64,000 bases of DNA from the NCBI GenBank assembly GCA_964506755.1, contig CAZDMH010000006.1, positions 31,521 to 95,520 on the forward strand. The letters are read 5' to 3'. The DNA comes from an uncultured Spirochaetales bacterium. GTDB lineage: Bacteria > Spirochaetota > Spirochaetia > DAHUYW01. Under the pieces are notes generated by a model, which was given only the letters and a program-made list of their open reading frames with translations, had not been told where the DNA came from and did not search any database. Within the stretch, counting starts at the first letter, position 1, and the number at the start of each line of letters is the position of its first letter. Below, one piece after another: positions 1 through 64,000 of the stretch. Position numbers and translations under genes: made by a program.

Positions 1-22
1 CGGGGACGGTTTCGGGAAGCGC

Positions 23-394
23 GTGCCATCCGGAGCGCGGCAGCACGCCACTGCGGGTCCCTATTCACCAGTCCTCGAGGTGTCGGGGCGCACGATCGTC
101 GTAACCTCCGGGCAGGCCTCGATTGACTCCGAGGGAAAGGTCATTGGGGTAACGATTGAAGAGCAGACGGAGCACACGATCGCCAACTGTCGACGTCAAC
201 TCGAGTCTGCGGGATGCGGTTTGGAGGACGTATTCAAGGTCAACGTCTATCTCACCGATCTCGACCGGTGGTCTGATTTCAATAAGGTCTACGAGCGCTT
301 GATCCCAGAACCGCGCCCTGTGAGAACCGCGGTCCAGGTAGGGCTGCTTCCCGGGCTCCTCGTCGAAATCGAAATGTGGGCAATACTCAGGTAG
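23..394 (+). CDS. RidA/YjgF-family reactive-intermediate (enamine/imine) deaminase
   Basis: 123-aa ORF. GPYSP...VVTSGQ and the C-terminal hydrophobic core are typical of RidA family proteins. Its size matches the family. Confidence 0.8.
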   Translation: MPSGARQHATAGPYSPVLEVSGRTIVVTSGQASIDSEGKVIGVTIEEQTEHTIANCRRQLESAGCGLEDVFKVNVYLTDLDRWSDFNKVYERLIPEPRPVRTAVQVGLLPGLLVEIEMWAILR

Positions 395-399
395 CAACC

Positions 400-1155
400 A
401 TGAAGTGGAAAGAAATGACGGCCGTGGAGCTGAGAGCTCTGGATCGAAAGGTCCCGTTGCTGCTTCCCGTCGCTGCAGTCGAACAGCACGGGCCGCACCT
501 TCCGACTGCAACCGATTCGATGATAGCCGAGCACCTCTGCCTCACGGCGGAGGCAGAGCTCTCAGAGACGGTGCTCCTCCTTCCGACCGTGACGGTTGGC
601 TGCTCAGGTCACCACCTCGATTTCGGGGGGACTCTGTCCGTGGACCATACGACTTTCATCGCCTACGTTTCGGGGATTCTCGATTCGGTCGCCGCTGCCG
701 GCTTTCGCGATATCGTAATCTTCAACAGCCACGGCGGCAATCAAGCTGCAGCTCAGGTGATGGTCGAAAGCTGGGGTATGTCGCATCCGAAATGCCGCGT
801 CGTCCTGCTCACCTGGTGGAAGCTTGCAGGTGAGGCATTGTCGGCGATTACCGAGACAGGACCCGGAGGGGTCGGACATGCCGGAGAGTTCGAGACGTCG
901 TTGATGCTCGCGATCGCGCCCGATTTGGTGCGACACGATCGAATCGAAAAAGGCGGGAATCTCCCTACGTTCCCGTGGGCCGAGTCGGACATGATTCGAG
1001 GAGCGCAGGGCCTTCTCCACAGGCCGGTTCGGGGGATGACCTCAAACGGAGTCTTCGGCGATCCCACCGCCGCGTCAGCGGAGAAGGGCAGGAGAATCGC
1101 CGAAGCTGTCGTAGATAGGCTCAAGACGGTTATTGCTGACCTCGGACGGGGATGA
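400..1155 (+). CDS. creatininase-family amidohydrolase
   Basis: The ORF runs from 376. The ATG at 400 lies just after the RidA stop at 392-394. EQHGPHLP and NSHGGN motifs are characteristic of the creatinine amidohydrolase / MftE-like family. Confidence 0.75.
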   Translation: MKWKEMTAVELRALDRKVPLLLPVAAVEQHGPHLPTATDSMIAEHLCLTAEAELSETVLLLPTVTVGCSGHHLDFGGTLSVDHTTFIAYVSGILDSVAAAGFRDIVIFNSHGGNQAAAQVMVESWGMSHPKCRVVLLTWWKLAGEALSAITETGPGGVGHAGEFETSLMLAIAPDLVRHDRIEKGGNLPTFPWAESDMIRGAQGLLHRPVRGMTSNGVFGDPTAASAEKGRRIAEAVVDRLKTVIADLGRG

Positions 1156-1460
1156 GGGGCGTTCCTGACACGCGAGCAGAAATCGGACCTATGCCGCCAC
1201 TTGCATTACAATCGAGGCAGAGGCTATCGCCACAGATGGACGCGGGTTTGAGGGCTATCTCGATCTTCCCCACCTATCCTTCTTCTGCGGCTGTAGGGTA
1301 CCTCTTCGACCCGACGAAAGCCTGTCTCGAGCCTCCTGTGTATAGGGCGACCTTTTTTTGGCGCAGGCGAACCGCAGAATCGCAACAGCGCCTCCTCTAT
1401 CCATCTCGACAATGGCCACGAAACGACACCCATAGTTGAAGCTGCGCCGATAGGAGTAGC

Positions 1461-3284
1461 ATGATGAAAAGAGAGTTCCATCTTCCAAACGCTCGACTAT
1501 CGGTGATCGTCGTCATTGCTTCACTCTTCGCGGCATGCAGCCAATTTACCCTCTACGACAAGTTCAGCAGCATAGACAAGAACCAATCATCGAACAACCT
1601 GGTAATCTCACCAGCTTCAGCGCTCGTCACGACGGGAACGACTGTCACCTTCACTGCCTCGGGTGGGAGCGCGCCCTACGCTTTTGAAGTGGTCTCAGGC
1701 GGCGGGACCGTCAACTCCACGACCGGTGTCTACTCGTCTCCGGTGACCGTGGGAAACGCCGTTGTTCGTCTTTCCGACGCGACCGGTGCAGCAGTGAACG
1801 CGGCAGTGATAGTTATCGCGGCCGGGGGCTCCGCTCGACTCGCCATCAGCCCTCAGACGGTGAGCGTGTCCTTGGGATCGAACCTTACATTTGCGGCCTC
1901 CGGAGGCACCCCTCCCTATTCGTACGCGATAACGCAGGGCGCCGGGTCAATTGATCCGATCACAGGTGTCTATGCGACCCCCGCTTCGACGGGATCGGCC
2001 ACCATTTCGGTTGCCGACAGCGCCTTCAGCGTACGTTCGGCGGACGTGCAGATAGTGGCGCTTGGTGGGGGGCTCGCAATCACGCCGATGTCAGGCGTTA
2101 TCGGAGCCAACACCTCCTTGACCTTTACCGGCTTCAACGGGGTGCCTCCCTACACGTTCAGCATCGTCGCCGGCGCCGGGACGATCAACGGAAGCTCGGG
2201 CGTCTACCACGCGCCCGGGACGGCCGGGACGGCCACCGTGCGTCTGGCCGACAATGTCGGCTCAACGAGCGAAACCGCGGTCACGATCATTGCTCCTCCC
2301 TCTACGGTGGCAATTCGCCCGGTTGCACCGGCGGTATCCGTCGGAGGGACCGTGAACTTCACCGCAAGCGGAGGCTCGCCGCCCTACAGCTTCTCGGTTC
2401 TCGGCGGCGGAGCGGGCGGAAGCGTCAACGCGATCTCCGGTGCGTACGTTGCACCGATTTCCCCCGGAAACGATACCGTACGCGTGACCGATGCCTTCGG
2501 TGGAATCAGCAACGGCGAGGTAACGGTCGTGGCAGCGTCGCAGCTGGTCATCTCACCCTCGACATTGACGATCAGCGCCGGAAACACCTACCAGTTTGGC
2601 GCAAGCGGCGGTGTCGTTCCATATATCTTCACTTTATTTTCGGGTGCCGGTTCGGTGAATGGTGGTGGCCTGTACACGGCAGCTGCAGTCTCGTCGACTG
2701 ACATCGTACGCGTCACGGACAATGTTGGCTCCACGAGCGACGCGGCTATCTCAGTCGTTTCTGCCGGTCCTCTTGCAATCAGCCCGACTTCCGCAGCTGT
2801 TCCTGAGGGCGGCACAATCACCTTTGCCGGCTCCGGCGGCTCCCCGTCCTACATCTTCAGCGTTTCCGCGGGGACCGGCTCTATCGGAGCATACTCCGGA
2901 ACCTACACTGCGACGGGCTCGGTCGGCGCTTCAGCTGCAACCGTGAAGATTTCCGACGCCACCTCCTTCTCTGTGACTGCAACCGTCGACGTCGTTCCCG
3001 CTGCTCCTTCGTCACTGGTCGCAACCGCAGTCGGAACCCACGAGATCGATCTGACATGGACGAATAATTCGAGCGCCGCCGGCGGCGTTGTCATCGAGCG
3101 CAAAGAGGGCAGCAACGGCACGTATGGAATTGTGACTACCGTCGGTCCTGCCGTGAACAGTTATCAAGACAACCCGAGCTCTCCCGCACTCAGCCCGAAA
3201 ACGCTCTATGTCTATCGCGTTCGCGCGGTGGCGGGACCGCTGGATTCACCGTATTCGAATGAGGCTTTCGATGTGACGCTTTGA
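1461..3284 (+). CDS. exported lipoprotein with seven tandem Ig-like (Big-type) repeats and a C-terminal fibronectin type III domain
   Basis: AGGAG RBS at 1452-1456. Signal peptide with lipobox LFAAC. It has 7 repeats of ~78 aa (consensus ..ISP.S..V..G.T.TFTASGGS.PY.F..VSG.G.IN..TGVY.AP...G.ATVR..D..G...). The C-terminus (PSSLVATAVGTHEIDLTWTN...YVYRVRAV) is FN3-like. Confidence 0.7.
   Translation: MMKREFHLPNARLSVIVVIASLFAACSQFTLYDKFSSIDKNQSSNNLVISPASALVTTGTTVTFTASGGSAPYAFEVVSGGGTVNSTTGVYSSPVTVGNAVVRLSDATGAAVNAAVIVIAAGGSARLAISPQTVSVSLGSNLTFAASGGTPPYSYAITQGAGSIDPITGVYATPASTGSATISVADSAFSVRSADVQIVALGGGLAITPMSGVIGANTSLTFTGFNGVPPYTFSIVAGAGTINGSSGVYHAPGTAGTATVRLADNVGSTSETAVTIIAPPSTVAIRPVAPAVSVGGTVNFTASGGSPPYSFSVLGGGAGGSVNAISGAYVAPISPGNDTVRVTDAFGGISNGEVTVVAASQLVISPSTLTISAGNTYQFGASGGVVPYIFTLFSGAGSVNGGGLYTAAAVSSTDIVRVTDNVGSTSDAAISVVSAGPLAISPTSAAVPEGGTITFAGSGGSPSYIFSVSAGTGSIGAYSGTYTATGSVGASAATVKISDATSFSVTATVDVVPAAPSSLVATAVGTHEIDLTWTNNSSAAGGVVIERKEGSNGTYGIVTTVGPAVNSYQDNPSSPALSPKTLYVYRVRAVAGPLDSPYSNEAFDVTL
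1600..2950. repeat. in-frame tandem coding repeats (~235-240 nt unit, 7 copies) inside the 1461-3284 gene
   Basis: Protein-level periodicity is mirrored at the DNA level (recurring ...ttcaccgc(c/a)agcggaggc...ccctac... blocks). Boundaries are approximate. Confidence 0.5.
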
Positions 3285-3547
3285 TGGGACCGTCGCCGTG
3301 CCGCCACGTGCGGCCACTTGACCTTCGGTCAGCAACCTAGTAGATTCTCAGTTGCTGAACGAAGAGATCCCTCCGCGCCCGGTGGTGTGTTGAGAGCCCA
3401 ATGCCGCTCTCATCGCTCCATTCGACCAGCGGCGCGATCAGTTGTCCTGCCTACCTTCTTGCTCTCGAGAGCGTAGTCCAGTCCACTTCTTCATACGCAA
3501 AATACGACTCATTGGGTTTCAACGGAGAGACCCATCAAAGGATATCT

Positions 3548-4873
3548 ATGGATTCTACGATTACGACTACGTTTCGTGAGCTGGGCCTTCAAGAGGATTT
3601 GCTCGAACAACTTGCGCGTCAAGGCTTCGAGGTACCGACCCCGGTCCAGACTGAGGCGATCCCCTCAGTTCTTGCCGGGAGGGACCTTCTTGCGTCTGCA
3701 CAAACAGGAAGCGGTAAGACCGCTGCATTCTCTCTTCCCATCATCCAGCTCCTTTCCTCCGAGCGCGGGAGACCGGAGCCGCATCGCCCGAGAGCGCTGA
3801 TCCTCGCCCCAACCCGCGAGCTCGCGGGCCAAATAGGGGATGTTATCAAGATATTCACCAAAGGCGGCAGGATATCGAGCACGGTAATCTATGGGGGCGT
3901 CGGAAAACATCAGCAGATACATGCCCTTCGCCGCGGTATCGATATTGCGATTGCTACTCCGGGGCGGCTTCTCGACCTGATGGGGGAGGGCGCGGTGAGC
4001 CTCGATCATGTGAAGATAATCGTTCTCGACGAGGCTGATCGGATGCTCGATATGGGTTTCATACCGGACGTCGAGCGAATCATCAAGCGCCTACCCGCAG
4101 TTCGTCAGTCGCTGTTCTTCTCCGCCACTCTCCCGGCCGCAGTTGTGCGACTTTCCGGTGAGATGCTCACCGACGCTGTGAGGGTTCGCGTCGAGACAAA
4201 CGAGACGACGCGACCGCGGATTGACCAGCAGGTAATGTTCGTCGCCCGCGAGGACAAGCGCGCCGTGCTCCGAATGATACTCTCCGAACGAGACAGCTTT
4301 CGCGCTCTGGTCTTTACCCGTACGAAGTACCGGGCCCGCGATGTCGCCCGTTACCTCGCAAAAAACGGCATCGCTTCGGACGACCTGCACGGGGACAAGA
4401 GCCAGAACGCACGGACGCGTGCTCTTGCGGACTTCCACAGCGGGAGAATCCAGGTTCTTGTCGCTACCGATATAGCCTCACGCGGTATCGACATCGACGA
4501 CATAGACCACGTCATCAACTTCGAGCTGCCGAACGAAACCGAAAGCTACGTTCATCGCATCGGACGAACGGCGAGAGCCGGCAAGGCTGGAATTGCCCTC
4601 TCACTCTGCGATGCCACCGAGCTGGGGAGCCTCTCGTCGATTCAAAGGGCGCTGGAACAAGCGATACCGGTCTATTCCGATCATCGCTACCACAACGAAG
4701 AGGTGGCGTCTGCGGCCAGCCGAATGGGGCGTGGCCGAGCCGGACGGCAATTTGAGAAGCCCGGCCAAGACCGTCGTTCGCGTTCGGGAGGGGTCCCGCC
4801 GAAATCGCGATTCAGCGGCCGAACAGCCGCGAGCGTACCCAGGCGATCGAGCGGACCGCGTCGCCCTCGCTGA
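3548..4873 (+). CDS. DEAD-box ATP-dependent RNA helicase with Arg/Gly/Ser-rich C-terminal tail
   Basis: Q-motif, AQTGSGKT (motif I), PTRELA, DEAD (VLDEADRMLDMGF), SAT and HRIGRTAR motifs are present. The ORF opens at 3401, but the helicase core begins at the ATG at 3548 (MDSTITTTFRELGL). Confidence 0.9.
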   Translation: MDSTITTTFRELGLQEDLLEQLARQGFEVPTPVQTEAIPSVLAGRDLLASAQTGSGKTAAFSLPIIQLLSSERGRPEPHRPRALILAPTRELAGQIGDVIKIFTKGGRISSTVIYGGVGKHQQIHALRRGIDIAIATPGRLLDLMGEGAVSLDHVKIIVLDEADRMLDMGFIPDVERIIKRLPAVRQSLFFSATLPAAVVRLSGEMLTDAVRVRVETNETTRPRIDQQVMFVAREDKRAVLRMILSERDSFRALVFTRTKYRARDVARYLAKNGIASDDLHGDKSQNARTRALADFHSGRIQVLVATDIASRGIDIDDIDHVINFELPNETESYVHRIGRTARAGKAGIALSLCDATELGSLSSIQRALEQAIPVYSDHRYHNEEVASAASRMGRGRAGRQFEKPGQDRRSRSGGVPPKSRFSGRTAASVPRRSSGPRRPR

Positions 4874-5789
4874 CGACGTCCCTGAGCTCCTCGACCGCGG
4901 CTGGCGTCAGGAGCGCGTCCACCCCCATCAGGAACTCTACGCTTCCACGCAATGCGCCCTGCGCGTCCTCGCGGTAGGGGTATTGATCCATCGAGTACCA
5001 GCCGTCGTAGCCGAGCTCCTTGAGCCAGAACAGCAGCTCGACGAACTCGGCGAAGTGCACTGAGCCGACGATCATGTCGTCGTCCCATGAGCGATAGTTG
5101 TCGTTGAAGTGCATGTGAAACAGTTTGCTGCCGTAGTCAGAAAGGATTACCGCAGCTTCCGCTAAGTTCTCTCCCGCCACGAGTGAGTGCCCGGTATCAA
5201 TGGTGACGCCCACGTTCGGCAGATTTACCTCTCGGGCAACGAGCAGGGTATCGGCCGCTCTGGCCATGAAGGAATGGGTCCGGGGCTCCTTTGGCTTGTA
5301 CTCAAGCGAAAACTGAATGTCGGGGAATGCCTTTGCCGCCTTGGAAACAGAGTCGACGATCCAGCCGCGGCTTTCGCGGTAGTCGTGTTGGAAGACGTAG
5401 TCGTAGCCGTCTTGTCCGGGCCAGAGATTGATGAGAGGACAGCCGAGCGTTCGTGCCAACTCTGCGGCAATCACCGTCTCATCCAGCGCCTGGGCTCTTA
5501 TGTCCGCCATTTTGGAGGTAAATGCCCCCTTTCCCCATCGCTTCTGTGAGAAGTGATCGGGGATGATCGAGACACACTGCAGGTTGTACTTGTCGAGCAG
5601 ACCGCCGATCTCCTCGACGTTGTCCTTTGTGACATCCCAGGTCCCTACGAGCTCGACCCCCTCGACTCCGGAGATGTCGGCGGCTTGTCGTATCATCTCC
5701 TCTTTCGATGGCTGGTCCTTGTAACCCGACGACAGAAATCGGTCGCAGGTATTGCCGAGATTTCCGAGTATGACCGCGTACTTAGGCAT
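4812..5789 (-). CDS. sugar phosphate isomerase/epimerase (xylose isomerase-like TIM barrel)
   Basis: 325-aa ORF with the conserved Glu/His/Asp-containing TIM-barrel blocks of the AP-endonuclease-2 / xylose-isomerase-like family (…VGVTIDTGH…, …FHMHFNDN…). Its 3' end overlaps the helicase tail by 62 nt (convergent). Confidence 0.8.
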   Translation of the reverse strand: MPKYAVILGNLGNTCDRFLSSGYKDQPSKEEMIRQAADISGVEGVELVGTWDVTKDNVEEIGGLLDKYNLQCVSIIPDHFSQKRWGKGAFTSKMADIRAQALDETVIAAELARTLGCPLINLWPGQDGYDYVFQHDYRESRGWIVDSVSKAAKAFPDIQFSLEYKPKEPRTHSFMARAADTLLVAREVNLPNVGVTIDTGHSLVAGENLAEAAVILSDYGSKLFHMHFNDNYRSWDDDMIVGSVHFAEFVELLFWLKELGYDGWYSMDQYPYREDAQGALRGSVEFLMGVDALLTPAAVEELRDVVSEGDAVRSIAWVRSRLFGR

Positions 5790-5993
5790 GATTTCCTCCT
5801 GGTGCTTGCTTCCATCGTGAGGTCAGTGCAGCTGTGAATTTCAGTCTACGATGGGTCCATGGGTTTGTCTACGAAGCGAAAGTGCCAAAATGGCGCGAAA
5901 AACGCCTGTTGACAATCGCCACAAACAGGATGGACGTATCCGGGCTCACCGGGTATTATGATGAACCAAATTCGACGGATTCAGGAGGTTGCG

Positions 5994-6182
5994 ATGGCCG
6001 AAAGAGAAACTCTAGTGATAGCTTCCAAGGTGAAGGCTTACATCAAGGCGAACGGCGGGCTGAAGTGCTCGGCGTCCGTCATCGACGCCCTGTCCGACAA
6101 AGTTCGTTCTTTGTGTGACGCTGCCGTCCGAAACGCGCAGGTCGACAAGCGCAAGACAGTTCAAGACAAAGACGTTCAATAG
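5994..6182 (+). CDS. bacterial histone-fold protein (HBb / DUF1931-like singlet)
   Basis: 62 aa from the ATG at 5994, preceded by an AGGAGG RBS at 5981-5986. MAERETLVIASKVKAYIKANGGLKCSASVIDALSDKVRSLCDAAVRNAQVDKRKTVQDKDVQ aligns by eye along its length with Bdellovibrio HBb and the archaeal HMf histone fold, including the R/KKTV loop (RKTVQ). Confidence 0.6.
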   Translation: MAERETLVIASKVKAYIKANGGLKCSASVIDALSDKVRSLCDAAVRNAQVDKRKTVQDKDVQ

Positions 6183-6222
6183 ACAATCCGGGGGCTTGAG
6201 CGCCGACGCCGCAGCCCCCGGC

Positions 6223-8376
6223 CTACTCCCCGACAGACTGTGTTCTCGACTTCGCTGAGCTCGGAGTGAGCGCTGCCTCGCTGCCCTGAGGATAGGTTGT
6301 GAGCTTAGCGCGAGGATAGTAGTGGGAGAGGATTTGCTCGTAGGTGTAGCCGGCAGATGCCATGCCGGCGGCACCGTCCTGGTCCATGCCTACGCCGTGT
6401 CCCCATCCACCGCCGGTAAAGATGAAGTACTCCGGTAGTCCGGCTGCGCCGAGCTTCGGCCGGTAGGTGAACAGGGTGCTACGGAGATCTCCGAGGACCG
6501 ATCGGATGCGGTCACCTTTCACCGTAAGATTCCCTTCGGAACCGACGAGCTCGATTTTCGAAATCCTGCCGGAGATGCCTCGGCCGCGGGTTATGAGGGT
6601 GAGCACGGTGCCGATTGTTTTGATCCGGTCGGCTCTGCGGGTGATCTCCGCAGCGCTCACCCATTTTGTCCATCGGTATGCCGAGCTCGAAAAGAAGGGT
6701 GGCACCGCGCTGTAGCTCGCGGGGTCGCTCTGCAGCCAAGCGGTGAGCTCGGTGAGTGAAAGCTCGTGTGAACGCTCTCCCAGGAGTATGTCGGGTACGG
6801 CCGCCATTCCGCCTGGGTCCCCCCACACTACCTTGCTGGTCTCCGTATAGCCGCCTGAGTTCGCACTGTAGTAGGCCTTCAACGGTTTTCCGTCATATTC
6901 GAGGATTTGTCCTTGCGTCGCATTGACGGCCTCGGTCGTGGCCTTTGATTCGTTTCCCACTCCCAGATAAGCGGCCGATCGAACCGAACCATAGACATCG
7001 AACCCCTTCTTCGCATATGCCCCCATGGAAGCGAGGGTGTATGAACGCGCGGCAACCGCCTGTGCCTTGAGCGCCTCGGGCGGCCAGAAGGAGTACATCT
7101 CAGAAGGCAGTACCGAATAAAGATACTCCTCGAGCGGCAGTCGATCTACCACGGTGAAGCCTTCTGTGCCCGGAATGAGAATGATTTCGCCGCGGTAGGC
7201 GCGATCGCCGGACGTGGCGAAGAAGCTGCCCTTTTCGCTGAGGAGATCGAAAACTACGGTCGTGCTCTCCGGGCTCATGTAGCGCAGCACTGCCGGCGAG
7301 CTCCATGAGAGGAACGGTGGCTGGCCGGGGCTGGAGAGAGTGATATCCGATCCGTCGCGCTTGAGATCGAGCACCTGGCCTTCCTCACCTCGATAGGTCA
7401 ACGTATCCTTTCTGGAAAGGCTCCGAATCTCATACTTGCCTCCCGTCTTGATCGTCAACGAATGGAGGTGCTCGGCGAGGGCGACCCGGATATGAGGAGC
7501 GAGTGCCGAGGCGCTCGGGAAGGTTGTGACCCGAGGCGGTAGAGTATAGCGCTGGCGGTTGGTTGTCGCAGCGGACTGGCTTGCGACGAGCTGAGGATTT
7601 TCACGCTCTACCTTGGCGATGTCGTTCCTTATCCCTTCGTTGTTGGGCAGGATATCCTGTGCCCGTTGCAGCAGTGGATAGGCTTCCTTGATCTTGCCTT
7701 GAGCGAGAATCGAGCGCGCAAGAGGAGGAATTGCGATCGTCAAATCGGCGTTCTGTTTTCGAACAGTTTGGAAGTCGTCTTGCGCATTCGCGAAGTTTCC
7801 GTCCGCATAAGCAATCTCGCCGAGAAAGAACCACGCCATCGGTTGGTGGTTGTGAATGGCAAGCGCCTCGTGAAACAGGGTCACCGCCTTCGCGGTCTGT
7901 CCGAGATCCATATACAGTACGGCCTCAAGGAAGATGGTCCGGTAGCTCGGCTTTGAGAGGGGAAGCATCGACTTCGCCTCTGTCCGTTGTCCAGCGAGCA
8001 CACGCGCGGTAAAAAGCGCGTTTTCGACTTCGGAGCTGTCGGGCGCAGCGGAACGGAGGCTCTCGAGAGCCTTGATAGCATCGAGGTAGTCGCCCGCCTC
8101 CTCATAAAGGTGAACGAGCTCCCATCGAGGGCGCGGAGCGTCGGTGTTGTCGTGAGACAGTTGCTCGAGTGTCGAGATGCTGCCATAGAAATCGCCGCGA
8201 TAGTACGATGATACGGCACCTGCAAAGCTGGGGGGCGGCGCCTTCTGTGCGACGGTCGTGTCTGGCCGCGGATTGACGCACGAGCCTGCCAGCCCGACGA
8301 TTAGGCATACAAACGCGAGCTGATTGCTCCGGTAGAATCGAGGGTGGTATCGATGCAGGTAATCGAACAGTCGCAT
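6223..8376 (-). CDS. SpoIID/LytB-domain protein with N-terminal TPR repeats (peptidoglycan amidase activator-like), lipoprotein
   Basis: 717 aa with lipobox LAGSC and TPR-like helices in the N-terminal third. The C-terminal SpoIID/LytB domain carries ...YSANSGGYTE... and ...GHGVGM... motifs. Confidence 0.8.
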   Translation of the reverse strand: MRLFDYLHRYHPRFYRSNQLAFVCLIVGLAGSCVNPRPDTTVAQKAPPPSFAGAVSSYYRGDFYGSISTLEQLSHDNTDAPRPRWELVHLYEEAGDYLDAIKALESLRSAAPDSSEVENALFTARVLAGQRTEAKSMLPLSKPSYRTIFLEAVLYMDLGQTAKAVTLFHEALAIHNHQPMAWFFLGEIAYADGNFANAQDDFQTVRKQNADLTIAIPPLARSILAQGKIKEAYPLLQRAQDILPNNEGIRNDIAKVERENPQLVASQSAATTNRQRYTLPPRVTTFPSASALAPHIRVALAEHLHSLTIKTGGKYEIRSLSRKDTLTYRGEEGQVLDLKRDGSDITLSSPGQPPFLSWSSPAVLRYMSPESTTVVFDLLSEKGSFFATSGDRAYRGEIILIPGTEGFTVVDRLPLEEYLYSVLPSEMYSFWPPEALKAQAVAARSYTLASMGAYAKKGFDVYGSVRSAAYLGVGNESKATTEAVNATQGQILEYDGKPLKAYYSANSGGYTETSKVVWGDPGGMAAVPDILLGERSHELSLTELTAWLQSDPASYSAVPPFFSSSAYRWTKWVSAAEITRRADRIKTIGTVLTLITRGRGISGRISKIELVGSEGNLTVKGDRIRSVLGDLRSTLFTYRPKLGAAGLPEYFIFTGGGWGHGVGMDQDGAAGMASAGYTYEQILSHYYPRAKLTTYPQGSEAALTPSSAKSRTQSVGE

Positions 8377-8441
8377 TACACTCCCAGTTTCCCTATTGTC
8401 GGCAACACTGAACCTTCAGCCGCCGGCAAAATCTCCTGCGC

Positions 8442-9356
8442 TCAAGGCTCCAAATGTGACACCGGAACCAGGAGTACGGGGACGTTGATGCGGCTCAGGA
8501 CTCGGCTTGCGATGCTTCCCTCCCAAATTGCCGACATGCCGCTCTTACCGTGGGTTCCGAGAACCAGCAACCGCGCCTGCCGTTCGACGACGCTCTCGCA
8601 GATGACGGTCGCCGGATCGCCTCGTCGAAGCTCCGCCGACACCGTTAGGCCGAGCCGTTCGAACTCCCGGCATTCGTTTTCCAGGTACTCCTCCGCCTCT
8701 TCGGCCGCCATCTCGAGCATTCGGTCGGCGCTTGTCGGGAGCAACTTCGTGGAATCCTCCCACTTGCCGGGAAGGGTGCGCAGGGTGGGAACGACCATCA
8801 ACAAGTGTACCACGCTCTGCGTTTCAATCGCGAACTCGCCGGCCACCGAGACGCTTTTCTCATGCTCCGGTGTGCCGTCGAGCGGAACGAGGAACGGCGA
8901 AAGCGTGAGGATCTCCGGTGCAACCTTCTGAGAGCTCGGATGCACGATGAGAACGGGGACCGTTCCGAGGGAAACGAGCTTCTGAGCGATGCTGCCGAAC
9001 ACGAGGGTATTGGGGCCGCTTCTCCCGTGGGTGCACATGACGATTAGATCGTGGTCGAACTCTTCCTGATGATCCGCTATGCTGCGAGCGACGCCGCTGA
9101 CCGGAATATCGTGGACATGATAATTCACCTTTATCTCGGAGCCGAAGAAGCGCTCCGCGGTGGAACGGAGATAGTCGTCGGCCTCCTCCTTCGTGGTCAG
9201 GTGACGCTCCCCGTGGATTTCACTCGGAGCCCTTCCTTCGATGATGTGGACAAGTGTCACCTCCGACGCTCCGTGTTTCGAGAGGTAGGCTGCTGCCGAC
9301 AGAGAAGCTTCAGCGAGTTGAGAGCCGTCCAAGGGAATGAGGATGTGCTTAAACAT
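8442..9356 (-). CDS. tandem universal stress protein (two UspA domains)
   Basis: It has two UspA-like halves, each with ...ILIPLDGS.../...LVMCTHGRSG... ATP-binding-type motifs. The ATG at 9354-9356 lies 4 nt downstream of the mntH stop. The ORF extends to 9386. Confidence 0.8.
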   Translation of the reverse strand: MFKHILIPLDGSQLAEASLSAAAYLSKHGASEVTLVHIIEGRAPSEIHGERHLTTKEEADDYLRSTAERFFGSEIKVNYHVHDIPVSGVARSIADHQEEFDHDLIVMCTHGRSGPNTLVFGSIAQKLVSLGTVPVLIVHPSSQKVAPEILTLSPFLVPLDGTPEHEKSVSVAGEFAIETQSVVHLLMVVPTLRTLPGKWEDSTKLLPTSADRMLEMAAEEAEEYLENECREFERLGLTVSAELRRGDPATVICESVVERQARLLVLGTHGKSGMSAIWEGSIASRVLSRINVPVLLVPVSHLEP

Positions 9357-9360
9357 TGGA

Positions 9361-10668
9361 TCAACCCCCCGCAAAGGTTTGAACAAGCAAATAGACGTTC
9401 AGCGCGAGTATGAGCGCCGCCACGATCGAAGAAACGATGGTCGTTGCACTCCGGCTGACAAGGACCCCCATTATGTCCTTGCGCGCCGTAAAGATGATTA
9501 GCGGCAGTATGGCAAAGGGAAGAGCAAAGCTCAAGATCACCTGACTGATTACGAGGGTTCGGGTCGGATCGAGGCCGATCGCGATGACCACTAGCGAAGG
9601 CACCATGGTCACGCCGCGTCTGACCCACACCGAGATCTTCTTGTTTATGAAACCTTGCATGACCACCTGCCCTGCGCTCGTCCCGACCGTGGAGGAGGAG
9701 AGACCCGATGCAAGCAGAGATATCCCGAAGATAACCCGGGCGGCAGATCCGAGAAGCGGCTCGAGCGTCTTTGAAGCGTCCTCTATGGTTGCGATCTGCG
9801 TCAGCCCATGGCGATGGAATGTCGCAGCGGCCATGATGAGCATCGCAGCATTTACGAGCCCTGCTATGCCCATGGCGATGATGACGTCGACGATCTCGTA
9901 GCGAAACAGCCGCTTTAACCGAGAGGGGTCCCGAACGACGATCCTCCCCTGCATCAATGCGGAATGAAGAAAGATAACGTGAGGCATGACCGTAGCCCCA
10001 ACGATTCCTGTGGCAAGCACGATGCTGTCAGGGCCTGAGAAATTGGGCAGAAGCCCCGTGACTGCGAGCTCGTGCCAATCAGGACGATCGAGCACAGTCT
10101 CGATGAGATAGCTTACTGCGATGATACCGACCATCGAGGTGATTATCGCCTCGATTTTTCGGAATCCATATTGCTCGAGAGCAAGGATCAGCGTGGTGGC
10201 AATCCCGGTCAGAAGACCGCCTACGAAGAGCGGAAAGCCGAAGATGAGGTTGAAACCGATAGCCGCCCCGAGGAACTCCGCGAGATCGGTGGCGATCGCC
10301 ATGATCTCCATGATGACCCACATGACGTAGACCACGGAGCGTGGGAAGCGTTCACGGCAGTGCTCTGCGAGGTTCTTCCCGGTGGCGATGCCCAATTTGG
10401 CCGAGAGCGTCTGAATGAGCATCGCCATGAGATTGCTCGCAAGTATCACCCAGACCAGAGTGTATCCGAACTCCGAACCCGCCTGGATGTTCGTGGCGAA
10501 ATTACCAGGGTCGATGTAGGCCACACAGGCGATGAAGGCCGGCCCGAGAAACGGCATGAGGCGCTTGAAGGGGTTGCGTTGCTCCGTTCCGGCAAGCGCG
10601 TCGCGTGCGGCGGCGATCGTCCCGGAGTCGCCGCTGCTCTTGCTGGTTACATCCTGGAAGTCATCCAC
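9361..10668 (-). CDS. mntH: NRAMP-family divalent metal (Mn2+/Fe2+) transporter
   Basis: 435 aa and ~11 TM segments. Signature GPAFIACVAYIDPGNFATNIQAGSEFGY (DPGN motif) and MPH motif region. Confidence 0.9.
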   Translation of the reverse strand: MDDFQDVTSKSSGDSGTIAAARDALAGTEQRNPFKRLMPFLGPAFIACVAYIDPGNFATNIQAGSEFGYTLVWVILASNLMAMLIQTLSAKLGIATGKNLAEHCRERFPRSVVYVMWVIMEIMAIATDLAEFLGAAIGFNLIFGFPLFVGGLLTGIATTLILALEQYGFRKIEAIITSMVGIIAVSYLIETVLDRPDWHELAVTGLLPNFSGPDSIVLATGIVGATVMPHVIFLHSALMQGRIVVRDPSRLKRLFRYEIVDVIIAMGIAGLVNAAMLIMAAATFHRHGLTQIATIEDASKTLEPLLGSAARVIFGISLLASGLSSSTVGTSAGQVVMQGFINKKISVWVRRGVTMVPSLVVIAIGLDPTRTLVISQVILSFALPFAILPLIIFTARKDIMGVLVSRSATTIVSSIVAALILALNVYLLVQTFAGG

Positions 10669-10679
10669 GTGATCTCCTC

Positions 10680-11357
10680 CTATTCCCGGTATTCTGTCTC
10701 GTTCTCACAGACGTTCACGATCAGCTGCCCTGCCGAGTTCTGACCGAGGGTATGCTGCAACTTTCCGACCGAGATTGTTATCAACCCGTCAACGGGCTCG
10801 ATCGATTTGACGACGACACGAGTGCCCAGACTGAGGCCGAGCTCGTCCAAGCGCTCGAGCAGACGCGGATCGCGGTCGTTCACCTCGATGATCTCGGCGC
10901 TCTCTCCGGGTTTCAGGCTGGTGAGTCGGACGCGGCCGTTATCCATTACGGTTCCTTCCCGCGAGGGTATCGGGGAGCCGTGGGGATCGGTAAGCGGATG
11001 ATCGAGCATCTCGTCGATTCGGTCCTCGAGGTACTCCGAGATGACATGCTCGAGGCGCTCCGCCTCGACGTGTACACGGTCCCACGGGACTCCGAGTGCC
11101 TCGGCGAGGTAGGTTTCAAGGAGGCGATGGTGACGAATGGTCTCGAGGGCGATGAGCCTTCCCGCCTCGGTAAGAGTTGCTCCTCGATACGGTGAGTAAT
11201 AGACCAACTCGAGGCCCGCGAGTTTCTTCAGCTGACCGGTCACCGTCGCCGCCGAGAAGCCGAGGCGGTCTGCGAGTAGGGTCGTCGTCGCGTGTTCGCG
11301 GTCCAGCTCGAGCATATATATCTCTTTCAGGTAGTCTTGATCGGTGTCCGTCGTCAT
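10680..11357 (-). CDS. DtxR/MntR-family metal-dependent transcriptional repressor with C-terminal FeoA/SH3-like domain
   Basis: 225 aa with an N-terminal winged-HTH DtxR domain (…LGFSAATVTGQLKKLAG…) and metal-site helices (…RHHRLLETYL…), plus a C-terminal FeoA-like domain. It lies immediately upstream of mntH. Confidence 0.9.
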   Translation of the reverse strand: MTTDTDQDYLKEIYMLELDREHATTTLLADRLGFSAATVTGQLKKLAGLELVYYSPYRGATLTEAGRLIALETIRHHRLLETYLAEALGVPWDRVHVEAERLEHVISEYLEDRIDEMLDHPLTDPHGSPIPSREGTVMDNGRVRLTSLKPGESAEIIEVNDRDPRLLERLDELGLSLGTRVVVKSIEPVDGLITISVGKLQHTLGQNSAGQLIVNVCENETEYRE

Positions 11358-11385
11358 CTGTGTCCCTCATCTGACCCGAGGTTTT

Positions 11386-11398
11386 TGGTTAACCTAAA
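11386..11398. promoter_or_regulatory. DtxR/MntR-type palindromic operator (TTGGTTAACCTAA, core GGTTAACC)
   Basis: A perfect 8-bp palindrome flanked by TTA/TAA-type arms. It resembles the DtxR box half-sites (TTAGGTTAG/CCTAACCTAA) and sits between the predicted -10 and the start codon of the DtxR-family gene. Confidence 0.5.
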
Positions 11399-11404
11399 TA
11401 TAAA

Positions 11405-11440
11405 GTAGTATATAGTGAAGAAATTGATTTCTGTCAATCG
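11405..11440 (-). promoter_or_regulatory. sigma70-like promoter for the DtxR-family/mntH/usp operon (TTGACA-18-TATATA on the minus strand)
   Basis: In a ~115-bp AT-rich island (11358-11474) within a 60% GC genome. The -35 hexamer reads TTGACA on the minus strand (11433-11438), with TATATA/TATACT about 17-18 nt downstream. Confidence 0.4.
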
Positions 11441-11474
11441 AAAAAATAATCGAAAACTGTCTCGAAAAACGCCG

Positions 11475-14400
11475 CTATTGATCGTACCAATCGGAGCCGA
11501 ATAGCCGCCCCGCGGTGAGATCACGGGCGGCCCGGCTCTCTGTCGTTCTCGGGCTCGAGGCGGTCGTGCCGGCGGTTGTGCCGCCGAACAGCGGGTAGCG
11601 CATGGCAAGAGCGGGGTCGATCTTGCTCATTCGCTCGAAGGTGCGACGAGCGTCCGACTCCTTTCCAGCCTGAACGTAGCTGAATGCAAGACGAACAAGG
11701 ACATGAGCGTTGTCCGGATCGATGCGACCGGCCTTCTGCAGATACTCCTGGGCTTTGCCGTACTGCTTCTGCAGGCTGCAGACGTTCGCGGCGTTTATCA
11801 GCGCGGGCAGATACTCTGTCGAGGAGAGCACCTTCTCGAACGTAGTGAGCGCCTTCTCAAAGAGACCGAACTGGGCGTAGAGGATTCCGAGCTGGTTTTC
11901 TCGGGCCGGGGAGGGAGACAGCGAGAGCGATGCAATGATCGCTTTCTCTCGAGGGACGAGGGCCGACCGGCGGTAGTCCGCCAAATCGGATTCATAAAGC
12001 GACCTCACCCGCTCGCGTTCAGGTATCGGAGTCGAAATGGCGGGACTATAACCCGCCGGTGGATAGAGCCTCCATGCCTCCTTGGTCGTGAACAACTGGG
12101 CAAGCCCGCGCGCGTTTGCCTCCCTCCATTCGACCGCTGCCGTCCGCCACGCCTTCGTGAACCCCTGGTCGACGACGGTCGTCTCGACGGGAATCCATGC
12201 CGTGCCGTCGCGTGAGATAAAATCCTCCGGGGAGGTGAAAAGGCGGGCGGCGAGCTCCGCGGGGACTCCTGAATCGAACGCAGTGAAGATGTGTCCCGGT
12301 GTGGTGATGTAGGCAGTCGAGACGCCGACCGATTCGAGAAGGCTGTTGTAGAGAACTGAAAGATCGTCGCAGTCGCCTGACCTGCTATCGAGGGTTTCGA
12401 CTGGGAAGCGAACGAAATCGATTGAAGAGTTGTCGCGGGAGAGCGATTCGTAGGCGCTCGAGGGATCGACCACATATCGAACCCCCGCTGCGCGCATGGC
12501 AGAGAAAAGCCGGGCCGCCGAGAGAAAGCTCTGCGGGAGGAGGCTCGTCGGGATGTCATCCACCATCCCAATGACCTGACCGCTGAACCGCAGCAATGCA
12601 GGGTCGGTGGTCGTCATGAACGAACCGATCTTTCGATCGTCCGTCCACCGAATTGCGTTTCGATTGAGGATCCCAACTGGCCTGCTGGTCATCGACTGAT
12701 AGACCTTGCCGGCGGCCGTATACGTGACGGTGATCTGGGCCTCACCGGTTGTGCTTTCGCCGCGATCCAGCAGCGAGGAGTCGAACAGGGCTCGAATATT
12801 GATTGACACCGACTGACCGACTCCGAGGGCCGGTGGAAGCTCCGCCGGGCTCGGAGCCTGCATCAATCCGGGAACAAAAAGCGTGAGCGACGGTTCGGTA
12901 AGAACAGTCGGTCCGATGTTCTGCAGAGTAACCGTACCGAGTGCGTGGTCGGCGTAATAGCGGTAGTGAGCCGGAAAGACGCCGCCGATTTCCAGGTCGC
13001 GAAGCAGAAGGCTTGGACCCGCGCCCACGCTCGGCACATGGACGCCGTAGCGGTCGAGCTTCTCACCGGTGAATGGATTCTCAGAGAGAGCCACGGGATA
13101 TGTATCTGTCGCCGATGGGATCGAGATGCGAAAATCGCTGTAGCCTATTCCTGCCGGAGAGTCGACCCGGGTAGCGATAATCCGCGCCTCATGCCAATTG
13201 CGGTACAGAGCTCGGGCGGCGTCGCGCTCGAGCCTGACGCTGGCATCGGTATCCATGAACCGAACGGAGTAGGTCTTCGAGTCTATGTCGTATGCACCTT
13301 GCGTCTCGAGGGGGACGGCAACCGCATACTCTGCTCCGGACTGCGGCAAACGGCGGCCTCGGTAGTGCCGCTCAGTCGCTCGGCCAAGGAGGGACACGAT
13401 CGACGTGCGAAGCCTGCCCCTCCGCGCGGTGTATTCGCTTTCCGTTTCAAACATATCCCGCGGGGCGGTCAGCGCAGGATCGACGGAGGCGAGGATCTGC
13501 CCGGCCAACGCGTCGTCGAGGAAGCTGCGTTGAGCACCCGACACCCTACCGTTTATCGCCGACAGCAGCAGACCGAGAGGTGAGGATCCCACTCCCTTGG
13601 TCGACCAGAGACCGAGGCCGTTGGATTCACTTCGTCCCGTGATTGCAAGCTTCGTGCCGTCGGCCGAAAACGCCATGTCGCGTATGTTTCCATGATGCGG
13701 GGTGAAGGTCGCCACCGGACGCCAGGTGCCGTCTGCGATCCTCCACACCCGTACGTCGCGGGTGTGGCCGGTCAACAGGAACCTGCCGTCGGGCGAGAAC
13801 CGGACTGAATGGACCGGACCCAGCTCGATGTTCCCGACGATCTGTGCCGGCAGAAAGCCGGCGCCCTTCGACCTGCCGTCCCAACCTTTCCCCGGCTTGC
13901 CCGCGCCTGTTGAGTCTTGTCGCCAAATCCGAAGCGTATCCGCGTACCCGGCAGCGAGCCATTTGCCGTCTGGAGAAAAGGCTATTTGCTCGTACTCTCG
14001 GGAGAGGTTTCGCTCCCCGTTGGTGTAGCTGTAGCTCTCTTCGAGTCGGTTGCCCTCAACACTGTAGACTACGACACTTCGCTCCATCTGCTCGCTTTGG
14101 GCCACGGCCACTTGCCGTCCGTCGGGCGAGAAGGAGATTGAAGAGATCGCGGGACCGTAGCCGGTGTACCGGAAGACCGGAGTGAAGCTCCTGCCGTCTC
14201 GTCGCCACAGGAACAGCTCATCGTGCGTCGCGGAAACGAGATGCTCTCCGTCGAGGCTGAGTGCGAGGCTGACCACGGTGGCGTCATGGTCGGTGAGCAC
14301 CACCAGTGGCGCGCCGTTTTTGGGGTTGACGAGTGCGATATCGTTGTCGGTGCGGAACGCGGGGAAGATCAGAAAGGACTCGTCAGGCGCGAACTGGAGG

Positions 14401-14690
14401 ATCGAGGCGTTGCGGAATGTGCCGCCCCAGTAAACTGGCTGCTTGTGTTTCCAGAGGAGCTCCCAGCTCTCGTCGAGCACACGAACGGAGTTCCCTTCGC
14501 TCCAATCAGCAAGCGCTACGAAGCTTCCGAACCGGGAGAGCTCGACATCGACGCCCTGATCTGCCGACGGTACGAAACGGATCTGGTTCGCTTCGAAGTC
14601 CTCGCCGGCGGCGCATGGCGCCAAACCCCATCCGAACGCGAGGAAAGCAACGATCGCGACGATCCCCCCCTTTCGAACCATCGGATTCAC
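11475..14690 (-). CDS. exported WD40 beta-propeller / transglutaminase-like cysteine-protease-core / TPR multi-domain protein
   Basis: 1071 aa with a signal peptide. Repeated ...FSPDG... WD40 blades sit in the N-terminal ~330 aa. The central Cys/His/acid triad reads GDCDDLSVLY...TPGHIF...WIPVETT (transglutaminase-like fold). TPR helices lie at the C-terminus. The annotated start is GTG, and an in-frame ATG lies 3 codons in. Confidence 0.8.
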   Translation of the reverse strand: MNPMVRKGGIVAIVAFLAFGWGLAPCAAGEDFEANQIRFVPSADQGVDVELSRFGSFVALADWSEGNSVRVLDESWELLWKHKQPVYWGGTFRNASILQFAPDESFLIFPAFRTDNDIALVNPKNGAPLVVLTDHDATVVSLALSLDGEHLVSATHDELFLWRRDGRSFTPVFRYTGYGPAISSISFSPDGRQVAVAQSEQMERSVVVYSVEGNRLEESYSYTNGERNLSREYEQIAFSPDGKWLAAGYADTLRIWRQDSTGAGKPGKGWDGRSKGAGFLPAQIVGNIELGPVHSVRFSPDGRFLLTGHTRDVRVWRIADGTWRPVATFTPHHGNIRDMAFSADGTKLAITGRSESNGLGLWSTKGVGSSPLGLLLSAINGRVSGAQRSFLDDALAGQILASVDPALTAPRDMFETESEYTARRGRLRTSIVSLLGRATERHYRGRRLPQSGAEYAVAVPLETQGAYDIDSKTYSVRFMDTDASVRLERDAARALYRNWHEARIIATRVDSPAGIGYSDFRISIPSATDTYPVALSENPFTGEKLDRYGVHVPSVGAGPSLLLRDLEIGGVFPAHYRYYADHALGTVTLQNIGPTVLTEPSLTLFVPGLMQAPSPAELPPALGVGQSVSINIRALFDSSLLDRGESTTGEAQITVTYTAAGKVYQSMTSRPVGILNRNAIRWTDDRKIGSFMTTTDPALLRFSGQVIGMVDDIPTSLLPQSFLSAARLFSAMRAAGVRYVVDPSSAYESLSRDNSSIDFVRFPVETLDSRSGDCDDLSVLYNSLLESVGVSTAYITTPGHIFTAFDSGVPAELAARLFTSPEDFISRDGTAWIPVETTVVDQGFTKAWRTAAVEWREANARGLAQLFTTKEAWRLYPPAGYSPAISTPIPERERVRSLYESDLADYRRSALVPREKAIIASLSLSPSPARENQLGILYAQFGLFEKALTTFEKVLSSTEYLPALINAANVCSLQKQYGKAQEYLQKAGRIDPDNAHVLVRLAFSYVQAGKESDARRTFERMSKIDPALAMRYPLFGGTTAGTTASSPRTTESRAARDLTAGRLFGSDWYDQ

Positions 14691-14751
14691 CCGGGTGCAT
14701 TATACCACACCTCTCCGGTCGGCGTGAGGACAGGGACGAGTAGAGGTATTT

Positions 14752-17505
14752 CTACTGTCCGTACAGGAGGTCGACGACCTTGAGCCCCGCGGAACCGTCG
14801 GTAACGTAGGCGTATCTACCCGAGACCGCAACGTCGCCGGCGCCGTAGTCGACAGGAACCGTGCGGGCGATCGCGGACGCAACGGGACTGCTCAAGTCGA
14901 CGATCTGGAGTCCTGCGGTCCAGTCAGCGACGACTGCATAGCCTCCCGCCACCGAGACTGCGTGTGCGTCCCCATCTGTGTTCACCGTTTGCGGGCTGCC
15001 CAAAGATGAGGGATCGGAAGCATCGGCGAACTTGAGGCCTGTCGTCCCGTCGGCCACGTAGACATAGTCGTCGGCTACTGCTACCCCGCGCGTCACATTC
15101 CCTGTCGCGAGAGTACCCACTGAAACCGGAGATCGCGGGTTGGAGACATCGAAGACCTCGAGCCCGGAGTATCCCTCCACGACGAATGCGTAGTGTCCTG
15201 AAACGAATACATCCTCGGCGGCGCCGATTGTCAAGGCCGTTCCGAGCACGCTCGGTGCAGTTGGATCGGAGATGTCCACAGCCAGAAGCCCGCCGACGCC
15301 CATTCCGACGTAGGCGTAGTCTCCGAAGACGTCGATACCCTTGGATTCGCCGGGAGTATAGAGCGTCTTCACCAGTGTTGCCTCCATCGGCGACGAGACG
15401 TCGACTATGTAGACGGTACCGGCCTGGCTCGCCACGTAGACGTAATCGCCGGACAGAGCAATCCCGTAGGAGAGTCCCGGTATCGAGACAGTTCGGATCG
15501 AATGGGGATGGGCCGGATCAGATACATCGACGACCTCCAGGGTGTCCCAGTCGGTAACGAATGCATAGTCCTCCGACGTCTTGACGAAGTTGGCGTAGGT
15601 ATAGCCAGGATCGGATCCGACAACCTCCGCCTCGATCGGAGCGTTGGTATCGAGGATGCTGAGAAAACCGGCGACGAGGGACACGTAGACAAACTCGCCG
15701 TCAATCGCAACGTCGGAGGCACTTCCGCCAATACTCATCACGGGAACGGCCACAGCCGGCGAAACGGGATTCGAGACGTCGATGATCTCGACGCCATTCG
15801 TACCCTCCGTGACGTAGGCTCGACTCCCTGCAACCGATACGCGAGAGGCATTCGCCGTCGTCGGAGCGGTACCTCTCAGAACTGCGGACTCGGGAATCGA
15901 AATGTCGATGACACACAGTCCCGATGCCCCGTTCGTCACGTAGGCATAGCCGTCTGAGAGCGCGATGTCCCATGCGTTTCCGACTTTGACCGTCCTAACA
16001 ACGGCAGCGGAGGCAATGGGCGATATCTTGACGATGTCGAGGTCGGCGCCATTCGTCACGTAGGCGTAGTTGCCGGATATTTTGATCGAGTAGGCGTATC
16101 CGGAGGAGGTCGTCACGGTCTTTACCACCGACGCAGTCTGGGGAGTGGAGAAGTCAATGACCTGCAGCCCCCCTGAGTGGGCGGCCGCGAAGGCGTAGTT
16201 GCCCTGGATGGCCACGTCACGAGCCCCCTTTGCAGTTGACACATCCCGGACCACCGCAGAGGAGGAGGGAAGAGTCATATCGATGATCCGTACCCCGCCC
16301 GTGGATCCGTCGACAATGTCAGCGTACGTCATGAAGAGGTAATTGCCGGCGGCCGTCACTACGTTTGCGTAGTTGTTTTCGGGTGCGGGAAACCACTGCA
16401 CGACGGAGGCGGAGGTCGGGTTCGAGACGTCGAGAACCTGAACGCCCTGATTGAAAACCGAGACATAAGCGCGAGCTCCGGATACCGAGACCGACTGTGC
16501 CGATGCCGATGTAGCGACAGTACGAACTATCCTGCCGCCGTTGAACGGAGAGGCTGCACCGTGGCTGGGGGCACTGAACAGCGAACCTTCAAGTGCCGGA
16601 CGTACCTTGTAGAAGTATCCGGCGCCGTCAGTTGCGCGCGCGTCGAGATACTCATTCATGGAGCGGGGCGCAGCGATAAGACTGTATGGTCCCGCCCGGT
16701 CGCTGCTTCGCCATACCTCGAAGTCGGAAGTTGCCGCAATCTGCGGCCACTTCAGTCGAATGGCCTTTCCTTCGGGAAACAGGCGAGGAGCGAGCGTACC
16801 CGAAGACAAGGGTATGGCCCGCACGATACCGGACCAGTCCTCCTCACCATTCGACGAGCGAGCCCTCAAGAGAAACACGTGCATGTTCCCGTTCGTGAGC
16901 CCGGAGAGCACCTGAGGAGAGGCAACGTCGAGAAGGGCAGAGCCATAGTAGGTCGCGGAGGGAATTGAGCCGTCGGTAGTGTAGAAGATGTCATAGCTTT
17001 CAGCCAGGGGAACGGCATTCCACTTGAGCGTGACTTCATGGTTTCCGGGGACGACTTGAAAAGACGGGATTGCACCGGCGTCGATTAGAGATATTGTTGC
17101 CGATCCCGTGTTCCCGTTCTTGTCCTTCGCCGTCACGCGAATCGACAAGCTCCCCGAGAGCCCGGCGGTCGGAAACTGAAACGTGAACTTGCCGTCGATA
17201 TCGACGCCGATTGGCCCCGTCAACGATGTCGCGAGCACCTCGTAGTTGACGGTCGCAATTGCCCCCTTGTCGCCGTTCGCCGTTGTAGCGTCCGAAATCA
17301 CGCCGTTCACGATTACCGTCGAGGAATAGGAACTGCCATCCTCAGGCGAGACTATCGAAATCGTGGGCGCCAGCTTGTCCTTGGCCTGCAGGACCATGTC
17401 CAGGCCCATTGGCATCGGGCATGCGATCAGGAGCGCCGCTGAGGCGAGCGTCACGACGATGAAAGCGAATTGCAGGCCTATCATCCTTCTTCGATCGTTT
17501 TTCAT
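14752..17505 (-). CDS. LVIVD-repeat beta-propeller lipoprotein with N-terminal Ig-like and FN3-like domains
   Basis: The ATG at 17503-17505 (MKNDRRRMIGLQFAFIVVTLASAALLIAC, lipobox) has a GGAGGAG RBS and lies 4 nt after the upstream stop. The ORF extends to 17664. About 14 repeats of G.YA.V..G..GL.VVD.S.P..P..V..V are present (LVIVD family). Confidence 0.8.
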   Translation of the reverse strand: MKNDRRRMIGLQFAFIVVTLASAALLIACPMPMGLDMVLQAKDKLAPTISIVSPEDGSSYSSTVIVNGVISDATTANGDKGAIATVNYEVLATSLTGPIGVDIDGKFTFQFPTAGLSGSLSIRVTAKDKNGNTGSATISLIDAGAIPSFQVVPGNHEVTLKWNAVPLAESYDIFYTTDGSIPSATYYGSALLDVASPQVLSGLTNGNMHVFLLRARSSNGEEDWSGIVRAIPLSSGTLAPRLFPEGKAIRLKWPQIAATSDFEVWRSSDRAGPYSLIAAPRSMNEYLDARATDGAGYFYKVRPALEGSLFSAPSHGAASPFNGGRIVRTVATSASAQSVSVSGARAYVSVFNQGVQVLDVSNPTSASVVQWFPAPENNYANVVTAAGNYLFMTYADIVDGSTGGVRIIDMTLPSSSAVVRDVSTAKGARDVAIQGNYAFAAAHSGGLQVIDFSTPQTASVVKTVTTSSGYAYSIKISGNYAYVTNGADLDIVKISPIASAAVVRTVKVGNAWDIALSDGYAYVTNGASGLCVIDISIPESAVLRGTAPTTANASRVSVAGSRAYVTEGTNGVEIIDVSNPVSPAVAVPVMSIGGSASDVAIDGEFVYVSLVAGFLSILDTNAPIEAEVVGSDPGYTYANFVKTSEDYAFVTDWDTLEVVDVSDPAHPHSIRTVSIPGLSYGIALSGDYVYVASQAGTVYIVDVSSPMEATLVKTLYTPGESKGIDVFGDYAYVGMGVGGLLAVDISDPTAPSVLGTALTIGAAEDVFVSGHYAFVVEGYSGLEVFDVSNPRSPVSVGTLATGNVTRGVAVADDYVYVADGTTGLKFADASDPSSLGSPQTVNTDGDAHAVSVAGGYAVVADWTAGLQIVDLSSPVASAIARTVPVDYGAGDVAVSGRYAYVTDGSAGLKVVDLLYGQ

Positions 17506-17509
17506 CTGC

Positions 17510-19711
17510 TCACTCCTCCTCGACAAAGAGAATGTCGGTGCGAGGGTTGATCTGCTCGGCCGCGCGTGCATCGCCGGCGCCCGAACCGGCGAGGAAGGCG
17601 AAACGCTGCGCCTCCTCCGGGTCGAGCTCGGCCGCCTGCGCGTAGAGGGAGGCGGCCGAGTCATAGCGGTCGAGAAGGTAGCTCGCGCGTGACATGTTGA
17701 GTAGAACCTTGGCCGCTATGGAGGTTGCCCCCTTGCCCGAACGCCTCAACAGAGCCAGCGTACGCTCGAAACGCGCGAGGGCCTCTGAGTATTGCTCACG
17801 GAGATAGAGGAGATTACCGAGATTAATCTGCGGGCTGAGATAGGACGGATCGATCTGCAGCGCCCTGCGAAACGACTGCTCCGCCGGTTCGAGGCGGTGC
17901 AACTGCGCATACCGGATACCGAGCCGATTGAAGTCCTCTTTTCGTCCACGTTCTCGCGTCACGGACACGAGATCCTGCACCATCAAATCGGCAAGCTTAC
18001 CGAGGTCCCGCTTGAACTCCCGCTGGATCGCCTCTCTGTCGCCGTACTGCAGTCCGAGGTCCGTCTCCTTCAATCCGACCGGTCGGTAAATCTCCTGGGA
18101 TTTCTGGGTAACGTAGAACGATCGCTTCTCCGGCCTCTCGTCGTAGAGGCTCCACTCTTCCATACCTTTGCGCCACGCGCTGAGAAAGTCGGCTTGGCCA
18201 ACCATCGTGATCTCGACCGGCACCCAGAGCTCGCCTTCGACTGCAATGGTCATCCGACGGTCCGGATGGACGAGTTGATATCTGCCGGCCGGCACCTTCG
18301 TGTTGAAAGCCGCATAGATGTGGCCGGGTACCGTGATGAACGCACTCTGAACTCCCGCAGCTTCGAGGAGGCTGCAGTAGACAACCGTCAGATCGTCGCA
18401 GTCGCCCGTTATGCGTTTGAGGGTGTCGCGTGGCAGACTGATGGAGTCGACGACGAGCGGATCTCCTTGGGCTTTCGTAAACGGCAACGCGGGATCGGCT
18501 TGGTAGAGACAGCCAATCTCGCCGAGAGCCGCAAAGAGCTGCATCCCGTACTGGATGGAGTCGTTGAATGATGGGATCGTCGCCTCCTTGCAGCTCTGGC
18601 GGATGAAGCTTGCGTAGTTTCGTAGCGCGCTGTCCGAGGGGGTAATGAACGCCGCGACCTTCCGGTCGTCATCCCAGGTTACCGCCGTCTTGTCATGGAG
18701 GTCATAGGATACCGACTGGCGCTGTTCAGCGGCCCGTCCCCTCACCTTGTAGGCGGCGATGATCTCCCCGGTAAGCGGCGTGACGCCCTCCGTGGTGAAT
18801 ACTTCGGAGTTGAAGGAGGCGAGAAGCGGTACCTTCACGCTCTCTCCCCCCCGAAGCTCGGGGATCGTCGCCGCGTGCGTGGGAGAATCCATATAGCCGG
18901 CTTGGTGAAACGATACCTCGAGGTCGGTCACGACATCCTTTTCGGTGTTGGTGATCGTCACCTCTCCAAGCGGGTGTTTGACGTAGTAGGATTGCATCGC
19001 CGCGAAAGCAGGGGGGATGCCGGCATCGGAGAAGCGCAGAGCGCGGATGATTGTCTGAGGCGCGTCTGGATCCTGGCCGAAGCGATAGTGAATGGAAAAG
19101 CCGACGCCAAGCAGCAGACCGTCGAAATCCGACAGTGGACCGAAGGATTTCAGATACTTGATGCTTGGGTGGACGTCGACGCTGAAATTGAAGGACGGAT
19201 CGAGCGATATCCTACCGCCCCCTTCGAGATAGAGATTCCCGTATCCGACGGTGCCGACCTCCGGAAGCAGGGAAGGAAAGTAGGACTCGGCGAATCCCCC
19301 CAGCACCTCTGCGCCGACCTCAAAGGTCTTCGCGAATCGGTGGGAAAACGAGATGCCCAATGCAGCGAACCAATTGCTGTGGGACCATTTGGCGGGCTCG
19401 CTGAGATCGCGGCTGTCGAACTGCATCATACCGGCCTTGAAGGTCGGCTGCACCACAGGAAGTGGGGGGATTGGCCAGCGGAGGAGCCCGGAAATCTGGT
19501 ATGCGTTGAAGGTGGCCCCGTAGGTACCGAAGGGAGAGAGCGATTCGTACTCGGCACTCAACGAGAACGGAAATCGATAGTAGGAATTGAGGTTGGAGGA
19601 GACGGAGCCCGTCCCGGGTTGGGATTGAGAATAGAGTGGCGCTGAAAGGAGGAGAAGAAGTATGAGGAACAGCCACGTTCCGCGCCGACCACCGGAATGA
19701 TGCATGATCAT
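17510..19711 (-). CDS. exported beta-rich N-domain / transglutaminase-like core / TPR protein (paralogous module to 11475-14690)
   Basis: The ATG at 19709-19711 has an AGGAGG RBS at 19718-19723. The signal peptide is MIMHHSGGRRGTWLFLILLLLLSAPLYSQ. The N-terminal ~250 aa are amphipathic beta-strand-rich (possibly barrel-like). The core reads GDCDDLTVVYCSLLEAAGV...VPGHIY...WVPVEIT, and TPR sits at the C-terminus. The ORF extends to 19753. Confidence 0.75.
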   Translation of the reverse strand: MIMHHSGGRRGTWLFLILLLLLSAPLYSQSQPGTGSVSSNLNSYYRFPFSLSAEYESLSPFGTYGATFNAYQISGLLRWPIPPLPVVQPTFKAGMMQFDSRDLSEPAKWSHSNWFAALGISFSHRFAKTFEVGAEVLGGFAESYFPSLLPEVGTVGYGNLYLEGGGRISLDPSFNFSVDVHPSIKYLKSFGPLSDFDGLLLGVGFSIHYRFGQDPDAPQTIIRALRFSDAGIPPAFAAMQSYYVKHPLGEVTITNTEKDVVTDLEVSFHQAGYMDSPTHAATIPELRGGESVKVPLLASFNSEVFTTEGVTPLTGEIIAAYKVRGRAAEQRQSVSYDLHDKTAVTWDDDRKVAAFITPSDSALRNYASFIRQSCKEATIPSFNDSIQYGMQLFAALGEIGCLYQADPALPFTKAQGDPLVVDSISLPRDTLKRITGDCDDLTVVYCSLLEAAGVQSAFITVPGHIYAAFNTKVPAGRYQLVHPDRRMTIAVEGELWVPVEITMVGQADFLSAWRKGMEEWSLYDERPEKRSFYVTQKSQEIYRPVGLKETDLGLQYGDREAIQREFKRDLGKLADLMVQDLVSVTRERGRKEDFNRLGIRYAQLHRLEPAEQSFRRALQIDPSYLSPQINLGNLLYLREQYSEALARFERTLALLRRSGKGATSIAAKVLLNMSRASYLLDRYDSAASLYAQAAELDPEEAQRFAFLAGSGAGDARAAEQINPRTDILFVEEE

Positions 19712-19989
19712 CGCAGCACCTCCTGGCTCGAGATTATTGTCTATGCGCTTCACTCCACCGTGGGGTGGATGTCGCGGTCAGTTAATCCCTGTTCGGTGCA
19801 GACATGATAAGTAGGGCCGGCTGACTCAATTGTATCCCGCCGACGGTCAGCTCGCAACCTGAAATTGCGCACGACCCAAACTCAGCTGCCGCGAGGGTGG
19901 GAAATCGAGACCGGGCAGAGCCCGTGCCGCGACAAATTTGTGGCAAAAAACCGACAATACGGGTACACTAATAGTGAAAAGGGGGGAGC

Positions 19990-21864
19990 ATGAAACAGCT
20001 TCATCAGCTCACCAGCGGACGCCGGTCGAGAACCGTGCGACGCTTGCTTCAAGTCGGTGGACTCTCGGCCCTTGCCGTTGTGGTTGCGATCCTGCTGGCT
20101 GCGTGCGGCGGCTCGAAGACGGAAATGAGCGCCGACCAAATAGCGTTCCAAAAGAAGATTGCTGAGAACAGCCTCCTGGCGAAGACTGTCAGGAAACCGG
20201 GCGGCGGAAAATACGAGAAAGGCGTTGTCGGCGGAACTTGGATGACCAGCATCAACAACGACCCGAAGAGCTTCAATACCCTTACGGCTCGCGACGCCGA
20301 CACGGGATCGGTTGTCGCCGGCCTCTACGACTACCTTCTCGACTACGATCCCTACACCAAGGAATGGAAGCCGAACCTTGCCTCTTACGAGGTGAAGACG
20401 GACGAACAAGCGGGGACGATGGACGTGATTTTCACGCTCCGTGACGACCTCTATTGGACGACCCTGGCCGACCCGGGCAAAAAGGTGAAGGTGACCTCCG
20501 ACGACGTCGTCTATTGGTACAACGAGATCGACGGCGACAAGGAGCTACAGCTGCCCGGCTATGCAGGACAGTTCATCGATATGCCCGACGGCACGAAGAA
20601 ACGAATCGAAATACAGAAGATCGATGACCGCAGTTTCGTAATGAAGTATCCACGGATCATTGCGATGCCCGAGCTCTCGAGCAACATGACCTTCGGCCCG
20701 AAGTATATCTTCGAGCCCGTTAAGAAAGCGAAGGGAGCGGAGGGGGTGCTCACCCTCTGGTCTATCGACACCGATCCCAGGACCATCCCTTCGATCGGCG
20801 AGTACTACATCGCATCCTACCGACCGGGGATCAGCGTCACCCTCCAACGGAATCCGAACTACTGGAAGAAGGACGACTACGGCCAGACACTGCCCTACAT
20901 CCAGACAGTAGAAATGAAGGTAATACCGAATCGCGAAACCGAGAAGCTGAAGTTCCTTGCCGGGGATATCGACGGTTACAGCCTCCGTCCCGAGGATCTC
21001 AAGGAGATGGTCGAGAAGAGCCCGCGTGACTACACGGTCTACTACTCGGGCCCGAGCCTTGGCGCGGCGTTCATCTCGTGGAACGAGAACCCTGCCAATC
21101 TCGCCCCGAAGTACGTCAAGTGGTTCTCGAACACGAAGTTCCGCCAGGCAATGAGCTGTTTCTTCAACAGGGACCGCATTGTGAAGGAGGTCTACCGGGG
21201 GCTCGCCGAGCCGGCCATCTACATGTTCGCCCGACCGAATCCCTACTTCGACCCGAACATAAAGGAGCAGTATCTCTACGATCCTGCGCGCGGGAAGAGG
21301 CTCCTTGCCGAGATCGGCATCAAACCGAACAAAGACGGCCTGATGCAGGATTCCGACGGCAATCTCATCGAGTACGATATGATCATGGGCGTGGAGAACA
21401 ACATAGGGATCGACATCGCGAACATCTACGCAGACGACCTCAAGAAGGTCGGAATCACGCTTCACGTGAAGCCGGTGAACTTCCAGAAGCTCGTCGACAG
21501 CATAATCAATACTTATGACTGGCAGTCGGTAATGGTCGCGTTGGGTTCGAACTACTGGCCGATACAGGGGTCAAACGTCTGGCAGTCGAGCGGCAACTTT
21601 CACATTTGGCACCCGCTTCAGGAGAAGCCGGCGACCACCTGGGAGGCAAAGATCGACGAGCTGTATCAGAAAGGGTACGTTACGCGCGATCACACGGCAG
21701 CGAAGAAGATCTGGGATGAATATCAGCAATTGATTCTCGATCAGCTCCCATTGATGTACATGGTCTACGCCGACGGTTTCTCCGCCTATCGGGACAAGTG
21801 GGCGAACCTTCGTGTCGACAACCTCAACTCGCCGGACCTTCGGTACGTTTATCTGCCGAAATAG
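19990..21864 (+). CDS. ABC transporter substrate-binding lipoprotein, family 5 (peptide/nickel type)
   Basis: 624 aa with lipobox LAACGGS and a GGGGAG RBS. Typical SBP_bac_5 fold blocks are present. It is followed by cognate permeases and ATPases. Confidence 0.9.
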   Translation: MKQLHQLTSGRRSRTVRRLLQVGGLSALAVVVAILLAACGGSKTEMSADQIAFQKKIAENSLLAKTVRKPGGGKYEKGVVGGTWMTSINNDPKSFNTLTARDADTGSVVAGLYDYLLDYDPYTKEWKPNLASYEVKTDEQAGTMDVIFTLRDDLYWTTLADPGKKVKVTSDDVVYWYNEIDGDKELQLPGYAGQFIDMPDGTKKRIEIQKIDDRSFVMKYPRIIAMPELSSNMTFGPKYIFEPVKKAKGAEGVLTLWSIDTDPRTIPSIGEYYIASYRPGISVTLQRNPNYWKKDDYGQTLPYIQTVEMKVIPNRETEKLKFLAGDIDGYSLRPEDLKEMVEKSPRDYTVYYSGPSLGAAFISWNENPANLAPKYVKWFSNTKFRQAMSCFFNRDRIVKEVYRGLAEPAIYMFARPNPYFDPNIKEQYLYDPARGKRLLAEIGIKPNKDGLMQDSDGNLIEYDMIMGVENNIGIDIANIYADDLKKVGITLHVKPVNFQKLVDSIINTYDWQSVMVALGSNYWPIQGSNVWQSSGNFHIWHPLQEKPATTWEAKIDELYQKGYVTRDHTAAKKIWDEYQQLILDQLPLMYMVYADGFSAYRDKWANLRVDNLNSPDLRYVYLPK

Positions 21865-21886
21865 GGTCGCGACAACGGCAGGGTAG

Positions 21887-22972
21887 ATGGCACAACTTCG
21901 GCTGAAGCTCGGGGCCTGGGAGCGGGCAGGCGATCGCCTCGCACGGATTCGCGAACGCCACCCGCTTTCCACGTTTCTCGCCGGGCGTACGGTAACAATG
22001 CTCGTCATGCTGTTCTTTCTCGGACTGGGCGTCTTTGGCCTCATGACTCTCGCCCCCGGGGACATCGTGGACAACTACGTTCGCAGTCAGATGTTCACAA
22101 TGAACAACTACCGCACTGCCGACAACACCATCACGCAGGAGCAGATCCAGCAAGAGAAGCACCGTCTCGGCCTCGACCTGCCGTTCTACGATCAGTATTT
22201 CCGGTGGCTCTATCAGGTGTTCGTGAAACACGATCTCGGGCGTTCCCTTATTTCGAGGGCACCTGTTCTCTTTCTCGTTTCGACGCGGATGATGAACTCA
22301 ATCATCCTCAATCTCATCTCCCTCGTCTTTCTCACCACGATCTCGTTCGCGCTCGGCATCTTTTTCTCATCAAAAGCCGGAACGCGAATCGACCCTGTCG
22401 TTGCCTTCGTGAGTCTCTTTCTCAATGCGTTCCCCGGTATCCTCATGCTTCTGCTTCTGCAGATATTCGCAGCATCCACCGGTTGGTTCCCCGTGACTGC
22501 CTATCCAACCGAGAACTTCACGGGACGTCCCTTCGGGTTCGCCTTCTCCTATCTCTATCACATCACCTTGCCGCTCATCGGTGCGTTCCTCGGGGGAATC
22601 GGGGGCTCGCTGCGACTTATCCGAGCAACAATGCTTGATCAGCTCGGTCAGCCCTACATAACAGCACTCCGCTCGCGCGGAATCGGGGAACCGAGAATCT
22701 ACTTCAACCACGCCTTTCGCAACACGATGAACCCCTTCATCACGAGCTCATCGAATCTCCTCGCGAGCCTTTTTTCCGGGTCGCTCATCCTGGAGATCAT
22801 CTTCTCCTATCCGGGGATCGGACGGCTCATGTACGAGGCGGTTCTGCAGAAGGACATCAATCTGGTCATGACGAATGTCATGTTCATCAGTTTCCTCATT
22901 CTCATCGGCATGCTTATCTCGGATATCGCGCTCGCCCTCGTCGATCCGAGGATACGGTACTCGGCGGCATGA
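21887..22972 (+). CDS. ABC transporter permease (DppB/OppB-like)
   Basis: BPD_transp_1 signature region with an N-terminal ...LAPGDIVDNYV... block typical of OppB/DppB. The true start is probably downstream of 21887. Confidence 0.85.
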   Translation: MAQLRLKLGAWERAGDRLARIRERHPLSTFLAGRTVTMLVMLFFLGLGVFGLMTLAPGDIVDNYVRSQMFTMNNYRTADNTITQEQIQQEKHRLGLDLPFYDQYFRWLYQVFVKHDLGRSLISRAPVLFLVSTRMMNSIILNLISLVFLTTISFALGIFFSSKAGTRIDPVVAFVSLFLNAFPGILMLLLLQIFAASTGWFPVTAYPTENFTGRPFGFAFSYLYHITLPLIGAFLGGIGGSLRLIRATMLDQLGQPYITALRSRGIGEPRIYFNHAFRNTMNPFITSSSNLLASLFSGSLILEIIFSYPGIGRLMYEAVLQKDINLVMTNVMFISFLILIGMLISDIALALVDPRIRYSAA

Positions 22973-24051
22973 AACGGTTTTGGACCATCCTCAAGCACAG
23001 GCCGATCGCCTTCGCCGCGCTGGTCGTACTGATCATCCTCTATACCGGCATGGTCTTCTGCGAGTTTCTCGCTCCCTACGGTCGAAACGAGCTCTTCGCG
23101 CAGCACTCGAACGAGCCTCCCAACCTCATCTGGTACTCTTCGGAGCTTGGGTTCCGGCCTCAGGTCCAGCGCATGGTGCTGATCAACGACATAACGCGGG
23201 AGTACGTTCGGGTCAAGGGCGAGTACACTGCAGTCCGTTTCTTCACGAGGGGACCCGAGGTTCGGATGTGGGGTCTCGTTTCGATCAAGACGCACCTCTT
23301 CGGGACAGCCTCCTACGGTGGGGGGGAAGAGAAGTTTCAACCGGTATTTCTTTTCGGAGCGGACAACCTTGGACGCGACGTCTTCAGCCGGATTCTCTAC
23401 GGTTCTCGAATTTCCCTGACCATCGGGTTCGTCGGGGTGGCGATCTCCCTCACGCTTGCCCTCCTTTTCGGGGGGCTCGCCGGATACTTCGGAGGTATTT
23501 GGGACTGGATCATCATGCGGCTGTGCGAGTTCATCATCCTTGTCCCGGGGCTCTATCTCATCCTGTTTCTGCGTTCGATTCTCAGCACGAACCTCGATTC
23601 CGGTCAGACCTACGCCCTCATTACGGTTATTCTCTCCTTCGTCGGATGGCCGGGAACGGCGCGGATGATTCGCGGGATGGTACACGCGATCAAGCGCAAC
23701 GACTTCGTGGCGAACGCCGAGCTCGAATCGATGCCTTCTCTCGTGATAATTTTTCGCCACATCGTGCCGCAGATGTCGTCCATCCTCGTGGTGAGCGTCA
23801 CTCTAGGAGTACCCGGGTTCATTCTCGGCGAAACCATTCTATCCTATCTCGGACTCGGAATCGTGGACCCGGCAGTCAGCTGGGGCAGCATGATCAGCCG
23901 GGATGCCACCTCAATCTCCAACCTCGTCTCGTTTCCCTGGCTTCTCATCCCCGGGCTTTTTCTGCTGCTCGTCACACTGTCGTTCAATTTCCTCGGAGAG
24001 CTCCTGCGCGACGCCCTCGACCCCCATTGGAAGGAGCGACAGGGTGGGTGA
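22969..24051 (+). CDS. ABC transporter permease (DppC/OppC-like)
   Basis: 360 aa with 6 TM segments and the EAA-like loop. Its start overlaps the previous gene's stop (ATGA). Confidence 0.85.
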   Translation: MKRFWTILKHRPIAFAALVVLIILYTGMVFCEFLAPYGRNELFAQHSNEPPNLIWYSSELGFRPQVQRMVLINDITREYVRVKGEYTAVRFFTRGPEVRMWGLVSIKTHLFGTASYGGGEEKFQPVFLFGADNLGRDVFSRILYGSRISLTIGFVGVAISLTLALLFGGLAGYFGGIWDWIIMRLCEFIILVPGLYLILFLRSILSTNLDSGQTYALITVILSFVGWPGTARMIRGMVHAIKRNDFVANAELESMPSLVIIFRHIVPQMSSILVVSVTLGVPGFILGETILSYLGLGIVDPAVSWGSMISRDATSISNLVSFPWLLIPGLFLLLVTLSFNFLGELLRDALDPHWKERQGG

Positions 24052-25081
24052 GCGAGGGGCGACGGCGCTTTCCGTACACGGGCTTACGGTGAGCTTCCGG
24101 ACCGGGGAGGGCCTGCTTCAAGCTGTTCGCGGCCTGGACTACTCGGTGGCCAGAGGCCAGTGTCTCGGAATCGTCGGAGAGTCGGGATCGGGCAAGAGCG
24201 TTTGCGCGACGGCCGCGCTCGGACTGCTCGACAAGAGCGCCGATGTACGCGGCAGCATCGAGATCGACGGCCGATTGCTCTCCGAGTTGACAGACGAACA
24301 GAAACGTCTCCTGCGTGGAAGAGCGATCTCGATAATCTTTCAGGAGCCAAGTCGTTCGTTCGATCCGATCTACAGCATTGGCAAGACCTTCGAGGAGACT
24401 ATTCGAGCGAAGGAGGCAAGTGTCAGTGCAGCTGAATGCCGTTCGCGAGCAGTAAAGCTGCTCGGCGAGGTTCACATCCCGCGGGCCGAAGAGCGTCTCA
24501 AGAACTTCCCGCACCAGTTCTCCGGAGGAATGCTGCAGAGGATCATGATAGCGCTAGCGCTCGCCAACGATCCGGAGATTCTCGTCGCCGACGAGCCGAC
24601 AACCGCGCTCGATGTGACTATCCAAGCCCAGATCGTGGGACTGCTGCGCGAGCTTCAGGTGAAACGAGGTCTCTCACTCATCTTCATCTCGCACGACCTT
24701 CGCCTTGTCGCCCAGATTGCAGATAGAATCATGGTGATGTACGGCGGCCTCGTCCTCGAGTTGGGGGATGCCGAGGAGGTATTGCGTCATCCCAGAAGCC
24801 CTTACACGCGCGCCCTGCTCGATTCGGTTCCTGAATGGGGAAGCCATTATTCTGCCGGGAACCTGATCAGCATCGCGGGGGCGGTTCCGAATCCCGTACG
24901 GCCCGAACCCGGGTGTCCTTTCGCGCCGCGCTGCGGGCTCGTGCGGGACGAGTGCCGGGCCCGGCTCCCTGATCTTCTCGAGGCGCCGGGCGAGCCGGCG
25001 ATCGCTGCGGAGAGGGCAGGAGAGTCGCTTGTTCACGGCATGACCCTCTACCGTTGCGTGGTGCCCGGGGTGAAGCGGTGA
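24044..25081 (+). CDS. ABC transporter ATP-binding protein (OppD/DppD-like)
   Basis: GTG at 24044 with an AAGGAG RBS at 24031-24036. Walker A GESGSGKS, signature LSGGMLQR, Walker B ILVADEPTTALD, and a C-terminal oligopeptide-type extension. The ORF frame opens at 23903. Confidence 0.9.
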   Translation: MGERGATALSVHGLTVSFRTGEGLLQAVRGLDYSVARGQCLGIVGESGSGKSVCATAALGLLDKSADVRGSIEIDGRLLSELTDEQKRLLRGRAISIIFQEPSRSFDPIYSIGKTFEETIRAKEASVSAAECRSRAVKLLGEVHIPRAEERLKNFPHQFSGGMLQRIMIALALANDPEILVADEPTTALDVTIQAQIVGLLRELQVKRGLSLIFISHDLRLVAQIADRIMVMYGGLVLELGDAEEVLRHPRSPYTRALLDSVPEWGSHYSAGNLISIAGAVPNPVRPEPGCPFAPRCGLVRDECRARLPDLLEAPGEPAIAAERAGESLVHGMTLYRCVVPGVKR

Positions 25082-26088
25082 ATGCGATACTCGAGCTGCG
25101 CGAGGTATCGAAGATCTACAAGCTCGAAGCGGGGTTGTTCGCTGCAGCGGGTCGGCATGTGTGGGCAGTCAACGACGTCTCGCTCGACATAGAACGGGGT
25201 GAAACCTACGGGCTCGTGGGTGAATCGGGTTCCGGCAAGACCACCCTGGCTCGTACGATCGTCCAGCTCGTGCCACACACGGCCGGAACGATCGACTATT
25301 ATCCGGACCGCACAAGTCAGAGAGAGGGGTCGGCTGAGCGCTGGCGCATTTCACGTGGGGACAGCGAATCGCTCCGGATGTTTCGCTCGGAGGTGAAGTA
25401 CATCTTCCAGGACCCGTCCTCCTCACTCGATCCGCGCATGAGCATTGGCTCGATTCTGACTGCCGGAACACGCTACAGTCCGCGCTTCCCAGGGCGCTCG
25501 GAGGTCGAAGATAGGGTCCGGGAGGTGATTGCCGCAGTAGGTCTGCGCGAAGCGGATCTCGATCGCAGGCCGTCGGAGTTCTCCGGGGGGCAACGTCAAC
25601 GAATTTCACTTGCGCGTGCCTTGATCTACAGCCCCACTGTGCTTATCTGCGACGAAGTGGTGAGCGCTCTCGACGTTTCGATTCAGGGCCAAATACTCAA
25701 TCTGCTCGTGGAGCTCAAGCATCGGTTTGAGCTGACGATGATCTTCATCGCGCACGACCTCACGGTCGTTTCCTACATGGCCGATCGAATCGGCGTCATG
25801 TACGGCGGGAGTCTGATGGAAGAGGCTCCTTCGGCGAACCTCACGCAACGTCCGCTTCACCCCTACACCAGGCTCCTCTACGAATCGATACCCACCTGGA
25901 ATCGAAAACTGTCCGATCGAGTCGCCATTTCCGGGGCTGCATACGTTCCAACCGTGGAGCCTACCGGTTGTCCTTTCGTTGGTCGCTGCCCTCTTGCTCG
26001 GGAACGTTGCCGCGTCGAGATGCCGCTTTTGCGAGAGATCGCCGCCGGTCATAAAGTCGCCTGTCACTTCGTGGAATCTGACGCGTAG
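25078..26088 (+). CDS. ABC transporter ATP-binding protein (OppF/DppF-like)
   Basis: GTG at 25078 overlaps the previous stop (GTGA). An alternative start is the ATG at 25054. Walker A GESGSGKTT, signature FSGGQRQR, Walker B LICDEVVSALD. Confidence 0.9.
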   Translation: MNAILELREVSKIYKLEAGLFAAAGRHVWAVNDVSLDIERGETYGLVGESGSGKTTLARTIVQLVPHTAGTIDYYPDRTSQREGSAERWRISRGDSESLRMFRSEVKYIFQDPSSSLDPRMSIGSILTAGTRYSPRFPGRSEVEDRVREVIAAVGLREADLDRRPSEFSGGQRQRISLARALIYSPTVLICDEVVSALDVSIQGQILNLLVELKHRFELTMIFIAHDLTVVSYMADRIGVMYGGSLMEEAPSANLTQRPLHPYTRLLYESIPTWNRKLSDRVAISGAAYVPTVEPTGCPFVGRCPLARERCRVEMPLLREIAAGHKVACHFVESDA

Positions 26089-26139
26089 GATATGATATTC
26101 TGCCTCGGGCAGCCAACGAACTGACAGGAGAAGTAACCA

Positions 26140-27060
26140 GTGGATGCATACACCCAATTCCGCGGCATGATGCCGATCATGCCCACCGCGATTACCAGCG
26201 ACGGCGAAATTGACGGGGAAAGTCAGCGGCGTTTAGTGCGCTACTGCCTCGACAACGGTGCCGTAGCGGTGGGTCACTTCGGCTTTGCCTCGGAGTTCTT
26301 CAAGCTTTCGGCCCGCGACCGAACGCAGCTCATAGAAATCATCGTGGCCGAGGTCGCAGGGCGGGTACCGGTCTTCATCGGCGTAACGGCGCCCTCGGAT
26401 CGGATGGCCGAAGGGTACGCGAAAGAGGCCGAGGCGCTTGGAGCGGACTACATCATGGCCGCGCTTCCCTACGTACGAGTACCGCGCCGAGACGAGATTC
26501 GCGAGTTCTTCCGGCGGCTTTCCGGGGCCACGAGTCTCCCGATTATCATTCAGGACACCCCCCAGAGCTCGTCATTGCTCGACGTTTCTATGCTGACTTC
26601 ACTCTCCGAGGAGTTTCCATCAATCACTCACATCAAAGCGGAGGGGACGGATTTTCTCGAAAAGAGCGCAGAGCTTACGCGGCGGGCGGGATCTCGTGTG
26701 CAGGTAATCGGAGGGGCAGGCGGCAAGCACATGATTCACCTCCTGCGAATCGGTGTCACGGCGTTCATGACGGGTACAGAGGCGCTCGATCTTCACGGCG
26801 AGGCGGTGAAGGCGTACCTCGACGGCGACGAGAAGCGAGCCGCGAAGATCTACTTCGAACGAATTCTTCCCTATTTCGTCTTCTACAACGATCATCCCGA
26901 CGAGTTGCTCAAGTCGATGCTGCACGACCGCGGGATAGTTGAGGATCCTTCAGTCATTGCCCCGATGGGCGGTCAATCGCTGGGAGAAGTGGAGCGACGG
27001 GAGTTCCATTGGGTGCTCGAACGGATTGGTTGGAATCGACCGCGGATAGGGGAGGAGTGA
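26140..27060 (+). CDS. DapA/N-acetylneuraminate-lyase-family class I aldolase (paralog 1)
   Basis: 306 aa. The TIM-barrel Schiff-base aldolase family pattern is present (…GVTAPSD…AEGYAKEAEALGADYIMAALPY…). Confidence 0.8.
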   Translation: MDAYTQFRGMMPIMPTAITSDGEIDGESQRRLVRYCLDNGAVAVGHFGFASEFFKLSARDRTQLIEIIVAEVAGRVPVFIGVTAPSDRMAEGYAKEAEALGADYIMAALPYVRVPRRDEIREFFRRLSGATSLPIIIQDTPQSSSLLDVSMLTSLSEEFPSITHIKAEGTDFLEKSAELTRRAGSRVQVIGGAGGKHMIHLLRIGVTAFMTGTEALDLHGEAVKAYLDGDEKRAAKIYFERILPYFVFYNDHPDELLKSMLHDRGIVEDPSVIAPMGGQSLGEVERREFHWVLERIGWNRPRIGEE

Positions 27061-27239
27061 GAAAGCCGAAGCGTAATCGGGGTCCGGATGAGGGCGTGAG
27101 AGCTGAGCTCAATGGTTCGATAAGGAAGCCACAGGTGGACTTTTCTGCAACTTTTGTTTGACAGAATCAGGCGGAGGGAGTACAATTCCTGGCACGAACA
27201 CCTTTCGCAACGGCGAATCGTGTTCGTATTTGGGAAAAG

Positions 27240-27989
27240 ATGGTCAGGACCGTTTTCAATGCCATCCGAATAGTGGAGATGCTCAGCGAAAAGGGCAGCC
27301 TCGGAGTCACCGGCATATGCAACGAGCTGTCGATGCCGAAGAGCAGCGCGCACAACATTTTGGAAACATTGGTTGACGAACGGATTCTCCAGAAAGATCG
27401 AGAATCGAACAGATACAGCCTCGGGGTTCGTCTGGTAGAGCTCGGAAATCGGGCGCAGTTGAGTCTCGACATTTGTCGGATCGCGCGCCCCCACCTTGCC
27501 GGGCTCAACCAGGTGACGGACGAAACGGTGCATCTCACTGTGTTGGATAACGACGAGGTACTTTACGTCGACTGCGTCGAGTCAAAAATGAGAATTCGCA
27601 CCTACTCAGTCATCGGCGCCCGGGCCCCGCTCTATTGTACGGCGGTCGGCAAGGCGATACTTGCCTTTCTTCCCAAGGATCAAAGAGATCGGATCCTCGA
27701 GGAGAAGGGACTCGCGCGCGTAACCCCGAACACGATAACGGACAGGGCTGCATTGTCTGAGGACCTCAAGAAGACGGTGCAGAGGGGCTATTCTATCGAC
27801 AACATGGAGCACGAAGAGTACCTCAGATGCATTGGAGCTCCGATCCGAAACTGGAAAGGCGAAGTACATGCATCGATAAGTGTCTCGGGGCCTTCACAGA
27901 GGCTGACCATGAAGCGTATCACGGCCATCGCCCCCGAGATAATCGGCGCTACCGCGCTGATTTCACAGAAGATGGGATATAGAGGGTGA
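27240..27989 (+). CDS. IclR-family transcriptional regulator
   Basis: N-terminal wHTH (…LGVTGICNELSMPKSSAHNILETL…) and C-terminal IclR effector domain. Confidence 0.85.
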   Translation: MVRTVFNAIRIVEMLSEKGSLGVTGICNELSMPKSSAHNILETLVDERILQKDRESNRYSLGVRLVELGNRAQLSLDICRIARPHLAGLNQVTDETVHLTVLDNDEVLYVDCVESKMRIRTYSVIGARAPLYCTAVGKAILAFLPKDQRDRILEEKGLARVTPNTITDRAALSEDLKKTVQRGYSIDNMEHEEYLRCIGAPIRNWKGEVHASISVSGPSQRLTMKRITAIAPEIIGATALISQKMGYRG

Positions 27990-28093
27990 TTTCAATGTAA
28001 TCGCAAAAAAAGGGGGAAGTTGTCGCGGAACTAGGAATCGAACAGTCGTAGGACTGTTTACAACTACATGTTTATTTCAGGAGGTTCCCTATC

Positions 28094-29248
28094 ATGAACA
28101 GCTTCCCGAAAGTCAGGGCAGTCATCGTGTTCATCGCGGTGCTGTTAGTAGTGTTTGGCACGGCATCTGTCTTTGCCAACGGAAATCAGGAGAAGGGCAA
28201 CAAGCAGAACACCACACAACAATCGAACAGCTCCACTGGCAGTTCTCAGTCGACGGCTCAAAGCTCCGGTAGCGCATCCAGCTCGTCTGCCACGAACACG
28301 AGCAGCGTCAAACCGACCTACACTTTGAAGTTCGCGACGGTTGCCGGTCCGAACGACCAACAGACGAAGACCATGAAGTTCTTCGCCAACGTCGTGAACG
28401 AGATCAGTGGGGGTAAGATCAAGGTCAACATTTTCCCGTCCGGACAGCTCGCGGACCAGAAGACCGAGATCCTTGATGTGGAAAATGGGTCGATTGACAT
28501 GGGTGAGGATGCAAGTCCTTCCTGGTTCGCCTCGATCGCCAACTACCCTCAGATCGGCGTGCTGGAAGCGCCCTATCTGTACAGCAGCCTTGACGAAATG
28601 TATCGAGTGCTGCTCGGTCCGGTGGGACAGAAGTACTGGAACACCCTCGAGCAGAAGTCAGGGATCAAAGTGCTCGGTGTCTGGTATCTCGGAACCCGCG
28701 AGCTCGATCTCACGAAGAAGGCCGGTTCAGTAACCACGCCGGCGCAGCTCAAAGGAATCAAGCTCCGGATGCCGGATTCGGCGGCTTGGCTCGACGTCGG
28801 CAGGTCACTTGGTGCGAACCCGACACCGCTCGGGTTCGGGGAAGTGTACTTGGCTCTCAAGACCGGAACGATCGACGGTCAGGACAACCCGATACCGACA
28901 GATATGACGCAGAAGTTCTTCGAGGTTACTCACTACCTCGTGCTTACGAATCACGTAATCGGATACACGACACCGATGATCAATGCGAAGCTCTGGAACT
29001 CGATGCCGCCGAAGATCCAACTCGACATCACGACTGCGCTCCATATCGCACGGGACTACAACAACTATCAAACGCTCCTCACCGAGCAGACCGCCCTCGC
29101 GAAGGCAGAGAAAGAGTACGGTATCCAGGTCGTAATTCCCAATCAGCGGGCATTCATGGATAACGCAAAGAAGTACTACAGTCAGCCGAAGTTCAACAAG
29201 GAATGGGGTGACGGTGTGTACGCGAAGCTGCAGGCGCTCGGGGAGTAG
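28094..29248 (+). CDS. dctP: TRAP transporter substrate-binding protein (DctP family)
   Basis: AGGAGG RBS. Signal peptide followed by an S/T/Q-rich linker. DctP-family blocks YTLKFATVAGPND…, …LKGIKLRMPDS…, …NHVIGYTTP…. Confidence 0.85.
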   Translation: MNSFPKVRAVIVFIAVLLVVFGTASVFANGNQEKGNKQNTTQQSNSSTGSSQSTAQSSGSASSSSATNTSSVKPTYTLKFATVAGPNDQQTKTMKFFANVVNEISGGKIKVNIFPSGQLADQKTEILDVENGSIDMGEDASPSWFASIANYPQIGVLEAPYLYSSLDEMYRVLLGPVGQKYWNTLEQKSGIKVLGVWYLGTRELDLTKKAGSVTTPAQLKGIKLRMPDSAAWLDVGRSLGANPTPLGFGEVYLALKTGTIDGQDNPIPTDMTQKFFEVTHYLVLTNHVIGYTTPMINAKLWNSMPPKIQLDITTALHIARDYNNYQTLLTEQTALAKAEKEYGIQVVIPNQRAFMDNAKKYYSQPKFNKEWGDGVYAKLQALGE

Positions 29249-29331
29249 CCCTGCCCGACAAAGTTCTCTAGAGGAGGATGCCCCCGGAGCTCACGGGGGC
29301 ATCCTGTTGTACCCTCGCTTGGATATAGCAC

Positions 29332-29841
29332 ATGAAATCCATACCGCGTCGAATATTCGATTTTTTCGAGGTATATCTCCCGTCGGTAGTCTTCTTCGTA
29401 CTCATTGCCTCCGTGTTTGCCGGTGTGCTGTTCCGGTACGTGTTTGACGACCCGATTCCGCAGTTTTTCGAGATCTCGATCTACAGCTTTATATGGGTCA
29501 TTTACTTGGGAGGCGCACTCGCCACACGGTTCAATCAACACATGCGTTTCGATCTGCTGTATCGTAAATTGCCGAAGAACGGACAGCTGCTCGTTGATGT
29601 CGTTTTCGATCTTTTGCTCAATGTGGTCATAGCGATCATCTTCTATCCCACAATCAAACAGGTCATACATATGGCTCCGCTCAAAGCGAGCACTCTCGGC
29701 ATTTCCTGGGCCTATCTGCTGATCTGCTTCCCGATCTTCCTGGTCTTGGTCTTTGCGCACAACAGCATGGCGATGTACTACAAGATCCGAGAGATGACGA
29801 CCGGCAGGAAAGCCGTGGAGGAGATACCACCGTGGCAGTGA
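29332..29841 (+). CDS. dctQ: TRAP transporter small permease (DctQ family)
   Basis: 169 aa with 4 TM helices, between the DctP and DctM genes. Confidence 0.8.
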   Translation: MKSIPRRIFDFFEVYLPSVVFFVLIASVFAGVLFRYVFDDPIPQFFEISIYSFIWVIYLGGALATRFNQHMRFDLLYRKLPKNGQLLVDVVFDLLLNVVIAIIFYPTIKQVIHMAPLKASTLGISWAYLLICFPIFLVLVFAHNSMAMYYKIREMTTGRKAVEEIPPWQ

Positions 29842-31124
29842 TAGTCTGGCTCGCCATATTCGTCACTTCCTTTGCGCTCGGCTACCCGCTGGCCCTCGGG
29901 CTCTTCCTGGGAGCCGCTGCATATCTGATTCTTTCTCACATCGACCTTTCGACGATCCTTAACGTGATGGTTATCCAATACGAGAGCAACTACGAGCTCC
30001 TCGCCGTTCCACTCTTCATCTTCACGGCGAAGGTGATGAATGCCTCAAAGCTAACCGACCGTCTCTTCAAGTTTGCAGGAAGCTTCGTTGGACCAGTGCG
30101 AGGGGGGCTCGGACACGTAAACGTTATCGCAAATATGATCTTCGCAGGAATGTCGGGTTCGGAGATCGCCGACATCTCGGGTCTTGGTCTGATGGAGGTA
30201 AAGGCGATGGAGGATGCCGGTTTCGACAAACCCTTCGCCTGTGCGCTCTCTGCAGCGGCATCGACAATCGGTCCGATCATTCCCCCGAGCATACCGATAG
30301 TAATCTATGCGGTGATTTCGGGCACGTCGATCGGTTACCTCTTCCTCGGTGGGATCGTTCCCGGCGTGATTCTTGCCGCCTGCCTCATGGTCTGGGTTGG
30401 AATCGTCTCCAAACGACGCAACTACCCGGTTGGTCGGTGGTACACGATAAGAGAGTTCTTGAAATCCCTTTTCGAATCGGCTCTCGTGATTCTGGCGCCG
30501 GTAATGCTCCTTGGAGGCATCTACGGCGGAGTCTTTACGCCAACAGAGGCAGCGGCGGTCGTCAGCGTCTACGGCCTTCTCTTGAGTCTCCTCGTATATC
30601 GATCAGTGGGTCTGAAAGCGGTCTACAAGGTCATCGTAGAATCAGTCGTCGCGACAGGGTTTACGAGCTTCATCATCGGCTGCGCGCTTCTCTTCGGATA
30701 CGCCATGGCTCGCGAGCAAATACCGGCCGCGGTTGCAACCTTTTTCGTTCATCTGGGCATAACGCAATCGAAGGTCCTCGTGCTCTTGTCACTCAACGTG
30801 CTCTTTCTCTTCCTTGGGTGCTTCATCGACGCGACGGCCTCCATGCTCATCGTCATCCCGATTATTCTTCCGTTGGTACAGGCGGCCCACATCGACCTCG
30901 TCCATTTCGGAGTCGTCGTTATTCTCAATCTCATGATCGGATTGAGCACGCCGCCGTACGGGGAAGCGCCAATAATCATTGCACGTCTCACGGACACGCC
31001 GCTTCGAGCCGTAATTGGCGAGACCTTGAAGTTCATCGTCTTCATGATCGCGGCATTGTTAATCATCAGCACGATTCCTGACACCGTGCTCTGGATACCA
31101 CACCTCGCCGGCTATCGAGGTTAG
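29832..31124 (+). CDS. dctM: TRAP transporter large permease (DctM family)
   Basis: 430 aa and ~12 TM segments. Its start overlaps the dctQ stop. Confidence 0.85.
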   Translation: MAVIVWLAIFVTSFALGYPLALGLFLGAAAYLILSHIDLSTILNVMVIQYESNYELLAVPLFIFTAKVMNASKLTDRLFKFAGSFVGPVRGGLGHVNVIANMIFAGMSGSEIADISGLGLMEVKAMEDAGFDKPFACALSAAASTIGPIIPPSIPIVIYAVISGTSIGYLFLGGIVPGVILAACLMVWVGIVSKRRNYPVGRWYTIREFLKSLFESALVILAPVMLLGGIYGGVFTPTEAAAVVSVYGLLLSLLVYRSVGLKAVYKVIVESVVATGFTSFIIGCALLFGYAMAREQIPAAVATFFVHLGITQSKVLVLLSLNVLFLFLGCFIDATASMLIVIPIILPLVQAAHIDLVHFGVVVILNLMIGLSTPPYGEAPIIIARLTDTPLRAVIGETLKFIVFMIAALLIISTIPDTVLWIPHLAGYRG

Positions 31125-31135
31125 AGGAGAACTGA

Positions 31136-32365
31136 ATGGTGAATCTTGTTGACAAGGAACAGATCTCGGATCTCTCGCACGGGCTCGAGGCCGGGGTTCG
31201 GCAGAGCGTTGCGCGACTCGTCGAGCAGGTCGTTAGTGCCAAGCAACGCGGCGGGAAGGTCGTAGTTATAACTGGAAGCGGCCCGAACATTCACGAGGGT
31301 GTGACGACCCTCATCGCAGAGCTTATTTCGAAGAGAATCGTCGACGGCGTGATTACAAGTTCCGCCGTCGTGGCGCACGAGATGGCCGGGGGCCTCGACC
31401 GAGTAAGACGTGTTCCCGGTAGGACACTCCCTGTGCCGGCCGAGCTCCTACCGCGAGGCGAAGTCTTTGAGGTTACCCTCTTGAGCGCCGAATCGCTCAG
31501 AAGTCTTCAGAAGGAGATGATTGTCGATACAGAGCTAATCGAAAACGCACTTGCGCTGGAAGGTGAGACAGTCATCAAAGCGGCCGGGAACATGGCCTAT
31601 CCGATCGGTCTTCGGACGGAACGCATTGCGATCGAGATCCAGGCGTTGGCCGAGAAGGAGGGAGCAGCGTTCGAAAAGATCGCCGGCCTGGGTGCGGACC
31701 ATCGGACGATGATCGGTGCGGCTGCACGTTCGGAGGTTCCGGTTCTCGTTTCGATACCGCAGTTGATCGGAGGGGGAATGGTCGGGCTCGCAATCGGAGA
31801 CAGCATGCCGTTGAAGCGCAGATCCGATGCCATTTCCAGAATGTTGTCGGGAGCCGACGTCATTATCGAGTCGGGCATTGCGCTCAGCCAGGAAATACAC
31901 GACGGCCCATTCGAGACCTATACGGGGCACGGAATCTGGTCGGCCTGGGATGGCGCTTCGACCTACAGCCTGAAGGGTAAGACTCTTGCTCGGATCGACC
32001 TCGATCCAACCTTGGAACGGGTCTGGAATCTCGAACGAAAGGGCAGTGACGTGCAGAGCACAATCGACAAGGGATTGCCGAAAACGAAGACATTCAAGGT
32101 TCCCTTTCGAATGGAGATGTCGGGGTTCGCTCGCCTCGAGGGGAGCATACCTATTGTTGCCGATCTCGGTGTTGTCTGGCCGATTGTTGCTGCCGAGGTG
32201 GCTGAACGGCTCAGCGTGGAGCTCGATTTTGTGTCAGCTCCCCAGGAAACTGAACACGGTCGTCGAATGCGTGATTGGATCGTGGAGAACGTGAGCATTC
32301 TCGACCGCGAGAGGATGGCGAGCGGGATCAAGCGGCATCGAGAATCGGCACCGGAAAGGAGATGA
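31136..32365 (+). CDS. conserved hypothetical protein (409 aa) co-operonic with the TRAP transporter and KdsB-like gene; Gly-rich nucleotide/sugar-binding-like N-terminus
   Basis: GAGGAG RBS, ATG at 31136. GKVVVITGSGPNIHEGVTTLIAELISKRIVDGVITSSAVVAHEMAGG near the N-terminus. No family recognised by eye. The downstream gene starts 1 nt after its stop. Confidence 0.6.
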   Translation: MVNLVDKEQISDLSHGLEAGVRQSVARLVEQVVSAKQRGGKVVVITGSGPNIHEGVTTLIAELISKRIVDGVITSSAVVAHEMAGGLDRVRRVPGRTLPVPAELLPRGEVFEVTLLSAESLRSLQKEMIVDTELIENALALEGETVIKAAGNMAYPIGLRTERIAIEIQALAEKEGAAFEKIAGLGADHRTMIGAAARSEVPVLVSIPQLIGGGMVGLAIGDSMPLKRRSDAISRMLSGADVIIESGIALSQEIHDGPFETYTGHGIWSAWDGASTYSLKGKTLARIDLDPTLERVWNLERKGSDVQSTIDKGLPKTKTFKVPFRMEMSGFARLEGSIPIVADLGVVWPIVAAEVAERLSVELDFVSAPQETEHGRRMRDWIVENVSILDRERMASGIKRHRESAPERR

Positions 32366-32366
32366 A

Positions 32367-33113
32367 ATGGTGAAAGCCGCAGTAATCATACCTGCCCGAT
32401 ATCACAGCACCCGCTTGGAGGGTAAACCACTTGCTACGATCGGTGGAAAGGCGCTGATTCAGCATGTCTACGAAAACGCAGTCCGGTCGAAGGTTGTCCA
32501 AGAGGTCATCGTTGCGACCGATGACGACCGCATCTACGACTTTGTGAAGGCATTCGGCGGGCGTGTGCGTATGACTGCAAAAGAGCATACGACCGGAACG
32601 GATCGTGTCGCAGAGGTGGCGAGGGACGTGGATGCTTCGATCATCGTAAATGTCCAAGGTGATGAGCCGTTTGTCACCGCGCCCATGATCTCAGAGGCGG
32701 TCCAGCCTCTCATCGATGAATCCGACCTGTCGATGAGCACTCTGATGCACCAGATTACGGAAGACAGGTTCGACGATCCGAACGTTGTCAAGGTCGTAGT
32801 CGACCGGCGTGGGAACGGGATGTATTTTTCTCGATCACTCATCCCCTATCCGCGCACCCGCGAGGGGCTTCGGGTTTTCGAGCATATCGGCGTCTACTGC
32901 TACCGGAAGGATTTCCTGCTGAGGTTCGTCTCGATGCCTCCGTCGCCCCTGGAGATGACAGAAAGTCTGGAGCAGCTCAGGGCCCTCGAGAACGGCTATC
33001 CAATACGGGTCGTAGCCACCGAATCAAAGGACTATGTGCCGCTCAGCATCGATACTCCCGAGGACCTTCATCGAGCCCAGGAGATCTACGGTTCAGGGAG
33101 ACAAGACAGGTAG
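32367..33113 (+). CDS. kdsB: 3-deoxy-manno-octulosonate (Kdo)-type CMP-sugar cytidylyltransferase (KdsB family)
   Basis: 248 aa. IIPARYHSTRLEGKPLATIGGKALIQHVYE and ...VNVQGDEPF... motifs are diagnostic of KdsB/KpsU rather than NeuA-type synthetases. Confidence 0.75.
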   Translation: MVKAAVIIPARYHSTRLEGKPLATIGGKALIQHVYENAVRSKVVQEVIVATDDDRIYDFVKAFGGRVRMTAKEHTTGTDRVAEVARDVDASIIVNVQGDEPFVTAPMISEAVQPLIDESDLSMSTLMHQITEDRFDDPNVVKVVVDRRGNGMYFSRSLIPYPRTREGLRVFEHIGVYCYRKDFLLRFVSMPPSPLEMTESLEQLRALENGYPIRVVATESKDYVPLSIDTPEDLHRAQEIYGSGRQDR

Positions 33114-33286
33114 AAAAGCGGGAAGGAATTCCGGTCGTTTCGGAGCCATTCGGCGGAGTCGTTAACCGTGCGTGACGCGAAATGAAGGTTGCGACATCCT
33201 ATGGACAACGAAAGGATCGAAGGGCAGAATTAGCCGATTTCGACAACGGTACCAAGCTCGAAAAAAACGCTCTCAAAGAGGTTATT

Positions 33287-34219
33287 GTGGCAACGACGAA
33301 ACAAAATATCCGGGGCATAATCCCCGCAACGATCTTCTGCTGCGACGATCGAGGTAAGCTCTCTTCGGAGTTACTCGAACGCCACCTGACTTATCTCATC
33401 GAGGCGGGAGTAGACGGAATCTTCGTCAACGGGACGACCGGCGAAGGCGCCGTTCTCTCCATCGAAGAAAAGACGGAGGTCATGCGGCAGACGGCGAGAA
33501 TAGGCGACGGCAGGGTGCCGCTCTACGGCGTCTGCCTCCAGCCCTCCACCGATGCCGTCGTAGAGGAGATCCGGGTCATGGCGGATCTCGGTGCGTCCTT
33601 TGCGTCAGCCGTGCCTCCCTACTACTATCTTCCTTCTCAGGAAGCGATCATGGTGCACTTCACGCGGATAGCGGACTCGAGTCCTATCCCTGTGATTCTC
33701 TACAACATTCCCCAAAACACGCATTCGCCGATGACGGTCGACACAGTGGTTGCGCTCTCGAAACACCCGAATATCGTCGGGATAAAGGACAGCTCCGGCA
33801 ACTTCGCAGACTTCAATCGCATGCTTCTCGCCACGGATCCGTCGGAGTTTGCATGTGTCCAGGGCGAAGATCTCCTCGATGGGGCTTCCTTTGCGATTGG
33901 TGCCTCCGGCGTCGTGACCGGACTGGGTAACATTCGAATCGAGCATTACATAGAGATGTATCGTGCTTCACAGAGGGGCGATCGCGCCACCATCTTGGGT
34001 CTGCAGAAACGCATCTACGACTTCGCCGAGATTGTCTGGCGGTTGCCCGGCAAGGCGATTCCCGCCATCAAGGCAGGGGCGGAGGTGGTCGGACGCGGGA
34101 ATCGACGAATGCGAGTCGAAGGGCTCACGCTCACGCCTCAGGAGTTCGAGAAGGTCCGGGAGGTCCTGCAAGCTGCCGGTGTGCTCGAACACCGATCCTT
34201 GGGTTCGACGGCCCCTTGA
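33287..34219 (+). CDS. DapA/N-acetylneuraminate-lyase-family class I aldolase (paralog 2)
   Basis: GTG at 33287 with an AAGAGG RBS at 33275-33280. The ORF frame opens at 33182. GIIPATIF...GVDGIFVNGTTGEGAVLS...ILYNIPQNT... is typical of DHDPS/NAL-family lyases. Confidence 0.75.
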   Translation: MATTKQNIRGIIPATIFCCDDRGKLSSELLERHLTYLIEAGVDGIFVNGTTGEGAVLSIEEKTEVMRQTARIGDGRVPLYGVCLQPSTDAVVEEIRVMADLGASFASAVPPYYYLPSQEAIMVHFTRIADSSPIPVILYNIPQNTHSPMTVDTVVALSKHPNIVGIKDSSGNFADFNRMLLATDPSEFACVQGEDLLDGASFAIGASGVVTGLGNIRIEHYIEMYRASQRGDRATILGLQKRIYDFAEIVWRLPGKAIPAIKAGAEVVGRGNRRMRVEGLTLTPQEFEKVREVLQAAGVLEHRSLGSTAP

Positions 34220-34332
34220 GTGCGACCGTCGACGGCGGCAGCCCATTCAAGAATCTAAGACAAAAAGGTCAAACGTATTCGACGTCCATAGCTCCAGGCG
34301 GGGCCGATCGCAATGATTAGGAGGAAGTCGAC

Positions 34333-35163
34333 ATGTTTGAGCTGCCTGAGTGTACCGTGCTGTCAAAGCAGATTAGTACCGAGCTGGGCGGCAAGACCGT
34401 CGCACGGGGGAGTCTGGGCAACAGCCCTCACAAATTCGTCTGGTACAACCGAACCCATGAAGAGTTCGCCCGCCTTTCCTGCGGAAAGCGGATCGGCGCC
34501 GCCCGCGTACGTGGCCGCTGGATCTTCCTCCCACTCGAGCCCGGCTACATCTTGGTCCTGGGCGAGTGCGGTGGGAGGATGCTCTTACACCAGCCAGGCT
34601 CGACTGCACCGGACAAGTACCATCTTCGGCTGGACCTTGAAGACGGCTCGCTCTTCACCGTGACCACGCAGATGTGGGGAGCCATGGAGCTCTACGAGAA
34701 GGGGAAGGAGCTCGAACGGGATTACATCAAAGGGATGCGGCCGACACCGGCCGAGCAGAGCTTCACGTTCGACTACTTCACCGACCTCATCGATTCGCTT
34801 GATGCGGGAGAGAAACGCAGCGTGAAAGGGTTGCTCACTCAGGATCAGCTCATTCCCGGGCTCGGGAACGCCGGGGCCCAGGACATCATGTTTCGCGCAC
34901 GCCTCCATCCCCGGCATCCCGTCGGTGAGCTCGAGGAATTGCAACGGCGAAAGCTGTATGACTCGATCCTCTCGACCGTTCACGACATCATAGAGAAGGG
35001 TGGTCGCTATGACGAGCTCGATCTCTACGGCAAACGTGGCGGTTACGTGCGGGTAATGGACAGCAAGGCCGTCGGACGCCCCTGCCCGGTCTGCGGGCAC
35101 GAGGTCGAAAAGATCGCCTACCTAGGCGGGTCCTGCTACCTGTGTCCGGTTTGCCAGCAATAG
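34333..35163 (+). CDS. Fpg/Nei-family DNA glycosylase-like protein with Phe at position 2
   Basis: AGGAGG RBS. The N-terminus is MFELPE (the canonical sequence is MPELPE). An H2TH motif (GLGNAGAQDIMFRARLHP) and a C-terminal CPVCG...CYLCPVC zinc finger are present. Confidence 0.75.
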   Translation: MFELPECTVLSKQISTELGGKTVARGSLGNSPHKFVWYNRTHEEFARLSCGKRIGAARVRGRWIFLPLEPGYILVLGECGGRMLLHQPGSTAPDKYHLRLDLEDGSLFTVTTQMWGAMELYEKGKELERDYIKGMRPTPAEQSFTFDYFTDLIDSLDAGEKRSVKGLLTQDQLIPGLGNAGAQDIMFRARLHPRHPVGELEELQRRKLYDSILSTVHDIIEKGGRYDELDLYGKRGGYVRVMDSKAVGRPCPVCGHEVEKIAYLGGSCYLCPVCQQ

Positions 35164-35178
35164 AAGAGGAGCCGACGG

Positions 35179-36066
35179 TTACACTGTCAGGAGTGTTATT
35201 GCGGCAATGGCTACCGGAATCCCGAGTGCTTCACTGAGCTTCAGACGCTCCTGGTAGAAGAGGTAGGAGGCAAGGACGAGCAGCAGGATGTTAAGCATCG
35301 TTCGCAGCGGGAAAACTACGGCGCCCTTCACCGACTGAAGGGCGAGCAGGAGGAAAAGAGGTATAGCAAGGCGCGTCGCGCTCATGTATAACGAGAACAA
35401 AAGCACGGTGAGCGGTCGGCGTTTTGCCGTCAGAGCATCCCGGTCCTTCCCGGCAACCTGGGGCGTATCGGAACGCTTTCGAAGTCCTCCCGCAAACAGG
35501 ATCATTCCCAGGCTCGCATAGAGGAGGACCGTTGTGGTCGGGTGGGCGCCCGGCAAGGTCTGATATATCTTTGGAAAACACTGCGTGAGCCCCGTGAAGA
35601 GGAAGGCAAGAAAGAGTCCCCCGATGGCTCTGGCGTCCGCTCCCCCATGCTTCTTCCGCCGAGGTCTCGCGAGGCCAAGCAGCAGAATTGTCGCAAAGAT
35701 CAAGGCGATTCCCGCCGCTTCTCGCCACGAAATGCTTTCACCGTAGGCGATAACGCTTAGGCCAAACGGGACGACGACGCTCAGCTGGATGAACGTCCAT
35801 GAGATATTCAGCTTCGTCTTTTCGACCACGCGAAAATAGATGATCATGGACAGCGTAAGGGTGACGCCGTAGGGAACCCCGATCAGGAGCGCAGACAGGG
35901 AGTAGATCGGCTCCCGGAACGAGACGACCGCGGCGGCAGACAACAAGAGCGACCACACGCCGCCGGCGATGAGGACTTGTCGGTAGTCGAGCTTCAGCTG
36001 GACGCGAAGCTTGTATGACATCCCGAAGAGCGCCCCTGCCACTCCGGAGAGGAAGACGAATATCAT
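35179..36066 (-). CDS. polytopic membrane protein (DMT/EamA-like transporter fold)
   Basis: 295 aa with ~10 predicted TM helices. Its start overlaps the upstream gene's stop. Confidence 0.6.
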   Translation of the reverse strand: MIFVFLSGVAGALFGMSYKLRVQLKLDYRQVLIAGGVWSLLLSAAAVVSFREPIYSLSALLIGVPYGVTLTLSMIIYFRVVEKTKLNISWTFIQLSVVVPFGLSVIAYGESISWREAAGIALIFATILLLGLARPRRKKHGGADARAIGGLFLAFLFTGLTQCFPKIYQTLPGAHPTTTVLLYASLGMILFAGGLRKRSDTPQVAGKDRDALTAKRRPLTVLLFSLYMSATRLAIPLFLLLALQSVKGAVVFPLRTMLNILLLVLASYLFYQERLKLSEALGIPVAIAAITLLTV

Positions 36067-37127
36067 CTTTCGCCTTCCTCCTTACCGAGCTTCTCGTAGA
36101 TCGATGCCACCGTCCGTACGACTCTCCGTCCGTCGATGAAGTCGGGACTGAACTTCATCCCTGGAGTTCGACAGCAACGGACGAACTCCTCGAAAAGGTG
36201 AGGTTCTGCGTAGGGGCGAAGGAGGTTCGCGGAGACTGCGGTGAACCGAGCCGCTGGTCGTTGATGCTCGGTCTTTTCCCTTCGATAAATCCAGACCTCC
36301 TCCCCGTTGGAGCGTACCGCTCCGTCGCTTCCGTCTATCTGGAGGAAATGATCACCCGGTGAGACGCGGCTGACCTCGAGGTTGAGGACGCACCCCGAAG
36401 CGAATGACACCGTACAGACGGCGGCGTCGGGGGCCGTGACGCGATCCTTGAATCCGGTCGTTGGATCGAGGCGTTCGGGATAGAAAATTATAGATACGCC
36501 GGACACATTTCGCATTTCGGCCGTCCACTCGTCGAGCAGGAAGAAGCTCAGATCGATCATGTGGGCTCCCAGGTCCGACAAGGCCCCGAATCCTCCAGTC
36601 TCGCGGCGCATCCGCCATTCAATCGGAACGAGAGGATCAGAGAGCCGCCCCACCGAAAGGTGAGCTCGGATATGAAACGGTTTGCCGAGGTTGCCGTCGT
36701 GGATCCACCGGCGTACGAAGCGATAGGAAGCGGTGAAGCGATAGGGCATTCGCACGCCATTCTGGAGTGCGCGTCCCTTGACCATTTCGACCATAGAGTC
36801 CGCGCTCTCGGGCGTGAGTGCCAGGGGCTTCTCGCAGAGCACGTGGGCTCCGGCCTCGATCGCCGCCGCGGCCGCTGCCGGGTGCTCTCCATCGGGAACG
36901 GCAATGGTTACAATGTTCGGATGGACCTCGGACAACATCCGCCGGTAGTCAGAGAAGAGCTTCGTTCCTTTCAATTGCTGGGTCTCGGCGAGCCGTCGGG
37001 CGCGCTCCACGTCTGCGTCGCACAATGCGACGATCGAGGTGTTCTTTGCGCGCAGGAGACCCTCGATGTGCTGTGAGGAGATGCGACCACAGCCGACGAC
37101 TGCGCAGGTGAGGTGATCTTCAACCAT
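36063..37127 (-). CDS. Gfo/Idh/MocA-family NAD(P)-dependent oxidoreductase
   Basis: ATG at 37125-37127 (MVEDHLTCAVVGCGRISSQHIEGL..., Rossmann GxGxxG). The ORF extends upstream to 37295 as a low-complexity R/S-rich run-in. Confidence 0.8.
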   Translation of the reverse strand: MVEDHLTCAVVGCGRISSQHIEGLLRAKNTSIVALCDADVERARRLAETQQLKGTKLFSDYRRMLSEVHPNIVTIAVPDGEHPAAAAAAIEAGAHVLCEKPLALTPESADSMVEMVKGRALQNGVRMPYRFTASYRFVRRWIHDGNLGKPFHIRAHLSVGRLSDPLVPIEWRMRRETGGFGALSDLGAHMIDLSFFLLDEWTAEMRNVSGVSIIFYPERLDPTTGFKDRVTAPDAAVCTVSFASGCVLNLEVSRVSPGDHFLQIDGSDGAVRSNGEEVWIYRREKTEHQRPAARFTAVSANLLRPYAEPHLFEEFVRCCRTPGMKFSPDFIDGRRVVRTVASIYEKLGKEEGER

Positions 37128-38004
37128 TTGGATCCATCCGTTCTTGGTCTCCGAAGTACTGCTCGAGAAGCAACTTCGCGAGGCGTACGTCGGCCCGGCG
37201 GTTGTCGCCCGACTCGCGCTCCACCGCCGCGACCGCGAGCTTTCGCCGCGTGATGAGCTCCGGAAGAATCGTAGCAAATGGAACCTCGCCGGCACCGGCC
37301 GGTACCTCCTCGGCGTGCACGGCGTCGGGGTAGCCGGGAACCGAGCTCCGTAAGTCGGAGCCTCGCTTGCGGCGCGCGTCCTTGCAGTGGAAATGCACGC
37401 TTACATCGTAGAGCGCTTCACAAGAGCTCGGGACATCGTACCCGTAGAAGAGGAAGTTGGCGGGGTCGAGGTTCACTCGAAAGCTAGGCGAGTCGAAGTG
37501 GTCTATGAGCTCTCTGAGTGTCTCTCCGTGCTCGGGTCCGGACTCGACTGCGAACACGACGTCGTCTCGCTCCATTTCTTCGATCCAAGACCCGACGCAC
37601 CGCAGGAAGCTCGCATCCTCGTGCCAGCCGGTGTCCTGCAGCGTCCCGATGTGACCGGTCACGTAGCGGCACCCGAGCCTGCGGGCGAGACGGGTCAATC
37701 CGCGCTCCTGCTCGACTCGCTCCGAGGTCTTTCCGGTCTCCAGCAGTGATCCGTAGCCTCCGGAAAGTGAGGAGAGGCTCAGGCGGTATGACCGGAGCTG
37801 AGTGAGGAGCGCTTCGCAGCGTGCCTCGTCCATTCGGTCGACGGTGAGGTCCGTGCCGACGTTGCGAAGCTGGACCCAACGGAAGCCGAGCTCATGGGCG
37901 GCCGCAAGGTTCTCGTCAGTCGTACCGGCGAAGGAGATCAGCACGACACTTATGTCGGCATCTCGACTCCCCTCCTCGATTCCGGAAGGTTTTCTGCCTG
38001 TCAT
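37120..38004 (-). CDS. sugar phosphate isomerase/epimerase (xylose isomerase-like TIM barrel)
   Basis: 294 aa. Conserved …FHCKD…, …ERESGDN… blocks of the AP-endonuclease-2 TIM-barrel family. An 8-nt overlap with the downstream oxidoreductase start suggests translational coupling. Confidence 0.75.
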   Translation of the reverse strand: MTGRKPSGIEEGSRDADISVVLISFAGTTDENLAAAHELGFRWVQLRNVGTDLTVDRMDEARCEALLTQLRSYRLSLSSLSGGYGSLLETGKTSERVEQERGLTRLARRLGCRYVTGHIGTLQDTGWHEDASFLRCVGSWIEEMERDDVVFAVESGPEHGETLRELIDHFDSPSFRVNLDPANFLFYGYDVPSSCEALYDVSVHFHCKDARRKRGSDLRSSVPGYPDAVHAEEVPAGAGEVPFATILPELITRRKLAVAAVERESGDNRRADVRLAKLLLEQYFGDQERMDPNG

Positions 38005-39137
38005 GCGAGCAGCTCATGAACCCGCGCGGTCGAGATGAAATTCAAGACGAGAGGTTGAGAACGATCTTTTTGCGATTGCTGCCAGGTCGCAAAGATGCCC
38101 TCTTCAGTCGTGAGCGTCTTTACATACCGACTCGAACCGGTTCCGTAGGGGGAGACGAACGAGGGAAAGAGCGTGGAAATCCGTCGAAGTTGCAGCTGAT
38201 CATCGTCAAGGCCGACAGCGAGGCCGCCAAGCTCCTCGCACGAATATCCTCGTGGACGTCGAACAGCCTGCTCGTGCTCCGCATAGTTGCGAACCGACTC
38301 CCCTCCGTCGTAGAAGAACAGGATGAGCGGGGGGAGATTCGCGAAATGGCCTACGCGGGGCACCGCGAGAGTGCCGGTGATGCGGCTCATCGAAACATCC
38401 CAGGTGAACCCACGCGGGAAGAAGCCGAAGTGTGGTTGTCCGAAATCATCTGCGCCCGCCTTTCGCACGGAATACGCGCTGTTCGAGCTCGACCAATTGA
38501 AGGGATGAGTGCAGTAGATGGCCACATCGTTTCCATGATCGTTGCGATAGAGCACGGGATCCTTCACGTGCATGTGTGAGGGATCCTCTGCAGCGAACAC
38601 CTCGGTGAGCCCCGAAGGCGACAGCTCCTCAGGCGTTCCCCCGCGAATCACATCGATTGTCCAGATGCCGGTGCCCGGTTTGCGGAACCGGTCGAGCCCC
38701 GGCGGATAGGGAATGCCCGCCTTCTCCGAGGAGATGTAGAACTCCAGCCCACGCGAGCCGAAATAGAGCGAGGTGCCCTCGATCGAGATTACCTCCCGGC
38801 CCGGCCGGCCGAGCTCGGCCTTGTTCATCGTGACAACCGGTTCGAAGGTGCGACCATGATCCTTGGAGCGTAGGATCGCGAGCTCGAGACCGCGTTCACC
38901 CACACCGGTTCCTGTGCGAGAATCTCCTGCATTGCGATACCGTCCGCAGAGGTAGAGAACCCCGTCGGCGTTCTCTACGAGGTTTCCTCCGCCGAACCAG
39001 TAGCCGTCCGCGCTGCGTTTGGGTGCCACTATGACGCGCGCTGCGTTCTGGTCGATCAAAGCCGCCGCAAGCTTCTCGAGTCTGTCGAGGGTAGCAATCG
39101 GCAGCGTGCTCAGTGATTTCATCTCATCTCCAATCAT
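38001..39137 (-). CDS. BNR-repeat (sialidase-like) beta-propeller glycoside hydrolase
   Basis: 378 aa with an Asp-box motif SKDHGRTF (S-x-D-x-G-x-T-W/F) and beta-propeller-like periodicity. No signal peptide is obvious. Confidence 0.6.
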   Translation of the reverse strand: MIGDEMKSLSTLPIATLDRLEKLAAALIDQNAARVIVAPKRSADGYWFGGGNLVENADGVLYLCGRYRNAGDSRTGTGVGERGLELAILRSKDHGRTFEPVVTMNKAELGRPGREVISIEGTSLYFGSRGLEFYISSEKAGIPYPPGLDRFRKPGTGIWTIDVIRGGTPEELSPSGLTEVFAAEDPSHMHVKDPVLYRNDHGNDVAIYCTHPFNWSSSNSAYSVRKAGADDFGQPHFGFFPRGFTWDVSMSRITGTLAVPRVGHFANLPPLILFFYDGGESVRNYAEHEQAVRRPRGYSCEELGGLAVGLDDDQLQLRRISTLFPSFVSPYGTGSSRYVKTLTTEEGIFATWQQSQKDRSQPLVLNFISTARVHELLA

Positions 39138-39144
39138 TGGTCGG

Positions 39145-40008
39145 CTATCCTTTCAGGGCGCCCGATGTCAGCCCCCGTACGATGTTCTTATTTGCGAATA
39201 CGAAGAATACTACAATGGGTATGATGACGATTACGACGCCGGCGAATATCACGCCCCATTCGATGGAATACTGCTGGATCTCTACGATCCTGAGCATTCC
39301 GAGCGGAATCGTGTACTTTGACTGAGAGCTCAGCAGAATCATTGCGTGATAAATCTCGTTCCAGTTGCGGAGGAAGAGGAAGATCGACACCACCATCATT
39401 CCCCCTGTCGAGATCGGCAGAATGATGCGAAAGAAGGTCTGGAAGTGGGAGGCCCCGTCAATGGCCGCGGAGTCTTCGAAGTCGCGGGGAAGGTGACGAT
39501 AGAAGGACTCCATCAAGAAGACACCGAACGGTACCCCGGCTGCCACGTAGATCAAGATGAGGCCGACGCGGGTGTCCAGCAGGCCGAGTCTTCGCAGTAT
39601 CAGAAACTTTGGAACGAGGGTAAGGATGATCGGAAGCATCATTGAAGCGGTGAGAACCCAGAACGCGGCTCTGGTAAAGGGGTTCGGAAAGCGCGCTATG
39701 ACGTACGCCGCGAGCAGCGAAAGAAAAACGCCTACGGCTACCGATGATGCGGCGACGATAATACTGTTCATATAGAAAGCGCCGATGTTCGCCTCGGTCC
39801 AAGCCCGGAGGTAGTTGTCGAAGTGGAATACCGCGGGGATTCCGAGCGGGTTCTGGTAGAGGGCCCGGTTGTCCTTGAACGATCCGAAAAGCGTCCACAC
39901 GAGCGGATAGAGCATGACCACGGTCCAAACGAGGAGGACGATCAACCCGACCGACCAGAGAAACGAGCTCACTACCCCACTACCTGAGCGCCCAGCTTCA
40001 CTACGCAT
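39145..40008 (-). CDS. carbohydrate ABC transporter permease (MalG-like)
   Basis: 287 aa, 6 TM, with the EAA loop region …IDGASHFQTFFRIILP…. Confidence 0.85.
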   Translation of the reverse strand: MRSEAGRSGSGVVSSFLWSVGLIVLLVWTVVMLYPLVWTLFGSFKDNRALYQNPLGIPAVFHFDNYLRAWTEANIGAFYMNSIIVAASSVAVGVFLSLLAAYVIARFPNPFTRAAFWVLTASMMLPIILTLVPKFLILRRLGLLDTRVGLILIYVAAGVPFGVFLMESFYRHLPRDFEDSAAIDGASHFQTFFRIILPISTGGMMVVSIFLFLRNWNEIYHAMILLSSQSKYTIPLGMLRIVEIQQYSIEWGVIFAGVVIVIIPIVVFFVFANKNIVRGLTSGALKG

Positions 40009-40975
40009 ACTCGATCGCCTCCTGTCTCAGTACACGCGACAGTACGGCAGTCAAGATGAGAGCGAGCAGGAAGTTGAGGATAGCTACTGCGGTGCCGTAG
40101 CCGAATTTGAAGTTGTCGAACGCCTGAAAATACATGTAGGTGCCCAAGACCTCCGTGCCGTGGTTCGGTCCGCCTCGGGTGAGGATCCTGATGAAGACGA
40201 AGGTGTCATTGAGTGTGTTGATAACCATCAGCGAAAGACAGGTTTTCAGAACGTTCTTCATGAGCGGGATGACGATCGTAAAGAATTGTCGGATCTTTCC
40301 CGCCCCCTCCATCTCGGCCATCTCCAACAGAGACCGGGGAATGTTGCTCATCCCGGCGCTGATGATAAGCATCTGATATCCAACCGACGCCCATATCGTG
40401 GCGAATATCACCGAGCCGAGGGCTGTGCTGGGATCGCCGATCCATGCGTGCGTCAGCCTATCGAGGCCCGCCATACGGAGGAGGCCGTTCAGTATCCCGA
40501 TCGAAGGGTTGTAGATGAATTGGAAAATGATTGCGACGATCGAGATCGACAGGATGTTCGGAAAGAAGATGATGCCCTGGAACAGCTTCGCACCCTTTCG
40601 GAAGCCAAGGAACAGCATTCCGCTGAACAATAGGGCAAGGGTCATCGTCAAGATGATCTTGACGACGACGATCGTCAGATCGTGAGACAACGACTGCCAA
40701 ACGATTTGGTCTGACAGAAGGCGAACGTAGTTGTCCAGCCCCGTGAAGAGCTTCCGTTGCGAGAGACCGCTCCACTGAAAAAAGCTGATGTATATTCCCT
40801 GAAAGACGGGAAAGATATGCAAGAACAGCGAGATTGCCAAGGCCGGACCGAGCCCAATGATCATGAATAGGGTAGCGGAGCGGTGCTTGGATACACGATA
40901 TTCCATTGGCGGTCGATTCCCTCCGACGGCAGACTCTTCGCGAGGAGGGGAGGTGGAGCTCCCCTCCTCGAACAA
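40001..40975 (-). CDS. carbohydrate ABC transporter permease (MalF-like)
   Basis: 324 aa, 6 TM, with the EAA loop …EMAEMEGAGKIRQFFTIVIP…. Confidence 0.85.
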   Translation of the reverse strand: MFEEGSSTSPPREESAVGGNRPPMEYRVSKHRSATLFMIIGLGPALAISLFLHIFPVFQGIYISFFQWSGLSQRKLFTGLDNYVRLLSDQIVWQSLSHDLTIVVVKIILTMTLALLFSGMLFLGFRKGAKLFQGIIFFPNILSISIVAIIFQFIYNPSIGILNGLLRMAGLDRLTHAWIGDPSTALGSVIFATIWASVGYQMLIISAGMSNIPRSLLEMAEMEGAGKIRQFFTIVIPLMKNVLKTCLSLMVINTLNDTFVFIRILTRGGPNHGTEVLGTYMYFQAFDNFKFGYGTAVAILNFLLALILTAVLSRVLRQEAIEYA

Positions 40976-40977
40976 TG

Positions 40978-42330
40978 CTATTTGGGGAAGTAGGCTTTCA
41001 GAAACTTGACGCTCTTGTCGTTTCGAACCTTCTCGGCCGCCGCCTCCACATTCTGGCAGAACTGGTCTGCGGTAACCTGTTTCGTCATGAGTGCCTGGAG
41101 TTGCGATGAGATGGTGTTCCTCACTTCGTTCGACAAGTATCCGCCCTCAGGCCAGGAGATCTGCTGCACCTTGTTCATCCAGTCGAGTGCGCTCTGGATC
41201 GCCGGGCTTTTCGGCGCCTCCGCATTCGCGGCAGGCTCGTTGGAAAGGATATTGGTCAGCTGGGTCATGCGAATCATCATCTTCTTCGAATAGAGTGCGC
41301 GCACGAACTCTTTCCCGGCGGCTTCATTGCCTCCTTTGAAGATGACAACTGACGCGTTCCCGTAGGGCGTTACGATCGGTTTGACTCCCTTGTCGATGAA
41401 GAAGGAGGGCAGGAATCGGATACCGTCGGCAAAACCCGGAGGAAAGTCCTTCGACATCTCGCTCTCGATCCATGTTCCCGTCGGTACAAATGCCGCCTTT
41501 CCGTTGATCCATTCCTGTTGGCTCTGGATGTGGTTCATTCCTTCGGAACCCGCAAGCAGATAACCTTTGTCGATAACCTGTTGGTACTTCTTGATGACGT
41601 TCTTGAACACGTCCGATGTGAAGAATCCCGGTTTCAGCTCGACCCAATCGATGAAAGCCTGCCGTCCACCTTCGGCACCGACGGCTCCACGAAGCACGAA
41701 GTCGGTGAAATAGTAGGGATAGACGCCGGTTGTAACCATCGGCTCGATGCCCTTCGCCATCATCTTCGGCGCTTCCGCGAGGAACTCCTCGAAGTTCGTC
41801 GGCGGTGTCCACCCATTCTTGTCAAAGATGTCCTTGTTGTAGAAAAAGCCGATGAGGTGGAACGGGAGCTGGATGCCCCAGGTTTTGCCGTCGAGCACGT
41901 CGAATCGATACGATAGGATCGTGTCGCGCAATGTCTCGGTGCCCGCCCAGTTTTTGCCGTTGAGAAAGTCGTCCAGCTGGAGAATCAGCCCTTCGTTGTA
42001 GAGCTGATCCACCGTAATGCGTCCTGCGCCGGCATTGAAGTAGACCTCCGGAGGATCGCCCGCGACGATCCGCGGTCGAATCTGGTCGTGAACCTTGGGA
42101 TTCGCGACAAGATTCACGGCAACGTTTGGATAGCGAGAGTTGAACTCCTTGATGACATCCTGCCAGAACTCCACCTTGATGGGCCCGACGAAGGCGTAGA
42201 CGTTCAACTTGCCACTGAGACCGGCGCCGGCGGTTGTCGATGGCGTCTCCGTCGTGCCGGACGCGAATAGCGCCGCGGATGCGACGAGGAGCAAACCGGC
42301 TGCGATGAGGAGACCGAACAATCGTTTCAT
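40978..42330 (-). CDS. carbohydrate ABC transporter substrate-binding protein (family 1)
   Basis: 450 aa with a signal peptide, upstream of the two permeases. Confidence 0.85.
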   Translation of the reverse strand: MKRLFGLLIAAGLLLVASAALFASGTTETPSTTAGAGLSGKLNVYAFVGPIKVEFWQDVIKEFNSRYPNVAVNLVANPKVHDQIRPRIVAGDPPEVYFNAGAGRITVDQLYNEGLILQLDDFLNGKNWAGTETLRDTILSYRFDVLDGKTWGIQLPFHLIGFFYNKDIFDKNGWTPPTNFEEFLAEAPKMMAKGIEPMVTTGVYPYYFTDFVLRGAVGAEGGRQAFIDWVELKPGFFTSDVFKNVIKKYQQVIDKGYLLAGSEGMNHIQSQQEWINGKAAFVPTGTWIESEMSKDFPPGFADGIRFLPSFFIDKGVKPIVTPYGNASVVIFKGGNEAAGKEFVRALYSKKMMIRMTQLTNILSNEPAANAEAPKSPAIQSALDWMNKVQQISWPEGGYLSNEVRNTISSQLQALMTKQVTADQFCQNVEAAAEKVRNDKSVKFLKAYFPK

Positions 42331-42363
42331 GGGAACCTCCCTTTTTTGGCCCCTGCGGGGCCT

Positions 42364-43539
42364 CTATGTGACTGCGTCGATTCGGAATGGGAACATCGTC
42401 CCCACGTTTCCGGCGAACGCTGATTCCAGGTTGAAGAGAGCATACTCTCCGACCAGCAGCGCCGCCCCGACTGCTGCGGAATCGAGGTGCAGCGCTGCCC
42501 GTCGAATCGTCATTTTGCGTTCCATGACGGGAAATGAACATTCGGGAATGAGGCTCTCCAATAGAGGAAAGAGCTCCGGCAGCTCCGCGATCATCGACCC
42601 ACCGATAACCACGGTCGTAATGCCGGTCAGGCTGACAAGGTTGCCGATACCGGCCGACAGATACTGAGCAACTCGGCGGATGACACCCGACCGGGCACCG
42701 TCGTCCTTTGCGGCTCCGAGCTGCGACTCGACGATCGACCGCTTTGCGAAGACCTCGAGACAACCTCGGTTGCCGCACACACATCGCGGACCAAACGGAT
42801 CGACACTGGTATGTCCCAGCTCGGTTGGAAAGTGAGACCCGCCTTTGAAGATCTTGTCGTTGTAGATGAACCCCGATCCGATGCCGTCCGCGAGGGTAAC
42901 GTAGATGAGATTTCGTTCGCCGCGAGCTGCGCCGACGAGCTTCTCAGCAAAAGCCGCCACGACAGGGTTCTGCTCGATAATGACCGGGACCCCAACGCGC
43001 CGCTCGAACTCGTCGCTGCGCAGCAATCCGTTCCAGTTGTGGAACTCGGTAGCCATGAGCAGCTTCCCCTCTTCGTAGTCCATGATCCCGGGCGACCCGA
43101 GCCCCATCCCCAGTACGCGTCGGCCTTCGTCCCGCATCTCTTCGATGAACGGCATAATCTCCGCGGCGATGAGCTCCATGAGCCGGCCGAGGTCATCTTC
43201 CGCGTAGTCGAACGAGAATCTGCGGAGAATGGCACCGGTCAGATCACAACAGACGCCGAGCACGTGGGTCCTTCGCAGCTCCACGCCGAGCACTGCATGC
43301 TGCTCACCCGTGAATGAGTACCTCGGAAGCTTTCGGTTGTTCTTACTGATGCCCTCAGATTCGCAGAGCAGCCCAAGGCTGTTGAGATAGTCGACGATCT
43401 TCGTTACGGAGGGGATGCTGAGACCCAAGGCGCGGGCAAGCTCGTTTCGAGACGCGCCGTCAGTCTCGCGGATTGTCTTCAGGAGCAGATAGGCGTTTTC
43501 ACGACGTTGTTCTTTCGCGTTTTTCGTAACCGTCGTCAT
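42364..43539 (-). CDS. ROK-family transcriptional regulator (NagC/XylR-like)
   Basis: N-terminal wHTH (…SRNELARALGLSIPSVTKIVDYL…), ROK sugar-kinase-like fold and CxCGxxGCLE zinc motif (CVCGNRGCLE). Confidence 0.85.
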   Translation of the reverse strand: MTTVTKNAKEQRRENAYLLLKTIRETDGASRNELARALGLSIPSVTKIVDYLNSLGLLCESEGISKNNRKLPRYSFTGEQHAVLGVELRRTHVLGVCCDLTGAILRRFSFDYAEDDLGRLMELIAAEIMPFIEEMRDEGRRVLGMGLGSPGIMDYEEGKLLMATEFHNWNGLLRSDEFERRVGVPVIIEQNPVVAAFAEKLVGAARGERNLIYVTLADGIGSGFIYNDKIFKGGSHFPTELGHTSVDPFGPRCVCGNRGCLEVFAKRSIVESQLGAAKDDGARSGVIRRVAQYLSAGIGNLVSLTGITTVVIGGSMIAELPELFPLLESLIPECSFPVMERKMTIRRAALHLDSAAVGAALLVGEYALFNLESAFAGNVGTMFPFRIDAVT

Positions 43540-43616
43540 TCTCTGTCCCGACCCTGATGGTAAGTAAACTTAAGTTAGTTGCTTCGCCATTATAACACGG
43601 CTAGTCGGGCTGTCAA

Positions 43617-45368
43617 CTAAATTCTCAGAGCTGCAGCTACAGGGGAGTCGGAAAGCCGTCGGTCGGGATCCATCCGTTTCCAGGTATCGAAGAACAACCG
43701 GGCGGCTTCCCGGTACGAGATCCCCTTCAGCTCCACGAGGATACGGATGCTTCGATCGACAAGCTTCTTGTTTGTCGGCAGCACATGCACCATCCAGTTG
43801 CCTTCGATGCGCCCAAGGAGCGCGGCGGTGACTGTGGAGACTACGTTGAAGATGAGCTTCACGGCGAGATGACTCGCGACAGCCAGGGGGCCGGCAGGAA
43901 TGGAGAGGGGGACCGTGAAGCGTGCGCCTCTGTGGGTGCCCCCAATGTTGAGCCCGTAGTGGTCGTCGAATCCTTCTGGAACAGCCAGCTCTTCGACGGC
44001 GAGTCGACTTTCGACATCGACCCAGAGGAACACCGCCGGGTGCCTGGTGGTTCTCGAGACGTCCGATTCATTTCCGATGGCATATGCGTAGCAGCTGCGC
44101 GCCGAGAGGTCGGGCGGATTCTCCGCCAGCTGTGACGGTGCGTTCATGGCGCGGTAGGTCTCGGAACCCCAGTCGAGACCGGTGGGAGGGCGCTGAAGGA
44201 GATCCTTCCAGGCGGCGGGCGTCGCAAGAAATGGATGTTTTGCGAAGGCCCAACTCGGTTCCAGCGTTGACTCATCGCGACGAGAGAACGGGGGCAGTGC
44301 GAAGGTTGGCGTTCGTTCGGTGGTGTCTGCAAGTATGTCGATGAGATAGGTGTCGGCAAAATAGGTGACCAGTCCATTGCTTCGATAGATTTCGCTTTCT
44401 GCCTCGACGGCGCCGGCCAGTCCGGAGACTGCTCCCGGTTCCGACAGCTGCCTGAGCAGCCCGGTGATGCTGTCGGCGAAATCCGACGGTGTCGCCGGAG
44501 GCGGCAGCTCGACGCCCTGCGATTCCGTCGCCCACGAGCTTACCGCCCACTCGAGAGCGTATCCGATACAGACGAGCTCGAGTGAGGTTGCCTGCATTCG
44601 CGTGGAGCCTGCGATGGCCATCGGCCCGAACGGTGCTTCGATGAAGCAGATTCCGTTCCTCGAAAAGAGCTGCCTGCAGCGTTCGAGATTCTGTTCCATC
44701 AATGCACGTGGGTTACAGTAGAAGAAGTAGGTCTCCGCCCCTCGTTCGTCGGCTTCGAGGGTCATTCCAATCGTGCTCCATGCGATGCCAGCTTCTCCCA
44801 GTGCAACGAAAAGATCGTCCGGGCCGATTCCGGTTTCGCTCACCTGTCGGCGGCCGAAGCTCTGATGGTCTTCGAAGTACTCCACCGAACGGATGACCGC
44901 GAGCTCACCTCCGCTCACGACGCTTCCGGCCTTGTCGGCAAGCTGCAGACAGCGATCGCGAAGAGAGGGACACCGGTCGGCGGTTTCAATGAAGCAGCGG
45001 CGCCACATGGCCTCAAGCTGGGCGGACATGCGTCCCGACGCCCCGCAACCTCCGAAGTATATGCGTCCGTCGGTTTCAAGGAGGCGGCGCACAGAGCGGC
45101 GAAGGCGATCGATCTCGTGAGATCGAAGCAGATCGGATGCCGTTTCGATCATGCTGCTGTCGACGGCGAAAAGCTGCCGGATTCCCTCGTCCGTTCTTCG
45201 CTGCGCCGTGTCGCCGAAATGGGCAGTAAGAGGGTGTGCCTGCTCGGTTGGCAGAAACCCGAGTTGGAACTGCCGTTCCCGTTCTACGAAGTCGTCGGCC
45301 TCCGCACGCGCTTCATCTGAGATGTTCATGTTCCTACGGAGGGTAGCCAAGGAGAGGATGACCGTCAA
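43617..45368 (-). CDS. large SIS-domain protein (MurQ etherase / GckR-like sugar-phosphate binding)
   Basis: 583 aa. An SIS-like GRIYFGGCGASGRMS nucleotide/sugar-phosphate loop resembles the MurQ/GlmS/GckR family. Its length and duplication are consistent with a two-SIS GckR-like architecture. By-eye assignment. Confidence 0.5.
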   Translation of the reverse strand: MTVILSLATLRRNMNISDEARAEADDFVERERQFQLGFLPTEQAHPLTAHFGDTAQRRTDEGIRQLFAVDSSMIETASDLLRSHEIDRLRRSVRRLLETDGRIYFGGCGASGRMSAQLEAMWRRCFIETADRCPSLRDRCLQLADKAGSVVSGGELAVIRSVEYFEDHQSFGRRQVSETGIGPDDLFVALGEAGIAWSTIGMTLEADERGAETYFFYCNPRALMEQNLERCRQLFSRNGICFIEAPFGPMAIAGSTRMQATSLELVCIGYALEWAVSSWATESQGVELPPPATPSDFADSITGLLRQLSEPGAVSGLAGAVEAESEIYRSNGLVTYFADTYLIDILADTTERTPTFALPPFSRRDESTLEPSWAFAKHPFLATPAAWKDLLQRPPTGLDWGSETYRAMNAPSQLAENPPDLSARSCYAYAIGNESDVSRTTRHPAVFLWVDVESRLAVEELAVPEGFDDHYGLNIGGTHRGARFTVPLSIPAGPLAVASHLAVKLIFNVVSTVTAALLGRIEGNWMVHVLPTNKKLVDRSIRILVELKGISYREAARLFFDTWKRMDPDRRLSDSPVAAALRI

Positions 45369-45396
45369 TCAGTGCGAGGAGGAGAAAAGAAAATGA

Positions 45397-45425
45397 TTGA
45401 GCCGCGCCGGCTGTTTGCGTATAAT
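45397..45425 (+). promoter_or_regulatory. sigma70-like promoter TTGAGC-17-TATAAT upstream of the CPBP protease gene
   Basis: -35 at 45397-45402 and -10 TATAAT at 45420-45425, with an extended TGnTATAAT-like context (tgcgTATAAT). Confidence 0.4.
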
Positions 45426-45563
45426 CGCTGACGTCGGTTCACGATAGCTTTTTGCCATAGGTCGTTGTTTCAGAAAACCACATCATACAAAGGTCTTGGT
45501 CGATGAATGCACACGCTCAGTGTGCACATCTCATTGTTGGCTTCATGGAATTGGGAGGCACAT

Positions 45564-46433
45564 GTGAGTAATGACAAACCTCTCCGAGACGCGACCGTAT
45601 TCTTCGTGATTACTATCGGCCTCTCCTACTTGGTCTTCTGGGGACCGCTCGCCCTCTTCAGGATTACTGCAATCAGTTTTGTGAGCGGAGAGAAGGGGCC
45701 GGTCTGGGCGATCGTGATGTTCATGATCGGCGGGTTCGTTCCGTCTCTCACCGCAGTCCTGCTGACGGCCGTCAAGGGCGGCGGCACGGCGCTCCGCCGG
45801 CTGGGGCGTCGCGCCATCCAGTTCAGGATCGGGTGGTCGAATTACCTTTCTATCGTCGTTCTGGTTGCCGTTGCCGCCGTGGCTCAGATCTTCGTGAACC
45901 GCCTGCTGGGCCACAAGTTCGAGTTCGGGCTCTTCGTGACTCAGCTCGGAAGCGTTCTTCCGCTCATCATCATCGGCCCGATCTCGGAGGAGTTCGGTTG
46001 GCGAGGATATGCGTTGGGCCGGCTTCAGACAAGGTTCAACGCCCTTCTCTCATCTCTGATCGTCGGCATCGTGTGGGGATTCTGGCATCTGCCGCTGTTT
46101 CTGATGCCGGGGACCTCTCAGCAAACACTCGGAATCCCTTTTGTTGGATTCCTCTGTGGGGTCACGGCCGTATCGATTCTCATGACCCTGTTCCACAATA
46201 GAACCGGCGGAAGCATCCTCACGGCCATCTTCTTCCACTGGGTCTACACCTATGCCGCGCAGGTTACCGCGACTGGCGTTACCCGCTCTCCGCTCTACAA
46301 CTGGTTGGAGTTCTCGCCGTACGTGGTGTTGGCCCTCGCCGCAGTTGCAATCTTCGGCGTGCGGCTGGGAATGGATGGTCCGCGCCGAGCGGTAGGAGGA
46401 CCGGATCTCCCCGGCGAGACTAGTCCTGGCTGA
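45564..46433 (+). CDS. CPBP-family (CAAX/Abi) intramembrane metalloprotease
   Basis: GTG at 45564 preceded by GGGAGG (45551-45556). The ORF frame opens at 45507. Motifs EEFGWRGY (motif 1), FWHLP (motif 2) and HWVYTY (His motif 3) in a polytopic membrane protein. Confidence 0.8.
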   Translation: MSNDKPLRDATVFFVITIGLSYLVFWGPLALFRITAISFVSGEKGPVWAIVMFMIGGFVPSLTAVLLTAVKGGGTALRRLGRRAIQFRIGWSNYLSIVVLVAVAAVAQIFVNRLLGHKFEFGLFVTQLGSVLPLIIIGPISEEFGWRGYALGRLQTRFNALLSSLIVGIVWGFWHLPLFLMPGTSQQTLGIPFVGFLCGVTAVSILMTLFHNRTGGSILTAIFFHWVYTYAAQVTATGVTRSPLYNWLEFSPYVVLALAAVAIFGVRLGMDGPRRAVGGPDLPGETSPG

Positions 46434-47466
46434 TCATGGTAGCCGAGGTGTGATGGCCGCTGATGTTCAAGAAACGCATCGGGTCGATGACCTGGTTGCC
46501 AAGCCATACCTCGAAGTGGACGTGCGGACCCGTTGAGAGTCCGGTGGTGCCGAGCAACCCGATGACCTGGCCCTGTTTGACGTGCTCCCCTTCGTGAACG
46601 TAGATGCGCATCAGGTGGGCGTAGCGAGTATAGAAACCAAACGCGTGACGGAGAAAGACGTTGTTGCCGTAGCCGAGGGGTTGATAGGCCGTCGAGACGA
46701 CGACTCCGTCCGCGGCCGCCACGATCGGTGTTCCTTCGCTGTACGCTATGTCGACCCCCGTGTGGAGATACATCCGGTGGGTGAAGGGGTGGATAGCGGG
46801 TCCAAAGAAGGTCGTTATGATTCCCCGGCCGCCTTTCACGGGCCATTCTGTCGGCAGCTCTGCGAGAAGCCGTTTGTGTGATTCGTAAAAGGCCGTCACC
46901 CGCTTGACGGACTGGACCGAGCTGCTCATCACCGATGTCAGGTTTCGCAGCTCGGCAACCTCAGTGAGAGTGGTGTTCGAGCTTGCTCCCGAGACGCCCG
47001 CGAGCGCGGGGCTCGGGCCGATTTGAGGGGCATCATCAACGTTCCGGTTGCGCAGGCCCAGCGAGCTCATTGTCTGGTTCATTGCAGTTTCGAAGACACG
47101 CGATACCTGGATGAGATTGCCTACTCGGTTCTGGACCTGCTGAAGGCTGGCCTGACTATTACGAAGGCTTCCCGCACTGGACGAGAGGAGGCGGCTCATA
47201 TTGCCGATATCGGCTCTTGCGATGAACAGCACCGCGATGATCGCAGCAAAGAGCAACCCTGCGAAAACCATTGAAAAGACCGAAAGATGGAAGTTGAAGA
47301 TCTTCTTCTCAGAATAGGGGACAAGCAGAATCGTAACCCGCTGCTTGCCGAGCATGACGGCTCGACGCGCGAAGCGCCACGTTTCGTTGGCACCTGCGCG
47401 GAGCTTCCGGTTGATGCTGTCTACTATCTTACCTTCAATCTGCTTGTAATGGACAAACGGTGTCAC
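46420..47466 (-). CDS. membrane-anchored M23-family (LytM/lysostaphin-like) metallopeptidase
   Basis: N-terminal TM anchor and coiled-coil region. The C-terminal M23 domain carries HTGVDIAY and GLSTGPHVHFEV motifs. Its 3' end overlaps the CPBP gene 3' end by 14 nt. Confidence 0.85.
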   Translation of the reverse strand: MTPFVHYKQIEGKIVDSINRKLRAGANETWRFARRAVMLGKQRVTILLVPYSEKKIFNFHLSVFSMVFAGLLFAAIIAVLFIARADIGNMSRLLSSSAGSLRNSQASLQQVQNRVGNLIQVSRVFETAMNQTMSSLGLRNRNVDDAPQIGPSPALAGVSGASSNTTLTEVAELRNLTSVMSSSVQSVKRVTAFYESHKRLLAELPTEWPVKGGRGIITTFFGPAIHPFTHRMYLHTGVDIAYSEGTPIVAAADGVVVSTAYQPLGYGNNVFLRHAFGFYTRYAHLMRIYVHEGEHVKQGQVIGLLGTTGLSTGPHVHFEVWLGNQVIDPMRFLNISGHHTSATMISQD

Positions 47467-47651
47467 AGCTGCTACCTGACGGCTCTCATTGTCTTTAGAC
47501 CATATCGCTTAGGACCACACTTTTCAAGACCCGATCGGCGGGCGATCCGGCCGGAACGAGCGGGCGAGTGAGACAATACCGGCTCTCATAATTGTCGACC
47601 GGTCCGAGACGCTACTTTATCACCCTTCGCGGCGATTGTTGGAGAAAGGCA

Positions 47652-47679
47652 TTGACAACTAAAATAGTCATGATATACT
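47652..47679 (+). promoter_or_regulatory. sigma70-like promoter TTGACA-16-TATACT upstream of the GntR gene, with an overlapping imperfect inverted repeat (ATGATAT...ATCAT)
   Basis: AT-rich 250-bp intergenic region. A consensus -35 hexamer at 47652-47657 and -10 at 47674-47679. The inverted repeat overlaps the -10 and is a candidate autoregulatory GntR operator. Confidence 0.45.
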
Positions 47680-47716
47680 GTTTGAGACATCATACCACTA
47701 TACCAAAATGTGAATT

Positions 47717-48439
47717 ATGAAAAAGTACTTGCCGGTTCAGAGTGAACGCCTCTATGAACGCATTGTTGAGCAGATTGAAGCAGCCATTGCGGCCGGAGAC
47801 CTGAAAGTCGGCGAGAAACTGCCCCCCGAACGCGAGTTGGCTACACAGTTCGCCGTGAGCCGAACCGCGGTTCGGGAGGCGGTGAAGATCCTTCGCGAGA
47901 AGGGATACATCGATATTCATCCGGGGCGCGGTACCTTTGTCACCAACAAAGCCCCAAACTCAATGCGACAATCTTTCGACCTCCTCATGAAGTTCGGTTC
48001 TGTTGACGGTTCGGCGAATCTCGTGGAGGTGCGCGAAATCCTCGAGCCGGAGATAGCAGGTCTTGCCGCCACGCGGATGACCGACGAGTTCGTCGCCGAC
48101 ATGCAAGAGGCGGTGGAAACGATGGAGAGCGCCGCCGACGTCGATGTTTACGTCGAGGCCGATTTGGACTTTCACCTCGCTCTGGCGGAAGCGACGCAGA
48201 ACCCGATCATTCCCGCGCTCATGGATTCGATCATCGACCTTCTGCGCGAACAGCGCAAGCGCATCGGCCTAGCCGAAGGCGGGCTCGAGCGCGGTCAGCG
48301 TCACCACAAAGAAATCCTGGAGGCGGTGAAGCGAAAAGACTCCGAAGCTGCGCGCTCGGCAATGAAGCGTCATCTGCGGCAGGTTGCGGAGGACTCTGGA
48401 ACGACTGAATCGGACGAAGCACGTAGTAAATCTGACTGA
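47717..48439 (+). CDS. GntR-family (FadR/FCD subfamily) transcriptional regulator
   Basis: N-terminal wHTH (…ERELATQFAVSRTAVREAVKIL…) and C-terminal FCD ligand-binding domain. Confidence 0.85.
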   Translation: MKKYLPVQSERLYERIVEQIEAAIAAGDLKVGEKLPPERELATQFAVSRTAVREAVKILREKGYIDIHPGRGTFVTNKAPNSMRQSFDLLMKFGSVDGSANLVEVREILEPEIAGLAATRMTDEFVADMQEAVETMESAADVDVYVEADLDFHLALAEATQNPIIPALMDSIIDLLREQRKRIGLAEGGLERGQRHHKEILEAVKRKDSEAARSAMKRHLRQVAEDSGTTESDEARSKSD

Positions 48440-48451
48440 CTGGAGTTTCAC

Positions 48452-49333
48452 ATGGCACAATTAGGATTTATCGGCCTTGGCGTGATGGGCCGGGGACTAA
48501 CGAAACGCCTCATGGAGGCCGGGCACACGGTAACCGGCTATAATCGGACTCGTTCGAAGGCCGAGAAGCTGATCGAGCAGGGCATGAAATGGGCGGACAG
48601 TCCACGAGCAGTCGCGGAAGCCTCAGACATCACCTTCAGCATGATCGCAAACACCAAGGCCTTGGAAGCGATCTCCGAAGGTGATGACGGTCTTCTCGCA
48701 GGTCTCTCGCCCGGCAAGATCTACGTCGACATCAGCACCGTGACACCTGAAGCAAGTCGAAGGCTTGCGAAGAAGGTGGCTGAGAAGGGCGCGGCGATGC
48801 TCGATGCGCCGGTATCCGGCAGCGTCTCCACCCTCGAGGCGGGGAAGCTGACGATGATGGTCGGGGGTGACCCTGAGGTGTACGAAAAGGTCAAACCGAT
48901 CTTCCTCGACATCGGTCCGAAAGCTACTCACGTCGGTGCAAACGGCCTTGCGGTAGCGATGAAGATAGCGACGAACCTCAGTCTTGCAGTGCAGATGCTC
49001 GCATTCAGTGAGGGCGTGCTGCTTGCCGAGAAGAGCGGTATCCCGAGGACGACCGCCGTGGAGGTTCTGGTGAACAGCGTCATCGCTTCACCGATGGTGA
49101 AATACCGCGGACCGTTTGTGCTCGAGATGCCGCAGGAAGCCTGGTTCAACGTGAACATGATGCAGAAAGACCTGAACTTCGCATTGGAGCTTGGTCGGGA
49201 GCTCGATGTTCCGCTCCCGACCACTTCGTTGACGAACGAGTTTCTGACCGCCGCGCGCGGCATGGGGCTCGTCAAGCAGGACTTCGCGGTAATGTTCGAG
49301 GTCCTTGCGACTATGTCGGGGCTTGGGAAATGA
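48452..49333 (+). CDS. NAD(P)-dependent 3-hydroxyisobutyrate / 2-hydroxy-3-oxopropionate (tartronate semialdehyde) reductase family dehydrogenase
   Basis: N-terminal GFIGLGVMG Rossmann motif and HIBADH-family catalytic Lys region (…ATNLSLAVQ…). 293 aa. Confidence 0.85.
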   Translation: MAQLGFIGLGVMGRGLTKRLMEAGHTVTGYNRTRSKAEKLIEQGMKWADSPRAVAEASDITFSMIANTKALEAISEGDDGLLAGLSPGKIYVDISTVTPEASRRLAKKVAEKGAAMLDAPVSGSVSTLEAGKLTMMVGGDPEVYEKVKPIFLDIGPKATHVGANGLAVAMKIATNLSLAVQMLAFSEGVLLAEKSGIPRTTAVEVLVNSVIASPMVKYRGPFVLEMPQEAWFNVNMMQKDLNFALELGRELDVPLPTTSLTNEFLTAARGMGLVKQDFAVMFEVLATMSGLGK

Positions 49334-50334
49334 CGAAGCGCACGGAAAGCGGCGTCGTATCCGGCGCCGAATCGGTTGGAGTGGATCATTGGATTCACTG
49401 CTACGAACAGATGGCGAAGATCCGGCACTTTGAGGAGCACGTCAACCAGCTCTACATGAATGCCCTCATGCCCGGCCTGGCACATCTCTATATCGGCCAG
49501 GAAGCGGTTGCAGTCGGCATTTGCGAAGCGCTCCGGCGCGATGACTACATTACAAGCACTCATCGCGGTCATGGTCATTGTCTGGCGAAGGGGGCGGCGG
49601 TAGATCGCATGTTTGCCGAGTTGCTGGGGAAGGAGGCTGGTTATTGTCGGGGCAAAGGCGGCTCGATGCACATAGCTGATCCCGATACCGGAAACCTCGG
49701 TGCAAATGCGATCGTCGGCGGGAGCGCCGGGATTGCCACCGGCGCGGCATTTTCAGCGAAGATGAGGGGAAGCGACCAGGTCGCCGTCTGTTTCTTCGGC
49801 GAGGGAGCGCTCGGTCAAGGCATTATGTACGAGGTCATGAATATGGCGTCGCTGTGGAAGTTGCCCGTCATCTATGTCTGCGAAAACAACCTCTACAATG
49901 AATACACTCATTTTACCGAGACGCTTGCCGGAGACATCATGACGCGGGCGAAGGGGTTCGACCTTCAAGCCGAGTCTATCGAAGGGCAGGATGTCCAGGT
50001 AGTCTACGAGACCGCCAAACGGCTGGTAGCTCGTGCGCGAAAGGGTGAGGGGCCCTCCTTCCTCGAATGTCAGACCTATCGGTACTTCGGTCACCATGTC
50101 GGCGACATCAATAGAGAGTACTACCGCTCAAAAAAAGAAGAGCAGGAGTGGAAATCGAGCCATGATCCGCTCATCATTCTGGAGAACAGGCTGTTGAAAG
50201 AGGAGGACGTGGAAAAGTCGACTCTCGACAAGATACTGAAAGATGTCGAGGCCGAGGTGGAGGCCGGGGTCGTATTCGCGAAGGACACCCCCTACCCGGA
50301 CGAGCGGGAGGTTACCGAAGATGTATACGCCTAA
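49330..50334 (+). CDS. 2-oxoacid dehydrogenase E1 component alpha subunit (TPP-dependent; BCKDH/PDH/acetoin-type)
   Basis: 334 aa. A TPP-binding GDG…N motif region (…FGEGALGQG…N…) and the E1-alpha phosphorylation-loop region. Its start overlaps the upstream stop (ATGA). Confidence 0.85.
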   Translation: MTKRTESGVVSGAESVGVDHWIHCYEQMAKIRHFEEHVNQLYMNALMPGLAHLYIGQEAVAVGICEALRRDDYITSTHRGHGHCLAKGAAVDRMFAELLGKEAGYCRGKGGSMHIADPDTGNLGANAIVGGSAGIATGAAFSAKMRGSDQVAVCFFGEGALGQGIMYEVMNMASLWKLPVIYVCENNLYNEYTHFTETLAGDIMTRAKGFDLQAESIEGQDVQVVYETAKRLVARARKGEGPSFLECQTYRYFGHHVGDINREYYRSKKEEQEWKSSHDPLIILENRLLKEEDVEKSTLDKILKDVEAEVEAGVVFAKDTPYPDEREVTEDVYA

Positions 50335-50346
50335 GAAGGGAAGAAG

Positions 50347-51333
50347 ATGGCTTTGAGGGAAGTGACCTTTGGCGACGCAATCAGAGAGGCGCTCGCGGAA
50401 GAGATGCGCCTCGACGAATCGGTTTTCATAATCGGAGAAGACGTAGCCGAAGCCGGCACTCCGTTCAAGGTGTTGAGCGGGCTGGTCGATGAGTTCGGGA
50501 CAAAACGTGTCGTCGACACCCCGATCTCTGAGCTCGGTTTTTCCGGGATCGGCGTCGGTGCCGCAATGACCGGCGTACGTCCCGTCGTGGATATCATGTT
50601 CGGCGATTTTCTCGGTCTCGCCATGGATCAAATCGCCAACCAGGCCGCAAAGGTTCATTACATGTCCGGCGGAAAGCTCAAGGTTCCGATGGTCTTTCGA
50701 ACGACACTCGGGGCGACCCGTCGCTCGGCCGCCCAGCACTCGCAGAGCCTGCACGCATGGGTGAGTCACATTCCGGGTCTGAAGGTGGCTATCCCCGCCA
50801 CGCCGTACGACGCCAAGGGACTGATGAAGTCGGCGATCCGCGATGACAGTCCCGTCGTCTTCTTCGAAGACAAGATGATGTACAAGCTGAAGGGGGAGAT
50901 TCCGGACGAAGAATATGTCGTACCCTTCGGAAGTGCCGACATCAAGCGCAGCGGAACGGACATCACGTTGGTCGCAACGAGCTCGATGGTGCAGGTCGCA
51001 TTGGGCGCGGCGGCCAAGCTGGAAGGGATCGGAATAAGCGCGGAGGTGGTCGATCCGCGCACGACATCACCCCTGGACAAGGAGACCCTCATCGAGTCGG
51101 CGAAGAAGACCTCACGGGTGGTCGTTCTTGACGAAGGCTACGAGTTCTACGGAGTGACGGCGGAGATAGCGTCGGTCATTGCCGAGGGCGCCTTCTACTA
51201 TTTGGACGCTCCGGTGAAGAGAATGGGGGCTATGGACGTTCCGGTGCCGTTTTCACCGGTCTTGGAGGACATGACCGTCCCCACGGAGGAGTCGGTCTTT
51301 GAAGCGGCCAAATCACTATGCGGGAGAAGTTGA
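50347..51333 (+). CDS. 2-oxoacid dehydrogenase E1 component beta subunit
   Basis: 328 aa. Transketolase-like pyrimidine-binding and C-terminal domains (…EDVAEAGTPFKV…, …VVFFEDKMMY…). Confidence 0.85.
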   Translation: MALREVTFGDAIREALAEEMRLDESVFIIGEDVAEAGTPFKVLSGLVDEFGTKRVVDTPISELGFSGIGVGAAMTGVRPVVDIMFGDFLGLAMDQIANQAAKVHYMSGGKLKVPMVFRTTLGATRRSAAQHSQSLHAWVSHIPGLKVAIPATPYDAKGLMKSAIRDDSPVVFFEDKMMYKLKGEIPDEEYVVPFGSADIKRSGTDITLVATSSMVQVALGAAAKLEGIGISAEVVDPRTTSPLDKETLIESAKKTSRVVVLDEGYEFYGVTAEIASVIAEGAFYYLDAPVKRMGAMDVPVPFSPVLEDMTVPTEESVFEAAKSLCGRS

Positions 51334-51334
51334 G

Positions 51335-52660
51335 ATGGCAATAAAGACATATGGCACGATGGCGGTCGATTGGGAGCAACGAATCGACTTCGATCGACTT
51401 CGCAACGAACGGCTCGATCGGGTAAAGAAGCTCTTGAAAGAATCGGAGATGGGTTCGCTTCTCTGCTTCGACATGAACAATGTGCGGTACATCACTGCGA
51501 CACATATCGGTACGTGGGCCCAGGACAAGGCGAACCGATTTACGCTCCTGGCACAGGGCGACGAGCCGATTCTCTGGGACTTCGGCTCGGCGGCAAAACA
51601 CCATCAGCTCTACGCCCCGTGGCTCGGGGAGAAGCGCTCCCGTGCCGGCATCTCGATGCTGCGAGGGGCCATGACACCAGAGATGGGGCGTGCCGAGGAC
51701 GTAGCGCGCAAGATCAAGCTCGAGCTCGAAGAACGAGGTCTCGCCAAGGAACCGGTCGGAGTCGACATAGCCGAGCTGCCGGTGCTGTTTGCCCTCCAGA
51801 AGGAGGGGTTGACGATTGTCGACGGCCAGGCTCTTCTGTCGGAGGCAAGAGTCATTAAGACGCAGGACGAAATTGCGCTTCTTACCCACGCGGCAGCCCA
51901 GGTCGACGCGGCCTACGACGAGCTCTATCGAGCGATGAAACCGGGTATGCGCGAGAACGAGGCGGTTGGAATCGTCTCGAAGGTGCTGTACGACCTCGGG
52001 TCGGAGTACGTCGAGGCGGTCAATGCGATCTCCGGCGAGCGCTGCAATCCCCATCCTCACGTCTTTTCGGACCGCATGCTCAGGCCTGGCGACCCGGTCT
52101 ACTACGATATCCTTCAGTCCTATATGGGCTACCGCACATGTTACTACCGCTGCTTCTCGGTCGGATACGCCTCACATGCCATGGTAGACGCCTACAAGCG
52201 CTGCCGGGACTACCTGGACGCCGCAATCGAGCTCGTACGTCCGGGACGGACGACAGCGGAAATCGCGTCAGTGTGGCCCAAGGCGGAGGAGTTCGGATTC
52301 CCGAGCGAAGAAGCGGCCTTCGCGCTCCAGTACGGGCACGGCATCGGCCTGCAGATTTGGGAGAAGCCCGTTATCAGCCGTCTCGTATCTTTGGATCATC
52401 CAACCGAGATAAAGCCGGGAATGGTCTTTGCGCTCGAGACCTACTGGCCTTCGACCGACGGATGGAGTGCCGCCAGGATCGAGGAAGAGATCGTCGTCAC
52501 CGAAACCGGGCACGAGATCATAACTCGTTTCCCGGCCAACGATCTGATGGTGGCCGGCCACCACTACTACACTGCGACCGGCCCGCTTCCGACGACGAGA
52601 ACACACGAACCGGACAACAATTCGGAGGTCGTCAAGATGGTGGAGGCCGTGAGAGGCTAA
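51335..52660 (+). CDS. M24-family creatinase/prolidase-like protein (creatinase_N + pita-bread fold) with a partly substituted metal site
   Basis: ATG at 51335, 1 nt after the E1-beta stop, with a GGGAGAAG RBS. The pita-bread C-domain (…HGIGLQIWEKP…, …GMVFALE…, …EEEIVVTE…) is present. Its stop overlaps the E2 start (TAATG). Confidence 0.75.
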   Translation: MAIKTYGTMAVDWEQRIDFDRLRNERLDRVKKLLKESEMGSLLCFDMNNVRYITATHIGTWAQDKANRFTLLAQGDEPILWDFGSAAKHHQLYAPWLGEKRSRAGISMLRGAMTPEMGRAEDVARKIKLELEERGLAKEPVGVDIAELPVLFALQKEGLTIVDGQALLSEARVIKTQDEIALLTHAAAQVDAAYDELYRAMKPGMRENEAVGIVSKVLYDLGSEYVEAVNAISGERCNPHPHVFSDRMLRPGDPVYYDILQSYMGYRTCYYRCFSVGYASHAMVDAYKRCRDYLDAAIELVRPGRTTAEIASVWPKAEEFGFPSEEAAFALQYGHGIGLQIWEKPVISRLVSLDHPTEIKPGMVFALETYWPSTDGWSAARIEEEIVVTETGHEIITRFPANDLMVAGHHYYTATGPLPTTRTHEPDNNSEVVKMVEAVRG

Positions 52661-54141
52661 TGGCTGCCGCCGTCGTAATGCCGGCGCTGGAGATGGCGCA
52701 GGAAACCGGGGTTCTCATCCGTTGGCTCAAGCAAGCGGGAGAGAGCGTCACGAAGGGCGAACCGCTCATGGAGGTCGAAACCGACAAAGCCGCCGTCGAG
52801 ATCGAATCTCCCGGTGAGGGCGTGCTCGGCGGGATCATCGCGAACGAAGGCGACGTCGTTCCGGTCGGAAATACAATCGCCTGGATTCTCTCACCCGGCG
52901 AAGAGCCGCCGAAAGTAGAACCGGCCGCCCAGTCGGGGCGGGCCCGGAGCGGAAGCCCGCTCGGCGACAGCCCGGCTTCCGGAGAGCGCGCTCGCAGCGG
53001 GGGCCGCGATCTGTTGGGCGGTGACGGCCAGTCTCCCAGGATCGGCCGCACAGGCGGCCCTGACACACCGGCCGGAGGGCAGACGGCTCTTTCGTGGGCG
53101 GTGACCCCTTTGGCGCGCAATATCGCCGAGGAAAACGGTGTCGACCTCACGAAAGTCACGCCAACGGGAAATCGAATAGAAAAGGCTGACGTCCTCGCAT
53201 ACATGGGGGAGAGCTCCCCGGGTGGGGCCTTCGCCGCCTCGGGGACCGGCTTTGTGTCGATCGAGGGCGGGTCGACGGCCAAACTTCGACCGGCTTCGCC
53301 GAAGGCGCGCCGGCTGGCAGTCGAGCGGGGCATGGGGCTGGCATCTATCGCGGGCTCCGGACCGGAGGGCGCGGTGCTCGCGGCCGACGTCATATCTGCC
53401 GCCGAGACTCTTTCGAACCGACCGGGCATTCGTCCCGGCCGTGCAGCCGGGGCGGCGGGCATTGAGGAACCGAGCAGCTTGTGGCGCGTGATGGCGGCCC
53501 GCATGAGCGAAAGCTGGAGGACGGTGCCCCATTTCTATCTCGTGCGGGAGGTGGAGGCGAGCCGGCTCCTGGAATGGCGCGATCGCGCCGGCGGCGAGGT
53601 GGAGGATCGCACCGGTACCAGGCTGACGCTGACGGACCTTCTCGTGAAGTGCGCCGGTTGGGCGCTCCGACGGCATCCTCGCGTCAACGCGGCGTGGGCT
53701 GACGGTGCGATCAGGACCGGCGGCGAGGTGAATGTAGGTATCGCGGCGGCGCTCGACGAGGGGCTGGTTGTTCCGGTGATTCGCGGCGCGGATTGGGCGT
53801 CGCTGGTAGAGATCGCCGGACAGCGCAGCGAGTTGCTTTCACGTGCTCGCGAGCGCAAGCTGCGCCCTGAGGACATGGACAACGGGAGCTTCACGATCAC
53901 GAATCTCGGCATGTACAAGGTGGATGCCTTCAACGCGATCGTAAACCCCCCGCAAGCGGCAATCCTGGCGGTTGGAAGGATCGCCGAGAGAGTGGTGCCG
54001 ATCGAGGGAAGGGCGGTGATCCGACCGATGATGGTGATGACCCTTTCCTGCGACCATCGAGTTGTCGACGGTGTGCGGGCGGCGCAGTTTCTCGACGACC
54101 TGGCCCAAACGATAGAGGACCCCTGGAGAATGTTGATATGA
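52660..54141 (+). CDS. 2-oxoacid dehydrogenase E2 (dihydrolipoamide acyltransferase) with one lipoyl domain and two tandem peripheral-subunit-binding-like domains
   Basis: ATG at 52660; the ORF frame opens at 52138. Lipoyl-Lys motif EVETDKAAVEIES. PSBD-like TPLARNIAEENGVDLTKVTPTGNRIEKADV and SPKARRLAVERGMGLASIAGSGPEGAVLAADV. Catalytic SCDHRVVDG. Confidence 0.85.
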   Translation: MAAAVVMPALEMAQETGVLIRWLKQAGESVTKGEPLMEVETDKAAVEIESPGEGVLGGIIANEGDVVPVGNTIAWILSPGEEPPKVEPAAQSGRARSGSPLGDSPASGERARSGGRDLLGGDGQSPRIGRTGGPDTPAGGQTALSWAVTPLARNIAEENGVDLTKVTPTGNRIEKADVLAYMGESSPGGAFAASGTGFVSIEGGSTAKLRPASPKARRLAVERGMGLASIAGSGPEGAVLAADVISAAETLSNRPGIRPGRAAGAAGIEEPSSLWRVMAARMSESWRTVPHFYLVREVEASRLLEWRDRAGGEVEDRTGTRLTLTDLLVKCAGWALRRHPRVNAAWADGAIRTGGEVNVGIAAALDEGLVVPVIRGADWASLVEIAGQRSELLSRARERKLRPEDMDNGSFTITNLGMYKVDAFNAIVNPPQAAILAVGRIAERVVPIEGRAVIRPMMVMTLSCDHRVVDGVRAAQFLDDLAQTIEDPWRMLI

Positions 54142-55631
54142 GTGCACCGGAAAGGCTACGTGGATCACTTGTTGCGAAGGAAAAGAACGGGAGTGGCGAG
54201 AACCCAGCTCTCGGCGATTTCGGCTGCTACCTTGCCGGAGAGTGGAAGAAGACGGGAAACGGCGTCGACGTGCGCAGTCCCTTCGACGGCTCACTCGTCG
54301 CGGTCGTTCATCGGGCAGGAAAGGCCGAAGTCGCGTCGGCGATCGACATTGCCGTGGAGGCGTTTCGGGGGACAAGGAAGCTCCCCGCCTGGAAGAGAGC
54401 GGAGATCCTCGAAAGGACAAGTGCGGGCATCGAGGAGCGTCACGAGGAGCTCGCCCGCACGATTGCGCTCGAGGCGGGCAAGCCGATCAATACTGCGCGC
54501 GCTGAGGTAGGCCGCGCGGTCTTCACTTTCAAGGTAGCCGCGGAGGAATCGAAGCGTATCTACGGCGAGATCGTTCCCCTTGATTGGATTCCCGGCAACG
54601 AAGGGCGGGAAGCGCAGGTGCGCCGCGTCCCCCTCGGACCGGTCGTCGGCATCAGTCCCTTCAACTATCCGCTGAATCTGGTCGCGCACAAGGTGGCGCC
54701 CGCCCTGGCGGCGGGCAACCCCATCATCCTTCGGCCTGCCAGCCAGACTCCGGTGAGCGCACTGAAGCTTGCCGAGATCATCGGCCAATCCGGCTGGCCG
54801 CGCGAGGCCTTCAGCGTACTGCCGAGCTCTACCGCGGACGCCGCTCAGCTGGTCGAAGACGAACGCATCAAGCTTCTGACCTTTACGGGGAGCCCGGCCG
54901 TCGGCTGGGCACTGAAGAGCAGAGCCGGACGAAAGAAGATCACGCTCGAGTTGGGAGGCAACGCCGGGGTGATCGTGCACAGGGACGCCGATGTCAAGTT
55001 TGCCGCCGAGCGGGTGGTGTGGGGCGGATTCTCCTATTCGGGGCAATCCTGTGTTTCAGTCCAACGCGTCTATCTTCACGAAGAGATTTATGAAGACTTC
55101 GTCGCTGAGCTCGTCCCACGGGTAAAGAAGCTGAAAGTGGGTAACCCCCTGGATGAGGAAACTGACGTGGGTCCGGTGATTGATGACCAAGCGGCGGAGC
55201 GGGTTCAAGAATGGGTCGAAGAGGCCGAACGAGACGGCGCAGAGGTTCTCGCCGGCGGGCGTCGAGAGGGCAATATCTGGCGTCCGACCGTGCTGGCGAA
55301 TCTGCAACCGCAGATGCGAGTCTGCTGTCAGGAGGTTTTTGCCCCTTTGATCGGGCTGTATCGGTATACCGACGTGCAGGAGGCCATTCGGGCGGTGGAT
55401 GACAGCGAGTTCGGACTCCAGGCAGGGCTTTTCACGAACGACTGGGGCGTGATCCGATCTGCATTTGACGAGATCGAAGTCGGCGGGCTGATGGTCAACG
55501 ACGTGTCCACTTTCCGGGTCGACCATATGCCCTACGGCGGTGTGAAGCAGTCGGGAACGGGGCGGGAGGGCCTTCGCTACGCAATCGAAGAGATGAGCGA
55601 GATGAAGCTTCTTACGATGAATACGCGCTGA
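54138..55631 (+). CDS. NAD(P)+-dependent aldehyde dehydrogenase
   Basis: 497 aa. ALDH Glu active-site block LELGGNAG and Cys block GQSCVSVQR. Its start overlaps the E2 stop (ATGA). Confidence 0.85.
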   Translation: MSAPERLRGSLVAKEKNGSGENPALGDFGCYLAGEWKKTGNGVDVRSPFDGSLVAVVHRAGKAEVASAIDIAVEAFRGTRKLPAWKRAEILERTSAGIEERHEELARTIALEAGKPINTARAEVGRAVFTFKVAAEESKRIYGEIVPLDWIPGNEGREAQVRRVPLGPVVGISPFNYPLNLVAHKVAPALAAGNPIILRPASQTPVSALKLAEIIGQSGWPREAFSVLPSSTADAAQLVEDERIKLLTFTGSPAVGWALKSRAGRKKITLELGGNAGVIVHRDADVKFAAERVVWGGFSYSGQSCVSVQRVYLHEEIYEDFVAELVPRVKKLKVGNPLDEETDVGPVIDDQAAERVQEWVEEAERDGAEVLAGGRREGNIWRPTVLANLQPQMRVCCQEVFAPLIGLYRYTDVQEAIRAVDDSEFGLQAGLFTNDWGVIRSAFDEIEVGGLMVNDVSTFRVDHMPYGGVKQSGTGREGLRYAIEEMSEMKLLTMNTR

Positions 55632-55731
55632 ATGCGCCAAGATCAAAGAGGGAGGAGGTGAGATACGAGTTCCGTTTGTCTTCCATAGTTTCAATTGAGC
55701 CGGGTTCGAAGAACCCGATGGAGGTAAAAAG

Positions 55732-56952
55732 ATGTCAAGAAAGTACGTGATTCTCGTGGCGGTACTCGCCTTCGTATCGGCGACATTCGCCGTGGCATCC
55801 GGGACCAGCGAAAAGACGACAAAAGCCCCAATCACGATCGGCGCGTCGCTTTCTCTGTCCGGAGATTTCTCCTCTGACGGACTGGGGTTCAAACAGGGGT
55901 ACACCCTTTGGGCCGATTACGTGAACTCTCATGGTGGGTTGCTGGGGCGACAGGTCAAGCTCGACATCGTATCCGACGCGAGCAGTCCCGATCAGGTTCA
56001 GACGAACTACCAGAAGCTGATTACCGTCGACAAGGTCGATATCGTCTTTGGTCCGTTCTCGTCGCTGCTCACGAAACCGGCTTCGGTCGTCGCAAACCGC
56101 TACGGCTATGCAATGGTCGAGGGCGCCGGCGGCGGTCCGTCGGTCTTTACTCGGGGTCTCAAGAATGTATTCGACGTGGCTCTTCCTGTCGTCAACGACC
56201 TCGACAGCTACACGAAGTACATCCTCTCCCTACCTGCAAGTGAGCGCCCCAAGACTGCGGCCTATGCAACCGAGGACGATCCATTCACACAACCCCAGAT
56301 CGAACGGGCTCGCAAGCTCCTGGAAGCGGGCGGAGTGAAGACCGTATCGTTCCAGGTCTACCCGTCTGAGACCACCGACTACAATCCGATTGCCGACAAG
56401 ATAATCGCCTCGAAAGCACAGGTAGTCGTGGCCGGCACCTTGCTTCCGGACATCAGCGCTTTCATTCAGCGGTTCATGCAGCAGCACTACAACCCCGAAA
56501 GCGTCGTCGCTACGGCCGGGCCGGACCTCGGCAGCCAGTTCACGAAGGCCGTCGGCGGCTCCGGAAACGCGGAAGGCGTGATGGTCCCGAACGCTTGGTA
56601 CGCCTCACTCGATGCCCCGGGAAATGCTCAGTTCGTCAAAGACTTCATAGCGAAATACGGCGGATCTCCATCCGATATCAATGCTGATGCGGCCGAGGCC
56701 TATTCGGTCGGACAGGTGGTGCAGCAGGCAGTCGAGAAGATCGGAAGTCTCGATAACGCCAAGCTCATCAAAGAGCTTCACTCGGGAGATACCTTCAAGA
56801 GCATCGAGGGCCCTGTCAGGTTCGACGGCCAAGGAAGGAATACCGCCATAAGCGCCTATGTCTTCCAGTGGCAGAACGGCAAATACCTTCCGGTGTATCC
56901 GCAGTCAGTCGCGAAAGCCAAGCCAGAGTTTCCGAAACCGAATTGGCAATAG
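55732..56952 (+). CDS. branched-chain amino acid ABC transporter substrate-binding protein (LivK/LivJ family)
   Basis: 406 aa with a signal peptide and a periplasmic binding protein type I fold (…ITIGASLSLSGDFSSDG…). Confidence 0.85.
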   Translation: MSRKYVILVAVLAFVSATFAVASGTSEKTTKAPITIGASLSLSGDFSSDGLGFKQGYTLWADYVNSHGGLLGRQVKLDIVSDASSPDQVQTNYQKLITVDKVDIVFGPFSSLLTKPASVVANRYGYAMVEGAGGGPSVFTRGLKNVFDVALPVVNDLDSYTKYILSLPASERPKTAAYATEDDPFTQPQIERARKLLEAGGVKTVSFQVYPSETTDYNPIADKIIASKAQVVVAGTLLPDISAFIQRFMQQHYNPESVVATAGPDLGSQFTKAVGGSGNAEGVMVPNAWYASLDAPGNAQFVKDFIAKYGGSPSDINADAAEAYSVGQVVQQAVEKIGSLDNAKLIKELHSGDTFKSIEGPVRFDGQGRNTAISAYVFQWQNGKYLPVYPQSVAKAKPEFPKPNWQ

Positions 56953-57069
56953 GCGATAGACAACAAGACGCAAGGGGGCGGCGATGGTCGCCCCCTTCAT
57001 CAATCGGCCACTACACATAAACTCGGCGGGTAGGGTGTCGCCCACGGCCGAAAAGACGGAGTTCAATAG

Positions 57070-57945
57070 ATGACACTGATACTGGATGCGATCATAACGG
57101 GATTGCTGTCCGGCTCGATTTATGCCCTGATGGCCTCGGGATTGACGTTGATCTTCGGCGTCATGGACATCATCAACGTCGGTCAGGGGGCCCTCGTAAT
57201 TCTCGGGGCCTACATGAGCTTCTTCCTCCAGCAGCAGTTCCATATCGATTTATTCGTCGGCCTGCTCATCACCATGCCGGCAATGTTCTTGCTGGGTCTG
57301 GGATTGGAGGTCGCATTCATACGGCCAATCAAACGCAATCGTACTACACTTTCCATTCTCATCACCTTCGCGATCTCTCTCATTATCGAGGGGGTGCTGT
57401 CACTTCTCTTCACGACGAACCTGGTGCAGATGCATGCATGGTACGTCGACACCTCGCTCAGGATTGGAAAGTTCTACCTGGCGTGGGTCTATCTGTTCGA
57501 TTTCGGCTTGAGCGTTGTTCTTCTCGGCGGGCTCTATTTCATTCTGTATCGAACGAAGTTCGGGTTCGGACTGAGGGCATCCATGCAGAATCGCACGGCT
57601 GCACAGCTGATCGGCATAAACGTCGAGCGAGTCTCGGCAATCACCTTCGGAATCGGCGTTTCACTTGCAGCCGCCGGGGGAATGGCATATGGAGCCACGA
57701 CCACCTTCAATCCCAACAGCCTCTATGACCTCATCTCCCGCCTCCTCGTGATCATCATACTCGGCGGCATGGGAAGCCTGCGTGGGGCGTTGATCGCGGC
57801 CCTCGGGATGCTGGTCATCGAAGACGTTACCTCGGTGGTTTGGTCGCCCGTTTGGGCAAACACCGTGTTCTTCATGCTTCTCGTGGTCGTTCTCGTACTG
57901 AGGCCGCAGGGACTGTTCGGGCAGCTGGAAGGGAGAAAACAATGA
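57070..57945 (+). CDS. livH: branched-chain amino acid ABC transporter permease
   Basis: 291 aa, 8 TM, LivH-type. Confidence 0.85.
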   Translation: MTLILDAIITGLLSGSIYALMASGLTLIFGVMDIINVGQGALVILGAYMSFFLQQQFHIDLFVGLLITMPAMFLLGLGLEVAFIRPIKRNRTTLSILITFAISLIIEGVLSLLFTTNLVQMHAWYVDTSLRIGKFYLAWVYLFDFGLSVVLLGGLYFILYRTKFGFGLRASMQNRTAAQLIGINVERVSAITFGIGVSLAAAGGMAYGATTTFNPNSLYDLISRLLVIIILGGMGSLRGALIAALGMLVIEDVTSVVWSPVWANTVFFMLLVVVLVLRPQGLFGQLEGRKQ

Positions 57946-58985
57946 GAACGATCAAACCTGTCGGGCTCATCGCCCTTCTCGTGATATCGATCGTCTTCCC
58001 GCTGATAATCAAGAGCCCTGCAGTCACCACGGTCGCCTTCTTTACGCTGATCTTTGCGGCCGCCGCAACGGCGTGGAACATCTTCTCGGGATACACCGGG
58101 TACATCGCTTTGGGTCATGCCGCCTACTTCGGGATCGGATCCTATGCAATGGCAATCATGTGCAAGGATTGGGGGCTGCAGGGCGGATATCTACCGTTTC
58201 TGCTCTTGCCCCTGGCCGGAGTAGCTGCGGGGATCTTCGCCGTCCCGATGGGATGGATTGCCCTCCGTACGCGAAAGCACACCTTTGTCGTCGTGACGAT
58301 AGCGATGTTCTTCATCATGCAGCTCATGGCCTTCAACCTTCGAGGGGTAACGAACGGCTCGGTCGGCATGACCCTGCCGATACCGACCAATTGGAGCGGT
58401 GTGTTCTTCAACATCCCGTTTTACTATGTAGCGCTACTTATCCTCCTCATTGCGTTGCTCCACTCCTGGTGGATCCGCCATTCGAAATACGGGCTCGGAC
58501 TGCTCGCGATACGCGACGACGAGGAACGAGCGCTCGGTTTAGGTGTCAATACCGGGCAGTTCAAGCTTTCCGCATTCGTAATCTCGGCGTTTTACGTCGG
58601 CATGATCGGGGCGCTGCACGCCTACTACATCGAGTCGCTCTATCCCGCCTTCGCTTTCGACCCACTGTTCGATCTCGTCGTAGCGTTGATGACGTTCCTC
58701 GGCGGACTCGGCACACTTGCGGGGCCGATTCTCGGCGCGATCATCCTCGAGCCGACCCAGCAGTACTTCACCATGCGATTCAGCCAGAACGGCTATTACT
58801 TGATCATCTACGGTGCCATGTTTCTGGCCATAATTCTCTTCCTCCCGGAAGGCATCCTGCCCACTCTCAGACGCCGACTGGCAAGAACCAACAGCGAGAG
58901 CAGCGGCCTACAAACGAACATACAGAAGGACGAAGAGGCTCCAGCAGCGGAGGCCACGATACATTCGGACGAGGTGAAGCGATGA
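57942..58985 (+). CDS. livM: branched-chain amino acid ABC transporter permease
   Basis: ATG at 57942 overlaps the livH stop (ATGA). LivM-type permease. The ORF frame opens at 57840. Confidence 0.85.
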   Translation: MRTIKPVGLIALLVISIVFPLIIKSPAVTTVAFFTLIFAAAATAWNIFSGYTGYIALGHAAYFGIGSYAMAIMCKDWGLQGGYLPFLLLPLAGVAAGIFAVPMGWIALRTRKHTFVVVTIAMFFIMQLMAFNLRGVTNGSVGMTLPIPTNWSGVFFNIPFYYVALLILLIALLHSWWIRHSKYGLGLLAIRDDEERALGLGVNTGQFKLSAFVISAFYVGMIGALHAYYIESLYPAFAFDPLFDLVVALMTFLGGLGTLAGPILGAIILEPTQQYFTMRFSQNGYYLIIYGAMFLAIILFLPEGILPTLRRRLARTNSESSGLQTNIQKDEEAPAAEATIHSDEVKR

Positions 58986-59713
58986 CACTTCTTGAGGCGA
59001 CAAACGTATCCAAGGCCTTTGGCGGGGTGCGGGCGTTGGATGCCTGTTCGATCACGGTAGAGAAGGGCAGCATGACCGGTCTCATCGGACCGAATGGATC
59101 CGGCAAGACGACTCTGTTCAACGTCATGACCGGCTACGAGACCGTTGACGCAGGAGAGGTTAGGTTCTCCGGAAGGCCCATCCAGAACAGCACTCCGGAT
59201 AGGGTCTTTGCACTCGGCATCGGCCGCACCTTTCAGTTGACTCGGATTTTCCCGCGGTTGACGGTTCTCGAGAACATGCACGTTGCCGTCCAACGGACCG
59301 GATTCAAGGCGCTCTTTGGAAGGTGGACCTCCTCAAAAGAGCATCAGAGGGCTCTGGATTTATTGGATTTCGTCGGGATCATCGGTTTGAAGGACCTCCC
59401 GGCCGGGAATCTCTCCTACGGCCAGAAGAAGCTCCTCGAGTTTGCCTACATTCTCATCGCGGAGCCGCAAGTCATCCTGCTCGACGAGCCGGCAGGGGGG
59501 GTAAATCCTACGATGATAAGCTATCTGTCGGACCGCATTCGCGATCTCAACAAGAAGGGCGTCACCTTCCTCATCGTGGAGCACAACATGGAATTCGTCA
59601 TGAGCATCTGCGAAAAGGTCACGGTAATGGACCACGGTTCCAAGATAGCAGAGGGCACCCCGGACGAGGTGCGTGACAATCCAAGCGTTCTCGAAGCCTA
59701 CCTAGGAGCCTGA
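58982..59713 (+). CDS. livG: branched-chain amino acid ABC transporter ATP-binding protein
   Basis: ATG at 58982 overlaps the livM stop. Walker A GPNGSGKTT, signature YGQKKLLE, Walker B ILLDEPAGGV. A long run-on ORF from 58073 in the same frame is not coding upstream of 58982. Confidence 0.9.
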   Translation: MTLLEATNVSKAFGGVRALDACSITVEKGSMTGLIGPNGSGKTTLFNVMTGYETVDAGEVRFSGRPIQNSTPDRVFALGIGRTFQLTRIFPRLTVLENMHVAVQRTGFKALFGRWTSSKEHQRALDLLDFVGIIGLKDLPAGNLSYGQKKLLEFAYILIAEPQVILLDEPAGGVNPTMISYLSDRIRDLNKKGVTFLIVEHNMEFVMSICEKVTVMDHGSKIAEGTPDEVRDNPSVLEAYLGA

Positions 59714-59715
59714 AG

Positions 59716-60438
59716 ATGTTGTTGAAATTGAACGAGGTTGTCGCAGGATACGACGGCAGTGACGTTTTGAAGGGAGTAAACATCGAGGTCGAGAAAGGTT
59801 CGATTACCTGCATCGTCGGTCCAAATGGGGCCGGAAAGTCAACCGTCCTGCGTGTTATCAGCGGATTGCTCAAACCTCGCAAGGGCGAAGTGACGTTCAA
59901 GGACCGCGGAATAGCCGGCTCGAATCCACGCCAGATTCTTTCGTTTGGAATTGCCCAGGTCCCTCAGAATCATAGCCTGTTCCCCGATATAAACGTTCGG
60001 GAGAATGTGAGGATGGGGGGATACATGGTGAGCGATTCCGCGCTCGTCGAGGAGCGACTTGCGAGAGTCGAAGAGCTTTTCCCTGTGGTGCGCGAGCGAG
60101 CGAAAGACAGGGCGGGCAGCCTTTCCGGCGGACAGCAGCGACTCGTCGAGTTTGCACGGTCGTTGATGCTCGATCCAGACCTCATTCTGCTCGATGAGCC
60201 GTCGATGGGGCTCGATCCCAAGACCCTCAAGCAGGTGTTCGAAACCGTAAAGATGATGCACAATACAGGACGTACGATCCTGCTCGTTGAACAGAACGTG
60301 CGGGCCGGTCTCGAGATCGCCACGCAAGGTATCGTCATGGAAAGCGGAAAGGTCCGTCTGGTGGGCACCCACCAAGAAATACTCGATAATCCGCAGATTG
60401 CGAACCTTTACCTGGGAGGTACGCTGTCTCGAAACTGA
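59716..60438 (+). CDS. livF: branched-chain amino acid ABC transporter ATP-binding protein
   Basis: Walker A GPNGAGKST, signature LSGGQQRL, Walker B ILLDEPSMGL. 240 aa. Confidence 0.9.
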   Translation: MLLKLNEVVAGYDGSDVLKGVNIEVEKGSITCIVGPNGAGKSTVLRVISGLLKPRKGEVTFKDRGIAGSNPRQILSFGIAQVPQNHSLFPDINVRENVRMGGYMVSDSALVEERLARVEELFPVVRERAKDRAGSLSGGQQRLVEFARSLMLDPDLILLDEPSMGLDPKTLKQVFETVKMMHNTGRTILLVEQNVRAGLEIATQGIVMESGKVRLVGTHQEILDNPQIANLYLGGTLSRN

Positions 60439-60484
60439 GATTCGATCGTGCCGCGCGACTGCGTAAGGGGAAGGTAGCGCTGCA

Positions 60485-62137
60485 ATGAGTCACGCAAGAG
60501 ATCATCTCGATTTGAGCGTCTATGGAATCGAAGGCGCCACCACGGTCTATCACAATCCCGGCTACGAGGAGCTATTTCGTCATGAGACCGCAGCCGGCCT
60601 GGATGGGTGCGAGCAGGGGGTGGTGACGAAGCTGGGCGCCGTCGCGGTCAGGACAGGAGTCTTCACCGGACGTTCACCCCGCGACAAGTACTTTGTGGTG
60701 GAGCCGAGCTCCGAGAAGAACGTCTGGTGGAAATCGTCGCCGGAGTCACCAAGTGACAACAGGCCGATGTCAAAGGAGCTCTGGTCTCGTCTCGAGATCT
60801 TGGCGGCTGAGGCGCTGTCCGGCAAGCCGTTGTACGTTGTCGACGGCTTCTGCGGGGCCAACCGCGATACGCGGATCAAGGTTAGGTTCATCCTAGAGGT
60901 TGCCTGGCAGGCTCATTTCGTAACGAACATGTTCATTCGACCGACACCGGAGGAGCTCGAGGACTTCGAGCCCGATTTCGTCACGCTGACCGCATCGAAG
61001 ACCAAGGTGGCAAACTGGCGCGAGGAGGGACTGCACAGCGAGGTGGCCGTCGCGTTTCACCTGGGCGCGAAGCGTTCCGTGATCATCGGAACATGGTACG
61101 GAGGGGAGATGAAAAAGGGCATCCTCACCGTCATGAACTACTACCTTCCCCTGCGGGGGATCGCCTCGATGCACTGTTCTGCAAACCTCGGCCGCGAGGG
61201 GGATACGGCCATCTTCTTCGGGCTTTCCGGTACCGGCAAGACGACGCTCTCGACCGATCCCGACCGGGCGCTGATAGGTGACGACGAGCACGGGTGGGAC
61301 GACGACGGGGTTTTCAACTTCGAAGGCGGCTGCTACGCGAAGGTCATACACCTCGACAGAAGGAAAGAGCCCGACATCTACCGGGCGATCCGGCGTGACG
61401 CGCTGCTGGAAAACGTCGTGGTCGATTCGGAGGGGGAGATCGATTTTGCAGACGTCTCGATTACCGAGAACACCCGAGTTTCATACCCCATCGACTTTAT
61501 CGAGAACATAGTGCGCCCGTTGTCCAGAGGCGGGCACGCTAGGAACGTCATATTCCTTACAGCAGATGCATTTGGGGTGCTGCCGCCGGTGGCCATTCTC
61601 ACCCCCGATCAGACGCAGTATCATTTCTTGAGCGGTTACACATCGAAGCTGGCAGGTACCGAGCGAGGGGTTCGCGAGCCCGAACCCACGTTTTCCTCCT
61701 GCTACGGAGGTGCATTTCTCTCTCTGCACCCGACAGTCTATGCGCGCGAATTGGTGCGGAAGATCGAGGCGCACGGAACGAGGGTCTATCTTGTCAACAC
61801 CGGATGGATCGGCGGCCCGTATGGGGTCGGGAAACGGATAGATATCGACGCCACTCGCTCGATCGTTCGCGCCATATTGAGCGGTGCGCTCGAAGAGCTC
61901 GGCGCAACTGAGCTGAATACTCTCCCCATCTTCAAACTCGCGATACCCCGGCATGTAAGCGGGGTCGAGGATCGGTTCCTCAATCCACGAAACGCCTGGA
62001 AGGACCCCGAAGACTGGGATCGAGCCGCTTCCGATCTTGCACGCCGCTTCATCGAGAACTTCCGGGCTTTCACCGATGTTGCGCTGGGTAGGAAGCTCCT
62101 CAACGCCGGACCGTCGCCCGCCGGAGATCTGAAGTGA
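60485..62137 (+). CDS. pckA: phosphoenolpyruvate carboxykinase (ATP)
   Basis: 550 aa. Kinase-1a [24 protein letters not shown] and the ATP-PEPCK-specific C-terminal blocks. Confidence 0.9.
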
Positions 62138-62562
62138 GCGTCTGAAATTGGTCTCCACCATGAAACCGAGGACTACTCCGAGGACCATGGGCAGCGGTGA
62201 GAAACCAATGTAACGCATGAGGTAACCAATGCCCCCCATCACGAGAACCACCGCCGGTATGAAATGTGGAACAGCGAGACGTTTGCGCCACATCGAGAAG
62301 CGCGGCAACTTGATTCGTGTCCTGCCCTCGGCCTTCGGCCAGTCGGGCAGTCTGCTCTGGCGGAGCAGCTCGCTGACGGCGAAGAGACCAACCATAACAA
62401 GAATCGGACCAAAGCGTGAATCAGATTGACCGAGCCGAACGCGAAACGATTCACTCCCGAGATCGGGTTGTTCCCCACGGTGGCAATCATGAGACTGAGA
62501 ACGCCGGGAATGAGCCCTTTGATTAGAGAGCCTTCCGACAGGCTTGCGAGGCCGCCGATCAC
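62138..62562 (-). pseudogene. frameshifted remnant of a polytopic membrane (transporter-like) protein
   Basis: Two consecutive minus-strand frames (62562-62239 and ~62395-62138) each encode hydrophobic TM-like segments (…KGLIPGVLSLMIATVGNNPISG…; …HFIPAVVLVMGGIGYLMRYIGFSPLPMVLGVVLGFMVE…). Joining them needs a frame change near 62240-62395. No intact start/stop pair. Confidence 0.3.
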
Positions 62563-62589
62563 CCCGCTCGGCGAGATCGTCTGGACATG

Positions 62590-64000
62590 CTACGGCTCCG
62601 GTCGAGTCTCCCCGGCAGCCTGCACCGCTTGCTCGATTTCCGACAGCCGCAGGTCTTCGCGTTCCCTGCGATCGACGCGTTTGCGCTCGAATAGGTAGAA
62701 GGCGGCCGGAACGACGAAGAAGGTGAGGATAGCCGAGAAAAGGACTCCGCCGAGCATGACCTCTCCAAGCCTCTGTCCGAACTCCGAACCCTGACCTCGT
62801 GAGAAGATCAGCGGAAAGCTGATAACGAGGACGGTCACGGTCGTCATTACGATCGGACGGAAGCGCAGCCGGGCTGAATCGACGAGTGCGTCGAGGAACG
62901 GCATCTTTCCGAGGCGCACCACGACGAAGTCGAGGTAGAGGATCGCATTCTTCGCCGACAGGCCAATGAGCATCAGCATTCCCATGACGCCGAAAACGTC
63001 CAGGCCGCCGCCGAGGAGGAACACGAACCAGATTGCGCCAGTCAAGGCGAGGGGTACGGGAAGCAAGAGGTAGATAGGGTAGCGGAAGGAGTTGAACTGG
63101 GCCCCCATGACCAGGTATGCGAGAAGGACCGAAAGGCCGAAGACTTCAGGTCCGAGGATCGAGAGCTGCTTGGTGAGTGCCGCCAAGCCGAAGCGGCTGC
63201 CGTTGGAAAGCGTTACCCCGTTGCCGAGCAGCCCGGCGCGGGTCAACTCCCTACGGATTTGGCGCTGGAAAATCAGCACGGGCGGCGCACCACGTTCGAG
63301 GTTGAGAGAGTACTGCGCTGTGTAGAGACGATCATAGCGATGGAGCTCGCGCGGGGCCTCCACCGGGGAGAAGTGGCCGAGCTGACCGATGCGGAGATTG
63401 GTTTTCAGCTGAGAGGAATAGATGGGCAGGCTCAACAGCGACTGCTCCCCCGACAGATTCCTCGGATTCACCTCCACCATGATAGGATAGCTCTGTCCCC
63501 CCGACTGAACGTTTCCCGCTTGAGCGCCGTTTGCGTAGATGCGAAGGGTCTGCGCGAGATTGTTGGGGGTGATCCCGCTTCCCTTGAGACTCGACGGGTC
63601 GGGCTGGAAATCGTTTTCCAGGGTCGTTCTCGAGAGGCTGGATGTAACGTCGCCGACCCATTTGTTGTTCTGCATCAGCTCGAGGATCTTGTTGTTCTCC
63701 TTCATGAGGCGGTCGAAGTTCGGCGAGACCAGCGTAATCGTGGTCGAGGAACCCTCGCCCCTAAAACCGCCGCCCGCGCTGACGAAGGCTCTTGCCCCTG
63801 GATGAGCGCTGATGATCTTCCGAACTGCGCGGCGAAATCGGCCCACAAGAGCAAATACCCCGGGTCGACTGCCCCGCGGTGCGAGCTCGACCTGTATACG
63901 GGCGTTGTCGGCCTGGTTGGAACCGCCGAAAACTCCGCCTCCGCCGATCACCGTTTGAACGATTCGAACCGACGGCTGAAGCATGAGGTACTGCTCGACG
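62590..64000 (-). CDS. RND-family efflux transporter permease, C-terminal part (gene continues beyond window end)
   Basis: More than 464 aa in a frame that stays open to the window edge. AcrB/HAE-type periplasmic porter subdomains and C-terminal TM bundle (…PVPLALTGAIWFVFLLGGGLDVFGVMGMLMLIGLSAKNAIL…). Confidence 0.8.
   Translation of the reverse strand, partial: VEQYLMLQPSVRIVQTVIGGGGVFGGSNQADNARIQVELAPRGSRPGVFALVGRFRRAVRKIISAHPGARAFVSAGGGFRGEGSSTTITLVSPNFDRLMKENNKILELMQNNKWVGDVTSSLSRTTLENDFQPDPSSLKGSGITPNNLAQTLRIYANGAQAGNVQSGGQSYPIMVEVNPRNLSGEQSLLSLPIYSSQLKTNLRIGQLGHFSPVEAPRELHRYDRLYTAQYSLNLERGAPPVLIFQRQIRRELTRAGLLGNGVTLSNGSRFGLAALTKQLSILGPEVFGLSVLLAYLVMGAQFNSFRYPIYLLLPVPLALTGAIWFVFLLGGGLDVFGVMGMLMLIGLSAKNAILYLDFVVVRLGKMPFLDALVDSARLRFRPIVMTTVTVLVISFPLIFSRGQGSEFGQRLGEVMLGGVLFSAILTFFVVPAAFYLFERKRVDRREREDLRLSEIEQAVQAAGETRPEP

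Follow-up and report, generated by a model that had tools for sequence, protein, structure and literature searches.

The gene at positions 51335-52660 (+) of the window, by which we mean the whole 64-kb stretch of DNA analysed, encodes a 441-aa M24 "pita-bread" protein and, as read directly from the sequence, lies between the E1-beta and E2 genes of a 2-oxoacid dehydrogenase operon. This gene marks a widespread, uncharacterised catabolic gene module, of which the M24 protein is the constant, pathway-defining member. On sequence grounds, the protein is a strongly constrained enzyme of an uncharacterised two-domain subfamily with the creatinase/prolidase fold. The best explanation of our results, to which we give a probability of about 45%, is that this protein is a non-peptidase M24 enzyme, likely a metal-dependent hydrolase or lyase, which defines the pathway of a catabolic module feeding a dedicated 2-oxoacid dehydrogenase complex.

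The M24 gene within its operon

The TGA stop codon of E1-beta (51331-51333) is separated by a single G (51334) from the M24 ATG at 51335, which is preceded by GGGAGAAG, and the final A of the M24 TAA stop codon (52658-52660) is shared with the E2 ATG at 52660-52662 (TAATG, GGCTAATGGCT). An alternative in-frame TTG is present at 51299 in the list of open reading frames, upstream of the ATG. Since the top-ranked homologues covered the query from end to end and nearly all were 440-441 or 449-450 aa long, the ATG at 51335 is the better start. A preliminary description of this DNA had placed the gene between E1-beta and E2 with tight junctions, which the 1-nt spacer and the TAATG overlap confirm, and had called it inserted. 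That word suits its placement and not a recent insertion: the GC content of the M24 gene (59.6%) matches that of the operon (60.5%), which argues for an old arrangement.

The operon is preceded by a candidate sigma-70-like promoter (47652-47679, +; TTGACA-16-TATACT), proposed from a consensus match only (11 of 12 positions and a TG extension) and located 38 nt upstream of the ATG of a GntR/FCD-family regulator of the NanR/LldR/PdhR-like type (47717-48439, +; Pfam GntR and FCD), whose best NCBIfam matches, NanR, LldR and PdhR, were each below the cut-off. It is followed by a beta-hydroxyacid dehydrogenase of the HIBADH family (48452-49333, +; Pfam NAD_binding_2 and NAD_binding_11), with 3PEF and 3PDU as its best PDB sequence matches. 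The stop codon of this HIBADH-like gene overlaps the start of E1-alpha (ATGA), a PDH-like subunit (49330-50334, +; Pfam E1_dh, 242.5 bits), which is followed by E1-beta (50347-51333, +; Pfam Transket_pyr and Transketolase_C), the M24 gene and the E2 acyltransferase (52660-54141, +; Pfam Biotin_lipoyl, two E3_binding domains and 2-oxoacid_dh). The linkers of E2 are rich in Pro and Ala. An aldehyde dehydrogenase of the ALDH21/SSADH-like type (54138-55631, +; Pfam Aldedh, 497 bits) starts within the E2 stop (ATGA); its best PDB match was ALDH21 (5MZ5, 451 bits), its top NCBIfam model was lactaldehyde dehydrogenase (475 bits) rather than SSADH, and its score on the SSADH equivalog TIGR01780 was 352 against a cut-off of 646. 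Downstream are the five genes of a Liv-type (HAAT) ABC transporter (55732-60438, +), consisting of a substrate-binding protein (55732-56952; Pfam Peripla_BP_6, 190 bits) and of LivH (57070-57945), LivM (57942-58985), LivG (58982-59713) and LivF (59716-60438), all placed by open reading frame and start codon.

As in PDH and acetoin dehydrogenase operons, the E1 is of the heterotetramer type with separate alpha and beta subunits and the E2 carries a lipoyl-lysine motif (ETDKA) and a DHRxxDG catalytic motif (DHRVVDG). The TPP domains of E1 and the lipoyl-lysine, subunit-binding domain and catalytic His motif of E2 are those of a generic 2-oxoacid dehydrogenase complex. The nearest solved E1-alpha was that of human PDH (E 1e-58), and E1-beta exceeded the cut-off of the subfamily model PRK09212 (410.8 vs 321). 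Unlike those of PDH, however, all three components scored below the equivalog cut-offs (E1-alpha on TIGR03182, 347.2 vs 393.85; E1-beta on PRK11892, 412.5 vs 454; E2 on TIGR01349, 323.1 vs 445). Acetoin-type systems resemble the operon in combining E1/E2 with an alcohol dehydrogenase and in releasing an aldehyde; no AcoA or AcoB model was among the NCBIfam matches, and the AcoC model PRK14875 matched the N-terminal lipoyl region alone (83.9 vs 307). The operon differs from both types in having an extra enzyme gene inside the E1-E2 block and in having no E3 gene within the 64-kb window.

A creatininase-family gene, previously placed at 400-1155, does exist in the window, with the boundaries 376-1155 and a GTG start (230.7 bits). 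It is about 50 kb from the M24 gene with more than 30 unrelated genes between them, and a link between the two, which had been considered, found no support.

Metal site and family placement of the M24 protein

The protein matched Peptidase_M24 (PF00557) over residues 182-390 with 127.6 bits, against a gathering threshold of 23. The creatinase-type N-domain described earlier was not significant in Pfam and was seen in the alignment to DddP and in the AF2 model (pLDDT 88.5). All Foldseek matches to this model were M24 structures, and the fold similarity was highest for DddP (TM 0.77), followed by prolidases, creatinase and DoeA (TM 0.68-0.71 for the last two).

The metal ligands were mapped with a phmmer alignment to DddP and with family alignments to D258 (YYD), C269 (RTCYY), H335 (GHGIG), E368 (ALE) and E383 (RIEEE), and an ungapped match to the motifs of E. 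coli MetAP agreed with this map. Four of the five canonical M24 ligands (D258, H335, E368 and E383) are thus kept, Cys269 stands in place of the second, bridging Asp, and W342 occupies the position of the "HE" His of M24 peptidases, the conserved His after GHGxG. Neither the canonical five-ligand metallopeptidase pattern nor the "HE" His is present, and the alignments bear out both the ligands first assigned by eye and the non-canonical site (Asp to Cys, His to Trp) deduced from them. D258, C269, H335, W342, E368 and E383 were invariant in 81 close sequences, as were 248 of the 441 positions in the alignment of close sequences. The bridging Asp was a Cys in all 81 of these; among 25 distant representatives, 90% or more had the Cys as well. 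The motif G-Y-x-T-C-Y-Y-R was nearly invariant down to 35% identity (Y266, C269, Y271 and R272 at 90% or more), as was H335, and E368 and E383 were invariant over the same range. The "HE" His was kept in 60 of 66 sequences (59 metagenome relatives and seven references), and this position was a Trp in the window clade and a Tyr in haloarchaea. On these alignments, the Cys at the bridging position is family-wide and the Trp is specific to the window clade.

Because the four ligands and a nearly invariant Cys are kept, a retained but modified metal site is favoured, and we expect from the residue pattern a centre that binds one or two metals, with a thiolate among the ligands, rather than a metal-free one. 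The likeness to metal-independent creatinases that had been proposed is not supported, as four ligands and a metal-competent Cys are invariant in the 81 sequences. The Cys at the ligand position could instead be the nucleophile of a metal-free mechanism.

Comparison with the Xaa-Pro peptidases of M24B (PepQ, PepP, YpdF) showed that the protein has in common with them the pita-bread domain, a creatinase-type N-domain and four of the five metal ligands, and that most relatives outside the window clade keep their "HE" His. It differs from them in the Cys found throughout the Cys-site family and in its partners, which are dehydrogenases, with no conserved peptide transporter or peptidase context. 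The scores on the NCBIfam peptidase models were all far below the cut-offs (PepQ_Arch, 74.7 vs 630; PRK09795, 59 vs 393; PRK10879, 42.2 vs 465), which agrees with the preliminary view that this is not an ordinary Xaa-Pro peptidase and leaves no place for it among confidently assigned Xaa-Pro aminopeptidases with five intact ligands. Public records nevertheless label the homologues "Xaa-Pro peptidase family protein".

The comparison first made was with creatinases, but DddP, a DMSP lyase (PDB 4RZY, 4S00, 4B28), is closer by both sequence and fold. DddP was the best NCBIfam model, aligned from end to end, with 124 bits (E 7e-36) against a cut-off of 600 (NF043017), and the best PDB sequence match (E 6e-24 over residues 15-403), with an identity of only about 22%. 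The two proteins have a similar two-domain build, an R-Y motif in the N-domain and an Arg that follows the second of the ligand motifs; of the ligands, they share the first Asp, the His and both Glu (D295, H371, E406 and E421 of DddP). The metal ligands of DddP are D295, D297, D307, H371, E406 and E421; Asp297, Asp307, Tyr366 and the proposed base Asp377 are invariant in DddP lyases (PMC4108388). In the window protein, Asp297, Asp307 and Asp377 correspond to Leu260, Cys269 and Trp342, and the position of Tyr366 is ambiguous owing to gaps. Its hosts are bacteria of soil, peat and groundwater and its context is a 2-oxoacid dehydrogenase, whereas DddP is found in marine DMSP degraders in the context of acrylate genes. 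Creatinase and DoeA/EutD have the same fold and are a precedent for its use in the cleavage of small zwitterionic carboxylates rather than peptides, but similarity to them in sequence was weak (ectoine hydrolase models TIGR02993, 67.5 vs 613, and NF038259, 61.6 vs 575; creatinases 7YTO, E 2.4e-7, and 1CHM, E 1.7e-4).

Conservation and distribution of the module

We compared 80 related genome loci from Chloroflexota, Terriglobales and Vicinamibacterales (phyla Chloroflexota and Acidobacteriota), carried mostly by organisms of groundwater, soil and peat. The order HIBADH-like, E1-alpha, E1-beta, M24, E2 was kept wherever the contig reached, so that this arrangement is more than chance, and the GntR gene was upstream, in order, in nearly all of the loci whose contig reached it. 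The M24 protein was the most conserved of the operon (82-92% identity, compared with 76-83% for E1-beta, 56-75% for E1-alpha and about 37-55% for E2). The substrate-binding protein and LivH followed E2 in six of seven Chloroflexota loci, and in one locus (L069) an aldehyde dehydrogenase, 66% identical to that of the window, was also directly after E2.

Homologues of the M24 protein numbered at least 8000 at E <= 1e-10, and a search of representatives (one per 50%-identity cluster) gave 626 proteins at E <= 1e-30; at least 589 stretches were confirmed to carry the module. Distant homologues (33-63% identity), for example in Rhodobacterales, Streptomyces, replicons of Haloferax mediterranei and many metagenome contigs, adjoin E1/E2 genes and an SSADH-like aldehyde dehydrogenase, usually with a HIBADH-like or other NAD(P) dehydrogenase nearby, and some of the genes that fill these roles in different lineages are not orthologues. 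On Rhodobacterales plasmids, where, unlike PDH and acetoin operons, the cluster is plasmid-borne and accessory, it consists of an SDR, M24, E1-alpha (60% identity), E1-beta (71% identity between the window and the Phaeobacter plasmid copy), a lipoyl protein, an SSADH-like aldehyde dehydrogenase, an E2 catalytic domain and LpdA. In Streptomyces, a plasmid cluster comprises HIBADH-like, M24, aldehyde dehydrogenase, VOC, fused E1-alpha/beta and E2 genes; on the Haloferax mediterranei replicon, M24 adjoins E1-beta and E1-alpha, with SSADH further along. Public fitness data exist for Phaeobacter inhibens DSM 17395; the cluster was not in the first 50 kb of its plasmid pPGA1_78, and none of the strong M24 matches listed was a record of this strain.

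Among 20 metagenome loci flanked by 3 kb or more on either side, a HIBADH-like gene was present in 13, E1 in 12 and an aldehyde dehydrogenase in five, the HIBADH-like gene being the commonest neighbour in metagenomes and often adjacent or overlapping. Six metagenome contigs carried only M24, HIBADH and TctC within the available flanks, and in the examined flanks of a copy on a Rhodococcus plasmid there was no E1, E2, HIBADH or aldehyde dehydrogenase gene. M24 is therefore often, but not obligatorily, coupled to a 2-oxoacid dehydrogenase. The functional tie between M24 and the 2-oxoacid dehydrogenase, as it had been suggested from the window, is nonetheless very strong: the order E1-alpha/beta, M24, E2 recurs in the 80 loci, and M24 adjoins such genes in Rhodobacterales, Streptomyces, Haloferax mediterranei and metagenomes, so that the gene order is far from absent in relatives.

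The partners vary between lineages. The aldehyde dehydrogenases of the clusters fall into three subfamilies, which share only 31-39% identity; SSADH models were the best match for four of the five scanned, the exception being that of the window, and the Terriglobales enzyme nearly reached the SSADH-type model PRK09406 (698.6 vs 730). For the HIBADH-like proteins of the window and of Streptomyces, the best model was tartronate semialdehyde reductase, below the equivalog cut-offs (209 bits vs 340.75 in the window). The transporters are of the Liv-type ABC, APC permease, DAACS symporter, CUT2 sugar ABC, TctC or TonB-dependent receptor type depending on the lineage, and this disagreement suggests that different clades may use different substrates; in one locus (L108), a distant M24 homologue has in its vicinity a substrate-binding protein 43% identical to that of the window. 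In the core module of the 80 loci and the metagenome loci, there is no recurring urease, ureohydrolase, deacetylase or transaminase.

Where cluster representatives seem to contain fusions of M24 to E1, HIBADH or ECH, these look like the product of run-on gene calling and merely restate the neighbourhoods. A 38-residue C-terminal tail was considered as a docking element and set aside: it is clade-specific and does not track linkage to E1, since the Rhodococcus copy has it with no E1 nearby and the E1-linked copies of other clades lack it.

Proposed function and its alternatives

From this context we infer the chemistry as a whole, that is, the type of catalysis, the retention of metal, the identity of the intermediates and the order of the steps. 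The M24 enzyme is most likely a metal-dependent hydrolase or lyase, and its substrate most likely a small imported polar carboxylate (an amino acid, a hydroxy acid or a sugar acid). The module would unite it with the HIBADH-like dehydrogenase, its tightest partner, the PDH-like E1-alpha/beta and E2, an SSADH-like aldehyde dehydrogenase, a regulator (FCD-GntR in the window, LacI elsewhere) and a transporter that varies with the lineage. The imported compound would be processed by the M24 and HIBADH-like enzymes in consecutive steps, in either order, yielding a 2-oxoacid, probably pyruvate or a close analogue, which the dedicated E1/E2 complex would turn into an acyl-CoA. The pathway would also yield a short aldehyde-acid similar to succinate semialdehyde, tartronate semialdehyde or malonate semialdehyde, to be removed by the aldehyde dehydrogenase or the HIBADH-like enzyme.

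One specific step order within this general model, which we consider unlikely, would put M24 between the dehydrogenases: the HIBADH-like enzyme would make a labile beta-oxo acid or semialdehyde by oxidation of an imported beta-hydroxy acid, and the M24 metal site would decarboxylate, isomerise or hydrolyse this product to the 2-oxoacid of E1 (for example, hydroxypyruvate from tartronate semialdehyde, or a 2-oxoacid from a substituted oxaloacetate). The frequent adjacency or overlap of the HIBADH-like gene with M24, the fixed order HIBADH, E1, M24, E2, the top scores on the tartronate semialdehyde reductase model and the dicarboxylate/tricarboxylate-type transporters (SDF, TctC) of several clades fit this order, but every HIBADH score is below the equivalog cut-offs, amino-acid- and sugar-type transporters elsewhere misfit a dicarboxylate, and we know of no precedent for an M24-fold decarboxylase or ketol isomerase. 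It is distinctly unlikely that M24 is, as the preliminary description had it, a creatinase-like hydrolase of an amidino-, ureido- or N-substituted amino acid whose product feeds the complex, a step that would here follow a deamination. The fold is common to creatinase and ectoine hydrolase, DoeA clusters of ectoine catabolism likewise carry an SSADH-like aldehyde dehydrogenase beside their M24 hydrolase, transporters of the amino-acid type are found in Chloroflexota, Acidobacteriota and Haloferax, the H. volcanii homologue is flanked by hydantoinase A/B genes, and the Paenarthrobacter cluster holds an amidase and RidA. However, urease and ureohydrolase, as well as the deacetylase and transaminase partners of DoeA, do not recur in the core module, the creatinase and DoeA matches are those given above, the metal ligands are kept, unlike in the metal-free creatinase site, and there is no linkage to the creatininase gene. 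It appears very doubtful that M24 is a DddP-like beta-elimination lyase for an onium or sulfonate compound other than DMSP (candidates being 3-sulfolactate and a 2-oxo or 2-hydroxy acid with a sulfonium or ammonium group), whose product, pyruvate or an unsaturated 2-oxoacid, would pass directly to E1. DddP is the closest family, with the R-Y motif and the Arg in common, tight coupling to E1/E2 would suit a reactive product, some homologues are near an LLM monooxygenase, a flavin reductase and NMT1-like binding proteins, and a TauE/SafE sulfite-exporter gene is located about 5 kb beyond the Pacificitalea cluster; but three residues invariant in DddP are replaced (Asp297 by Leu, Asp307 by Cys, Asp377 by Trp or His), the carriers are mostly organisms of groundwater, soil and peat, and the core operon has neither a sulfite exporter nor a sulfite dehydrogenase, for which reason a sulfonate substrate was rejected.

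A pathway of the pantothenate type is highly improbable. M24 would then be the orphan pantothenase, hydrolysing the amide to pantoate and beta-alanine, the HIBADH-like enzyme would be pantoate 4-dehydrogenase and the aldehyde dehydrogenase 4-dehydropantoate dehydrogenase, and after an oxidative decarboxylation E1/E2 would oxidise 2-oxoisovalerate. To our knowledge, no other known pathway employs, one after the other, an amidohydrolase, a hydroxy-acid dehydrogenase, an aldehyde-acid dehydrogenase and a 2-oxoacid dehydrogenase complex; the window transporter resembles Leu/Ile/Val-binding proteins, and one distant homologue adjoins a gene of the Iso_dh family, to which dimethylmalate dehydrogenase should belong. 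No protein has yet been assigned to the pantothenase activity (PMC10393543). The match is nevertheless one of enzyme class alone, the E1 is PDH-like and not BCKDH-like, a trace vitamin seems an unlikely driver of so widespread and conserved an operon, and no Iso_dh gene was found in any E1-linked locus, on which count pantothenate was rejected as the substrate. There is a similarly slight chance that M24 is a subunit of the complex with a structural or regulatory role and no catalysis of its own, or merely a co-transcribed Xaa-Pro peptidase of the ordinary kind. Its translational coupling between E1-beta and E2, its conservation, the highest in the operon, and the Pro/Ala-rich E2 linkers would accord with such a role. 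Against it are the missing bridging Asp, the low peptidase scores, the C-terminal tail that does not follow E1, and the invariance of active-site-type residues, which extends to copies without E1 in the stretch examined and which therefore favours an autonomous enzyme. That M24 is a catalytic fourth component, physically on E1/E2, making a labile or toxic 2-oxoacid in situ and handing it to E1, is hardly probable; if true, it would be a new 2-oxoacid dehydrogenase architecture around a new thiolate-containing variant of the pita-bread metal centre.

In a full-text literature search, we found no paper describing the M24-E1/E2 module, and a sulfonamide paper on Paenarthrobacter concerned other plasmids. 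Several hundred species-level genomes, at the least, carry the module in phyla that abound in soil, peat and groundwater, and it recurs in marine Rhodobacterales, actinomycetes and haloarchaea, yet its signature enzyme goes everywhere under the generic annotation "Xaa-Pro peptidase". Since the Cys-site family reaches E 7e-36 on the DddP model, surveys of terrestrial metagenomes with loose thresholds could miscount its members as DMSP lyases. Assignment of a substrate to the non-peptidase M24 enzyme would add a reaction to those of the few non-peptidase pita-bread enzymes (creatinase, DoeA and DddP) and would also explain the dedicated PDH-like complex, and might bring to light a carbon source that is common among Acidobacteriota and Anaerolineae.

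Operon structure and conservation of gene order

Direct reading of the sequence bore out the preliminary description, which had placed the M24 gene (51335-52660, +; 441 aa) between the E1-beta and E2 genes of a 2-oxoacid dehydrogenase operon with tight junctions on both sides. The E1-beta stop codon TGA (51331-51333) is followed by a one-base spacer and by the M24 ATG at 51335, which a GGGAG-type ribosome-binding site precedes, and the last base of the M24 stop codon TAA (52658-52660) is common with the ATG of E2 (TAATG). The spacings from the GntR gene to the aldehyde dehydrogenase (ALDH) gene are, in order, 12 nt, an ATGA overlap, 12 nt, 1 nt, TAATG and an ATGA overlap, and a strong sigma-70-like promoter match lies directly 5' of the GntR gene. 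Pfam assigned the products to a GntR+FCD regulator, a HIBADH-family dehydrogenase, E1 alpha, E1 beta, M24 (PF00557, 127.6 bits) and an ALDH, and found lipoyl, E3-binding and catalytic domains in E2, in whose translation ETDKA and DHRVVDG are readable. Liv-type ABC transporter genes lie 3' of the operon. The M24 gene has the GC content of the operon, which gives no sign of recent insertion. The E2 frame is open for 522 nt 5' of the ATG at 52660 (ORF 52138-54141, +), and 52138-52659 overlaps the 3' part of the M24 gene in another frame; since the E2 matches that tblastn found in related loci start a few bases past the M24 stop, the ATG at 52660 is favoured, and the frame probably stays open by chance owing to high GC.

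A word-indexed search with the M24 protein returned at least 8000 proteins at E <= 1e-10, the top matches being 86-92% identical and from Anaerolineales-type sources, and a genome scan confirmed at least 589 stretches. The E1ab-M24-E2 arrangement, for which a synteny survey had been proposed, recurs in the best 80 of these at least 589 loci (Chloroflexota, Terriglobales including Candidatus Sulfotelmatobacter, and Vicinamibacterales), where the order GntR, HIBADH-like, E1a, E1b, M24, E2 is kept wherever the contig reaches. In the same 80 loci M24 evolves more slowly than any other operon protein, with 82-92% identity, against 76-83% for E1b, 56-75% for E1a, 64-77% for the HIBADH-like protein and about 37-55% for E2. 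The accessory genes differ by lineage, with a Liv-type ABC transporter in Chloroflexota, an APC permease in Terriglobales and a DAACS symporter in the Vicinamibacterales locus, and this variety of transporters warns that substrates may differ between clades. Terriglobales also carry, in 40 of the 80 loci, a divergent minus-strand gene about 4 kb 5' of GntR; it encodes a protein of about 1200 aa that we read by eye, rather than by family search, as TonB-dependent receptor-like, which may point to uptake of the substrate or a precursor across the outer membrane.

Family placement and active site

The top NCBIfam model for the M24 protein was DddP, an M24-like DMSP lyase, with an end-to-end alignment of 124 bits (E 7e-36) against a cut-off of 600 and without the DddP-defining residues. 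Two DddP proteins were the closest solved sequences (E 6e-24 and 1.6e-21), and the AlphaFold2 model (pLDDT 88.5) had DddP as its top Foldseek match (TM 0.77), followed by prolidases, creatinase and the ectoine hydrolase DoeA. The metal ligands of DddP are Asp295, Asp297, Asp307, His371, Glu406 and Glu421, and Tyr366 and Asp377 are its invariant catalytic candidates (PMC4108388). In the M24 protein, Leu, Cys and Trp align with Asp297, Asp307 and Asp377, respectively, and these replacements, with the low score, reject identity with DddP itself. Identity with a peptidase or an ectoine hydrolase was rejected on NCBIfam scores far under the cut-offs for PepQ (74.7 bits, cut-off 630), DoeA (67.5, 613), the YpdF type (59, 393) and PepP (42, 465). 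Taken together, these comparisons of sequence and fold place the M24 protein as a sister of DddP among the two-domain M24 proteins. Its last 38 residues (404-441; 52544-52657) make up a C-terminal tail that finishes in a short helix and was modelled with low confidence over most of its length (residues 411-436); the tail is common to the Rhodococcus and Paenarthrobacter homologues, is missing in most other relatives and, among the homologues compared, did not track with E1 linkage.

Ligands were mapped from a phmmer alignment to DddP and from ungapped matches to E. coli methionine aminopeptidase (MetAP) motifs, and both agreed. D258, C269, H335, W342, E368 and E383 correspond to MetAP D97, D108 (the metal-bridging Asp), H171, H178, E204 and E235, respectively, which matches the earlier by-eye reading of a Cys for the second Asp and a Trp for the usual "HE" His. 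All six residues were invariant in the 81 sequences of the window's clade, in which 248 of the 441 positions never vary. Among 25 full-length representatives at 33-69% identity, E368 and E383 were invariant, H335 was nearly so, and so was Cys269, inside G-Y-x-T-C-Y-Y-R. When 66 sequences were aligned (59 from metagenome relatives plus 7 references; 33-63% identical to the window's M24 protein where measured), the position of Trp342 was His in 60 and Tyr in two haloarchaeal copies. Because the Cys is kept across the family and His prevails at the position of Trp342, the Asp-to-Cys change defines the family and the Trp only the clade. The binuclear site is thus altered, as first described, by the loss of the bridging Asp and of the His; the suggestion that it is partly degenerate fits less well, since four carboxylate or imidazole ligands are retained and a thiolate is gained, and the site looks like a modified metal centre rather than a decayed one.

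The module in other lineages

A tblastn search of annotated plasmids and secondary replicons found M24 homologues at 33-63% identity. Rhodobacterales plasmids (Phaeobacter, Tritonibacter, Pacificitalea, Marinovum) carry a MarR-SBP regulator, SDR, M24, E1a, E1b, a lipoyl protein, an SSADH-like ALDH, an E2 catalytic domain and LpdA, adjoined by a CUT2 sugar ABC transporter and a HIBADH-like gene; their E1a and E1b are 60% and 71% identical to those of the window. A Streptomyces plasmid encodes LacI, HIBADH-like, M24, ALDH, VOC, fused E1ab and E2, and a Paenarthrobacter plasmid has this set minus the ALDH and plus a Liv-type transporter. In Haloferax mediterranei E1b and E1a adjoin M24 with an SSADH further along, and in H. 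volcanii an ALS-like TPP enzyme stands in place of E1. A metagenome scan with the family profile gave 80 further loci; in those with flanks of 3 kb or more at either end, HIBADH-like (13/20), E1 (12/20), E2 (8/20) and ALDH (5/20) genes lay within 8 kb of M24. Six contigs carried a minimal cluster of M24, HIBADH-like and TctC genes, with no E1 within the available flanks.

The ALDHs of the module fall into three subfamilies with a mutual identity of only 31-39%, and the Streptomyces and Haloferax E1 proteins are only 26-41% identical to those of the window; judged by these identities, the partners are not all orthologous between lineages. That the same classes of enzyme were recruited repeatedly and independently, while the M24 protein stayed constant, is the strongest evidence that M24 is the pathway-defining member.

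Other genes recur near M24. An FrsA-like alpha/beta hydrolase (PF06500), which may serve the pathway as an accessory esterase, occurs in Terriglobales genomes and unrelated metagenome contigs (related loci L009, L019, L027, L044 and L063; more distant loci L110, L113, L127, L139, L167, L171 and L178). A VOC protein with the glyoxalase fold, whose copies share 55-60% identity from locus to locus, was found in L081, L084, L096/L097, L098, L105, L107, L111, L114, L117 and L123, in several of them beside a fused E1 alpha-beta gene; its annotated examples are actinobacterial plasmids. The JGI metagenome locus L089 (912-4294) is unlike the E1-linked clusters: its M24 homologue (42% identity) has a GFO/IDH/MocA oxidoreductase on one side and an Iso_dh-family dehydrogenase on the other, and a sulfatase adjoins them.

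Candidate pathway and alternative functions

Beyond fold, residues and synteny, we infer function from the partners. An SSADH model was the best match for four of the five ALDHs scanned (Terriglobales ALDH, 698.6 bits, cut-off 730), and the window ALDH matched best the lactaldehyde dehydrogenase model (475 bits) and, among solved proteins, ALDH21, characterised as a succinic semialdehyde dehydrogenase. The window HIBADH-like protein had tartronate-semialdehyde reductase as top model and 3PEF and 3PDU, Geobacter succinic-semialdehyde or glyoxylate reductases, as closest solved proteins. By NCBIfam the regulator is most similar to the group of NanR, LldR and PdhR, which sense sialic acid, lactate and pyruvate, respectively, and E1 and E2 are PDH-like, yet under equivalog cut-offs. 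Together these similarities point to a short pathway that would yield a 2-oxoacid close to pyruvate and, as second product, a short aldehyde-acid. The existence of minimal clusters without E1 suggests that housekeeping enzymes could also take the 2-oxoacid.

The creatinase or ureido-type hydrolase first proposed would fit poorly, as the match to creatinase is weak and no urea, amine or transaminase partner recurs in the clusters. The creatininase-family gene cited with it is real (PF02633, 230.7 bits, +) but starts at a GTG, spanning 376-1155 rather than 400-1155, and no tie to the M24 gene was found in the window, where it lies 50 kb away, with 46 kb of unrelated genes (helicase, SpoIID, Usp, Nramp, repeat-protein and transporter genes among them) before the operon. 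That interval also holds two very large adjoining repeat proteins (11475-17664, -), of 1071 aa with WD40 and TPR and of 970 aa with 12 LVIVD repeats, and a gene set resembling clusters for sialic-acid or nonulosonate-type utilisation (27240-34219, +), made up of an IclR regulator, a TRAP transporter (DctP, DctM), a 409-aa protein, a CMP-sugar synthetase-type cytidylyltransferase and a DHDPS/NAL-family lyase.

A DddP-like elimination is attractive on ancestry, but the base and two ligands of DddP are missing. The enzyme classes would suit a pantothenate-type route, and pantothenase is an orphan enzyme (PMC10393543), but the Iso_dh-type enzyme that this route needs is absent from all E1-linked loci. 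A purely structural role is unlikely, given that copies lacking an E1 gene within the region inspected still have the active-site residues and that the tail is independent of E1 linkage.

A literature search found no publication on the M24 module. The gene arrangement first described is real and more general than could be seen from the window: its M24 protein is one of a subfamily of non-peptidase M24 enzymes with a Cys site, encoded within or beside 2-oxoacid dehydrogenase operons in at least five phyla. If thresholds are permissive, this family could be counted as dddP in metagenome surveys, above all in soils and peat.
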